A stretch of 64,000 bases of DNA, from the NCBI GenBank assembly GCA_010909165.1, contig VJWM01000068.1:1302001-1366000 (forward strand). Reading direction: 5' to 3'. The notes under the pieces are model-generated. The model did not search any database, was not told where the DNA came from, and was given only the letters and a program-made list of their open reading frames with translations. Within the stretch, counting starts at the first letter, position 1, and each line of letters starts with the position of its first letter. The DNA is from Anthoceros angustus (Eukaryota; Plantae; Anthocerotophyta). This document shows, piece by piece, positions 1 through 64,000 of this stretch. The translations under genes were made by a program, and so were the position numbers.

Positions 1-179
1 TTCCTCACCAATTAATGTGGCCGGGGGTGGATTAGGTCAGCCGGAAGGCGCTCCCCAGCTGCAACCAGGGCTTAGGGCATGGCAGGAAGGAGTCGGCTGC
101 CAAAGGCTGCAGCTGGGGCGTCTGGAGCAGCTCGAGCAAGCTAGGAAGGAGAAGGAGGCTGCCCGTGCCAGGCGGGAAG

Positions 180-860
180 CTCAGGCTGGGAAACGGAGAC
201 ACTCAAGCATGTGCAGAGATTATGGAAAACCACATGAAGAAATCTGGTTTGCCCACCCTGGTGAACCCATGGCCTCCTCCAGCCTACCTCCACATGCATA
301 CATGCAAGATATGGTTTTCCAAGTATGCACTCGACTCGTACCCAAGTTTGGCAGTGAGATCATGAACTCGACGCCCAACAACCAAATCCTTCTTAGCTAT
401 ACATAGTTTTAGTACAGCGTACAACAGAGACTGGGAAATGGCAGACTCTGTCTTCGCCAGCGATCCAACAGTATCAAAAGCTTCCCTGCTTACATAACGT
501 GCTCACGATAACAAAAGTAACAACACCCATTGCCGATCTTGCACGCCTCCAGGTTTAGGCTTATCCGGGGAGCTGGACTCGGAAGGAGAGGCACCACGTC
601 CCATCTGCAGATCCATGCACATGAGGTGCTCATCAACCCAAGCTAGCTTAAACATGGTGCTTAAGCACAGCACCTTGCCGGACCCCTTACGCCGGAAGTC
701 GGGCGCTCTTCTTACCTCGTCCATTGCCCACCACAGGGTAGGGTCCAGAAAATTGCTGCCACAAGTGGCAACGACCGTAGCTGGAAAACTCGTCCCTACC
801 CACACTTTCTCGGAAGTGGAAGTACTGGGCTCCTTACATTGATGCACCTGGAGGCTTTTC
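180..860 (-). pseudogene. 5' fragment of a PLS-class pentatricopeptide repeat (PPR) gene, copy A
   Basis: Minus-strand translation across frameshifts gives a PPR-like ...MYACGGRLEEAM/FTRVGKPDFFMWFSIISAHA* segment. Near-identical to 58250-58965, where the frame is longer. Confidence 0.65.
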
Positions 861-1559
861 TTGCGAGGAGTCGACTCCCTAGGCTGAGGTTAGCAGGATC
901 TCCTCGTAGAATCCCTGTACACACACTAATTTGTTGGGTCCCGCCTGAAAGCCAACGACCTGCAAAGAGAAGAAAAGAAGCTTCACCTTTCACTGTGGCC
1001 ATCGTTCAGGGACCGCCGTCGGAGGTGCTTGGACAGGACTAGGCCGCTCACAAACGCATCCTCTCTACGCGCACTAACCCACGGCCGCTACATCAGCCAG
1101 GCCAGGGTTGGTGGATTGACCTGGACGGTGAATGGCAGTGCAGACAAAGTTGTTGAACAGTGGGCAGTTAAGCTGTGCTCATGACATGGGAAATTGCTGC
1201 AGAAAAGCAAGGCTGGACTGCAGAATTGGGCTGAATTTGCTCGTGAACCAATCTCATTGTGCAGTCCTTGTATTCTTGAGTTGCTAGTGTGCCATGGGGA
1301 CACTGTTGTGAGATGGAATTATGTTCTGCAGCTTGTCTTCGTGGAACCCAAGCTGTGGCGGCCCAATGGGGTTGGTGCGCAAATCTATATCAAGTTGACA
1401 TTCTGGTGGAGGTTCGTGACTTTGGAGTGTCTGACTCTTGGAGTGGTCGGCATGGCTTCCGACAAATACATAGCTACATAAACCTCCTCAACGGTGAAAG
1501 GTGTTGTCACTCCTCAGAACTAAAGGAGCAACATTTAGGGTTCTTCCGGTTAAAATTTC

Positions 1560-1749
1560 ATGTTGTACACTGTCTGGCGTTTGAGATCCAATGGGTGATT
1601 GTGTGACCACAAGAACCCGATTTGGGCATCAATTCAATTCCTCACTCTACCTGGGGCCACTACTACGTCCAGATCCAACTCGACAGCAATCTGGTGATCT
1701 ACAACGATGCCGGCACGCCATCTGGGCCTCCCAGACCAACTGGTATTAG
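1560..1749 (+). pseudogene. GNA/bulb-type mannose-binding lectin domain remnant, copy A
   Basis: Reads ...YYVQIQLDSNLVIYNDAG..IWASQTNWY*. The QxDxNxVxY mannose-site motif is at 1676-1702. The upstream subdomain (CLAFEIQW..VI..HKNPIW) is degenerate. Confidence 0.75.
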
Positions 1750-2105
1750 CAAGAACCTGGAATCGGCCTGCTCAGCCTAATAGCCCATAGGAAGGTGTAC
1801 ACTTCCTCTACACAAACTTCCACTTCTGAATCAGTTCTTTCATCAGCATATACTCATCCGCATACACCCCTATCCGACTACCAAGCACTCACAGATTTTG
1901 CACCACCACTATTATTTGCCTACTCCGGCGTCCGCCATCGCTCCCTCCCGCATCCTCCGCAATCCCTCCCTCCCAAATCCTCGAACGCCCTCCCCCGTCG
2001 CTCAAAAGCTTCCCAGGGAATTGAATAGTCCACTTCGTGAACCCTTTTCTTTATAGCTTATGCCGGGTGAGAGGGATTGATTAGCCACTTGCTCAACCCT
2101 TATTT

Positions 2106-3501
2106 CTACAGAAGTGCCGGGTGAGATGTCCCCGGCCCTGGATTCCCAATGGCACGATTAGCTTAGTACTCTTGGGATTTGAATGTTCGATAGCGCCGGG
2201 GATGCTCTGAGTCGACCAGTTGAGGAGATATGACGATGTCCGTGTCGTCGTGCGGGTTGAAAAACTGGGCTATGGACAGCCTCGCACTGTCGTTGGTAAC
2301 CACCCGGTGTTCGGCACTCAAGTACCTGTTGTTACTCCACAGCTGTATCCAGGATGAATTGATGAGACATGAATCTGATAGACAATAGGTAGCCTCCTTG
2401 CAGGAAGTGGTTAAAGACAAGGGGACACACCTGCAGCATGTCGCCTGCGTTGACGACGAAGGCACCAGGGATGGGCTGCACTCCCAGCCATTGCTGGCCA
2501 TCTTTGCTGAGAATCTGTAGCCCCCACAATATCCTGGTGGAGAAGGTGACCACGCCAGGGTCGATGTGGCCTGGCACTCTAAGGCTAGATCGGGACGAGG
2601 GCACCTGGGATAGTAGTTCAACCGGGTAAAGTACCTGGGGCCATTCACTCAAGGACGACCTGCTTGTGAATTCCCTGCGAAGTAGTCCTTGTGCAGCCCC
2701 AGGCTCTCAGCCACCAGCTCCATGACCTTCAACACCAGGACTTCCCCGTGCTTGCCGTATTCCGAGCAGAGCACTGTGCTCATCGCATTGCAACGAGAAG
2801 CCAAGGGATTGGCGTGAGCACCACGTCAACGGACGCATGCTATTCGATTTGGATGAGCATTGAGGCGTGTCCGTAAGTACCTGATCTGCTCCTTAGTGAG
2901 GCCCCCGAAGCCCGCGCGGGACAGCGACTCGGCCCAGGCATCCAGCGTGCTGACCTGATGGTGGGAGGGCAGCCCCAATCCTCGTGCCACCTGAAGGCGG
3001 GATAGTGCGGGATGATCTTGGTCAAGGAGGTGTAGCCAAACGGCGAGTTAGGTTGAGACGCCGCTATCTCCTTCATCTGGTCAGCCACCATTCCTGGCCT
3101 GGTCCACATTGAGAGCTTCCACACCGCAGCTGCGGGCTACCGAGAGCCAAATTTGGACAGCAGACGTCAGCACGTACTCACCTCAGTGGCTGCTGGAAGA
3201 AGGCGTGACTTGCCTTGGAGACCTGCTCCACCACCTCCATCGGGAATCCGTGGTTCACTACCTGGAAGAAGCCATACTCCTCGCACCCCGCCTTCACCTT
3301 AGCCAGAATAGCCTGCTTCTGCGCCAGCAGCGCTTCCACATCCCCTTGCCCTCCGCAGAGAGCTCCTCCAGCTGGAAAACAGGAGCCAGGTCGACGACCG
3401 GCAGGTCCACCTGGAAGACATCGTGATGCTCGGCTAACCCCTTCGGGCCAGACATGAGACTCAGGCATGGCGCCCGCAGCAACAGCCTCGACCGTCCCCA
3501 T
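2106..3501 (-). CDS. 2-oxoglutarate/Fe(II)-dependent dioxygenase (DOXC class), 4 exons, copy A (frameshifted in this sequence)
   Basis: DIOX_N motifs (LPVVDL, GFFQVVNHG), RLNYYPRCP, the HxD...H iron triad and the RxS 2OG motif. GT-AG introns sit at typical DOXC positions. Frameshifts differ from copy B. Confidence 0.9.
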
Positions 3502-3552
3502 TGCCCGCCAGCGGACTATCTCACGTCTGCCGGGCCTCGACTTACGACTCTG

Positions 3553-3590
3553 CGGCTGTGGCTGCGGCTGCGGCTGCGGCTGCGGCTGCT
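3553..3590. repeat. (GCGGCT)n hexamer microsatellite just upstream of the dioxygenase ATG
   Basis: ctgcggctgtggctgcggctgcggctgcggctgcggctgc; a slightly shorter array is at ~61697-61737. Confidence 0.9.
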
Positions 3591-3857
3591 TCCAACAGGC
3601 AGATCGATGTTCCCCTAGGGCGAATCCAAGATGTGACAACGTCCTCGAACTGCACAGGAGACGGCGTGAGCTATATATATACACATCTTGTATCGTCACG
3701 GCGAGCACGCGCGAGTCGTGGGCCTTGAGACGCAACACACGTCTCCATGGCGTGTGGTTCACGATATGTACTTTGCAAATGGCTTGCCACGTGCTTGCTG
3801 CTGTTGCTTTCTCACCGCACACGACAAGCTCTCTGCGAAGCGCCAGAATATCAAATA

Positions 3858-4371
3858 CAGTCCACCCCTAATTGGGACTGGTTCAGGTGCCTTTAGAGGT
3901 CCCATTAAGGGAGGTGTCCCATTATATTTTCCCTATTTAAAAATAATAAAATATTTTAAATTCTAAAAATCAAAAAAAAAAATACCCAAAAATTAAAATT
4001 AAAATTTTGATTGATAGGTTTCACTAAAATAACTTTTACCACTTCTCTATATAGTTGTTTGGAATGCGCTCTCTCTAAGCAACATCAAAAACCTCTACCT
4101 ATCATAAAGGAAAAAGCTTAGCTTAAGAGTCTTCAATCACACCTAAAAGTCTATTGTGCTTTGAAATAATCGATTCTTTTCTTTCTTTTTATTTTTAGTA
4201 AAAATTAGAAATCCCATTTAGGAGGTGACTAACATGAATGTATGTTTCAAAATGTCCCAATTATCATTTAGGAAAAGTCCCATTTATTACATTGTAAACT
4301 AAAGGGAGTAGGATGGGAGGTCCCATTTAGAGAGGAATCCCATTTATAGAGTTCCCAATTAGGGGGCATTG
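3858..4371. mobile_element. Tc1/mariner-pogo-like MITE, copy A
   Basis: TA|cagtccacccctaattggga ... tcccaattagggggcattg|TA. TIRs start CAGTC, the target site is TA, and the interior is AT-rich and non-coding. Confidence 0.8.
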
Positions 4372-4596
4372 TACTACCGCGCCTTTGAGAGCCTCGCGAA
4401 CCCGCCTTTCGATTTTTCTAACTAAAACACCAAACACCGACCCGTGGTCTTTATCACCCGTCATGTTTTGGTATTAATATTTCGTTTAAAAATAATTCAC
4501 GAGGATATAATCTCCTCATTGCCTATTTTACTTTTGGTTGTATAGTTTGTTGCTTCTTCCATTCCACTCCATTGGCCTTGTGTCTTTGTTATGTAG

Positions 4597-4810
4597 GTTT
4601 TGGGTGTCTTTACCTATTCAAAGTTTTGGGTGTCTTTACCTATCCAAAGTTTTTGGGTGTCTTTACCTATCCAAAGTTTTTGGGTGTCTTTATCTATCCA
4701 AAGTTTTTGGGTGTCTTTACCTATCCAAAGTTTTTGGGTGTCTTTACCTATCCAAAGTTTTTGGGTGTCTTTACCTATCCAAAGTTTTTGGGTGTCTTCA
4801 TCATCCAAGT
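4597..4810. repeat. 27-bp minisatellite, ~7-8 units (gtttttgggtgtctttacctatccaaa)
   Basis: Head-to-tail units with no spacers. It explains the QKLWIGKDT-type repetitive ORFs. The same array, including the variant tatctat unit, is at ~62777-62990. Confidence 0.95.
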
Positions 4811-5469
4811 TGCCTTTCTCCTAACAACTGTACATCGTCCAACATGACTTGCGAGGAAACTCATGGATCGTGGCAATTCTAGCATAGTATACTATGGATC
4901 GTGGCAAATCTACCATGGCTTCTTTCCGAGAAGGCTGGCTAGTACGACGACTTGTGAATCTCAATATTTATTATTCATTATATTACATAACATCCGTGAC
5001 CAAGATGCACTCGAGATGGAGCACGGCAAGGCGATGTGGGCCATAGACACTGTGACCACGAGGTTCGCAATGAAGAGCTCAACATGGAATGGAATCGAGT
5101 GTCTTCTAATAGACCAGCCCAATAATTAGGAATCTACGCGATTAACCGGATAGAATGCGATGCCACTTACGTCGAACTTATGTCCAGAGTTTAACTTAAG
5201 ATGATCCAACCGTGTGCCAAGGACCATTCGGTTTGATTTGAACTGTCCAATTTGAAAATCCACTTGAACTAGTTAGCAAATTGTGACTTCTCATGGGCTA
5301 AGGACAATTCAGTTTTGATTTCAACAATCTACTTGAACTGCCTAACAAATTGTGACTTCTCGGCGAGACACAGAAAATGGTAAAAATACGATAAATAAAA
5401 ACAAAAGTAATTGACCAGGTAGTATAATCGAAGCAGGCAAGCAGGCTGGTGAATGTCCATGCTTGGGTA

Positions 5470-5535
5470 GACAGTGCCACGATCAGGCCCGTGGACAGTG
5501 CCACGGTGGCACTGTCAGGCTCGTGGACAGTGCCA
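5470..5535. repeat. Cluster of gacagtgccac motifs including a perfect 11-bp inverted repeat
   Basis: gacagtgccac at 5470 and 5494, its reverse complement at 5506-5516 (1-nt loop), and gacagtgcca at 5526. Confidence 0.85.
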
Positions 5536-6399
5536 TGGTCTGCAACCGCCGGTAAGCCAAAAACGGGCCTAAATCGCTTGCCCCGGTTTGCAGGCGTCAG
5601 GAGGACCGGAATCTAAATGGGACAAACGAATTCGGAGAGCGCAGTGAAGGGACGAGTTGCGGCAAGAAAGAAGACTGCACATAAGGTGTGCCAGCGATTC
5701 TTTACGGAGTAACTGCGAACTGCACAGTCAGCTTTTGATTGAATGACTATAGTACAGTTTTCCGGATAGCAGAGTTCATGAATGGTCGGATCACCCACTC
5801 ATTTTGAGCCTCCGCCTGATCCATCGTTCCTCGCTTGATCTGCACCGAGACCGGAGTTATGCGTGCGTGAGCCAACAGGGCATTTGAGTTGAGAGCATGA
5901 CTTCAAGCACTAGCACAGAATTTTGAAACACAGACCTGGTACAGCCGGAGATCGAAGCGGGTCCAACTTCCTTCAACTCTTGAAGCTTCCCAGCAGACTT
6001 TTCAAAAACATGGTGCCTGAAAAAACAGCGTCACAGAAGCCAAAATAAATTCACACACCACCGTGCACAACACAGGATGCTCACACACTCTGCGTTTGCT
6101 GAAATCGGTCTCACCTGAAAGAGATGTCATCAGATCGGTTGACGAACGAAATCGTTCTCTTGGAATCTGGCCTCGGTGCTGGGAAAAGATGCTTGAGAAT
6201 TGTTGCTGTCCTCTGCCCTAGCTGCAAACATTTCCACCACAAATTAGATGCACAACCGTATCACCAACGTGGTACAAAAGCAGTGGCAAACAACCCCACT
6301 CAAGACACCAGGCCCAGAATCTAACGCAAAGCAGCATATCTACCTTGGTACTAAAGTTCTCAAGTATAAGATGGGGATAAGCTTCTGAAACTGTGCCCA

Positions 6400-8300
6400 G
6401 AGATTCAGTTTTACTCCTCTCATGCCTTGTCACCTGCACAAGATCGGATAACGCTAAGTATGTGACGGTTGCCGGAATTGCATGCTTCATCTCACACCTG
6501 CAAGGCTCCGCGTGACCAACCAAAAGAAAATTTGCTACTCACCACATTCATGAGGCCAAAATAAGCTGTTGGGCCATAAGGCAAGTGACAGATAACAAGG
6601 CCATCAGGTTTCCCTCGATGCTCATGAACCATCACAATATCAGTGAAGTCATTTGCTCTGGATGCCTTGACAATTTCTGAGATGACCTAAAACACGACCA
6701 AGATCAGCACGGTTGATGACAGACACCATCAATCGGGGACGAGACAGACGAGAAGGATGGAGAAGTTTGCAACTTACCTGACCTCCACGGTTTATCCTTT
6801 GTGCATTTGGCAACACTATCTTGAGCTCCTACAGCGCACAAGAACGCCACCGTTGGAAACCTGGCACAGGACTTTTTACCACATCCAGGCAGAGAAACAA
6901 ACTTTCACTCGGATACACACCTTCACGAATTGGGTGAGCGTACTGCTGGGATCCCTAGACGTGGTGAGCAGGATTTTGGGATCCTTGTCACCTGCGTGCG
7001 CATACTCGTCGTCGATGCCGGTCGCCATCTCTAGGAAATTCACGAAAATACAAACTCTCAGGTTCGCAGGCTAGTGAGCCCTAGTAGTGGATTCAGAGTT
7101 TCAGACCTGCCTCGCAGCTAAAGCTAGGTTTGCAACTCAATCGTCAATCGATTCTATGCTGAGTGGAATTTTATTGAAATAGGTATAGAAAGGTGGGTGA
7201 TCCCATCCACCTCAAAACCTTAAATCCCTTCAAGGAAGAAGGACTCTCAGTACACCTGTATGGTAGGTAGGAACACTAGGTGTACATATATAGTCTTTGA
7301 GCTTGGCATAATCTAAATTCCGAGGGTGAATGACTAGAAATGTGCATGGCTAACATACATTCGTAGAATTAGGATGGAGGGAGAAGTTGAAGCCAACTTC
7401 GTTCACGAATTGTTGAAGCCAAGAGAATATTCAATGTGGTATAAGGCTGGAGCCACATAACAAACACAGCGCAAAGTGCAGATGCCATATCACTGCTGTC
7501 TAAGAGTGTAGTGTTTTGCACAGGTATTCAGAAGACCAGCAAAAGTAATTGGTCAGCCAGGGTGAGGCCCTCCTGTTCCATTTATCCATTCAGGGCATTC
7601 TATGTCAATCCTCCTTCACTCCTGACCAACGGGCATCTTTTTTCACAATTTTGAGTGTGAAGCTGCCTGCCCTACTGCAGGGCACCACACTTTTGTGGCC
7701 AAACTGTGATAAACCCTGCAGGCATCTTCAGTCCCCACATTTTGCATACATGCCCACCAGGCAAGTGCCAACAACAAGTTACGAGGAATGCCATGGTTCA
7801 ACCACAACCCTGGATGGCAGCTACCAACACGCAGCATCCGCCTTCGCACCTGTCTTACACATCTCAATGCCACAGTTTTATGGCCTCATGATTAGGTGTA
7901 CCATGCTTAGCATATGCAGGAGAAGAAGAAGAAGAATTTTATTTAAGTCCACTAAGGACGGATTTCCATCATGGAACACACATGTGCAGAGATTATGGAG
8001 AACCACATGGAGGAATATGGTATCATCGCTGAAAAGGAAGGAATGGTCAAGCCGTGGAAACGCAAGCACTGCAGGTTCACATTTCTCTTTAACTGGCTTG
8101 CTGTAAAACCATTGAATTTGGAGGATCATTGAATGGCGGATCTTTGCAGAAGATGAAGGTTGCATAGTTATGATTTATAGCCGAAGGAGTGGACAGGCTA
8201 GCGGAACATGACTGTACTGGCACAATATGTGCATCTGCAAATCAAGAGATGGTTCCCATTTGCAACTGACTCGTACCAAGTTTGACAGTGAGCACACTCA
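6400..8300 (-). pseudogene. Degenerate PLS-class PPR gene, copy A
   Basis: Fragments in shifting frames: AYAKHG..HEAIKL, MYAKCG/EDACRVYHSLATK, MEQEGLTL, REGVYPSESLFLC. Many stops and frameshifts; boundaries approximate. Confidence 0.65.
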
Positions 8301-8496
8301 AATGCTGCTAAAGCATACACTCCTTGTCCAGGCTCGGTGCCCGCTGATTGCCTGCGGCTGAATTCCAGCCCTTCCAGTCCAGCCCCAGCCCTTCCAGCCT
8401 TACTGATTGGACGAGAGATGTCCCGTCTTCCATCAATCCTGTTATCCCTCTCAAGCCATCAGGGCCATTCCTACATGTATCATTCATGGCACAAGC

Positions 8497-10694
8497 CTAA
8501 ACTTCGGGCATCCCTACCGTCACAGAAGAGAATGACGAGCTTTGCAACCGGGTCATCTCCAGTGACTCGGCGGGCATTATAGTTTGCTGGGGACACCAAT
8601 GGTTGTCTGCTGTGTAAACCGCAACTGGCTTACATCTTGGGAGCGAAGGTAGTTCAACATCTTGGTTCAAGATCTGCTGCACGCGCCTAGTAGAAGGCCT
8701 CAAGCTGGGATCCGGGTGGGTGCACATCAAGCCGACATGTAGCACACAGGTTAGGTCCCTAGGATCAAACTTTCCCGCCAGTGCTGGATCCGCCACACCC
8801 AGAAGGTTGCCAGCTTCTAGCATCTGCCACACCCAGTCCAGTAGCTGGACTCCTGGTTGGGGATTAGGGGTCTCCTGCCGCTGGCCACCTCCAGCAACAA
8901 AACCCCAAAGCTGAAAATATCCGACTTGGCCGTGGCCTGCCCAGATAGGGCAAGCTCCGGCGGCATGTAGCCAAAGGTCCCAGCTAAGAGTGTGAGCGCG
9001 AGGCCCGTGGCGAAGGTCTCCTCCACCAGGCGGGACAAGCCGAAGTCTCCCAGCCGGGCTTCCATGTTGGAATCCAGAAGCACGTTGGCCGGCTTGATGT
9101 CCCTGTGCACAATGCACTTCCTCCACTCCGTATGGATGTAGACCAAAGCCGTTGCAATCCCTCTGACAATGTGAAATCTGTCCGTCCACGATAGCACCTG
9201 CTGACTGGAGTAGAGGTGTTGATCCAGGCTGAGGTTAGGCATGTAGTCGTACACGAGCAGGAGCTCGTCCTGCTCCTGGCACCAGCCATGGAGATGTACC
9301 AGGTTCCTGTGCCTGAGCTGCCCCAAGATCTTGAGCTCCGCACGGAACTCCTTGGATCCCTGCCTTGAATCCTGCGCGATCCTTTTGATGGCTAACTCGA
9401 CATCTGAGTCTCCGATCCGCATTACCCCCCGGTACACAGTCCCGAACCCGCCTTTCCCGAGGATCTGTGATTTGCTGAACCCTAGAGTCGCCTTCTTCAG
9501 CTCCTGGTAGGTGAATGTGCGAGTCCAGTGGGTGATATCTGCATCCTCCACGGAAGAAGTGCCTGACGGGTCGGAGCTCCTTGCTGTGGACGATGTTGAT
9601 GCTTTGTCCGTGATGCGAGCACTGAGGGATTCCGGGCCATCCTTCCCGGAAGATCCCACATCTGCAACAAAAGAAGCAGCCAAGGCCGCAGCCAAGAGCA
9701 ACTACCAGCAAAGCTGCTCCAGTTGCAACCCTGCAACCAGGCCAGTGCTGCTCTTCTTGACTGCCTGAGGCTCAGGCTCAGGCGCAGCGGCTGGAGGTGG
9801 GGGGTGGGGGTGGGGTGAGGTGCGGGTGGGTGCAGGTGGGGGTGGTTGTGGCAGGCCACTGGTGGAGAAGGTCCAGTCGTAGATGTAGGTGTTCTGGCTG
9901 TTGTCGCCTGTGCTAGCCGTGAATCCGACATAGGAATACTCTTGAACGATGCTGGAGACGTTCAAGCTGCTGTAATTAAGCACAAGAGAAGCACCAGATT
10001 TCTCATATCCGTTTTTGGGATAGTCTGACATGTACACCCACAGCTTTTGCGCGTCCGCAGAATAGTCGATCCAAACTGAAAAGCTAGGACCATCTGTCCC
10101 TGATGAGTCGTCCCTGAGCGTAATGTCGTAATCCGACAGGTCATTCGCCTTGACAGAAGCAACGCTGTTGATGTCCAGCCCCACGTGGTTGGGATTGTTC
10201 GGGGGATCCCATGGAGTATTCCAAAAGTCGTCGAACTCCACGGCTAAGACTTGAAAACTGGAATTCCTGGCAGTGTCATTCACGGAGTTGTAACGGAGAC
10301 CGAGACCACCACCCGCGCTGTTAGGGGGCACCTCGGAGCTAGGAGCGATGATAAAGGTCATCCCATCACCCCCGGAAGTTGCTCGTGGAACTTTCATGGC
10401 GAAGGTGAAGGAGACGTTGAAGGAAGCTTCCCCACCAGTGGCCGCATCATAGAACTGCACAGGCTCGCCATACACTGCTCTGGACACCAAGTCCGGGCCT
10501 GTACTCAGCGTGGTGCTATTCGCATCGAGGTGCAAAATGCTTGACTCCAGTTTGCAGTTGCCGTCCAGCCGCATCCCACCGGTTGATGAATTTGTGAAGT
10601 TGCGAGAGAAGGAAAAGTACACATTCCCGGAGCTTACCTTCTGCGCACGGCAGCTGAACATCACGGCCAGCAGAGGAAGCACAAGGGCGCACAT
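8497..10694 (-). CDS. L-type (legume) lectin receptor-like kinase, intronless, copy A (several frameshifts)
   Basis: Signal peptide MCALVLPLLAV, legume lectin motifs (DGMTFII, LAVEFD, NHVGLDINS, YVGFTASTG), a TM helix, and kinase motifs GKGGFG, AIK, HRDIKPAN, DFG, GTFGYMPPE. Confidence 0.93.
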
Positions 10695-12261
10695 GCTTTA
10701 CAGCTGGGGCAACATCTCGTCTTTGTCTAGCAGGCCAGGGCCTGATACCTCCCAAGCTGCTCGCAAGTTGTGCTCAGTGAAAGCGTTCGGGATCGGACAT
10801 GGAGCGAGAAAGGAAGGAAGGAAGGAGGCAAACGAAGGCCCCCCGCGGCGAGGTCCGATCCCTGTCCCCAAACCTTGGGGTTCGATGCAACCCTGGGCAT
10901 GCACCCGTCGCCTAAGGCTAACGCAAACTTAATGAGCCCTGCCATTCGTACCGCCCGTGTGGCCACGCACCCCGATGCAAAGCTGAGAGGCATGAGGCGG
11001 CATGCCTCTCTTTCTTTCCGGCGTCTCCTTCTCCGGCAACGGCCGTCCGTCGTCGCTCCTGTCAATGGCTCCCTCCGCCCTTCTCTCAACGGCTCCCGTC
11101 CGCGCTTCTCTCAACGCCGTCCGTCCGCACCTGGTCACCCGTATGTGGTCTCAACCTGTTCACCCATCCCTGTTCTCGTTCCTAATGCGCGAAAACGAAC
11201 GTTCAAGTATCTATAACCCGCTTCTAATGCGGTTCAGTTCAGAGGAAGCTTGACGGGTACGATCGAGCAAGCGAGCGGCAGTTTCTCCAATATCGTGATG
11301 TCAGCAAAATGGAACATTTGCCTCACACTCAAGTGCAGACACTGGAGCCCGGCATCCTCAGCAGTGAATGTGTGAAGCGCGCTTACATTCTTGCTGACCG
11401 TCGTGTAGGTGATTTTATTGCAGGTGAGAAAGCAAATGCTTGCTTTCCCACCTGCTTCATCAAGCTGCGTCATTGGGGGAAGACCGTGGAATCAAAGCAG
11501 CATGTCAAAGACACACAAGGAAGCGAGGTGACAATCTACCATTGTCAGTACGGGCCTGATGACTGTCGTGGGGAGGCTGCTATGACGGCTTCTTTCCTTG
11601 CTCCAAATGTGAGCCCAAGACAGGGGCGGGGCGGGCAGTAGACGTCCAACGATGAGTAAGAAACGTGGATGCCTCTTCCAATTTGTGTTTTGGATGGACG
11701 TCAACACACACTTAGTTTTCTATCCTGAGAATCTGCTGTTTCAAGCATGGCTCCAACCAGTTTTGTGCTCGGTCACACCGTTCATGTTGGAGATAATGGT
11801 TGCACGGGGGCATAAACTCTATCATAACTATGGATGCCACCTTCGGATTGAATAAGTGGCATTTCCAGCTGGTCAGTTTGTTGGTGTTCGATAACTTCAT
11901 GAACGGGATTCCAGTGGCTTGCACCACATTACTGCAGGTCGGTCCTGGTGGACGCTGCCCACCACGCTGACGCGACCTTCGGTGATCCTCATTCCCAGCC
12001 ACTCGCTTCCCGATGACGTCTTCAGCTTCAGCCCCACGCTTGACGTGCGTCCGCGCCGCGTCCGGTATCCCTGACAACATCGTGTTTCCAGCAAGCACTG
12101 CCTGGCGCCAGTCAAATGGCAGTGAAATCAGTAAAAGATGACATTCTATACACCAGTTCAGTTGTGTGTCGACCAAAGCCGGGACCCTCTGGCACCAATT
12201 CTGTACGGTCCGCTCGCGAACTTCCAAAACGGTGACCGGAGTCGTGTTGTTCCTTCATCCG

Positions 12262-12563
12262 CTTCAGGGCTTCAGGGCTTCAGGGCTTCAGGGCCTGGGC
12301 TTGAGGCTTCAGGCCTGTGGCTTGAGCAGGCTTGAGGCCTGAAGTGGCAGGCTGTGGCCTTGAGGCTTGAGGCAGGCAGGCTGTGAGGCAGGCCTGTGGC
12401 TTGGCAGGCTTGAGGCTTGAGGCTGTGGCAGGCCTGTGGCTTGAGGCCTGCAGGCTTGAGGCAGGCCCAGGTGGCCTTGAGGCCTGTGAGGCTGTGGCCC
12501 AGGGGCCCAGGCTGTGGCCTGTGGCAGGCTTGAGGCCTGTGGCCTTGGCCTTGAGGCTTGAGG
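12262..12563. repeat. Degenerate GC-rich simple repeat (cttcaggg / ggcttga / ggcctgt units)
   Basis: About 300 bp of low-complexity sequence. The paralogous position (~56600-56620) has only ~2 cttcaggg units. Confidence 0.85.
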
Positions 12564-15500
12564 CACTTCCCTTTAATCTTGCGCGCTCTTCATACCAAGT
12601 TCTCACATGAGAGATGTGGGCTGCGGCGTGAGAAAGGCTGAAATGGTGGTGTTCGAAGGTGCGTAGAGAGGAGCCGTTTTGGGAGGATTGCGTCATTCAG
12701 TCCAGCGAGTTTTGGGAGGATTGCGTCATTCAGTCTGAAGATGGCCGATGTCATACTGTTGCTGTGAACTGAACAGACCAGGCTGATGAGAGATTGATAC
12801 TTGACTGTTGGCATCCCACCTGACATAAGCCATGTGATTTGGATGCAGATGTGCATGTGATGTGATATGTATATTGCCCATGGATGGTATGCACATGGTA
12901 TGTATGCATGAGAGATGGTTGAACATATCTAGATAGATGATGTGTCATGGTACATACATAGGTTAGCAAATCTATATAGAAAATACCTAAAAATCATAAA
13001 CCAAGGAAAAGGGCGAGTAGGTTGTTAGTGGCCATATGTATTATTTATCCATAGGCCAAGAAGAAGTAGGATTATAGTAGACTCAAGTGCCTACCATTGG
13101 TACAAGGAGGCACGTCATCGAGAGTTCTTGGGGTTTGGCCTATATATGCCTACCTAGCCATGGATTCTTGGATTGTAGATGTTTGTCGAAAGGAAAGGCG
13201 CCATACTTACTCCCTCGGCTTGTCTCATTTCTCTCTTGTGACCTTTGGGAACCGCATTGTCAAGTGGGAGCCTCAGGCAACCAACTTGATTTCACCACAT
13301 CTACAATCCCATCTGTTGCTTGGAGAATTGAGTCGGTTGCATTGGAGGATATAGTGGCGCACTGGAGACCGGAAGAGGCGGAAATCGATCATCTTCCAGG
13401 AGAGACTACGATCCAAGGCGGCCGAGCAGGCTCCACGGATAAGGCGGGACGATGGATAGGAATTCTACCATCGATTTCACGCCGTTGTAGAATCGACCAT
13501 TCGAGTTGGCTAGGACTCACTGACAGTCCACCGCATATGTGTGGGAGCGTCTCTGGATAGAAAAGCACTGCTCTTTTTTTAGCTAGTTGGGTAGTTGAGC
13601 TAGGATTGCCGTTTGACAACATTCCTCATGTCAAGCATAGGAATTCGTGATGGTATTTTTGAGTCATTTGGACTAACGAGGACACTGCTCCGTCCTCGTC
13701 TAGAAAGGGGACAAGGTCCACGGATCACCTTTCAAAAGACCACAGACAACGCCCATCACAAGATCTCGGTTTGAGGCGGGCGAGCCGATTCAAATGGAGC
13801 TAGAGAACACCGCAAAATGAGTTTTCAGGAAAACATGGGAGTATGTCACTTGCGGATTTTGAAGAGAAGTTCAGGGAATGGCGGAAAACAAAGATGAAGT
13901 ACAAGGACTAGTTCACTTAGAGGAATGGCCTCATGAAGATGTCGATCTCGTGGTGAGGCGTTGATGTACTACGAGGCGAGAAGAAGGACATCCGTGTTGG
14001 CGGAGAAGCGAGCAATAAACCTCAGAGGGAGTCACGGTGGCAAGCCACTCCTCCCGTCAAGGAGGCGAGCTAGAGCATTTGGTTGATCTCATGTTTGAAA
14101 GATTGAAGGACATGTTTCCCATATCGTGGAGAAGATTCGAGTTTGGGTTTAGCTTCAAGTCAATGAGGCCTGAGGCGTCATACATCAAAGATCTTGGTGG
14201 AGGACACGGATGTGAAGACCATGCGGGAGCTGAAATTTTCATGGCTGCGATGCCGGCCAGACAGTGAAGGAAGGTAATGGATGCTCTTCATGGTGCTCAT
14301 GGAGAAAAGTATGGTTTGGTAGCCTACAAGATTGCGGAGAAGGTGCTAAAGGGATCTTTGTCGATCAAGCATACTGAGGATCCAATTTGATCGGAGCAGC
14401 ACTTCTTATGGCTGGACAAGGAGGATCCAGATTCAGCATAAGGGTCGGCGAGAGCGATTTCCCGTGGTCAGCATCACGAGAGGAGGAGGTGAACAAGCCG
14501 GTCACTATCAAATATGGCGGTCTGGTGGTGCACATAAGTCATTTGAATGTGACTTGACTGGAGGCCGAAGCAAGGAGGTTTAAGGCTTGTGGTCGATGGG
14601 GCCCACATAGAAGTCGCATGTTGGGAGGCTCATCAGGCTCAAGCCCAAGGCGGGCGGTGAAAGGAGAAGGGCAAAGGCCCTAGTCGCAAGGCTCTTCTTG
14701 CATGAGTTGAAGAGATGCGAGCGGATGGCTAACATGGCGGCGAGTCGGACCACGCATTCTCTTCTCGACTCGGATGAAGAGGTGTATGGCATGGCGATTC
14801 GAAGAAGAAGAAGGTCTTGACCTCGGAGAAGGGGTTCACTACAAGGACACGTCGAGCGAGGCAGAGCAAAATGCACAAGTTTAGGCAAGTTGATGATGGT
14901 ACTTGTGCGGTGCTTCTAACCGGAGGTGGATGTGGAAGCACATTGGAGAAGGCCATGGAAGTTCACATGGTCAATTCTTTGGAGCTTGGACTCAAGAGTT
15001 CACATTTCAAAAGATCATGAGAGAATGGATCGGGAAAGAGATGGAAGTCGATTCGCTTGATGTACTGCGAGGAGACCATCTAAAGCACGAGCGTCGAGGT
15101 AAAGGAGGTGTTGCCATGATTGACAAGCAGATTACCTTTGATGGCTTTGCACGGTCAATGTCTTTGGTGGATCTTGGCAGATCCGGTCTTGTTGGGAGCT
15201 CGTGCGGCTCTCTCAATGTATGGCGCAAGGCTGGTACTAAGCGATAGCATCACTACTTGCGGTACCAAGGAAATGGTGATGGGGATGACCGACCGATCAA
15301 GATCGAGTTGAAGCAAGCCTGAGAGGATGCAACCACAATGGAGTACGTGCTTGGTGACTGTACATATCTTATGATGTGTTGTTGTGGCGGATGCTACACA
15401 TGGCCATGGGAGTTGATCATATGAAGAAGCCTTCTATCGACCATATGGAAGCAAGGGATTTTCGCGGTGCGACTATTCCTCAACATGAGCAAAAGTGGTA

Positions 15501-16878
15501 GAAAGAAGGCGGTGAAGGATGCCCGGCAAGCCACGGCGAGATGGCCCGGAACGAGATGGCTTCGGTGCTCAAATTGAGCACGAGATGTGGGAGGCAGGAT
15601 TGTCCTCGGGAGCAAGAAACCAGCGGAAGGAAGTTGAAGATTGCGCTCACGAGCACCTTGAGGAGGCAAGGGTTCGAGAGAATCGGCGGAAGGAGAATCG
15701 CCCGTGGAATCTCATAACACATGTCACAGAGATCCATGCTCAAGCCGCCAAGGCGGAGGAAGGCAAATGATGGTAGTCGATGGAGAGCAAGCTCGGTATT
15801 CACTGTTAGAATGTGCTCGGGGAATCGGCTGGATTGGGCGGTGCTTCAATGTGGCATCAAGGTTTGCGGCTACACCTATGTGGAAAAGGCGAGAAGGCTA
15901 GAGTCGTGGCAGTAATTCTCGGGTTGTGCAAGCTATTTCCATCTGCTAAGAGAAGGCGTGAGAGGTTGTCGAGGCGAGGCTACCCACGGATCAAGCTTGT
16001 GGGAAAAGCACAAGCTCCGTCGATGGACATGATCATCGAGGATGGGAATGTAACCTTCTCGATGTGGGGAAGAGGAAAAAGGTGTTTCCCTTCACGAGGT
16101 CGAGGTTGTGAGGAGGTTCAACATGAATCCCGGATCTTTGGTATCTTGGAAAAGCGTATGTGGAGCGTTGGACAAGCGTCCATCAGCATGTATGAGGAGG
16201 TTCGATCATGGTTCGACAATGAGTTGGTTATTGATCTTTGTGTGGCTCTTATGCACAGATTCGCGATTATTGGACCAATGTTGCGGGACTTGAGACGAGG
16301 CAAACGAACACTCATCGGTTCCACCACGGAAGGCTGATGACGTTCTGGAAGGTGCTCACAAAGTCGAAGATGGACAAACTTTTTATCCGATGAAAAGGAG
16401 TTGGTGAAGCTAGGAGGGCATGGCCGACTTTGGTAAGCATACAATCTTATGCATTCGAGAGGAGGAGATGGCATGATCCTAGACTTGAAGGGAGGAGCTA
16501 GGAGGCTCAATGTTGAGGAGCAGACAAGCCATGGGGTTTGCCAAGAAGTCGCAAACCATGGGTGTGAGTGAGGCGTCAGATGATTCTTGGACGGGCATTT
16601 GACTGTCACATTTAAGATGGTTAGTGAGCATTGGATTGGCATTTCTTGGCGGTGGTGAGGGAAGAAAGAAATGCAGTAGCGAAGATGGAAAGAGAGGCAG
16701 ATGAAGAGGAAGGAACCCGAGACACGTTATGTTTTTGTGGAATTTGAACCAAGAGTGTCACCAAGGAGGTTCACATCTGGAAGATTGATGAGGACATCAG
16801 TCCAGAGGACAAGCAAAGGATCATCGACATGCTCGAGAAGAACATAGGTGCTTTTGCATTCAGTTGGAGTGAGCTTGG

Positions 16879-19800
16879 TGTGGAGTTGGTTTTTTGCATC
16901 TGAAGATGCAAGGAGGCCACATTTACCCTCTATGTCGTTATAGTCCTAGGATTCGATCCCAAGGGAATGGTTTGGCGTCAAGATGTTCTAAAACTATGGA
17001 CTCTAGACTTACCCCGTCGATCACTATCTCCCCCCCTTATCCAGCTACCATACCCAAACCCACCACCGTGGAAGACTCGGTCACTGCAGTGGCTGGTTCA
17101 ACCACCGTGGCGGGTCCCACCACCATGCAGCGGGTGACTGACTATTTGTCACCGCTTCCTTGAGACCTTGGGGTTATGGACATACACACACACCTACACG
17201 CGCCCTCTCTTTGCTTCCGAATTCCATGGATCCTTCCGGAGTTTTATGCAACGACCTCAAGTGCTGCGGCGCCTCACTCCACCGCTATTTCCCCGCGACC
17301 CCACCACTCACTTCCACTCTCCTTAATCATTTCGCGATTCTCCCCACACACACTCACAATCCCTTACAGCGCGCACTCGTTTGCCCTTTCGGGTCCTTCC
17401 CCTTCCTAAATAAATCCTCTCTTCCTCTACGCTCCACGGGCCCCACTTTGGGCCACGGACCCCTCACTTTGGGCCACATGACCCCTCTTGGGCCACAGAC
17501 CCCTCTCATGGAATAAAACACGCCTGGTGGCAGCAGTTGGAAAAGAAGATCAGGAAAGAAACACGTGCTTGGCGGTTCTTGGCGATCTTCCGCCGTCGTC
17601 TCCCTACCTCTTTTCGGCTCTTCGCCGCCGTGGGCCACCCTCCGCTCCTCACGCCACAGTCTTCCGGCCTTCTTCTCGATCACCACTTGGAGTGTTGCTC
17701 GTTCGGAAGAACCAGCAGTGGCTGGCCCAGTCAAGATGTCGCAATAGTTTGCCCCTCATCCCAACAACCACATACATTTAGGTGAGCTCACCATGCGAGC
17801 GGCTTGAGGACATGAGCATCCTCATCCGAACCTTGACTGTCGCCCTTCGATATAGAGGTCCTTACCCTCTCCGTGGACAATCACGGTGCTGCTTTGGGTT
17901 TCGAGATCTGCCGCTCCTCTGATACTCTGGTGGCTTCCCCCCACCGGTTCCTTCTTCCTTGACGGTGGTGGTTTAGCCCGTGGTGGTCCCTTCCCCGGTG
18001 GTGGCCTCTGCGATTCTTTGTAGCTCTGCCCTTCTTGGTTTAGTCGCCTCTCTCTCTTGACAGCCTAGCTTCATCTCTCTCGCTTGTATCTCTTGGGTTC
18101 TTGAATTTCTCCGGGCGCCATTGTTTCCACCGCTCTGGACTCATGAGACCTCATCTTGAAGCTCTTCAATTGTAGCATCGCCCCTACTGATTTACTAAGG
18201 CCTCTGTTGGGTGGACATGGCCCTTAAGCTCACCCTTGCATAGGGCCGCCTCGCATTCCGTCTGCGCTCCTCTGCCACCTTGTTCTCGCCTCTCCAACTT
18301 TTCCTTGAGCAACTTTTCTGTTACCTCGGCCGGTGAGAGCCATGGCTGCAGTCGAGGAGATCACTTCGTCGAGCCATGGCGAGTCGGGCTGTAGATTCAA
18401 TTGGGCTGCCCGTGCCCATTCCCTCCAACAATTCTATGGGCGGTGTCACTGTCCACTTGGTGGTCGGTGAAATGTCGCCAAAATGTTAGAGACTCCAGCT
18501 CGCGGTTGGCTCTAACCCCTCTTCTTCTAGGGGTTGGTTTGCCACTACTTCCTCATCATCTCTCTCCTAGCGTGACTCCTCCCTGCAGAGAGGCACAACT
18601 TGTCGTTTCCCTTTTATTTTCTCCTCCTTCAGCGTTCCTGCTTTGATTTCGACTGGTGACCCTAGGTGTATGTGGGTTCCTCTTACTGCTGTGTCCTTCC
18701 CTTCTTGGACCCGTTCGTGTCAGCTTCTTGCCCTTGAAACCTCCCACCTTCATCAAGATCTTCTGGGAGGCGCACTCCCAAGCTTTTGGAATTTCCCGGA
18801 ATCCTCCTTACACTCCTCTTCCTCTACCTTGGGTTCCGGCCGGTTTCCGGCTATGAAGGCGGACCAACTCCGTTCAGTTAGACACGGAATGTGAATACAT
18901 GAATTAGAAAAGGTGAAATCAAGGAGGGCCGAGGAAGGGGAAACAAGTCGCCCTCCTCGGCTCTCTCAAAGATCATCCAATCAATTTGTGTACCTTTAAC
19001 CACCTCATGAAGAAAGACGAGTAGTGCATATGATCAATCAGCATTACCTTGGCACAAAATCCACCCCATTTGCTTGAACACGAGTTAGCGTCACCCATCC
19101 ATTGTTCACCCTCACTTCTCCCGGGCTTCATGGCGCGGGCTGCGGCTCTCGAGGTCTTCTTTCTCGGGGTCAATTACCAAGCTTCCATCCTCTGCTTCTC
19201 GCCCTGCTTTCGAAAGAGCCCCAAATCCAGTTTGCGGCCTCTTTCTCGCGTCTCCCTTCTTGACACAGTTCTCAGTGGCGCACTCTTGCACCAATCTTTG
19301 AGGTCGTAACACCATTTCTTCTCCATAAATTCCAGACCAACTCCTGCAGGTGCTCTCACCTTCCGATGGTCCATGTTGGGCCTTTGCATGGGATTTGGCT
19401 CGCGCCATCTCCCTTTCTCCTTGTTTCCCAAAGAAGAATCTAAACCCACTGCGGGGTCGAGAAGAGGAACACCACCCTTGCCTTCTCCCCTTGCGCTCTT
19501 GCCTCAGCGCCTCCTTTCCTCCTCCTTCGCTGCCAGCGCTGGTTTCCTCCGCCGCCCGTTCACTGGTGGCCGCGCCTCCTACCTGCAGTGACGAGACTCG
19601 GGCGTTGCATCGCGGATTTCTGCTCGCTCGGCGTCTGGCGGAAATTCGCGACCTCGCGGTCTCTTTGGGTGTCTCTCGATTTCTCCATTGTCCGGCCCGC
19701 TCGCCACTAGGGTTGTAAACTCCCACAGTGCATCGTCCGTTCTTGACCATATGGTGGGCGGCACCTCCCGCTGCATGGCTGTGGCGGGATGGGCACCTCA

Positions 19801-20037
19801 GCATATATAGACACTTTCTTATTTCTAAATTACCAAAACCCAGGACTCTATTTCCAACCTACCTATCCAGGGGTGAAAACCTAAGGTCAAAAATTATTAT
19901 CCCAAGGGCCAGGACCATTCTCGTATAAAAGACCTTGCAGGCGATTCTCACAAACACTTTGCTATACAAACACTCCCAAAACAAAAAAAATCGTTCATCA
20001 GACACTTGGAGAGGGTTAGTGTATGTGGTCTTTCACA
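16879..20037 (-). mobile_element. 3.16-kb solo LTR (or LTR-bounded remnant) inserted in the gypsy pol
   Basis: TG...CA termini with a 5-bp TSD CTTGG (16874-16878 and 20038-20042). Both ends are homologous, in reverse orientation, to the ends of the solo LTR at 42877-44674. Confidence 0.85.
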
Positions 20038-21324
20038 CTTGGTAGGATGATAAGATCAAGTTCAAGATTGTTGCCACCACGAGCCTATCTTCAAGAGAAG
20101 GCATAGGTTGAGTCCAGCAGAGTGGGAGATTGTGGACAAGCATTGCCAGGAGCTGTTTGAAGCAGGATTGATTGAAATCAGTGAGTATCTTTTGCTGGCC
20201 GTCCAGCGAAGGGGCGAAAATGGTGAGTGGAAGGACAGAAGAATGTGTGGGGACTATCGATCTGATGGAGCGGTACCCCATGCCTACTCCAGATGAGATC
20301 TTTGATGCAATTGGTAAGGCAAAGTACTTTACCACTTTGGATTTCGGCAGTTTCAACGGATCGTGATTGAAAGAAACGAATAAGTGCAAAACGGCTTTGT
20401 GGGGAAAGGACCAACTCTAGGAATGGAGACTATGCCCTTTGGGCTGAAGAATGCTTCCATATACTTCGGAGAATTGCAGTTTGGGCTGCAAGATTTGCCG
20501 TTGTGCGTTGTTACATTGATGACATCCGGTTTCAGACACCATCGAGGAACACATGGATCATCCGGAGACTTCTCTGCAAAAAAAATCCGTCGAAAGCTCA
20601 TCCAAAAAAAACATATAATGTTCTTTCAAAATTGAATAATGAGCGGTTCGAGCGATTGCCGTAGGTTCCTCTTTCTTGTCCCTTACCAATTCGCTCTAAA
20701 GTAAGCCAGCGGAAGCTTGTTGGACCGCACTATGCAAGACTCAATAAAGCCTAGTTTACAAGATACATTGTTTTATTTAATGGACCTATAGAAAATACTT
20801 TCTTGGTTTTGGCCACCATCGGTAAATTTGTAAGAGAAAACCTAAACATTTATTAAAAGCGTTAGACCGTTCAAGTCATTACCCTAAACCCATAGTAGGA
20901 TGCCGGCATACCAGTGGCCTTGCACATAAAACTCATGGTCAAAACGTGCTTGATGCTAGGTTTACGGGGCATTACATGTGTCTGGTTGGGATCAACTGGG
21001 ATTACGCTACACACATGCGGATACATCGAGGGGACGGTAATGTTTCTAAGACTATCATCGGGTCTTGAAAGTGTCTCGCCTTCATTGCCTCTGCATCATC
21101 TTCCTCTATCCCATCAACCACGTCTGAGGCCATCTTGTGTCTAGTGTTTGTTGACCCTCATCCAAAGGTCTCAGTATGTTCTTTCATTCTCCACAGCGAC
21201 AAGAGGCACTGTCAGCCTTTCCAATTTCTTTTCACTCCATAAACCTCCTTGGCCCAGGCGAGATATTCCTCGGTGCGGCTCATGGGTGAGCTCCTCTTAC
21301 GCATCAGCAATACTTCATATCCAT

Positions 21325-21978
21325 GCACTCGCTGCGGAATGAACTCACACACACCTCTTGTCGGCCTCAATAGAAATACAATGGCGGCGGACAACAAAGC
21401 GACCATCAAAGATGTCCCACTCACGAACAAGCATCCACTATCCGATCGCCTTCTTTGGAGAATGTCTTGATGAGCTTCATCATTAACCCCAAAGGCCTTT
21501 GGTAGGGGCAGACGACAAGTTTGTCGAGTGAATGATATAACAATTTCTTCACCACGATATCGTGGCCAATCACCGATCTTCCATTGTTAAATGTGCCTCA
21601 TAGCATTCGGTAACATATGCCGTTGCAAGTCACTTGTCTTCCTCAAACCCCATCCTCATCACATACTCAACAAGATGTCAGACCCACCTTTGTCATTGTT
21701 TACGTTTGTCTTGTCCGAACGAAATGATCCCACCACTTCCGCATAGCCTCTCTCACCAAATGGGCATCTTCAACACCATGCATGATTATCATCCGATCTT
21801 GATCACATTATTAAATCATGGAAGAGTGCAAAACATTTCCACTTGCCAAATATCAAAGCGTCCGTCCTTGGGCCTTTCTCGAAACCAGGTACATCCATCA
21901 CAAACAAAGAGTACCTTCTCTTCCTCACGTACCTCGCATGTCGAGGATATCTCGTCCATGTACGATGCACTTTTTGCA
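21325..21978 (-). pseudogene. Beta-class DNA amino-methyltransferase domain (N6-adenine/N4-cytosine, N6_N4_Mtase-like), frameshifted, inside the CACTA element
   Basis: Hand translation across frameshifts: IVHG(R)DILDM..RRYSLFVMDVP(G) [motif IV-like, DVP at 21895-21887] ... VEYVM ... open stretch GTFNNGRSVIGHDIVVKKLLYHSLDKLVVCPYQRPLGLMMKLIKTFSKEGDRIVDACS / SGTSLMVALLS / RHCISIEADKR / CEFIPQRV. This matches the HPTQKP..L..LI...S..GD.VLDPF.GSGTT..AA...GR..IGIE pattern in beta motif order. Confidence 0.82.
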
Positions 21979-22939
21979 CTAATCTCGAATTGGGAGTGTT
22001 TGATTAGCATTAATTAATCTTTGCTCATCTCTAAGTAAGTCCATGTGTTAATTAATCTTTATAATTAATTTTGATTGTTAAATTAATATTATTATGTTAA
22101 TTAAGCATTGAATATTAATTACATATTGCATGAGAGGAAACCAATAATATCTTTAACAGCCGGCCTTCATAAATACGGAGCATGAGATAGCCATACATTC
22201 GCCAAGAAAGGCGGGCGGCATATCGCATGCGGGTCCCTTGAGGCCGTGCCAGCAGTAGCCCTTGGCGGGCGTCGGATCACGCGCCGCAATCGGGCGTTGT
22301 GAGGAGGAGATGCGGGCATGGGAGCGGGTCCCAAAGGGTGCGCCACGGGCGGCTCCCAGGTTTCACCCTTCAAACCACATCATTAAATCACTTCAAATTA
22401 TAGCAATTACCTGCCCTCAAGTGGACGTGAATTGAAGGAGTCCATCCTCGTCTTGGATTAGTTGTCTGCTCATCCTCAGCCTTGATATTCACTTAAATAA
22501 TTGTTGAAATTCCCTTAACACCTCGATATCCTTTCTGCATGAGAGGAAACCAATTATTCATTCGCCCTTCGCCGACCAGGAAGATGCCGGCCAGCCTTCG
22601 CTTTGGAATGAGAAAATAGGCATCTCCGCCCTCTGTCCTCATGTCCAGCCCGCATCTGCTTTCTTCTGCTCAAAGACGGCCACCCATGTTCTTTCCCATC
22701 ATTCCTTGAAGATCTTGTCACTTTGGCGAGACTTTTGTTTCGGCTTCAAGATAAGAGTTACATCTTTGTATTTGATCATCCTAACCTCATCGTTGTGCCT
22801 TAAGTTCCGGTCATTCGTATGCCGTCCAGTCGGTACATGCACTCTCCGCCTTATCTAACTTGCTCAATAAATCAGAAGCTTCACGGCTTCTGTTGCAGTT
22901 TGCTCATCTCTTGTAAAGTCGGTAAGAAGCCTCTATCCA

Positions 22940-25425
22940 ATGATGAGCTACGTCTGGCTTTGACCAGTTGGAATACATACATGGCGGGTTAGATTAGGAT
23001 ATGTGGGGTATATGCTGTCAACAGACTATCCGGTACCATCTTCGCTCCGTGTGCTCTTGCCTTTGGTACTCGAGGCGGAGTGAGTTCCTGCGTCACCGTG
23101 CGGGATTAATTGGTGGTAGAGGATGTGTTTAGGCTCGGTGACTCCGCCACAGCTTGATGGAGTGCGGAGGGGCGGACTTGAGCTCGGGAGGTGCTCGCGG
23201 GTGAATTCTCGGGTCGAGACTAACAGGCTCTTGGAGCGGAGGGCTGGAGTTCTGGCTGCGAAGTCCTTCTCTGAGCGTAGGCGGTGGGAGGGATTAGGGG
23301 GCGCTTGGGGTGTCTGCCCGGAAGCCATCCTTGGAGGCTCTGGAGCAGGCTGTGGAGTTGCAGTGTGAAGCCACTTCTCTGAGCGTGGCGGTGAGGAGGA
23401 TTAGGCGCTTGGGGACTGGGGCGGAAGCCATCCTTGGAGGCTGGGGCATGTGAGGTTCTGTTCAAAGCTACTTCTCCATGAGCGTGGGTAGGAAGGGCAA
23501 AAGCGGCTGGTGTGAATACATCGTGTTGGTGTTGTGACTACCGGTGGTGATGGACAGAGAGGAGGTCGCGTTGCGGCGTGTGTTGGGGTGGAGTTGTGGC
23601 GGGCCAGTTGAGGGGCGCTAGTCGTGGTGAAGCGGAGGCAGCGTCGCTAAACTGTTCGGTGTCCGACAGGCGGGGTTTGTGGGAAGGTCGGTGGGCGTGG
23701 TCCAAACGAGTTGTGGAGGCCACACTTAGGGTTGTGGCGGGACCCAACATGATGAAGTCCGTTCGGCGGTGGCGTCTCGAGCGAATAAGCGAGACCATTC
23801 CCAGGAGCGGACTCCTTCCTACAACGACACGGGATTGTCTTGGTGCCGTCCGCGCCACATTTTGCGCCGTTCTTGGGGAATAGTGTTGTGGTGCTGAGTT
23901 AGTAGATATGAGTAGGCAGTGCGCTGCGGTGTGGATGGGTGTAATGGTCGGGCGGTTGTGGAGTATATAGAAGTGAGAATATGCAGGGGCCGGGACGTGT
24001 GCGAATCTAGCGGGAGGCCCTCAAAGGGAGAAAGAAGATGGGCACAGGCGGGAGGGCGGCACATCAACCTCGGAGGAGGCGACTCATCCTCAGCGGAGGA
24101 TGAATCTTGGTAAAAAGAATCCCAATGTTGGGACTTGTGGCGCGGAGGTAGTAAAAGGCGAGAAGAGTCAGGCGAGGAGGCGGGTGTTGCGGTGGGGCCA
24201 TATGATGAAAGAGTATGTGGAGTGCCATGTCACTCTGGCGGTTGCTTTTTGTTTTGGTCGTTCTTGTTAAGAGGGATAGGAGGAGTTAGCCAATAAGGCC
24301 GTTTGGCGGTTATAAGTGCAATCCTAACCACAGGTCCGTTGGGCGGCGAGCAGTGAATGGTGGGTCAGGTCGACGGGTTCCGGTCGGGGTCGTGAGTGTG
24401 GGTCGAGTCGTTAGTCCGGTCAGTCCCGTGGTTGAGGTCGGTCAAGCCAGTGTGGTCAGGTCAGGTCAAAGTTAGGTGTGGCACGCGGCGTAGTGGTTGG
24501 CATAGTTTGGAGCGGATCTCTTGGAAAGGGCGTGCTGGTGGAAGAAGTCGGGTGCAATGATGAGCTACGTCCTGGCGGTTACTCGACCCGTTAGGTACAT
24601 ACATAGGCGGGTTAGATTAGGATATGTGGGGTATATAGGAAGGCTGGCGTCCAAGGCGGCAGACTATCCGGGTACCATCTTGGCTCCGTGTGCTCTTGCC
24701 TTTCGTGCTCGAGGGCCAGTGAGTTCTGCGTCTGCGAGGATTAATTGGTGGTAGAGGATGTGTTTAGCTCGGTGTGCTCCAACACGCTTGATGGGTGCGG
24801 GCAGGGGCGGACTGAGCTCGGGAGGTGCTGGGTGAATTCTCGGGTGAGACTAACCTTGGAGGCTGGAGCGGATGGAGTTGCATGAAGTCACTTCTCTGCG
24901 AGCGTGGGCGGTCGGAGATTAGGGCGCTTGGGGTGTCTCGCGGAAGCCATCCTTGGAGGCTCTTTGGAGCATTGTGGAGTTGCAGCTGTGAAATCTGAGC
25001 ATGAAGCGGTCGGAGGGATTGGGAGGCGCTTGGGGAAACTGTGGCGGAAGCCATCCTTGAGGCTCTTGGAGCAATGTGGGGTTGCAGTGCAAAGCTACTT
25101 CTCCGAGCGTAGCGGAAGCAAAAGGCGGTGTGAATACATCGTGTTGGTGTTGTGACCTGTGGTGATGGACAAGAGGAGGAGTCGGCGTTAGCGTGTGTGT
25201 TGGGGTGGGTTGTGGGGAGTTGAACTAGGCGCTGAAATGCCCGGAGGCAGCGTAAACTTCGGTGTCGGAGAAAGTGAGGGTTTGTGGGAAGGTCCGTGGG
25301 CTCAAATGTCCGACGAGTTGTGGAGGCCACACACTTGGGGTTGTAGCCGACCCAACATGATGAAGTCGTTGAGGTGGGGCTGCTTTCAGCAATAAGCGAT
25401 ATTCCCTTGAGCGACTCCTTCGACA
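22940..25425 (+). repeat. Imperfect direct repeat pair (~22940-23830 and ~24558-25425) with internal ~110-bp subrepeats
   Basis: Both start tgatgagctacgtc..tacatacat..ggcgggttagattaggatatgtggggtatat. The subrepeat gcgcttgggg...cggaagccatccttggaggct occurs twice per unit. Confidence 0.85.
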
Positions 25426-26559
25426 GGTTGTGCGGCACTCCGATGGTTGTTTCGCCTCAAGACTCCCATAGGGCGCGGCATGCGATGGCGCCCTCCCAAA
25501 CGCATCTGGCCTTGCCTCAAGCGGTAGGTCCCAGTGGGGCCGGAGGCGCCCCTCTCAAACCACATCAAAATCGCTTCCTGGAGCCCTCAAACCCGTTTGA
25601 ATCTATGACTCGGTGGAGATACACTCTCACCATCTCGAAAGAGGCCTGTGGCCATTGCACACAGGTCGGCCAGCTCAACCTCGCGATGAATCACCGATTG
25701 AGGCGGTATGGAGAAGGATGGGTAATGAGAGATGCTCTTTCCACCCCAAAGTGAAACATTTGTAGCGAGCGATGTGTGGATTCGGTGATTCAAAAAGGCA
25801 TGTGGGGTTCCATTGTCCAAAAGCGATAGCGGTAGTAAGATGGACTTTGGAAACCATCTTTGCAACAAGCTCGTGTGCAAACTACGTGCAAGGCAAACTT
25901 GCAAGAGCATGATATCGTTATCGAGGATGGGGAGGCGGAGCAAGAAGCGTTTTTTCAACTAGTGGATGTGGACATCGCGAAACCTAAGGAGAAGGTCATC
26001 ACACATATCATGGGGCTGGGCGCATTCGTGTTGTTTGCAAGCGGAGAGTTCTTGCATAGGTTCCAGCGGTATGAGGAGTTGAAGGCGGTATTGTGCAATG
26101 CTCCATGGGGCGGAGCAGGAATCCTCGGCAACCCTGTCGCATGCAGGGAGGCTGGCATGGATGGATTCCACTTTTCAATTCATGTCGGAAAGGCGCGAGC
26201 GTCGATGTTTTCACATGCGATACATTTTCCAAGTTGGAAATATGGGCCCGATCTGCGACGGGATATGGCACGGTCCTCCATGAAGTTCGTCTCCTGTATG
26301 TTCTTAACCCTGGAGAAACAACTTTCCGAAGGTCCGGATACCAAAATCAAACAGGTTTTCTACTTGTTCTCTGCGCGAGGCCTCAAGCGCACTATTCGCA
26401 ACACATCGGCGGATCAAGGTTTGTTCCTTTAATCACAAAGGCGAATCAAGGGAAATTCGAATCTTGTTCGTTGACATGTTGCCGGCATGGTAGGGACCGT
26501 GTTTATCCAATCGGTTTATGTGTGTCATGCCACACAGTTGATAACATGTGGTAGCACGC

Positions 26560-27170
26560 CGTGCTTATGGCGGTGGCGTCATGGCGCTGTCGTGCATGAT
26601 GTTTGGAGGAAGGCGCGGCATGCGGTGCCTATGTAACCATAGCTCGTTCTCCGGCATGCGCGCAATATGGTTACAGGCGCCCGCGCCATAGATATGGTTA
26701 CATAGCGGCATGCTATGCTCTCGGTTACATCGGTGCGGCATCTGCATATACTCCTGCAGGTGCGGGCATGCGGCGCCTATGTAGTGCGGAGGCCGGCGCG
26801 CCTGTATAGCTCAGGTGCGGGCGGCATGCGCCATGCGCAGGCGGAGGCGGCATGCCTGCCTATGTCATACTGCGTGCGGGCGCATGGCGCTGTTCTTAGT
26901 GCGGGCGGCATGCGCATGCGTGCTGCTCCTATTACATACGCGACGGCATGGCGCCTATGTTCATACCAGTTTTTGAGCACCGTCATGACCCACCTATGTC
27001 GGTTATGCGGTGGCATGCGGCTATGTCCATACATCGGTTTATGCAGCGCATGACCCGACCTATGCTTGAATATATGTCGGCCGCATGGCGCCTATGGGCA
27101 TATATTGTTCCCCATGGGTATAGTGCATGATGCGCAATACATGGTCGCCATACATCCGGTGCCTTCACGC
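26560..27170. repeat. Highly degenerate minisatellite, core gcggcatg(g)cgcctatgt
   Basis: Recurring ggcatggcgcctatg / ggcatgcg motifs at irregular ~25-35 bp spacing. Confidence 0.7.
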
Positions 27171-30100
27171 CTTAGTCCTTGCATGCGGTGGGTTGTGCTC
27201 ACGTATGCTGGTGTGCCCGTACTCATGTAGGAGTTTTGGTCAAATGTGGTGGAGGTCGTTGTGCAATACTCCTTGTTTTGACATGTGCATATTTTCGGTT
27301 GTGAGGTATATGAAGGGCACTGGCGTCTCATCGACTACGTCTGAGCAGGACAAAGGAGCATCGCTCTAAAAGTTATGCTCAACCTCACAAGTACATGCTT
27401 ACGGCTATCGACGGTATGGACCAAGAAGAAAATGCCCCATTTTATTCGATACCCAAAAGATTTAGCGGATAGTTCACTTATTAATGTTCATGTAGTTGTA
27501 TGGTGCATAATTACACTTTCAAGGCGAGGCGTATTTGCATTATGCCAATTTGGAATGACGAATCTAACTATCAACATAATTCAAGATGTCATATTTTCAT
27601 ATGAAGGGGTGCTTCCAAAGTGCTTTATCTCCGACTTGACAATACATGCGGGAGAACAAAAATCAGTTGTTATTCGCATACCTAAATATGCTCGTTGACC
27701 TTCAAGTGTTTGTGAAAGTCAAGGTTGGTTTCCTTGGTTGGTCACACACATGATCGTAGATCAAATGTTTTCTTGTTTCTCAAGCTTCGAGACACAAAGA
27801 GGCTTTACAATAGATACCTGGCGGACATTCGTGACATTCACTCCAAAAGCGGAGTGAAGATTATAGCGAGTAGCGGACTTTCGTTCATATGTATGCCGAT
27901 CGGAAAGGAGCAAGAGGATATGCATACAAGGCGGTGAAGCTGAACAACCTTTCCTTCCATCGGTTCAAAATCACACGGGAAGAGCAGCAGGCCGTAGCCA
28001 CGCATTCTTGTTATTCCACTTCACAGGAATCGGAAGATGGTTTAGAATTTTTGAACTTCGTTCCCACCATTGCAGTTGGTCGGCTCCGCTTATGGCTTTG
28101 AAAGCGAAAGACAAAAAGGCGGGATGGTGATTGTCGCCATCGAAGGTGTGAAGCACTTGAAGAATGGGTTATTGAACTTGAGGACATACATACATAGGCG
28201 AGAGAGAGTGTGGTGGAGGTTGTTTGGATTGATCAAGAGGAATCGCCCTTATTGTGGAGAACAACATAGCTCTTGTGCTAAAAGCGACCATGGAGATGGT
28301 ACAATAGGCGGCGAGGCGAACTTGCCTCCGCTCCAAGTCCTGAAGAGGTTGTCCTCGAGCATTACTCGAGAGGTACCCCAACGCGATATGTATTTGGGGC
28401 ATATCGAATATTGGTGCATGTGACAACAAATTGAAAAATGAATGGGGATATCAAGGAGATACGGAAAGGAATGTTCATCGCTACTCCATGTGCGAGAGCG
28501 CACATGAGGCTTTTGGATTGGGAAGGTGGGCGTGGACTTTAATTGTGAGAAGCCTTAGCTTATGGTCCAGCATGAGCAAACACGATGCGTTTGAAGGAAA
28601 TATGTTGAAGAATTTTTGTTCGGGGACGCATTAGCAGGACATGGGAAGCGGTGGGAAAAGAGGATTACCAAAGAACATCCAGTTGTTTGTTGACAAGACT
28701 ATAATCCTCTATTATGGATTCAACTTGAATGGAAGGAAACACTTGTATGCTTGAGATAAAAGGCCATTCAAAAACTAAATCACCGCCCTTTTACGCAACC
28801 CGGGAGAGGACGATAGCGACAGGAAGCGATGACGGAGGTCCTATATTGGATGAAGGAATTGAGTCGAGGGTGAAATTATGCGCGGATGTTTGAAAGATGC
28901 ATAGAACATGCCCTTGCAAAATAAGCATGTTGAGTAGTAGATGTTCACAATTATATAGTTCTCTATGGGACTCACCCTATTAGGTGGAGCAGGCGCCTAC
29001 TTTATTCTTGCCGCTCATTAATACGATGTTATCAATTCAAACCGTGCACAAGCGGACACGAAGCGAAAGTGTCACCCATCTGCTCTTTGTCGTCTTGTCC
29101 CAATGCACGAGGTTAATTAATATGCCCATGAACTCGGCGGTAAAATGCGATTGTTGCTTCTTGCTATCGCTAACGCGAGATGGGAATGGATAGAAGTTCA
29201 TCTATGTACAGTGCGGGGGTGGTGGGGCATGCCCCGCATGTGCCTTGTATCTGACCAGCCACAATAAATTAGGAAAAACAACCGGCTGCCTTGATGTTGC
29301 ATTGGCGTGTGCGAGAATACAACCAAGGCCGTACACCTCATCCACGTTACAAAGCTGTTTAAGCCTCGCTCAACACTTCATGCATATCCATATATTTCCC
29401 AAACCACTCACCATGCGTGTAAAAGTTGCATATTACAAAGCATAGCGAGGCCCTCACACATGGACTTAAATATGGGCATGTTTTGCGAGCAAAATTGCAT
29501 TGATCTTCCAACAAATCCCTTTGTTTGGCCACCCCATGTCATGAACTCATGTTCAAGTACATGTGCCACCCTTTTTCCCTCTTACTTTCAAACAAATAGT
29601 CCAAGAAGGGTTTGAGTGCCCATGTTGCCGCCGGTTATTTGTATAAAGTGGGAAAACGCCGCTTCCTGTTTATTACGACGGAAAGAACATTATAGTGTTA
29701 AAAGTGCAAGTTTGCGTTCAAGCGGATTGAGTATCTTGGACATGAAATTGTGCCAGGAGGAATCATGCCGCAGTTGGCTAAGGTGCAGGCCGTGATGCAG
29801 ATGCCTAGGCCCAAGGATGTGGCAGCTCTTAGAGCATTTCTAGGGCTAGTGAATTACTACAAGAGATTTATGAAGGACCTCAGTTCTACATGCAAGCTAT
29901 CGCACGAGGTAAATTCCTGTAAGCACTTACTCGACAAACAACCAAGCAAAACAAATCTAATACATGCATATAGGTGCAAACCAATAACAGCAGGAAGTAG
30001 GCTGCACCGTAGCACAAACATACTCCCCATAAACAACACGCAAATTCCTCACACTCTCGAGTCATAGCTTTGGCCTCACCCTTAACAAGCGCATGCGTTG

Positions 30101-30525
30101 TATATCAGAGACATTGTGATCTAAGCATGGAGAATTACTATCTTGCATCGGCATATTCCTAAGATATCCTATTGGCATTGATATGTCGAAAATATCCTAA
30201 GAATACACTATATAATATGCGAGCATTACTTGAGCTTATCCACTTAGCTATTGCTAACCATCTTTAATTAACACTAATCAATGCTTAATTAACATAAGCA
30301 TTAGATTAATTAATTAATTACTTACTTAAAGATAAGTAATTAGATTAATTAATCAACTAAACCCAAGTGCATAGATTAGTATCACGGCATGACGGCGGTA
30401 TCATGGCAGGTAAATTCATATAAGCACTTCGACCAACAACCAAGCAAAACATCTAATATGTAAATAATCCACGATAATGTGAGACTCCAAGTCAAAACAT
30501 TATCATTAGTAGACTACATCGCACC

Positions 30526-31720
30526 TCATGTAGTGCATTGTGCACAAAACCAATCTTCCTCGGGAATGTCGTCAGAGGTGGTTGAACACAAAACATATGG
30601 TATCCTATTGCACCGTCAAAGAAGCATTACATCATCATCATCGTCGTCCATAAACGACACTCCAAGTCTTTGGGTGGGCCACATTATGAGCCGTAGTTGA
30701 GGGTCCAAATTGGGTAAGTGGCATGGTGCGGTGATCCTTCCATCTTGACCAGGATCCTTGAGCTCAAGCACTCCATCTTTGCCTACTGCGCCGCATAAGA
30801 TGACTCTGTGGTGGATACCTCCAAGGTGTTGCACGGCTTAGTCAGTGGTAATCTCCAACTTGAACCTTGGGTTTCCATGTCCCTCCTCTTGTGTAAGCAT
30901 AGCGCGATTGATCCTGTTTCGCTATGGCAAGGTTCTCCATTGCCATGGGCATGATCCGTTTAAAACGCCCGCCTTTCCGGTCTCGTAGGCAATCATCCGC
31001 ATTGCGCCAATCCGGTGCTTGTAGCCTTGCTTGCCTCACGTTTGGCAAAATGGTTGTCGCCATACAACAAGTAGTATGGTGAAAAATTGCTCAAGGTGCT
31101 TGATTGCTCACCCTGCCTAGCACTAGGTATGGCATCCCTTCATCCCATGTCTTGGTCATTGTGAGACAATACTTTGAGGCCGCTTGAAGTGCTGCGCAGC
31201 AAGTCCATCGGCTTGAGGATGATCTCTCGGCGTCGTCGATGATCAATCAAGCTCTGTCAAGCAAGTCTTGAAATTCCCCACGAATTCTTTGCCACAGTCG
31301 GTGAGAACCTGCACATGCTCCATATCGACTAAGAGGAAGCCAAGAATGCCTTCTTTGGTGGTAGAGTCACGCTTGGGTAAGATGGCAACCTCGCACCACT
31401 TGAAATGCTCCACCATTAGCATGACATGCTTGTTTCGATCTGGCGTCTGCGGCATGTCGGCATGAGATCCACACTCCACATAGAAGAGTCCTCGGATCGG
31501 CGGAGAGTGAAGCACAACATCATTGGCTGAACCTTGCCTTCACTCGATCGCACACTACGTTACGACCAGCCTTTCCACATCTCCATACATCCTTGCCCAA
31601 AGTGTGGGCTGAGCATGTTGTAGGTGCGCTTAGCACCAAAATGCCCTAAGCCTTCATGCACGGGTGATGAGTCTCACCGGTCCTCCCGGCTTGGGTACGA
31701 TTCTATCTCCGGAATCACGG
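30526..31720 (-). mobile_element. Ty3/gypsy integrase with a C-terminal PHD finger (frameshifted fragment)
   Basis: HEGLGHFGAKRTY zinc-binding region, the core (VLTDCGKEF, DHPQADGLA) and GVLEL..APCHLPNLDP. Then PKDLECRL../DDDDDVMLL(CDG)CNR(G)YHMFCVQPPLT(T)IPEEDWFCAQC TT* (~30675-30526). Confidence 0.85.
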
Positions 31721-31746
31721 ACATACATTATATGTTTTGGTCAGCC

Positions 31747-34700
31747 TACTAGAAATGGGCACCCTATTTACACTTTATGTTAAGATTTGGACCCTGGATG
31801 TAACACTCATGTTGCAATTTTGGGGTCATGTAACACTGGGCCCCTTGTTACACTTTGGCTTGGAAACCATACCACGGCGTTGTTGCAATCATGTTGCAAT
31901 GGTGTTGCAATTATGTTAAGATGAAGTGAGAGGTGGTTTTGCCTCTCTCAAAATTGCAACATGATTGCAACATCTAAAGTGTTACAGAGAGGTCTTGTAA
32001 CACTTTTGGAGGCTTGAACCTCCTCCCCATCCACTATTCCTTTTACTTTTGCCCTTGAAATACCACGTTTTACTTGGTAGTTACCAGTCGCCCTTCAACG
32101 ACCATATATAAATACACGTATACATCCTTATACTATACACATATCTCTGATAAATGTAATATATTATTCTAAGTGCTATGTATTCAATTTCATATAAAAT
32201 AAGTTTGTATATCATGCATTATTACGTACATTACCTTTGATGCATACATATTCATGATACTTTGTATTTACTATGTGTAAATAGCGTCTACCCCTACTTT
32301 ATAGCATGCATGCGGTTTGTCCTTCCGTCACCAATAGCCATCGGCTTCCACCATGGCGCCCAGAAGATATGTCCCCACCTATCACCTTATTGACGCATCA
32401 CCATGAGGTTATGCCCCTACAAGATTGTCTTTGTGCGGAGAGGTTTGGTATGCTTGTGCTTTTACGCCTCCATGTAAGGCACTTCCTACTCGTCATCGTA
32501 TGCACCTCGAAACTTCCGCCCTCCCGTTCGATTCCCAATTTTCTTCTTCCCGCTTGCGTTGGCAAGCTTTGCCACTTCGCTTCCCTCCACGCATACACCG
32601 TTGCACATACAAACCGGCATGGCCATCATGAGTTATTCAGCGTTAATGGGTCTACAACATAGCGGACCATTTGCCTTACCTTCCCTCGGTCCCTCCTCGT
32701 TTCTTACGCCTTCTTCTGGACATTTTCCTCTTAGTCCTCCTTCTTCCGGTACATGTGCCGTGCCCTTATCACTCGCCCATGGTACCTCTACTCCTCCTCC
32801 TCTTTTCCTCTTTGCCTCCACCCTTTATCGGTGGCGTTGCCTCAAGGGCTCCACTATAGGTCCATGCTCTCGGCATCGGAGGCTGCAAGATGTATATGCA
32901 GCAATTAGGCACATCGTCCTCTTGACTGCCTCTGATCGTCCATGTTATCTGGCGTCCCCCCGTCACCCCCCGGCCTCCATCGTACCTTGGCCTTTGCCCA
33001 TATCAAAGGCACATGATGCCCTCTTGAACCTCCTTCATTCTCTCCCCTCGACATCGCCTCATGCTGTTCTGGCCCCTTGCCATGCTGCTGGGTGATCCAC
33101 TTCTTGTCGTCCTCCGCCACCTCCTCCTACTCCCCTGCGTTTTTGTTTGTCCATAGTGCACACAAGTGTGTTTCCTCACAGTGACGGATCGCCCTCCGTG
33201 GTCCACCACCCGACTCGCCCTCCACACTCATTGTTCACCTTGTTGGCGTCGTCATCCATCTCCTCCCAACGGCCTCCACCCTCCGCATACATGGCCGTCA
33301 CCTTGGTCTCGGGCACTCCTCCACCTCTTCTCCAGTATTTGCTTGCTTCCCACTGACCGTCGTCTGCCTCCATTGACACCATTCCGGGCATGCCTTCCAC
33401 CAACCACGATCGTGGTGTCGGGCACCACAATCCATTGTCACTCGTTTCCCCCTCCTGCCTCCCTCACCTTGCGCCTCATGGCCGCGTTCCCGTCTCACTT
33501 CACGCTCTTTCATCGTCGCCTTTCCCCCTTCCAATACCGTTGTGCCGCCTCCTCTGGCCTCCTCCTCCCAAGCCCCTTCGCCATGCATTCCTTCCTAGCC
33601 TCTCTACGTCCACCACCACCGTGCTGCTTGCCTCCACCCCTTCCTTCCGTCGCCTCGGAAGGCCACCATGTCGGGATCCATCTCCAATTCAATGTCATTA
33701 AGCAAAATGGTCATTTCCTTGTTCTCCTTGCAATGGCTTGAATCTGGTGTCTTCTCATACTCCACCTTACCCATTGTAGGAACTCGGCAGAACCCCACTA
33801 TCGCGGACCGCCCATGCATGGAAATCGTCCTCTTCAACCTCCCATACTCCCTCTTCTTCCGTTGGAACCGCCCATCTTGATTCTCAAACCTCACCACCCG
33901 GCCACGCCCTCCCTTTCCCCATGGGTTTGGACCCATCCCCGTTTTGGCTAGCCTCTCTTTTGCTGCGATTTCGTACTTGATGGCTCAAACTTCCGTTCCT
34001 CTTCAACTCCATCCGAGCCCATGCAAGTGCATCTTCCCACTCTTCGTCATCCACCATGCTCGGTTTCTTCCCATGTCCTCCCCCTCTACCATTTCCTCTA
34101 CGCGCCTTGACTTCCACACAAGTGCGTGTCCGCGTCATGAAGTGTCGGCTTATCTTGGACTTGACCACGGTGCAGGAATGAACACAGTTTCACTAAGTGC
34201 TTTCTCTTCTTTGAACGTCCATCTTGCAGTGCCCGGTTCATTCACAACCTTCGTCCTCACGGTACCATGATTCTTTGCCTTGCTCGGCCGAACAACGCCA
34301 GTCCCTCCCCTTCATGTGGTTTGCATGGCCTCCTTGACCATTTCACCCCATGCTTGTTTATCAAGGCTTTAACGATTGCATCGTTGTCCACCGCACTCAC
34401 GGCCGGACATCAGACCTCATCACCGCGTTAGAACACCCCTTGCGAAATTGATTGCGCCATTCGAGATCAAGTGCACGTCGTCGGTATGTCGCCTCTGCCG
34501 GCTTACCGGCCCTTCCACATTCCACTTCTTGCAATCGTTGCCACGCCCGACCCTCGAAGGTTGCCTCCCTTGTCCCCATGCTTAAACACTGCCCGGCATG
34601 CCGTGCTCTGTGTTACCGTTTGTCCACCATGCGCACTCATGGCGCAAACTTGAGCGTGTGCACACTTTGCCCGGCATCACTTGCGTGCGAGTCGAGACAA

Positions 34701-37294
34701 CCAACCTCATCAGCGTAAATAGCTCCTCCTCTATTTCGTTCGTTCAAATGCTCCAACTCCGCATCCGTTGGGGAGGTTCGGATCTCGGCGTCGTCAAAAT
34801 CAACTCGGGTTCACCATAGCCCTCGCCTCTTACCTTCGTAGTCTTGATGAGGCCGCTTCTTGGTCGCGGATATGCGAATGGAGCGGTGGGTGCGGTGGAT
34901 GAGATACCGAGGCGGTTGCCCCATCCTCCCCACCAGTCACGGTCCATCGTCGCCGCGCGTCGGCGCGCCCGGCTGGTGTTCCGCGCCACGCGACTCCCCG
35001 GCAAGCCTCGCCCTCCCATCCACAGACGGTTGTCCACCGCCTTTCCATCTTTGAAGGGCTTCCCTCTCGGTGAAAGGCGCCATGAGTCCGGTATGCATTG
35101 AAGACTCCATTTTGAAAAAGCTTGTTTGCAAAGGCCGGTGGTGGTCATTCTTGCTCGGACCGGTCTGTGCACTTTACTTGCCCATAATCACATCATTTTC
35201 GACCTCGGCGGACTTGGAGCAATTTTCATGTCCCATTGGTTCGTTGCGTTACTCGTGATGTATGATATTGCCCAAATGGCTCTCAATGCCCCATTACTCC
35301 ATTTTACCACTAATCATCGACTTCCTCGACCATTCCCACACGTCACTTGGGTATTGGCACATTCGCCATTGGATCATGCTTGTTTGTTTGGAAATACTTT
35401 AATGCCCACTTGGCATCTTGGTTTACCCATCAGCTAGCGACATGCCACTATGTGCCAGCATGGGTTCCTCCTCTCTCCATCCCTCGCCGGAGTAGGCACG
35501 GCCAGGCCCACCCTGTTTCCATCCACTTGTCTCGGATGCATCATGCCTTTGAGTTACTGCGATGGCCACACAAATGGACCATCGATGGAGTGCACCACAT
35601 GCGACCTTCTCGGTATTCACAAGGTCAAACCGATTATCGACTTCGCGTGATGGCCTTGTCCCTCTGGCCGACTCGTACCATCAACCTTCAGCATGGATTA
35701 TACTCCTCAAAGCGCATGATGTTGCTCTATGTGGCCGTAGAAGCGCGCTCCTCTTGAGCTCCCGGCAGCCCACCACCCATGATAAACTTTACGCTGCTGC
35801 TATCTTTTGTGCTCACCGCCGTTTATGCGCCTCCATTTTACGAGTGGCTGCCTTTGTTCCACATGTGACTATGTGCGTGCACTGCGAGGCCATCCATTAT
35901 AGCCCTCACTTGGGTCATGGCGGGATGCCTCCCAAGCGCTCACGCCCTTCTTACATGCACCCACCTCTTGAAACTTGTTCCTCATGTGCACCGTACATCC
36001 TCACCTCTTCGTCGTACATGTCCAAAAAGCTGCATCACCTTCGTGTGATCTGACACATAAGTATGGGCTGGCGCACCTCAGCATCCATTGTGTATGCAGA
36101 CGGACACCCAGACTTTTCTCCCACGGTCCTCGGGACTCCATGATCCGGCGTGACCATAGTAGCGGAGGAATGACATGCGAAATGCATACTCTCTCTCTCT
36201 CTCATATCTTGGACTCTACGGTTTGGCGCCTTGTCCAGCTTCTGGATCCTAAGTATCTCTCCGGGTACATCCACAGTGTGCAGGCCAATCGACCTCGTCC
36301 ACTAAATGTATTATGAGGTGGGTTGATATATCAAAGACCTTTGGAGGAATTGCTTTTCGAGCACATCACCCATGACCTCTTCTCGTTGTGCTTGAATTTC
36401 ATGGGTATTGTCCATTGGCAAATCCATCTGATCGACCCAATTTCACAACTTGTACACCTCTGGGTCTATGCACCCCGAAGGGCGATGGGAAGATGATTTC
36501 CAGCATGATGTGCGATCATGGCACTTCAAGCTGCCCACCCCCCCTCTAATTTCGCTCCTATGTTAGACCCATAGCACATGGGCAGCTTTATGCGTTTAAT
36601 TCTCTCTATGACTTGGCGGAGGTCGTCTTTCGCCAAAGCGTAAGCGCCTCGGGGCAATGGATCCTCTCCTACAAACAACCACCTTTTCCCTCCATTGGCT
36701 TCCATGTCCATCCTTGATGCTAGGTCGTCTCGCTCTCCCGTCAAAGTGTGCCATATGGCCTCTGCATTGTTCTTTTCCACGTGCATGACATCCTTTGGCG
36801 CCATCACAAGAAGGTGGCGTATATGGGAGCACCCTAAGCAGAGAAGACATCGCGTTCCAAAATTTCCTCATTGCGGATCTCGGCGGGTGGCGCACCTTCT
36901 CTGCGTACCATATCATCACCACATCATCAAGCGTTGGTGGCACTGGGTGGCGGAGTTCGCCCGTCCATCGTACGATCCATGTCTTCCCGTCGCTATCGCC
37001 GGGCAACCACCTCCTGTTGCCAACATAAACTGCTTTTTAATTGATGAGAATAGCGGGAATCCGAGTCCGGCCAGCAATCCACACGCGGGTCCCTTTCACT
37101 TGCAATCGGTCGGTGCCCAACCTGTCGGCAATGACGTTGACCCATTTCGCACCTAAAATGCCTCCTAGGATCGTTCACGGTATTGAAAAGTCTTCCATGT
37201 CCACCCCTCTCCACAGCTCTTCCAGTTCTTCTACCAGGGGCGCCATATAAACATCAAAATTTTTTACCATGCCCGGTCCTGGTACAATGAGAGG
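31747..37294 (-). mobile_element. Second CACTA element, truncated; TnpD transposase at ~35200-37290
   Basis: IVPGPGMVKNFDVYMAPLVEELEELWRGV, VYVGNRRWLP, DVMHVEKN, KRIKLPMCYGSN, IHLVDE (Transposase_21/DUF4218-like). Subterminal tgttgcaa/tgtaacac repeats at 31800-32000 and a tactagaaat terminus at 31747. Confidence 0.85.
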
Positions 37295-40200
37295 TGTGGA
37301 CTATGGACTTCCCTTGGGGGATAGGAATTAAGTGGGGTTTTGTTTTTTTGGTAGGTTGGAATAGTAAAATAAGGCGGAAAAGGAGGAATAAGCACGGATG
37401 GCGCCCGGATCGACTCGGAGTATACTGACCGGAGTGGGCAACGCAGTACCACTATGGCGAGCTCGGACTACGCCGGTGTAACGGATAAGTCCGGACCCCT
37501 CCGGGGCAAAGCAGATAAGCCGAAGTAACTTAGAAGTTGAGTCGTGAGAGACTAGCGGGCGTGGGCGGCCCCGAGTGGAGGTCGGGCATGCAGCAGCCAG
37601 GGCCGTAGCCTGCCAGATTATGTATTCACGCCCAGCGGGCGTGGCGTAATGCAGCGGCGTAAGGCGGAAAAGGAGGAAGATGGGGCGTAGTCGTAAGCCA
37701 TGCGACCTCGCGATTCTGGAGACGAGGAAGAAGCGCCTTCCGCCCAGAAATTTACGACGGCCGGCGAGGAGGGTCATTTATTCGCCCTCGAGACAATTCG
37801 CTCTTGGCTCGCAACCCGGCTCTGGCGCTATTTCTTTGAGCGCCAGCATCTTCGCGCTCACCGTGGGGAGCGGCGAAGCAGCAAGAGGCGCATGCGGACT
37901 CCCGTGACTCGAACGAGGGAGAAGAAGGCGATGGCACCCAAAAGGCTGCGGAGGTCCTGGGAGCCATGGAACCTAGTAGGCGCAACATTGTGACACGCTA
38001 CCGACTTTGGGCCCCTGGCTGAGGAAGCGGGGAATTAGTCGAGGAGTGGCACTTAGATGTTTTCCAGTCTGACGCGTTTGACGTCACTACGTCCGGAGTT
38101 CGCCGGAAGATATTGGCGGCCAACAAGGAGGTTCGGTCCAAGAACCTCGGGAGGACAGGAGATGGACCTTGGAGGTCTGAGGCGCCTACAACCGCCCAAA
38201 GGAGGAAGATGGCGTAGTCCCAGGCCCCTCAAGGCAAAGGGAAAGATAGAGCCGCCAGCAGCGCTCGTCGAGGCCTTCGGACAACCAACGGCTGGTTGAT
38301 ATCAGAGACCTGGATACCAGTAAGGGTAAAGTCGGATTATTGTCCATTGGAACTCGCTCACCAAGGTGGATCACCTTGGTGATAATTTGTTAGTGTTCCC
38401 GCGTTCGGTAGGGGAAAGAGGCGGTGAGGAAGGATTATCTTCGCGGTTCACGGAGGCCGCAGCTAAGGCGAAGCCCTGATCGGTACATCCCATACGATCC
38501 ATGTATGGGGACATTTCAGCTGAAGGAGGAGAGATCGGCGGGCGCTCGAAGGAGGCCTGAGGCGGAAGGCGTGCGGCGCCCGAGGTGGGGCCGACCCCTA
38601 AGGCCAAAGCGGACCGGGAGGAGGAGGAGGAGGAGGATTCGGGACTCCATACGTCACGGACCCCTCACCAGGAAGTATGGGAAGAAATCCCGCTTCCCTT
38701 CTCACAGTGCCTCCGGCAATCAACGCAGCAGGAGGAGCAGCCACGGGAGTTGGCGGTTGCAGCTCAGGTAGCCCGGCCCAGCCTGACAGCCGGACTCGGC
38801 GGGACCTCAAGAGGCGCAAGGCAGCGTCTGTATGCACCTCAGACTGACTGTGCCCTTACCCCACCTTGCAGAGGTAAGAGGCGGTAAGGAGGCGAGGGCG
38901 CGCTCAAGGAGGCGAGGTCATGGCAGCCCGGGCCGGTCCTGTCCCCATGGGAAGGGGCAAAGGGCTAGCTCGACCCCTCACCCCTCCGAGCCCCGGGGAC
39001 GAAGAGGCAAATAAGGAAGCAAGAGGCCAAGGAGGGTAAAGCTCGGAGCTCACTCGTGACCTAAGGGTCCTGATTAGGTCCGAGAACCCGGTCAGGACTT
39101 ACTCGGACTGCGTATGGAGGTCCTTGGCGGACCGAAATGCCCGCTCCCACTACGGACTTTGTGGGGGTCTCATCAGTGGCGGCCGTGGAAGAAACACAGC
39201 GGGTCAGCTTCGTCATGGACGGTATGCTTTGGGGTCTCTGCGGGACGGCCGAAAAGACCCGGAGGTAGAAGCCACCCCGGTATGGTGCTCCTCCGGGAGG
39301 CTTGGAGGTGGCCCAGAGGCAAGGAGGAAGGCCAAGGAGGGTAAAGCTCGGAGCTCAACACTCGTGACCTAAGGGTCCTGATTAGGTCCGAGAACCCAGT
39401 CCGGACTTACTCGGACTGCTGATGGAGGTCCTGGCGGACTGCCAAATGCCCGCTCCCACTACGGACTTTGTGGGGTCTCACGTGGCGGCCGTGGAAGAAA
39501 CATCATGGTTCACACACCATGGACGGTATGCTGGGGTCTGCGCCGAAAAGACCCAGGAGGTAGAAGCCACCGAGGTGTATTATGGTGCTCCTCCGTGAGG
39601 GCTGAGGGCCCAGAGGCAAGGAGGAAGGCCGAAGCTCTTGGCCGCATCGAGAAGGGAAACGCAGGAAGGCCGAGAGGGAAGTCTGGCCATCTGCATTTTC
39701 TAAAGCAAAGGCATCCGCAACATAAGCAAAACTTCAGGGAGACCGGCCGTAGATGCGGACCAGCGCCGCATTCCGGGTCGTGGAGCCCACCCGCTAGTCT
39801 GGAATGTGATGCAAGAGAGGAGGACCTAGCTCTATGATCATGCAAGCATGCAACCCACCATAGGAATCTGCTCCGGATCCGTAGCCGCACGGCGGTTGAA
39901 GAACGGCCAGTGTTTTTTCAGGAATTGGAAGGTGTGCCAATTCCTTGGCTTTTGGACAGCCCGTGGTTTTGTCCTTGGCCTATGGGGTTTTGAAATTGTT
40001 CACAATGGTATATAAGGAGGGAGCCGGATAGTGATAACATGTCCAGGCTGATAGGAGAGATTGGGAGGTGGAGCAACTGGAGCGCTCGGTGGAGAAGCGG
40101 GTCTGCAGGAACCCTTGGCTGTACTTTGGGAAGTGATCAAGCTGTCAAGTAGGAGGAGAAGTGAAGATGAAGACGCGCAACAGTGCACGAGGAGTGCGCA

Positions 40201-42876
40201 AGCCTTCCAGCAGCAAGGAGGCGACGCCCCATCGGCTAAGGAAGAAGAAGGAGAAACTCCAAAGAGCGGTAGAAGGAGGGCCGTGGTTTTTGTGTTTCAG
40301 TGTGCAAGTCTCTTCGAGAGACTTGTGGGATTTTCAGCAGTGGGCTTCGGATGACAACGTGTAGCTGCAGTGGGCCTACTCTAACGTGGAATCAGTGGAG
40401 TCTTGTTACAGTGCCTTGACTCACGAGGAGGAACGGAGGAAATGGACAACACGTTGGACAATCGAAGGGATGGACTCAAAGACATCCGCAAGGTGTATGG
40501 GAGGCCGAGAGGCCGAGAGTAATGGTGTGGCTCCACCGAGAAAAATGAAGAAGGCAAGAGGGCAGTAGTGGCTGACCTTCCGGAGGAAGCCCTCAGCATG
40601 CTTGTTGGAGGGATGGATGCAAAAACACGCAACGGCTGGAGGACAGACAAGATTGCGGACCTCAAATGGAAGCTTTTCACGAGGATGGTGCTGGGGCTGA
40701 CCTGCTGCCAGCGAACCACCTACTTCAGCAGTGCGTTTTTTCATTTTATGTGGAAATTGAAGCAAGGAGCTCAGCCTGACTGGGGGACAGCCATGCTGAC
40801 TGCCTATGAGCATCACCGAGACAAGCTGCTGCAGCCGAACATAGTGGACAATGAAGGAGCGAGGCACAGCCATTTGAGTATTTGCACGGTGCACCTGTAT
40901 GCGGCATGGAGTACTTACAGGAGGAGCCGGAGGTCTTACAAGCCATTTGAAGTAGTCCCTCTTCGGGATGGTACAGGGGTCCCTCGCCAGAAGAAGTCAA
41001 GAAGGCCGAGGAGGAACCCAAGGTGGAGCAAAGAAGTGCTTCACCTCAGGTAGTGGTCTTGGATGATGCGACCATGCAGGCGTCTGACGCCAAGAAAGGA
41101 GAGGTGCCTGTCGTTCTGGAGGAGGCAGTGGCACAAGAGGAAGAGGTGGCAGTGCCACCAAGTGTACAGGAGGAGACCCCTATGGAGCAGGATGGAGGAG
41201 ATAACCCACCCCAGAAGATAACTGAGTCACAAAAGTCCCATCCAACATCGTCAGTCAGGAGTGGAGAGACTGCCCAACGGGGAAAAGGCAGTCTGAACCT
41301 ACCCCAGGAGGGGAATAAGAAAACTAAGGCCTTGAAGGATTTGCTGACCATTTGTCAGCTAATTGATACTCCACTGGTGAAGCAGGCTTTGGAAGAAGTG
41401 GAGGCGTTGAAGGTGAGAGATGTCGTTAGGACAACTGAGGCAACTGCCCTACAGACAGGTGGGGAGAAAAACAGCAAGGTGAGCAAGGAGTTGGCACTAG
41501 CGAAGGGGTGCCTTGTTGACCTGGAGAGAAGGCTAGGACTCAGCAAGATTGAAGAGCAAAAGGCTGAGGCAAGAGAATAAGGAGCACGCAGGAGAAGTGG
41601 CTACCCTCAATCGGAAGATTGAGGAGACTGTCCGATGTGGGAAGGAGTGGCAGCAGCAACTCTCAGTCCTTCAGGCTGAGAGGAAGCAGAGTGGGGACGC
41701 ATTGAAGGCTCTTGAAGGAGGGGAGGCTACCTGCCAAGCACGAGGAGTTGGAGTACAAGCTCAAGGAGCTGGAGGAGGGACAGCTCTTGGGGTAAGGAAC
41801 GCGAGCTCACAAAGCAAACGGCGAGTCGAGCAACGATGGAAGGAAGAGGTGGCTCACGGACTGAAATCATGCATCGCATCCTGGTCATCAGGAAGCAACG
41901 CTTTCAGGCCGACTATGCTTGGCAATAGGGATCCTGAGGCATGGAAGGAGATGCGCCGAGAATGTTACCTTACAGCCTCCGCTTGAGTGAGGTGACCTCG
42001 AGAGATGCTCACAAAAGTTGGCCTCGGGAGAGTGGCTCATGGATTTTGATGAGAGATTTGAAGGGCTGTGAGATGCAGTCCACCTACACGCCAGGTCAAC
42101 AAACTCACCAAGGAGATGCGCTCCTTGTTGACAAGGAAGCTGTTGGGCCCCCATGATGATGACCGAGAGATTTTGGAGGAATTGCGGCCCTCAGCTTCGG
42201 AGATTCAGGACCTGGAGAGCGAAATGGATGCGGAAGGTTCGATTTGGAGGAATTGCGCCTCGCCGAGATTCAGGACCTGGAGAGCGAAATGGATGCGGAA
42301 GGTTCGATTTGGGAGGAGTCGACGGAGGAGGAAGTTTCTAGCCAACCGTGAGGCTGGTGGAGGTGTCTGGCGGCGCGGGTTGCAGACCCCCAACTTCCTC
42401 GAGTTGGTTGCGACGATGGCGGGACATGCCGCCACCGAGGTCGGTGCCTGCAAGAGCGCCCCGCGAGAGGGGCGACGCCAGCTTCATCACTGCCAGCATC
42501 ACGAGACAAGGTGAGACTCGCCGTGGCGAGGAGGGAGGATCGGTGGGGACAGTCCCCGAGAGAAGGAAGACGGTGGTGGGTCGGCCATGCCAATGCCCAA
42601 GAAGAAGTAGGGTAGGAGAGCGAGTAGGGGAGTTCAGGGTCATCAAGACCCTTGGGGGTAGTGGATCGTTAGGAAGGTAGGTTAAGAACCTTTAAAAGGC
42701 CACCTACTTGAAAACCGTAGTTGCCCACCCACCCGAACTTAATTAACGCTAGGGTTTGGGAGTTCCTATAAGTAGGGGAGGAACCCCCATAATAAAATGT
42801 CATGTCTTGCTCTCCTAACCATGCGCTACCGCTGTGAGCGTGGTCGGGCCGTATGGATGCATGGTGTCTGGTAGGG
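37295..42876 (+). mobile_element. LTR-retrotransposon-derived segment with an accessory ORF
   Basis: Begins TGTGGAC exactly where the CACTA transposase is cut and resembles the other LTR starts. It carries a QWAYSNVESVE..NGWRTDKIADLKWKLF..DWG ORF plus a coiled-coil region (~40370-41900). No gag or pol was recognised. Confidence 0.55.
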
Positions 42877-44674
42877 TGTGGTGACCACATGGGTACTCAG
42901 ACCCCCTCGAAAAGGAGTGTTTTTTTTGTTTTGTGTTTAAGTTGTGAGAATCGTGTGGAGTTGGAATGTGAAGTAGGTTAGGAAATAAGAACAGTCTACT
43001 AGAGCCTAGTAGGAGGGAGGAGAGCAAGAGGAGAGCATGGGGCTAGGAGGCCTAGGAGGCCTAGGAGAGATAATAGGGTAAGTGACCTCGAAAGTCAGAG
43101 GCCCATGTGCTATAGATGGGATAAATCTTATCTTCTCTCTTAGTGGGATGTAATTAAGAGATAGGCCTCTAGGACTGTAGGCTAAGGCGATTGGTATTTT
43201 TGGCAAGCGCCAAGCTACTTTGTGGGCTGATCTTGGGGTATAAGAGGCAGCCCTCTTGATGAAATGTAAGCAATGTTGGTTTAAGGTCTTGGTGTTTGGG
43301 GTGAGCACGGGGTTTGGGGGTACCAGATCCGATCTTTGTAAGTCTAGACACCGCTTTGTCACAGAGAAGCCAAGAAGACCACCAAGTTGCCTAGATCGTG
43401 GCCGGATCCGCAAGGGTGGTGGAAAGCAAGGGAGGGAGCCTTGAGGTCTCCTTGGAGGGAGTTTCAAGGTCAAGAGGAAGGGGTTGTGAAGCCGGGAGGT
43501 CCAGACTCTTCCTCATTCCCTTCACTAGTCTAGTACTCACCTTGTGTTTTGAGTTTTCGGTGTGTTGGAGGTCGGGTGTTTGGGAGAAGAGAGGCGGGGG
43601 CCCGTGTGTGAGGAGAAGACAAGGCGGGAGCCTGTGTGGAGGAGAAGTCAAGGAAAAGTCAAGTGAGTTGGAGGCCTGGGCTTGTGTGTTTGGAAAATGA
43701 GAGGAAAAGTGAGCTGAGAGAAGTGGAGAATCTGGACATGGAGAGTTGCTGATTGGCTGTTTGAGAGGAGTAAGAAGGACTGGAGAAGTCGTAAGTGATG
43801 TTTGTGTTCTTGAAGAGAGGCTGTGAGTGGAGGTTGAAGATCCGTGAGTGGATGAGACGGAATGATTATGGAGGTAGCTGAACAAGTATTTTGAGAGTTG
43901 GTGAAGTCTGTAAGGGCCTGGATGAGAACCTTGTAAGGACTGGAGAGGTCTTGTGAGCTGAAAGTGGAGATTGAATGGGGCGGTGAGGTGTGAGAACAAG
44001 GAGAGTTGAAGAGAGTTCTTTGGGGAGACTTGGAGAGTGTGGGAGGATGCAGAGGCACCTCAAGGGGCTGTGAGAGCCTGGAGAGGTCTGTGGAGCTTGG
44101 AAGGTGAGCTGAAAAGGAGGAGAGACAAGGAAGTCTCAAGAAGTGCAAGAGAAAGGGGGTAGTTGTGTGAGCTGCAACCCTTTATCGTGAGTTGTCCTAG
44201 GTTTAGGTTTAGAGATTAGGGTTAGGGCCGGCTGCTTAGGTTGTCCATAAATAGTGTGTGGAAAAGGTGACACGTGGCTAACTCGATTGGTGGATCTAAC
44301 TTTGTGGATAGATAGAGAGGGTGTCCAACCTTATCCACTTGGATCCCCAAGTGGGTCCCACCTTCTATTAATAGCCGGACTGATCCCAAGGTGGACCCCA
44401 CTGCTAAAATAGAGGGTGGTTGCTAAGATATAGCCGGGTGTATTGCTAAGGTAGCAATCGAGCGTGGCTAAGATAGCCCGCAGTGCAGTGTTGTTAGGAT
44501 AGTAGCCCGGTCTCAGAATCGCTAGATGTTTGGTGTATCGTGTTTGGTTGGATTGGCTATGTTTTGGTTGTCTTGACACGAAATCACTCCCTTGGGTACG
44601 AATCTCAAGTCTACAACGATAAAGAGGGTAAATGTGGCCTCTTTGTGACCACTTGGTTTAGAAAATCACCCACA
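42877..44674 (+). mobile_element. 1.8-kb solo LTR
   Basis: TGTGGTGACC...aaaatcacccaCA flanked by a 5-bp TSD TAGGG (42872-42876 and 44675-44679). Confidence 0.85.
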
Positions 44675-45760
44675 TAGGGTCTTGAGGTGCGGTGACAGAC
44701 AGGCCGTGCTCACGCCTTCCTTTTGAGGTAGCAGCAGTGTGTGTGAGCGTGGAGCGTGCCAGAGTCGAGAGCAGACGGAAGGGTCGGTAAAGGAGGTCCT
44801 TGTAAAACCCAAAGGCGAGAGGTGCTGTAAGGGCCTGGATGAGAACCTTGTAAGGACCGGAGAGGTGCCGTGAGTCAGGAAAAGTGAGATTGAATGGGGC
44901 GGTGAGGTGTGAGAACAAGGAGAGTTGAAGAGAGTTGCCGGGGAAACTTGGAGAGTGTGGGGAGGATCATGACAGAGGCACCTCAAGGGGCTGTGAGAGC
45001 CTGGAGAGGTCTCATGGAGCTTGGAAGGTGAGCTGAAAGGCCGGAGGAGAGACAAGGAAGTCTCAAGAAGTGCCGCAAGAGAAAGGGGGTAGTTTGAGCT
45101 GCAACCCTTTATCGTGAGTTGTCCTAGGTTTAGGTTTAGAGATTAGGTTAGGCTGCTTAGGTTGTCCATAAATAGTGTGTGGAAAAGGTGACACGTGGCT
45201 AACTCGATTGGTGGATCTAACTTTGTGGATAGATAAGAGAGAGGGTGTCCAACCTTATCCACTTGGATCCCCAAGTGGGTCCCACCTTCTATTAATAGCT
45301 GCATGATCCCAAGGTGGACCCCACTGCTAAAATAGAGGGTGGTTGCTAAGATAGCAACGGTATGTCCGCTGCTAAGGTAGCAATAGGTCAGCGCTAAGAT
45401 AGCCATGTGTCCGAGTGTTGTTAGGATAGTAGCCGGTCTCAGAATCGCTAGATGTTTGGTGTGTCCGTGTTTGGTTGGATTGGCTATGTTTTGGTTGTCT
45501 TGACACGAAATCACTCCCTTGGGTACGAATCTCAAGTCTACAACGATAAAGAGGGTAAATGTGGCTTTGTGACCACTTGGTTTAGAAAATCACCCACATA
45601 GGGTCTTGAGGTGCGGTGACTGTGTAGGGCCAGGCTCACGCCTTCCTTTGTTGAGGTAGCAGCTAGGGAGTGTGTGAGCTGGAGGCGCCAGAGTCAGCAG
45701 ACGGAGCTAAGGTCGGTAAAGGAGGTCCTTGTAAAACCCAAAGGCCGAGAGGTCCGCTGC
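43905..45760 (+). repeat. Tandem duplication (~920-bp period) spanning the solo-LTR 3' end and its flank
   Basis: The LTR end aaaatcacccaca plus tagggtcttgaggtgcggtgac occurs at 44674 and again at 45598. The copies differ mostly by small indels. Confidence 0.85.
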
Positions 45761-45886
45761 AACCAGGTGTCCGCCTAGGTGCGTGAGGGCACCGCCTGTG
45801 ATATGAGGCACCGGTGGGGCTGTGAGGCGCCTGGTCGGTAGCTAGGAAGAGTGGAAGAGGTAGATTAGAGAAGAGAGGAGAAAGAG

Positions 45887-46230
45887 GAGAAAAGAGAAAA
45901 GAGAAAAGAGAAAAGAGAAAAGAGAAAAGAGAAAAGAGAAAAGAGAGAAAGAGAAAAGAGAAAAGAGAAAAGAGAAAAGAGAGAGAAAAGAGAAAAGAGA
46001 AAAGAGAAAAGAGAAAAGAGAAAAGAGAAAAGAGAAAGAGAAAAGAGAAAAGAGAAAAGAGAAAAGAGAAAAGAGAAAGAGAAAAGAGAAAGAGAAAAGA
46101 GAAAAGAGAAAAGAGAAAAGAGAAAAGAGAAAAGAGAAAAGAGAAAGAGAAAAGAGAAAAGAGAAAAGAGAAAGAGAAAAGAGAAAAAGAAAAGAGAAAA
46201 GAGAAAAGAGAAAAGAGAAAAGAGAAAAGA
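45887..46230. repeat. (GAGAAAA)n polypurine heptamer array, ~50 units
   Basis: Directly visible; about 340 bp of purines on the plus strand. Confidence 0.97.
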
Positions 46231-46499
46231 ACTAGAAATTTGAACTAGCTACGCTCCTTTTGACACTGCATGGGAAATCGTTAGGTAGGCATACCGAGTA
46301 CAAAAGGGGAGAAGAATAGGTCAAAATGATTCCGTAAGGAGGTGTAGGTGGCGAAAGAGATGGTCGACGCCATCACGTGCTGCCACCCTACCTCGGTAGG
46401 TCGGGAAGCCCAAACGACGAGGGCAGCCTACTGCCGTAGGCTGACAAGACACCATCGTAGGTTGAGGGCCTGCGAACGGAAAGTAGGAATTAAGGGATA

Positions 46500-49400
46500 G
46501 GGTGGAGCTACTATATATGTTCACCAATAGTAACATAAATAAATAGGCTAAAATAGGGATACGTAATTAGGAGTGTATTTATTAGGGGAACATTAATTAG
46601 CGGCCGAAACCCAAGGAGTAACCTAGAGGGGGAAAATAGTACTTTAGGACCATCTAGGGTAAAGGAGCGCCACGTGGCACACATCCAAGAGGAAGGTCCA
46701 GTTAATCCGCGCCTCTCTCACCTTGAATCGAGCATCTCCACTTCGAGGCGCGAACTCTCGAGCTTGAAGAGAACGGACGATCGGAAACCCTAGCTTGGTG
46801 AAAGGGGAGAAAAAGGGGAAAGGAGACAAGGAAGGCGCCAGGCCGAGAGGAGCGTAAAAGTTCGAGACGCGCAGCGGGTGGAAGACTGGAAGAGCGGCGG
46901 ACACAAGGACGGAGTGCTGGAGCGTGGACCCGCCGACGGAGCCGAAGAAGGATATGCGAAGCAGGCACCAGAAACTCAGCAAATGCGCCTTCACGTTGGA
47001 GAGGAGCTTGACGAAGGAGGTCGGGACCAAGCCAGGGCTAACCACCGATTGTGTGACAGGGTTGCGTCCCACCAGGAGAGTGTTGGGAGAGACACTAGAG
47101 GGGCGGAGGAACCGCACATTGGGAAGCAATTCCTCTGCGCCCCAAAGCCGCTGGGAAGTAAAACGCCGCACCAGCCGACGCGAGGAGGGCAAGGGGAAAG
47201 AGATGCCCGAGGCTCGCCCTCAAGAGGGGCGCGAAGAGGCAAAACCAGCAGCAGGAGGAGTGCCACAAGGAGGCGCGGTCGATCGATGTCGTGATGACAT
47301 CGTACCATCATGTGCTATATAATACCATCCAAAGCTACAACCATGTACTCTAGTGACACATCGCAACACACCTTCCAAACCATGCTAAGTCGTATGGTCA
47401 CTCATTCCGCGCCTCTCTCACCTTGAATCGAGCATCTCCACTTCGAGCGTAGCGCGAACTCTCGAGCTTGAAGAGAACGGACGATCGGAAACCCTAGCTC
47501 AGGGTGAAAGGGGAGAAAAGAGGGGGAGGAAGGCGCCAGCGAGGAGCGTAAAGTTCGAGACGCCGCAGCGGGTGGAAGACTGGAAGAGCGGCGGACACAA
47601 GGACGGAGGCCGAGCGTGACCCGACGGAGTCAAGAAGGATATGGCTGCACCGTAAACTCAAAATGCGCCTTCACGTTGGAGAGGAGCTTGACGAAGGAGG
47701 TCGGGACCAAGCGGGGCTAACCACCGATTGTGTGACAGTGGTTGCGCCCCACTGTGAGAGTGTTGGGAGAGACACTAGAGGGGCGGAGGAACCGCACATT
47801 GGGAAGCAATTCCTCTGCGCCCCAAAGCCGCTGGGAAGTAAAACGCCGCTTTCCTCACAGCACCATGACGCGAGGAGCGAAGGGCAGGGAAAGAGATGCC
47901 CGCGAGGCTCGCCCTCAAGAGGGGCGCAAGAGGCAAAACCAGCAGCAGGAGGAGTGCCACAGAAGTGTGGCCGACATCGATGTCGTGATGACATCAAGAC
48001 GTACCATGTGCTATATAATACCAAGCTACAACCATGTACTCTAGTGACACATCGCAACACACCTTCCAAACCATGCTAAGTCACGGTCACTCATTCCGCT
48101 GCCTAAGTTTATAACAACAAAACAAAACAAGAATCGACATAATTGTCGACCTCATTCAGAGGTTCGAGCTAAATGCATCAAGATCCGCTCAGTTGAGTGG
48201 AGAGTTCTAGTCCACAAAAACGCACATCATCAACGCAGTGTGGGCTCATGCTCACTGATCATGCAACCTATTGTTCCAACCGGATGAATTGCATAGAAAA
48301 GAATGCCAATCGTGAGCCATTGCTCAGCCAGTGTCGCGACCGCGCTTTCACAGCTAGGACTCTCATGACTGCTACCAACACAGACCTCTTAAGCTCCCGT
48401 CTCATCATCTGCTCATCTGCCTTCGCTCCCGCTCCCGCCATCACTTTGAACTTTGTTCGCATCATCATTCATGCGCGGATTCTCAACCAAAAGCCTAAAT
48501 CTCGGGCGCCCTATTCACATAGGCACCGCACACTATTGACCTAATCGTGTTTTACCACGCATTTATACCCACATGCGAATTAACCTAGAACCGCTTATGT
48601 TAGCTCCTACATATGCAGCCGCACATTGGGAAGCAATTCCTCTTGCGCCCCAAAGTCTGGGAAGTAAACGCCGCTTTCCTCACAACCAGACCATGACGCG
48701 AGCGAAGGGCAAGGGAAAGAGATGCCCGAGGCTCGCCCTCAAGAGGGGGCGCACGAAGAGGCAAAAAACCAGCAGCAGGAGGAGTGCCACAAGGAGGCCG
48801 CGGCTTGGAAATGCCGCAATTTACTTGTTTTGCGGGGCAGCTCAACCCCCGAGACCTAGTCGACTTTCGGTAGTAGGCCGAAGAAGATAACATCCAATTA
48901 GGATGGGTGTATGGCCGCCAATGGGCCTACACCAATTTGGAGTTGATTGAGGAATGCTTTGTCAATCTTCACCAACCGGGCGAGCCTTACCGCCGGAGAG
49001 AAATGCCAGATCCTCGTCGACGGTGAAGCATCAAGCAAGTGTATGGAGACCGGAGGAGAGCTCGAGTTGCTCTTCTTGAGAGGACGAATGGGAGGAGAGC
49101 CTCACGGTGGACATTCCCAAGAGGTCTTGGACCTCATCGATGGGGATGAAAGCTAAAACGAAGAATGGCTGGAAGACGGAAAACATCAAGGAGCTCAAGT
49201 GGAGACTCTTCGCCAAGATTGTATTGGGATTGGTAAATTATCACTCACCTCTTATTTTAGCACCAATTTCTTACAGCCTTATGGAAGATTGTAAGAGGAG
49301 CCAAGCAGTGGGGACCATAATGTATGAGGCGTACATCCATCATAGGGAGAAGCTTCTCAAGCCCAATGCGGTGGATGAGGGAAGTGCAAGGCCTTGGTAC

Positions 49401-51718
49401 CTCAGCACTTACCTGGTACATTTATGGGAAACGGAAGGGCTCTTGACCAGCAAAGAGCTGGAGGACTCATGGCACCCTTTTGAGATCATATACCTCCAGC
49501 CTAGCCTAGAAAGGCCTTTGCCTTTCGCTCTCAGGAGGACCATGGGAGGACAAACTTCCTCAAGTGTCACACCACCAGGGCCGAGAGTTGAAGAAGTGTA
49601 GCAGTATCGATGGGGTTGCCGGAAAGAGAGGATCTCCCCTCACATGTGCCTCATAGAGACGAGCAGGAGATGCAGGCCAATGAGGGCCAAGTGGTAGTGT
49701 ATTTGGGCCCCACCGCAAAGAGGAGGGCACCATGGTAGGAAGAACATTTCGAGGGTGGGGCTTTCCCACCATTTCTTTTGTGCAGGGAAGCACCTAAGCT
49801 ACCTACGGAGGTAGGTAAGCTACCTCAGTAGGCCAAGAACCCACGGGAGGTAAGCTACCCACGGTGAGAAGCACCTAAGCTACCTACGGAGGTAGGTAAG
49901 CTACCTACGAAGGTAGGCCAGCAACCTACGGAGGTAGGTAAGCTACCTACGCCGGTAGGGAAGCAGCCTACCGGGTAGGTGAGCCGTCTACGGTGGCGAG
50001 GTAGGAGAAGGAACGGCAGCGCGAGGCGCCAAGGGCCGCGCCAAGACAGCAGCCGCCCGCAGGAAGGGGCGATGGAGCACCACCGCAAGGGTCTACCCCA
50101 TCGCGCAGCGGTCAGGAGACCGAGCAGCGAGATGCGAGGGCGCCGAAAGCCCTCAGCAAAAGGCCAGAGGGGTCTGACTTGGGACCCCTAGGGAGAAGTG
50201 CTAAGTGTCTACGAGACACTTAGCTGGGTGGACTTGAAGAAGGCGAGGGACATGGCAACCTCCCTTCTAGCATGTCAAGAAGAAATCAGGGCGAATAAGG
50301 CTCGGGAGACGGAAGAAAGGCAGGCAGGGACCCAATGGCAACTTGAAGCCATGGAGTCCGACGAGAAAGCGGCGAAGTTGGGGAAAGAAGTGGAGAAAAT
50401 CCAACGAGACCTCCTGAACCATCGGCGGGCGGAGAAGATTTTGGAGGGGAAGTTGTCCCAGGCAGACGAGAGAGCCCACAAAGCCACCACACAACGAGAT
50501 ACCTGGCGATAGAAGGCCGAAAATCATTACGCCCAACTAGAGCAAGAGCGGGCGGGCAAAATCCAAGCTCTAGGAAAGGAGAAGAAAGCGGCCCGGTGGA
50601 AGCCAGGAGCAGATTTTGGCTACCAAGCCATCAAAATCCGGGATGTGGAAGAAGAGCTACGAGACACTTAGCTGGGTGGACTTGAAGAAGGCGAGGGACA
50701 TGGCAACCTCCTTCTAGCATGTCAAGAAGAAATCGTAATACAAGGCTGGGAGACGGAAGAAGGCGTGGGACCCAATGGCAACTTGAAGCCATGGAGTCCG
50801 ACGAGGGCGCGGTTGGGGAAAGAAGTGGAGAAAATCCAACGAGACCTCCCAACCATCAGGGTGAGAAGATTTTGGAGGGAAGTTGTCCCAGTGCAGACGA
50901 GAGAGCCCACAAAGCCACCACACAACGAGATACCTGGCGATAGAAGGCCGAAAATCATTACGCCCAACTAGAGCAAGAGCGGCGGGCAAAATCCGAAGCT
51001 CTAGGAAAGGAGAAGAAAGCGGCCCAGCAGGTGGAAGCACAGGAGCAGATTTTGGCTACCCAAGCCATCAAAATCCGGGATGTGGAAGAAGAGCTACGTA
51101 AGACCCGGTTGAGCTTGAAAGTGAGGAGCACGGAGCTAGTTCAGCAAGATCTCCAAGTGCAAGGGCTGGAACGTGAGAAGGATGCTTGGCAGGAGGAACG
51201 GGAGAGATTGGCCAAGCGAGTGACTGACCTGGAGCTAAGAAGGATCCAGGAGGAGGAGCACCACAAGAAAGTGGTGCATAGAATGTTGGTGGTCGAAGAG
51301 GCGTTTCGGCATTATGCCCTACAATCAAACCACCGACCAACTCAAAGAGGCCAAAGATGAGAATGTCGCCTTCATGGTGGGAGAGTTGACGATGGCCGAG
51401 ATGCCTACAAGGGTAGGTGTGAGGAAGGAGAGTGGCACCGCCGAGCTCGACGACCTCGAGCCGATGTCGAGCCTAGGAGCACATCTCCACAATCGAGTCC
51501 CAAGACCAAGAATGAGGTGCCTGCCTTGCGAGGAGGACCTTGGGGCCTCATGACGATGACCGGAGACTCTCCTCTGGTGAGACCGAGGCCTCGGATTTTG
51601 ACGAGGCCACAAGTGGTATGGACTCAGGGGTCGAGAGGGAGAGGGGACCCCGCGCCAAGAGAAGGAGAGAGCTCAGAAGGCATGGTAGGGGAGCAGCCTA
51701 CGCTTGCTGGCTGTGCTT
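46500..51718 (+). mobile_element. Second retrotransposon-derived segment with a paralogous accessory ORF, truncated at the junction with the gene cassette
   Basis: QWAYTNLELIEECF..KNGWKTENIKELKWRLF (~48915-49600) is paralogous to 40370-41000, followed by a coiled-coil region. Internal duplications at ~46700-48100 and ~50205-51090. Confidence 0.55.
49790..49975 (+). repeat. 21-bp minisatellite (aagctacctacggaggtaggt), ~6-8 degenerate units
   Basis: One frame reads as KLPTEVG repeats. Each unit contains the inverted pair acctac/gtaggt. Confidence 0.8.
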
Positions 51719-51723
51719 AGATT

Positions 51724-53660
51724 GACTCCTCATGCCTTGTCACACACAAGATCGGATAACGCTAAGTATGGTTCTTGTGCATGCTTCATCTTTCACACGC
51801 AAGGCTCGTGACCAACCAAAGAAAATTTGCTACTCACCACATTCATGAGGCCAAAATAAGTTGGGCCATAAGGCAAGTGATGATAACAAGGTCATCGTTT
51901 CCTCGATGCTCATGAACCATCACAAGATCGGTGAAGTCATTTGCTCGATGCCTTGACAATTTCGAGATGACCTAAAACACGACCACGATCAAGACGGTTG
52001 ATGACCGACACCATCAATCGGGGACAAGATGACGAGAAGGATGGAGGGAGAAGTTTGCAACTCACCGACCTCCACGGTTTATCCTTTGTGCATTTGGCAA
52101 CACTATCTTGAGCTCTCAGTCACAAGAACGCCACCGTTGGAAACCGCGCAGGACTTTTACCACATCCAGGAGAAACAAACTTTCACTCGGATACACACCT
52201 TCACGAATTGGGTGAGCGTCTGCTGGATGCCTAGGCGTGGTGGCGGGATTTTGGGATCCTTGTCACTGCGTGATACTCGTCGTCGATGCGGTCACCATCT
52301 CTAGGAAATTCACGAAAATACAAACTCTCGTGTTCGCAGCTAGTGAGCCTAGTGGTGGATTCGAGTTTCGGACTTGTCTCATGACTAATGCTAGGTTTGA
52401 AACTCAATGGTCAATCGGTTCTATGCTGAGTGGAATTTTATTGAAATAGGTATAGAAAGGTGGGTGATCGCATCCACCTCAAAACCCTAAACCCCTTTGA
52501 AGGAAGAAGGTTTTAAATAGGACTCTCATTACACCTGTATGGTAGGTAGGAACACTAGGTGTACATATATAGTTTTTGAGCTTGGCATAATCTAAAAAAT
52601 TTGAACTTCCGAGAGTGAATGACTAGAAATGTGCATGGCTAACATACATTCGTAGAATTAGGATGGAGGGAGAAGTTGAAGCCAACTTCGTTCACGAATT
52701 GTTGAAGCCAAGAGAATATTCAATGTGGTATAAGGTTGAAGCCACATAACAAACACAGCGCAGAGTGCAGATGCCATATCACTGCTGTCTAAGAGTGTAG
52801 TGGTTTGCACAGGTATTCAGAAGACCAGCAAAAGTAATTGGTCAGCCAGGGTGAGGCCCTCCTGTTCCATTTGTACATTCAGGGCATTCAATCCTCCTTC
52901 ACTCCTGACCAACGGGCATCTTTTTTTCACAATTTTGAGTGTGCAGCTGCCTGCCCTCCTGCAGGGCACCACACTTTTTGTGGCCAAACTGTGATAAACC
53001 CTGCAGGCATCTTCAGTCCCCCACATTTTGCATACATGCCCACCAGGCAAGTGTCAACAACAAGTTACGAGGAATGCCATTGTTGAACACATTCCAGTGC
53101 ACTCTTCTGCCAGATTCCGAGGTGGCGGCAAATGCACAACCCTGGATGGCAGCTACCAAGACGCAGCATCCGCCTTCGGACCTGTCTTACACATCTCATG
53201 CCACAGTTGTATGGCCTCATGATTAGGTTTACCATGCTTAGCATGTGCAGAAGAAGAAGAAGAAGAAGAAGAAGAAGAAGAAGAATTTTATTGAAGTCCA
53301 CTAAGGACGGATTTCCGTCATGGAACACACATATGCAGAGCTTATGGAGAACCACATGGAGGAATCTGGTAGCATCGCTGAAAAGTAAGGGAATGGTCAA
53401 GCCGTGGAAATGCAAGCACTGCAGGTTCACATTTTCTCTTTTAACTGGCTTGCTGTAAAACCATTGAATTTGGAGGATCATTGAATGGCGGATCTTTGCA
53501 GAAGATGAAGGTTGCATAGCTATGATTTATTGCCGAAGGAGTGGACAGGCAAGCGGAACATGACTGTACTGGCACAACATGTGCATCTGCAAAACAAGAG
53601 ATGGTTCCCATTTGCAACTGACTCGTACCAAGTTTGACAGTGAGCACACTCAAATGCTGC
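51724..53660 (-). pseudogene. Degenerate PPR gene, copy B
   Basis: Paralog of 6412-8300; EDACRVYHSLATKSVVP and LNVQMEQEGLTL. The GAA tract is ~12 units here versus ~5 in copy A. Confidence 0.65.
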
Positions 53661-53847
53661 TAAAGCATACACTCCTTGTCCAGGCTCGATGCCCGCTGAT
53701 TGCCTGCGGCTGAATTCCAGCCCTTCCAGTTCAGCCCCAGCCCTTCCAGCCTTACTGATTGGACGAGAGATGTCCCGTCTTCCATCAATCCTGTTATCCC
53801 TCTCAAGCCATCAGGCCATTCCTACATGTATCATTCATGGCACCAGC

Positions 53848-56068
53848 CTAACCTTCGGGCATCCCTACCTTCACAGAAGAGAATGACGAGCTTTGCAACC
53901 GGGTCATCTCCAGTGACTCGTCGGGCTTTATAGTTTGCTGGGGACTCCGATGGTTATCTGCTGTGTAAACCGCAACTGGTTTACATCTTGGGAGCGAAGG
54001 TAGTTCAACCTCTTGGTTCAAGATCTGCTGCACGCGCCTAGTAGAAGGCCTCAAGCTGGGATCCGGGTGGGTGCACATCAAGCCGACATGTAGCACACAG
54101 GTTAGGTCCCTAGGATCAAACTTTCCCGCCAGTGCTGGATCCGCCACACCCAGAAGGTTGCCAGCTTCTAGCATCTGCCACACCCAGTCCAGTAGCTGAA
54201 CTCCCTGGTTGGGGATTACCGGTCTCCTGCCGCTGGCCACCTCCAGCAACAAAACCCCAAAGCTGAAAAGATCCGACTTGGCCGTGGCCTGCCCAGATAG
54301 GGCAAGCTCCGGCGGCATGTAGCCAAAGGTCCCAGCTAAGTGTGAGAGCGCGAGGCCCGTGGCGAAGGTCTCCTCCACCAGGCGGGACAAGCCGAAGTCT
54401 CCCAGCCGGGCTTCCATGTTGGAATCCAGCAGCACGTTGGCCGGCTTGATGTCCCTGTGCAGAATGCACTTCCTCCACTCCGTGTGGATGTACACCAAAG
54501 CCGTTGCAATCCCTCGGACAATGTGAAATCTGTCTGTCCAGGATAGCACCTGCTGACTGGAGTAGAGGTGACGATCCAGGCTGCGGTTAGGCATGTAGTC
54601 GTACACGAGCAGGAGCTCGTCCCGCTCCTGGCACCAGCCACGGAGATGCACCAGGTTCCTGTGCCTGAGCTGCCCCAAGATCTTTAGCTCCGCACGGAAC
54701 TCCTTGGATCCCTGCCTTGAATCCTGCGCGATCCTTTTGATGGCTACCTCGACATCTGAGTCCCCCATCGGCATTACCCCCCGGTACACAGTCCCGAACC
54801 CGCCTTTCCCGAGGATCTGTGATTTGCTGAACCCTAGAGTCGCCTTCTTCAGCTCCTGGTAGGTGAATGGGCGAGTCCAGTGGGTGATATCTGCATCCTC
54901 CACGGAAGAAGTGCCTGACGGGTCGGAGCTCCTGGCTGTGGACGATGTTGATGCTTTGTCCGTGATGCGAGCACTGAGGGATTCCGGGCCATCCTTCCCG
55001 GAAGATCCACCACATCTGCAACAAAAGAAGCAGCCAAGGCCGCAGCCAAGAGCAACTACCAGCAAAGCTGCTCCAGTTGCAACCCCTGCAACCAGGCCAG
55101 TGCTGCTCTTCTTGACTGCCTGAGGCTCAGGCTCAGGCGCAGCGGCTGGAGGTGGGGTGGGGTGGGGGTGAGGTGAGGTGCGGGTGGGGGTGCAGGTGGG
55201 GTGGTTGTGGCAGGCCACTGGTGGAGAAGGTCCATTCGTAGATGTAGACGTTCTGTTCTGTGCCGTCGCCTGTGCTAGCCGTGAATCCGACATAGGAATA
55301 CTCTTGAACGATGCTGGAAACGTTCAAGCTGCTGTAAGTAAGCACAAGAGAAGCACCAGATTTCTGATTTCCGCTGGCATACGCTGACATGTACACCCAC
55401 AGCTCCTGCGCGTCCGCAGAATAGTCGACCCAAACTGACAAGGTAGGACCCTCTGTCCCTGAGTAGTCAGCGAGCGTAATGCTGTACTCCGTCAGGTTGG
55501 TCGTCGTGGCAGAAGCAATGCTGTTGATGTCCAGCCCCACGTGGTTCGAATCGTTCGGGGGATCCCATTCATTGCAAAAGTCGTCGAACTCCACGGCCAA
55601 GACTTGAAAACTGGGATTCGCGGCAGGGTCGAACTGGGAGTTGTTACTGAGACCGAGACCACCGCCGAAGCTGTGATTAGGCAGCTCGTAGCTAGGAGCG
55701 ATGATAAAGGTCATCCCATCTGCCGCGTAGCCTGTATACGGAACTTTCATGGCGAAGGTGAAGGAGACGTTGAAGGAAGCTTTCACACCAGTGGCCGCAT
55801 CATAGAACTGCACAGGCTCGCCATACACTGCTCTGGACACCAAGTCCTGACCTGTCGTCATCGTGGCGTCGCTCGAATCGAGGTGCAAAGCGCCTGACTC
55901 CAGTGTGCAGTTGCCTTCCAGCCGCATCACCCCGTTCGCTGAATCTGTGAAGTTGCGAGAGAAAGAAAAGTACACATTCCCCGAGCTCACATTCTGCGCA
56001 CGGCAGCTCAACATCACGGCCAGCAGAGGAAGCACAAGGGCGCACATGCTGTGCAGCTGGGGCAGCAT
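53848..56068 (-). CDS. L-type lectin receptor-like kinase, copy B (one apparent frameshift in the G-rich linker near 55190)
   Basis: ORF 55133-56263 encodes the signal peptide and lectin domain; overlapping ORF 53848-55293 encodes the TM helix and a complete RD kinase. Start is 56068 or 56047. Confidence 0.95.
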
Positions 56069-57321
56069 CTCGTCTTTGTCTAGCAGGCCAGGGCCCGATA
56101 CCTCCCAAGCTGCTCGCAAGTTGTGCACAGTGAAAGCGTTCGGGATCGGACATGGAGCGAGGAAGGAAGGAAGGAAGGAGGCAAACGAAGGCCCCCCGCG
56201 GCGAGGTCCGATTCCCTGTCCCCAAACCTTGGGGTTTGATGCAACCCTGGGCATGCACCACATCTACTGGAGGCCGGTCCTGGTGGACGCTGCCCACCAC
56301 GCTGACGCGACCTTCGGTGATCCTCATTCCCAACCACTCGCTTCGGGATGACGTCTTCAGCGTCAGCCCCACGCTTGGCTTACGTTGGCGCCGGGTCTGG
56401 TATCCCTGACAACACCGTGTTTCCAGCAAGCGCTGCCAGGCGCCAGTCACAGGCAATGGCAGTGAAATCAATAAAAGATGGCATTCTATACATCAGTTCA
56501 GTTGTGTGTCCACCAAAGCCGGGACCCTCCGGCACCAATCCTGTGCGGTCCGCTCGCGAACTTCCAAAACGGTGACCGGAGTCGTGTTGTTCCTTCATCC
56601 GCTTCAGGGCTTCAGGGCAGGGCGCTTCCCCTGAAATTTGCGCGCGCTCTTCATGCCAAGTTCTCACATGAGAGATGTGTGGCGGGAGCGTGGAGGAAAG
56701 GTTGAAATGGACGGAGGTGTTGCTGAAGGTGCAGGAGCAGGAGCATCCTCCTGCTGCCTAAGCTCAACAACATAGTGTACGGCCGGATGTGGTTCTGGTT
56801 CTGTTCGAGGATGGCACGGCCGGTTGTGAGGACTGTTTTGCCTGTTCCAGAGAGGGACAGCGAGTTTTGGGAGGATTGCGTCATTCAGTGTGAAGATGGC
56901 CGACCTTGTCATGGAGGCGCACACTCCTGCTCCGCCAAGCCAGGGGTGCTGGGATGGGCAACCCCTGTCATTTTGACCTGTCCCCAAGCTCGGTCCCGGT
57001 CCCGGCATGTGTTAGTAAAAACATGGGACGGGAGGTTCTTCAAGAGTCCGGCCTATTACCCTCGGGCACCGAGGGTTCATAAAAGGTTCGGTTTAAAATT
57101 AATAAATTATTTAATATTATATCCAAGGATTTATATTTTATTATGGACACATGGATATCTTATTATGGACGCAGTTTGTAGTCCGCCGTCCAGTCTTTTA
57201 TATTATTATTTATAAATTATTTATTTAATATTTTATTATATTTAATGACCAAGGGTCGCAAAAGGCACGGTCCTGCTCGGTCCGGGACCGTAGCCAGGCT
57301 AGGCGGTCCCGGGGACTGAGC

Positions 57322-58037
57322 TAGTATCAAACCCTCTAATTGGGACCCCTATAAATGGGAACCCCTTTAAATGGGACGCTTACTCCCTTGAATGTGCTAC
57401 ATGCTAAATGGGAAACCCCTCTAATTTGTAAATGGGAACATGTCTTCCAAACATTCAATGCAAGTACACCTCTGTAAAAGGGAAAATACATATTTTTTTA
57501 AAAAAATAGAAAAATTGAGGAAATCGTCTTATCGAGATTACGTATATTCGTACAGAGGATGAAATATGGCAAGCATTAATTCCTCCGCCTGTCAATGAGG
57601 AGGGTGAGGAGAATGATACAGCGTTAGTGGAGACCATAGCGCCAAGACCGCGTACGACAAAGGATGCTGTAGATAATGCTATGAGGATAGCGAAGATGTT
57701 TTTGGAAGAGATGCACATAACACTCTTGATGCTTTGAAGTTGCATTCTCAGTTGGAAAAACATATTGCTAGTCATTGGATGAAAGCAACTCAGCATCAAT
57801 CAAGAATTGATGATTATTTTAACCTGGCAACTAGAATTAGGTTGGCAGCTATGTAGTATGAGGGAGCATTTTGGATTTTTTGGAAGCTTTTAAGCTCTTT
57901 CGAATTTTTGATTTAAAAGATTTTTGATTTTTTAAATATTTTATTTTCAAAAAAGATGAAAATGCCTAAACGGGAACCCCTCTAAATGGGACGATTTTTG
58001 CTACTCCCAATTGTTCCCAATTAGAGGGGTCTGACTG
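57322..58037 (+). mobile_element. pogo/Tigger-like transposon deletion derivative retaining the transposase C-terminus
   Basis: Right TIR ttcccaattagaggggtctgactg|TA and a degenerate left TIR (accctctaattggga). The interior reads TEDEIWQAL..EEGEENDT..KDAVDNAMRIAKMFLEE/..HQSRIDDYF, with a PIP-box-like motif at 57797-57820. Confidence 0.78.
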
Positions 58038-58249
58038 TACTCGGTCAAAATGATACCCTGAATTGGGCAACCGAGGGCCCGTCCCTCACTTTCCTCACCA
58101 ATTAATGTGGCCGGGTGGATTAGGTCAGCCGGAAAGGCGCTCTCCCAGCTGCAACCAGGGCTTAGGGCATGGCAGGAAGGAGTCGGCTGCCAAAGGCTGC
58201 AGCTCGGGGGCGTCTGGAGCAGCTCGAGCAAGCTAGGAAGGAGAAGGAG

Positions 58250-58965
58250 GCTGCCCGTGCCAGGCGGGAAGCTCAGGCTGGGAAACGGAGACACTCAAGC
58301 ATGTGCAGAGATTATGGAAAACCACATGAAGAAATCTGGTTTGCCCACCCTGGTGAACCCATGGCCTCCTCCAGCCTACCTCCACATGCATACATGCGCA
58401 AGATATGGTTTTCCAAGTATGCACTCGACTCGTACCCAAGTTTGGCAGTGAGATCATGAACTCGACGCCCAACAACCAAATCCTTCTTAGCTATACATAG
58501 TTTTAGTACAGCGTACAACAGAGACTGGGAAATGGCAGACTCTGTCTTCGCCAGCGATCCAACAGTATCAAAAAGCTTCCCCTGCTTACATAACGTGCTC
58601 ACGATAACAAAAGTAACAACACCCATTGCCGATCCTGCACGCCTCCCAGGTTTAGGCTTATCCGAGGAGCTGGACTCGGAAGGAGAGGCACCACGTCCCA
58701 TCTGCAGATCCATGCACATGAGGTGCTCATCAACCCAAGCTGGCTTAAACATGTTGCTTAAGCACAGCACCTTGCCGGACCCCTTACGCCGGAAGTCAGG
58801 GGAACGGGCGCTCTTCTTACCTCGTCCATTGCCCACCACAGGGTAGGGTCCAGAAAAATTGCTGCCACAAGTGCTCCTGCTCCTGGCAACGACCGTAGCT
58901 GGAAAACTCGTCCCTACCCACACTTTCTCGGAAGTGGAAGTACTGGGCTCCTTACATTGATGCAC
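58250..58965 (-). pseudogene. 5' PPR gene fragment, copy B
   Basis: ORF 58312-58965 contains LLYAVLKLCIAKKDLVVGRRVHDLTAKLGYESSAYLENHILRMYACGGRLEEA, a PLS-type motif, followed by a frameshift and stop. Confidence 0.72.
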
Positions 58966-59679
58966 CTGGAGGCTTTTCTTGCGAGTCGACTCCCTAGGCT
59001 GAGGTTAGCAGGATCTCCTCGTAGAATCCCTGTACACACACTAATTTGTTGGGTCCCGCCTGAAAGCCAACGACCTGCAAAGAGAAGAAAAGAAGCTTCA
59101 CCTTTCACTGTGGCCATCGTTCAGGGACCGCCGTCGGAGGTGCTTGGACAGGACTAGGCCGCTCACAAACGCATCCTCTCTACGCGCACTAACCCACGGC
59201 CGCTACATCAGCCAGGCCAGGGTTGGTGGATTGACCTGGACGGTGAATGGCAGTGCAGACAAAGTTGTTGAACAGTGGGCAGTTAAGCTGTGCTCATGAC
59301 ATGGGAAATTGCTGCAGAAAAGCAAGGCTGGACTGCAGAATTGGGCTGAATTTGCTCGTGAACCAATCTCATTGTGCAGTCCTTGCATTCTTGAGTTGAT
59401 AGTGTGCCATGGGGACACTGTTGTGAGATGGAATTATGTTCTGCAGCTTGTCTTCGTGGAACCCAAGCTGTGGCGGCCCAATGGGGTTGGTGCGCAAATC
59501 TATATCAAGTTGACATTCTGGTGGAGGTTCGTGACTTTGGAATGTCTGACTCTTGGAGTGGTCGGCATGGCTTCCGACAAATACATAGCTACATAAACCT
59601 CCTCAACGGTGAAAGGTGTTGTCACTCCTCAGAACTAAAGGAGCAACATTTAGGGGTTCTTCGGGTTAAAATTTCATGT

Positions 59680-59864
59680 TGTACACTGTCTGGCGTTTGA
59701 GATCCAATGGGTGATTGTGTGACCACAAGAACCCGATTTGGGCATCCAATTCGCCTCACTCTACCTGGGGCCACTACTACGTCCAGATCCAACTCGACAG
59801 CAATCTGGTGATCTACAACGATGCCGGCACGGCCATCTGGGCCTCCCAGACCAACTGGTATTAG
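59680..59864 (+). pseudogene. GNA/bulb-type lectin remnant, copy B
   Basis: NPIWASNSPHSTWGHYYVQIQLDSNLVIYNDAGTAIWASQTNWY* in one frame; QxDxNxVxY at 59790-59816. Confidence 0.78.
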
Positions 59865-60229
59865 CAAGAACCTGGAATCGGCCTACTCAGCCTAATAGCC
59901 CATAGGAAGGTGTACACTTCCTCTACACTTCCAAACTTCCACTTCTGAATCAGTTCTTTCATCAGCATATACTCATCCGCGTACACCCCTATCCGACTAC
60001 CAAGCACTCACATATTTTGCACCAACACTATTATTTGCCTACTCCGGCGTCCGCTATCGCTCCCTCCCGCATCCTCCCGCAATCCCTCCCTCCCAAATCC
60101 TCGAACGCCCTCCCCCCCGTCGCTCAAAAGCTTCCCAGGGGAATTGAATAGTCCACTTCGTGAACCCTTTTCTTTATAGCTTATGCCGGGTGAGAGGGAT
60201 TGATTAGGCCACTTGCTCAACCCTTATTT

Positions 60230-61647
60230 CTACAGCTTGAAGTGCCGGGTGAGATGTCCCCGGCCCTGGATTCCCAATGGCACGATTAGCTTATAGTACT
60301 CTTGGGATTTGAATGTTCGATAGCGCCGGGGATGCTCTGAGTCGACCAGTTGAGGAGATATGACGATGTCCGTGTCGTCGTGCGGGTTGAAAAACTGGGC
60401 TATGGACAGCCTCGCACTCCTGTCGTTGGTAACCACCCGGTGTTCGGCACTCAAGTACCTGTTGTTACTCCACAGCTGTATCCAGGATGAATTGATGAGA
60501 CATGAATCTGATAGACAATAGGTAGCCTCCTTGCAGGAAGTGGTTAAAGACAAGGGGACACACCTGCAGCATGTCGCCTGCGTTGACGACGAAGGCACCA
60601 GGGATGGGCTGCACTCCCAGCCATTGCTGGCCATCTTTGCTGAGAATCTGTAGCCCCCCCACAGTATCCTGGTGGAGAAGGGTGACCACGCCAGGGTCGA
60701 TGTGGCCTGGCACTCCTAAGGCTAGATCGGGACGAGGGCACCTGGGATAGTAGTTCAACCGGGTAAAGTACCTGGGCCATTCACTCAAGGACGACCTGCT
60801 TGTGAATTCCCTGCGAAGTAGTCCTTGTGCAGCCCCAGGCTCTCAGCCACCAGCTCCATGACCTTCAACACCAGGACTTCCCGTGCTTGCCGTATTCCGC
60901 GAGCAGAGCACTGTGCTCATCGCATTGCAACGAGAAGCCAAGGGATTGGCGTGAGCACCACGTCAACGGACGCATGCTATTCGATTTGGATGAGCATTGA
61001 GGCGTGTCCGTAAGTACCTGATCTGCTCCTTAGTGAGGCCCCGAAGCCCGCGCGGGACAGCGACTCGGCCCAGGCATCCAGCGTGCTGACCTGATGGTGG
61101 GAGGGCAGCCCCAATCCTCGTGCCACCTGAAGGCGGGATAGTGCGGGATGATCTTGGTCAAGGAGGTGTAGCCAAACGGCGAGTTAGGTTGAGACGCCGC
61201 TATCTCCTTCATCTGGTCAGCCACCATTCCTGGCCTGGTCCACATTGAGAGCTTCCACACCGCAGCTGCGGGCTACCGAGAGCCAAATTTGGACAGCAGA
61301 CGTCAGCACGTACTCACCTCAGTGGGCTGCTGGAAGAAGGCGTGACTTGCCTTGGAGACCTGCTCCACCACCTCCATCGGGAATCCGTGGTTCACTACCT
61401 GGAAGAAGCCATACTCCTCGCACCCCGCCTTCACCTTAGCCAGAATAGCCTGCTTCTGCGCCAGCAGCGCTTCCACATCCCCCTTGCCCTCCGCAGAGAG
61501 CTCCTCCAGCTGGAAAACAGGAGCCAGGTCGACGACCGGCAGGTCCACCTGGAAGACATCGTGCTTGATGCTCGGCCGAACCCCTTCGGGCCAGACATGA
61601 GACTCAGGCATGGTGCCCGCAGCAATAACAGCCTCGACCGTCCCCAT
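60230..61647 (-). CDS. 2OG/Fe(II) dioxygenase (DOXC), copy B
   Basis: Exon 1 is 61647-61318 and exon 2 starts at 61212 (GT/AG checked). Motifs RLNYYPRCPRPDLALGVPGHIDPG, LLHQDTVGGLQI, SAEHRVV, RLSIAQFFNP; stop at 60230. A few 1-bp frameshifts lie in the middle exons. Confidence 0.92.
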
Positions 61648-62013
61648 TGCCCGCCAGCGGACTATCTCACGTCTGCCCGGGCCTCGACTTACGACTCTGC
61701 GGCTGTGGCTGCGGCTGCGGCTGCGGCTGCGGCTGCTTCCGACAGGCAGATCGATGTTCCCCTAGGGCGAATCCAAGATGTGACAACGTCCCTCGAACTG
61801 CACAGGAGTTGGCGTGAGCTATATATGTACACATCTTGTATCGTCACGGCGAGCACGCGCGAGTCGTGGGGGCCTTGAGACGCAACACACGTCTCCATGG
61901 CGTGTGGTTCACGATATGTACTTTGCAAATGGCTTGCCACGTGCTTGCTTGCTTCATGTTGCTTTCTCACCGCACACGACAAGCTCTCTGCGAAGCGCCA
62001 GAATATCCAAATA

Positions 62014-62544
62014 CAGTCCACCCCCCCTAATTGGGACTGGTTCGGAGTGCCTTTAGAGGTCCCATTAAGGGAGGTGTCCCGATTATATTTTCCCTATTTA
62101 AAAATAATAAAATATTTTAAATTCTAAAAAATCAAAAAAATCAAAAATACCCAAAAATTAAAATTAAAATTTTGATTGATAGGTTTCACTAAAATAACTT
62201 TTACCACTTCTCTATATAGTTGTTTGACTAGCGCTCTCTCTAAGCAACATCAAAAACCTCTACCTATCATAAAGGAAAAAGCTTAGCTTAAGAGTCTTCA
62301 ATCACACCTAAAAGTCTATTGTGCTTTGAAATAATCGATTCTTTTTCTTTCTTTTTATTTTTAGTAAAAATTAGAAATCCCATTTAGGAGGTGAAACTAA
62401 CATGAATGTATGTTTCAAAATGTCCCAATTATCATTTAGGGAAAAGTCCCATTTATTACATTGTAAACTAAAGGGAGTAGGATGGGAGGTCCCATTTAGA
62501 GAGGAATCCCATTTATAGAGTTCCCAATTAGGGGGGGCCGACTG
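62014..62544. mobile_element. pogo-like MITE, copy B
   Basis: TA|cagtccaccccccctaattggga ... tcccaattagggggggccgactg|TA. Confidence 0.87.
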
Positions 62545-62776
62545 TACTAGCACCGCGCCTTTGAGAGCCTCTGGCGAACCCGCCCTTTTCGATTTTTCTA
62601 ACTAAAACACCAAACACCGACCCGTGGTCTTTATCACCCGTCATGTTTTGGTATTAATATTTCGTTTTAAAAATAATTCACGAGGATATAATCTCCTCAT
62701 TGCCTATTTTACTTTTGGTTGTATAGTTTGTTGCTTCTTCCATTCCACTCCATTGGCCTTGTGTCTTTGTTATGTA

Positions 62777-62990
62777 GGTTTTGGGTGTCTTTACCTATTC
62801 AAAGTTTTTGGGTGTCTTTACCTATCCAAAGTTTTTGGGTGTCTTTACCTATCCAAAGTTTTTGGGTGTCTTTATCTATCCAAAGTTTTTGGGTGTCTTT
62901 ACCTATCCAAAGTTTTTGGGTGTCTTTACCTATCCAAAGTTTTTGGGTGTCTTTACCTATCCAAAGTTTTTGGGTGTCTTCATCCGTCCA
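62777..62990. repeat. 27-bp minisatellite, copy B
   Basis: Same unit as 4597-4810. Confidence 0.95.
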
Positions 62991-64000
62991 AGTTGCCTTT
63001 CTCCTAACCAACCTGCTAGCTGCATCGTCCAACATGACTTGCGAGGAAACTCATGGATCGTGGCAATTCTAGCATAGTATACTATGGATCGTGGCAAATC
63101 TACCATGGCTTCTTTCCGAAGCTGGCTAGGACGCTTGGTACGACTTGTGAATCTCAATATTTATTATTCATTATATTACATAACATCCCGGCGACCAAGA
63201 TGCACTCGAGATGGAGCACGGGCAAGGGCAGTGTGGGCCATAGACACTGTGACCACGAGGTTCGCAATGAAGAGCTCAACATGGAATGGAATCGGAGTGT
63301 CTTCTAATAGACCAGCCCAATAATTAGGGAATCTACGCGATTAACCAGATAGAATGCGGACTGCCACTTACGTCGAACTTATGTCCAGTAGTTTAACTGT
63401 TAAGATGATCCAACCGTGTGCCAAGGACCATTCAGTTTTGATTTGAACTGTCCAATTTGAAAATCCACTTGAACTAGTTAGCAAATTGTGACTTCTCATG
63501 GGCTAAGGACAATTCAGTTTTGATTTCAACAATCTACTTGAACTGCCTAACAAATTGTGACTTCTCGGCGAGACACAGAAAATGGTAAAAAATACGATAA
63601 ATAAAAACAAAAGTAATTGACCAGGTAGTATAATCGAAGCAGGCAAGCAGGCTGGTGAATGTCCATGCTTGGGTAGACAGTGCCACGATCAGGCCCGTGG
63701 ACAGTGCCACGGTGGCACTGTCAGGCTCGTGGACAGTGCCATGGTCTGCAACCGCCGGTAAGCCAAAAACGGGCCTAAATCGCTTGCCCCCGGTTTGCAG
63801 GCGTCAGGAGGACCGGAATCTAAATGGGACAAACGAATTCGGAGAGCGCAGTGAAGGGACGAGTTGCGGCAAGAAAGAAGACTGCACATAAGGTGTGCCA
63901 GCGATTCTTTACGGGAGTAACTGCGAACTGCACAGTCAGCTTTTGATTGAATGACTATAGTACAGTTTTCCGGATAGCAGAGTTCATGAATGGTCGGATC

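Follow-up and report, generated by a model that had tools for sequence, protein, structure and literature searches.

The 64-kb stretch of Anthoceros angustus DNA analyzed here, hereafter the window, carries on its minus strand a broken reading of what looks like a prokaryote-type amino-methyltransferase (MTase), which raises the question of what kind of genetic entity this reading belongs to, and whether the protein it once specified could have methylated DNA. Our analysis indicates that the segment 20610-29699, in which the reading lies, is very probably a dead 9.09-kb transposon of the Sola1 type, with a divergently oriented transposase gene and an MTase-like accessory gene, inserted in the reverse transcriptase (RT) of a Ty3/gypsy element (Table 1). 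The second part of the question receives a more guarded answer, which hinges on an unusual form of the catalytic motif that is shared across the family of the accessory gene.

Table 1. Features of the insertion and its immediate host, in window coordinates
Feature	Position	Strand	Evidence or remark
Host Ty3/gypsy RT, left side, decayed: ..MPFGLKNA.., ..YIDDI.., ..NPSKAHPKK	20200..20605	+	three-frame reading
Left target-site duplication copy, AAAA	20606..20609		within a run of A
Left terminal inverted repeat, AACA-TATAATGTTCTTTC	20610..20627	+	matches right end 18/19, one C missing
MTase-like accessory pseudogene	21308..21993	-	motif blocks, PF01555 relatives, tblastn, frameshift-aware alignment
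MTase remnant, C half	21555-21308	-	motifs X, I, II; P0003 236-318, score 160, 38/81 identical, no shuffle control
MTase remnant, middle	21795-21742	-	P0003 129-146, score 40 vs shuffled query 26.6 +/- 3.4
MTase remnant, N part	21993-21878	-	motif IV DVPG at 21884-21895; P0003 57-95, score 63 vs shuffled query 30 +/- 4.6
AT-rich block	22000..22130		directly upstream of MTase remnant
Two 0.88-kb GC-rich direct repeats (22938-23818 and 24555-25421), 78% alike	22938..25421		between the two genes
Transposase N-terminal block remnant	26022..26420	+	alignment to L004:251-733(-), score 97 vs 43-62
Sola1 DDD catalytic core remnant: IDGMDQ ~27407, LDNT..ENKN 27629 onward, VGHTH..VDQMFSCF 27737-27782	27395..27800	+
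Right terminal inverted repeat, AACACTATAATGTTCTTTC	29681..29699	-	matches left end 18/19
Right target-site duplication copy, AAAA	29700..29703
Host Ty3/gypsy RT, right side: CKFAFKRIEYLGHEIV...LRAFLGLVNYYKRF	29704..30064	+	three-frame reading

A three-frame reading of 22050-21150 recovered, on the minus strand and in 3 different frames, the blocks IVHG.DILDM, LFVMDVPG, PYQRP..LMMKLIKTFSKEGDRIVDACS, SGTS and RHCISIEAD, all of them in the order that an earlier note on this DNA had given when it proposed a beta-class amino-MTase. Single-frame Pfam searches of the pseudogene gave one sub-threshold match only: the best uninterrupted piece, the 58 aa encoded by 21424-21597, scored 14.7 bits (E=0.031) against PF01555, for which the cut-off is 26.7 bits. 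A phmmer search of the PDB with the same piece detected no methyltransferase among solved structures. When queried against 1.84 billion representative proteins it drew three matches, P0001-P0003, the first of which was a low-complexity repeat protein and was dropped. P0002 (185 aa, 54% identical) and P0003 (323 aa, 51% identical) both pass the PF01555 cut-off, with 56.4 bits (5e-15) and 50.1 bits (4e-13) respectively, and word-based searches added P0004 (446 aa) and P0006 (229 aa) as further members of the family. Searching the window by tblastn with these relatives retrieved the block spanning motifs X and I at 9e-12 to 4e-10. Thus, the PF01555 and tblastn check that the note had proposed bears out its reading, with the relatives supplying the significance that the lone piece did not reach. 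A custom frameshift-aware local aligner (BLOSUM62, frameshift -12), with P0003 as the query, showed this protein to be collinear with the window over three parts. In alignments to P0003 and to DPPY enzymes, the motif order of both the window copy and its relatives, with IV ahead of X, I and II, is that of the beta class. No second MTase-like locus, and no second copy of the element, was found in the 64-kb window.

The intact relatives were without exception found on Logan contigs, assembled from SRR33208241 and SRR33208242, two sequencing runs of one organism. One of these contigs, L004, is 16 kb long; its methylase-like gene occupies the plus strand at about 4578-6616 and stands head-to-head with minus-strand ORFs. 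We noted that L004:251-733(-) aligns to window 26022-26420 (+) with a score of 97, as against 43-62 for shuffles, pairing VKIPKSNRFSVC of L004 with VRIPKSNRFSTC of the window. Given this homology, the divergent pair of a methylase-like gene and a transposase start is linked in two genomes, between which no similarity was found at the DNA level. To the eye, the pattern of window 26022-26420 agrees with that of the Sola1-1_Ec32 transposase at its N-terminus. A homologue search with the transposase ORF of L004 returned itself and one paralogue only, and in the ESM Atlas the transposase N-terminus met eukaryotic clusters without names and two other queries met noise. Sola1-1_Ec32, published in 2025, is a 21.5-kb element of Ectocarpus in which a gene for a 1104-aa protein with ParB-like and N4C/N6A methyltransferase domains lies opposite the transposase (PMC12477816).

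These observations bear on the possibility that the MTase-like fragment is a piece of a host gene, or of horizontally acquired DNA, which was captured once or merely happens to lie within the insertion. Such a history would agree with the one readable copy in the window, with the missing N-terminal extension (see below) and with the presence of other repeats nested in the element. We nevertheless consider it highly unlikely, as the same gene family occurs head-to-head with a homologous transposase start in an unrelated genome, the layout agrees with that of the published Ectocarpus element, and a DNA run of the species shows one stretch of the MTase remnant to be multi-copy. The last point comes from a comparison with sequencing reads over 5,951 letters (20500-26450), for which the runs of the species were picked via the neighboring lectin-kinase gene, the element as query having matched no run. 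Unitigs from an independent DNA run cover parts of this stretch, some of them without mismatch, and their summed depth, which is not a copy count, was about 100 over 21694-21892, about 12-155 with gaps over 22888-25076, and about 3-14 in most other covered bins. Two small RNA runs of the species contributed no RNA contigs on 20500-26450, and the overall read pattern is compatible with a silent multi-copy family.

The insertion itself, of 9,090 bp, splits the RT of the Ty3/gypsy element, which was recognized by eye from canonical motifs, its short pieces giving no Pfam score. The matching terminal inverted repeats (TIRs) that had been reported for the element, in the form of a 17-nt CACTA repeat, were borne out in part. 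The 17-nt form, CACTATAATGTTCTTTC, occurs once only, at the right end (29681-29697, minus strand), and the left end reads CA-TATAATGTTCTTTC, so that the exact inverted match comes to 14 nt. Counted from AAC, however, the ends pair at 18 of 19 positions with one indel, and since both coincide exactly with the two break points of the RT, the inverted repeat is real. The element thus runs from AAC to GTT. Once the 9,090 bp and one AAAA are removed the RT frame is continuous across the junction; the gypsy element is frameshifted elsewhere, and we used the junction reading only to place the insertion and to size the duplication. The target-site duplication (TSD) obtained in this way is the 4-bp AAAA, the length of which rests mainly on the reading-frame argument, the bases at this point being a run of A; a duplication of 1 or 7 bp would preserve the RT frame equally well. 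Sola elements, as Bao et al. reportedly described in 2009, make 4-bp TSDs.

On the plus strand, opposite to the MTase remnant, the catalytic core of a transposase could be traced. The query was one 56-residue stretch of the Sola1-1_Ec32 core spanning the second and third acidic blocks; it aligned to 27629-27782 with a score of 82 and three frameshifts, whereas 40 shuffles, tried against either strand of the element, gave 38.8 +/- 2.9 (z about 15), and this is the best site for the Sola1 core in the whole 64-kb window. In the alignment, LDNT..ENKN and VGHTH..VDQMFSCF of the window face VDNTVAENKN and VGHTHIQIDQIFSCF of Ectocarpus. The first Asp block (IDGMDQ against MDGANQ, a match made by eye only) precedes the aligned core by about 220 nt, a spacing that agrees with expectation. 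The transposase is not intact, and the roughly 1 kb between its two remnants (26420-27400) is GC-rich and without explanation. The motif set of another transposase family (YHFDFAQ / DNC.GQNKN) did not fit the window and was dropped in favor of the published Sola1 sequence. Pfam matched no transposase, SET or ParB domain in 30 ORF pieces from inside the element.

The placement of an MTase-like gene inside a TIR-bearing DNA transposon, on the strand opposite to the transposase, is therefore supported as the note had it; its assignment of the carrier to the CACTA/EnSpm superfamily, with TnpD remnants on the opposite strand, does not hold. There are grounds on which such an assignment could be made, namely the string CACTA at positions 3-7 of the right terminus, its recurrence in the putative end on L004 described below, and the precedent of red-algal CMC-type (Plavaka) elements that carry PF01555 accessory genes. 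Against these, the left end reads CATAT; a 3-bp duplication of the CACTA type would pair AAA with TTA at the flanks and lose the RT frame; none of the 30 internal pieces matches a Pfam TnpD/CMC or other CACTA transposase; and the Sola1 core aligns to the catalytic remnants with the z-score given above. A DDD core of the Sola1 type, a 4-bp duplication and AAC..GTT ends take the place of the expected CACTA features, and we regard a CACTA/EnSpm element carrying a methyltransferase gene as highly improbable.

A possible counterpart of the terminus of this Sola1-type element was also seen in the other genome. About 790 bp past the stop of its methylase gene, L004 contains AACCACTAAAATGTTG, with the strand and distance expected for an element end; we estimate the chance of a 13-mer with 2 mismatches within 1 kb at about 0.01. 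The match hints at a terminus like that of the window element; the other end of the putative L004 element lies beyond the contig.

The MTase-like gene of the window is a pseudogene, because it is interrupted by frameshifts and stops and its parts lie in different frames. Within the aligned remnant the frameshifts fall near 21944, 21422, 21387 and 21347, with more frame changes between the three parts; one stop is at 21979-21981 and four are in frame between 21742 and 21597, and at about 21422 a stop together with a frameshift cuts through the motif I loop. These lesions, along with the lack of an RNA contig, confirm the suspicion raised earlier that this copy may be dead. An alternative is that the frameshifts are short introns of a live host methyltransferase gene. 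An AG|GTACGT-like sequence at 21930 and the AT-rich block ending in AG, which the note had pointed out and which is indeed present upstream, could be invoked in its favor. The frame changes, though, take place within a few bases inside conserved blocks (..DACS to SGTS), which leaves no room for introns; the aligned frames are also broken by stops, and no RNA contigs fall on the stretch. A live gene is therefore barely credible. A chimeric assembly, or contamination from bacteria or viruses, is practically negligible as an explanation: among named proteins the domain is indeed closest to phage and bacterial MTases, but the decayed remnant is embedded between the halves of a plant retrotransposon, matches independent DNA unitigs in parts without mismatch, has its closest relatives on contigs with eukaryote-type neighbors (a Ulp1 protease and RecQ), and has no close relative in viral contigs (no match to the family profile) or metagenome contigs (two 26%-identical loci only).

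With the decay of the window copy established, its family offers the better guide to what the accessory protein might do. In amino-methyltransferases motif IV takes the form (D/N/S)PP(Y/F/W), the aromatic residue of which stacks on the flipped base. The window copy has D-V-P-G, and all four intact relatives have L-D-L-P-R-G-L, which lines up with the DPPYG or DIPYG of ordinary enzymes; hence neither the window copy nor any of the four relatives displays the (D/N/S)-P-P-(Y/F/W) signature. The D-L-P-R-G stretch is kept across four paralogues that are just 39-56% identical overall. The relatives have in common with ordinary enzymes an upstream QGD, the (H/S)P.QKP of motif X, the GSGS(T) of motif I and an acidic motif II, and the three that reach the motif I region (P0002, P0003 and P0004) have DGC(S/A)G(S/A)GS and (A/S)VD(V/I)D. 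Thus, the AdoMet-binding half of the family looks intact in sequence, with Arg replacing the aromatic residue of motif IV.

This has consequences for two points that had been read from the window copy by itself. The absence of the motif IV Tyr had been taken as damage to this copy, a view at odds with the sharing of D-L-P-R by all four intact relatives. Since those relatives carry D-L-P-R-G at motif IV, the suggestion that the leading Asp leans toward 6mA is also undercut: this residue belongs to a site that probably lacks the usual kind of catalysis. The conserved Arg in place of the catalytic Tyr suggests selection for something besides canonical 6mA or 4mC formation, and in view of the deviant motif IV any methylation activity of the family, as of this copy, is putative and unproven.

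In profile searches the family domain comes closest to enzymes of phages and bacteria, matching phrog_67 (1.7e-18) and, over residues 69-312, phrog_498 (2e-14). Among PDB profiles only the C-terminal 60-70 residues match, to TTHA0409, DpnA, rotifer N4CMT (8s9m/8s9n, at 4e-5), M.RsrI, MboIIA and CcrM. AlphaFold models of P0003 (from a 4-sequence alignment, pLDDT 39) and of an N-terminal extension that the relatives carry (from 2 sequences, pLDDT 38) were both unusable, and the MTase fold predicted for the accessory protein is accordingly drawn from sequence profiles solely.

The extension in question comprises about 230 aa ahead of the methylase domain and is conserved in L002, L003 and L004. 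When the N-extension of L004 was aligned to 20000-30500 of the window the scores were no better than those of shuffles, and no trace of it was seen there. Searches for a ParB signal in the extension of the relatives by Pfam, PHROGs, hhalign against the N-termini of phage ParB-MTases, and a PDB profile were all negative. It does contain a conserved HRLVDNKTLEY, which by eye we take to resemble a degenerate ParB box, 'LVDG.HR'. A SET domain was likewise not found in the MTase-like family by Pfam.

Among described systems the closest in organization is Sola1-1_Ec32, the supplementary record of which provides the transposase sequence, AACCG..CGGTT termini and a 4-bp TSD with a bias toward a final A (PMC12477816). 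The window element resembles it in its DDD core, its A-biased 4-bp TSD, its AAC ends and the MTase-domain gene opposite the transposase. It differs in size (9.1 kb as against 21.5 kb), in the length of its TIRs (19 nt as against 282 bp), in being dead, and in that no ParB-like part was detected in it, whereas the Ectocarpus gene has a ParB-like domain. For the accessory genes themselves the likeness is to the published domain description and gene layout, and it does not imply orthology.

Accessory genes with a PF01555 domain are also borne by other transposons. The red-algal PAG2 genes combine PF01555 with SET on Plavaka, Zisupton and Mutator elements, and have been proposed to modify the chromatin of the element itself (bioRxiv 10.1101/2025.02.11.637652). 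PAG2 genes share with the window family the use of this domain as a transposon accessory, and they differ in their transposon superfamilies and in their SET domain. ParB-fused Dam-like enzymes of chlorophytes and chytrids have been discussed by Iyer et al. (PMC4738411). Transposon-borne amino-MTase cargo is thus already published for brown, red and green algae and the idea is not new; in the literature that we searched, no description of a land-plant transposon with such cargo was found.

Relative to beta-class amino-MTases of phages and bacteria (PF01555; phrog_67 and phrog_498; TTHA0409 (2zie), DpnA, M.RsrI and CcrM), the accessory family shares the order IV...X-I-II and the QGD, D-x-P, (H/S)P.QKP and GSGS(T) blocks, and is set apart by the Arg for the motif IV aromatic residue and by eukaryotic N- and C-terminal extensions. 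A prokaryote-type beta-class MTase domain in a eukaryote is also known from Marchantia MpDN4MT1a/b and rotifer N4CMT; these, however, are host genes with an intact TSPPY and shown activity, in contrast to the transposon-borne, D-L-P-R-bearing accessory family. CACTA/EnSpm (CMC) elements, for their part, resemble the window element as TIR-bounded cut-and-paste elements with a CACTA string near one end, and depart from it in transposase type, TSD length and left terminus.

Under the Sola1 interpretation, a cut-and-paste element of this type would have entered a Ty3/gypsy RT gene, producing the 4-bp target duplication. Living members of its family would possess two divergently transcribed genes: one for a DDD transposase, which would cut at the AAC...GTT inverted ends and paste the element elsewhere, and an accessory gene, the product of which would adopt the phage- or bacterial-type beta-class amino-methyltransferase fold. 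In this product the AdoMet-binding half is kept, with SPYQKP at motif X, GSGSG at motif I and acidic character at motif II, and the catalytic loop has its D-L-P-R version. It may bind AdoMet and DNA and act on the DNA or chromatin of the element itself, and could benefit the element either through atypical methyl transfer or through binding without catalysis. Both genes of the window element are pseudogenes, with no sign of present function. As a tentative and rather doubtful extension of this model, the accessory protein might be no ordinary N6A/N4C methyltransferase but a conserved D-L-P-R variant in which the AdoMet pocket persists. Such a protein could be an enzyme whose target or chemistry is new, or else a DNA binder that senses AdoMet and is used by the transposon on its own DNA, and it would represent a land-plant branch, without a recognizable ParB, of the methyltransferases borne by algal transposons.

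With the element moved from CACTA to Sola1, the residual interest of the locus lies in its land-plant host and in the conserved D-L-P-R motif, a family trait that goes beyond this copy. Transposons with DNA-modifying or DNA-binding accessory genes of their own are candidates for self-marking or for escape from silencing by the host.

The two 0.88-kb direct repeats that lie between the genes of the element are probably a nested high-copy repeat, and a contig of DNA run X2 joins 23214 to 24846 across them. The window also holds duplicated genes for L-type lectin receptor kinases (Lectin_legB and Pkinase), which fits a land plant.

Directly after position 21823 of the window, inside the pseudogene of the beta-class amino-methyltransferase-like gene (MTase remnant), an additional G is present in two of the species' DNA unitigs, which account for about half of the depth there; sister copies thus differ from the window copy by indels. 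The remnant is adjoined, within the Sola1 element (the dead transposon copy that carries it), by an AT block rich in TTAATTAA, and a second such block lies in the gypsy element. The two blocks are look-alikes in inverted orientation (23 nt at 96%), which is probably a low-complexity coincidence.

Between the MTase-like and transposase genes of the Sola1 element lies a pair of GC-rich direct repeats of 0.88 kb each, 78% alike and spaced by 737 bp, which may represent either a nested repeat or an LTR-like element of small size. In the DNA run of the species these repeats occur at high copy number, and 23214 is joined to 24846 in one contig of this run, giving a one-unit form. The stretch separating the N-terminal and catalytic transposase remnants is likewise GC-rich, with short imperfect repeats (for example, of a 14-nt unit), and may represent intronic, inserted or filler sequence.

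Two contigs of another organism, L003 and L004, hold relatives of the MTase-like gene. The third paralogue, on L003, is broken into 3 overlapping ORFs, either by frameshifts or by short introns, and its motif IV still reads DLPRG. On L004, a gene for a Ulp1-type protease (Peptidase_C48, 6.6e-45) and a RecQ-like helicase fragment were found 4–8 kb past the point where the Sola1-like element putatively ends; they may be host genes or the cargo of a different element.

Elsewhere, the two ends of the window form a large direct segmental duplication, made up of one pair of segments at 96.9% and a second pair at 91%, which contains L-type lectin receptor kinase genes (Lectin_legB and Pkinase confirmed with Pfam). 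Several two-unit tandem duplications were also observed, with units of about 0.3–0.9 kb that are 84–91% alike.

Coordinates of the features (window unless a contig is named)
Feature	Position	Strand
AT block beside MTase remnant	22048-22128	
AT block in gypsy element	30264-30353	
0.88-kb repeats	22938-23818; 24555-25421	
Stretch between transposase remnants	26420-27400	
14-nt unit	26567-26598	
MTase-like paralogue, L003	998-2219	
Protease gene, L004	11918-12964	-
Helicase fragment, L004	15394-15961	+
Window-end duplication, first pair	1-5792; 58091-64000	
Window-end duplication, second pair	6407-10905; 51719-56259	
Tandem duplications	39024-39630; 43908-45753; 46706-48104; 50209-51098
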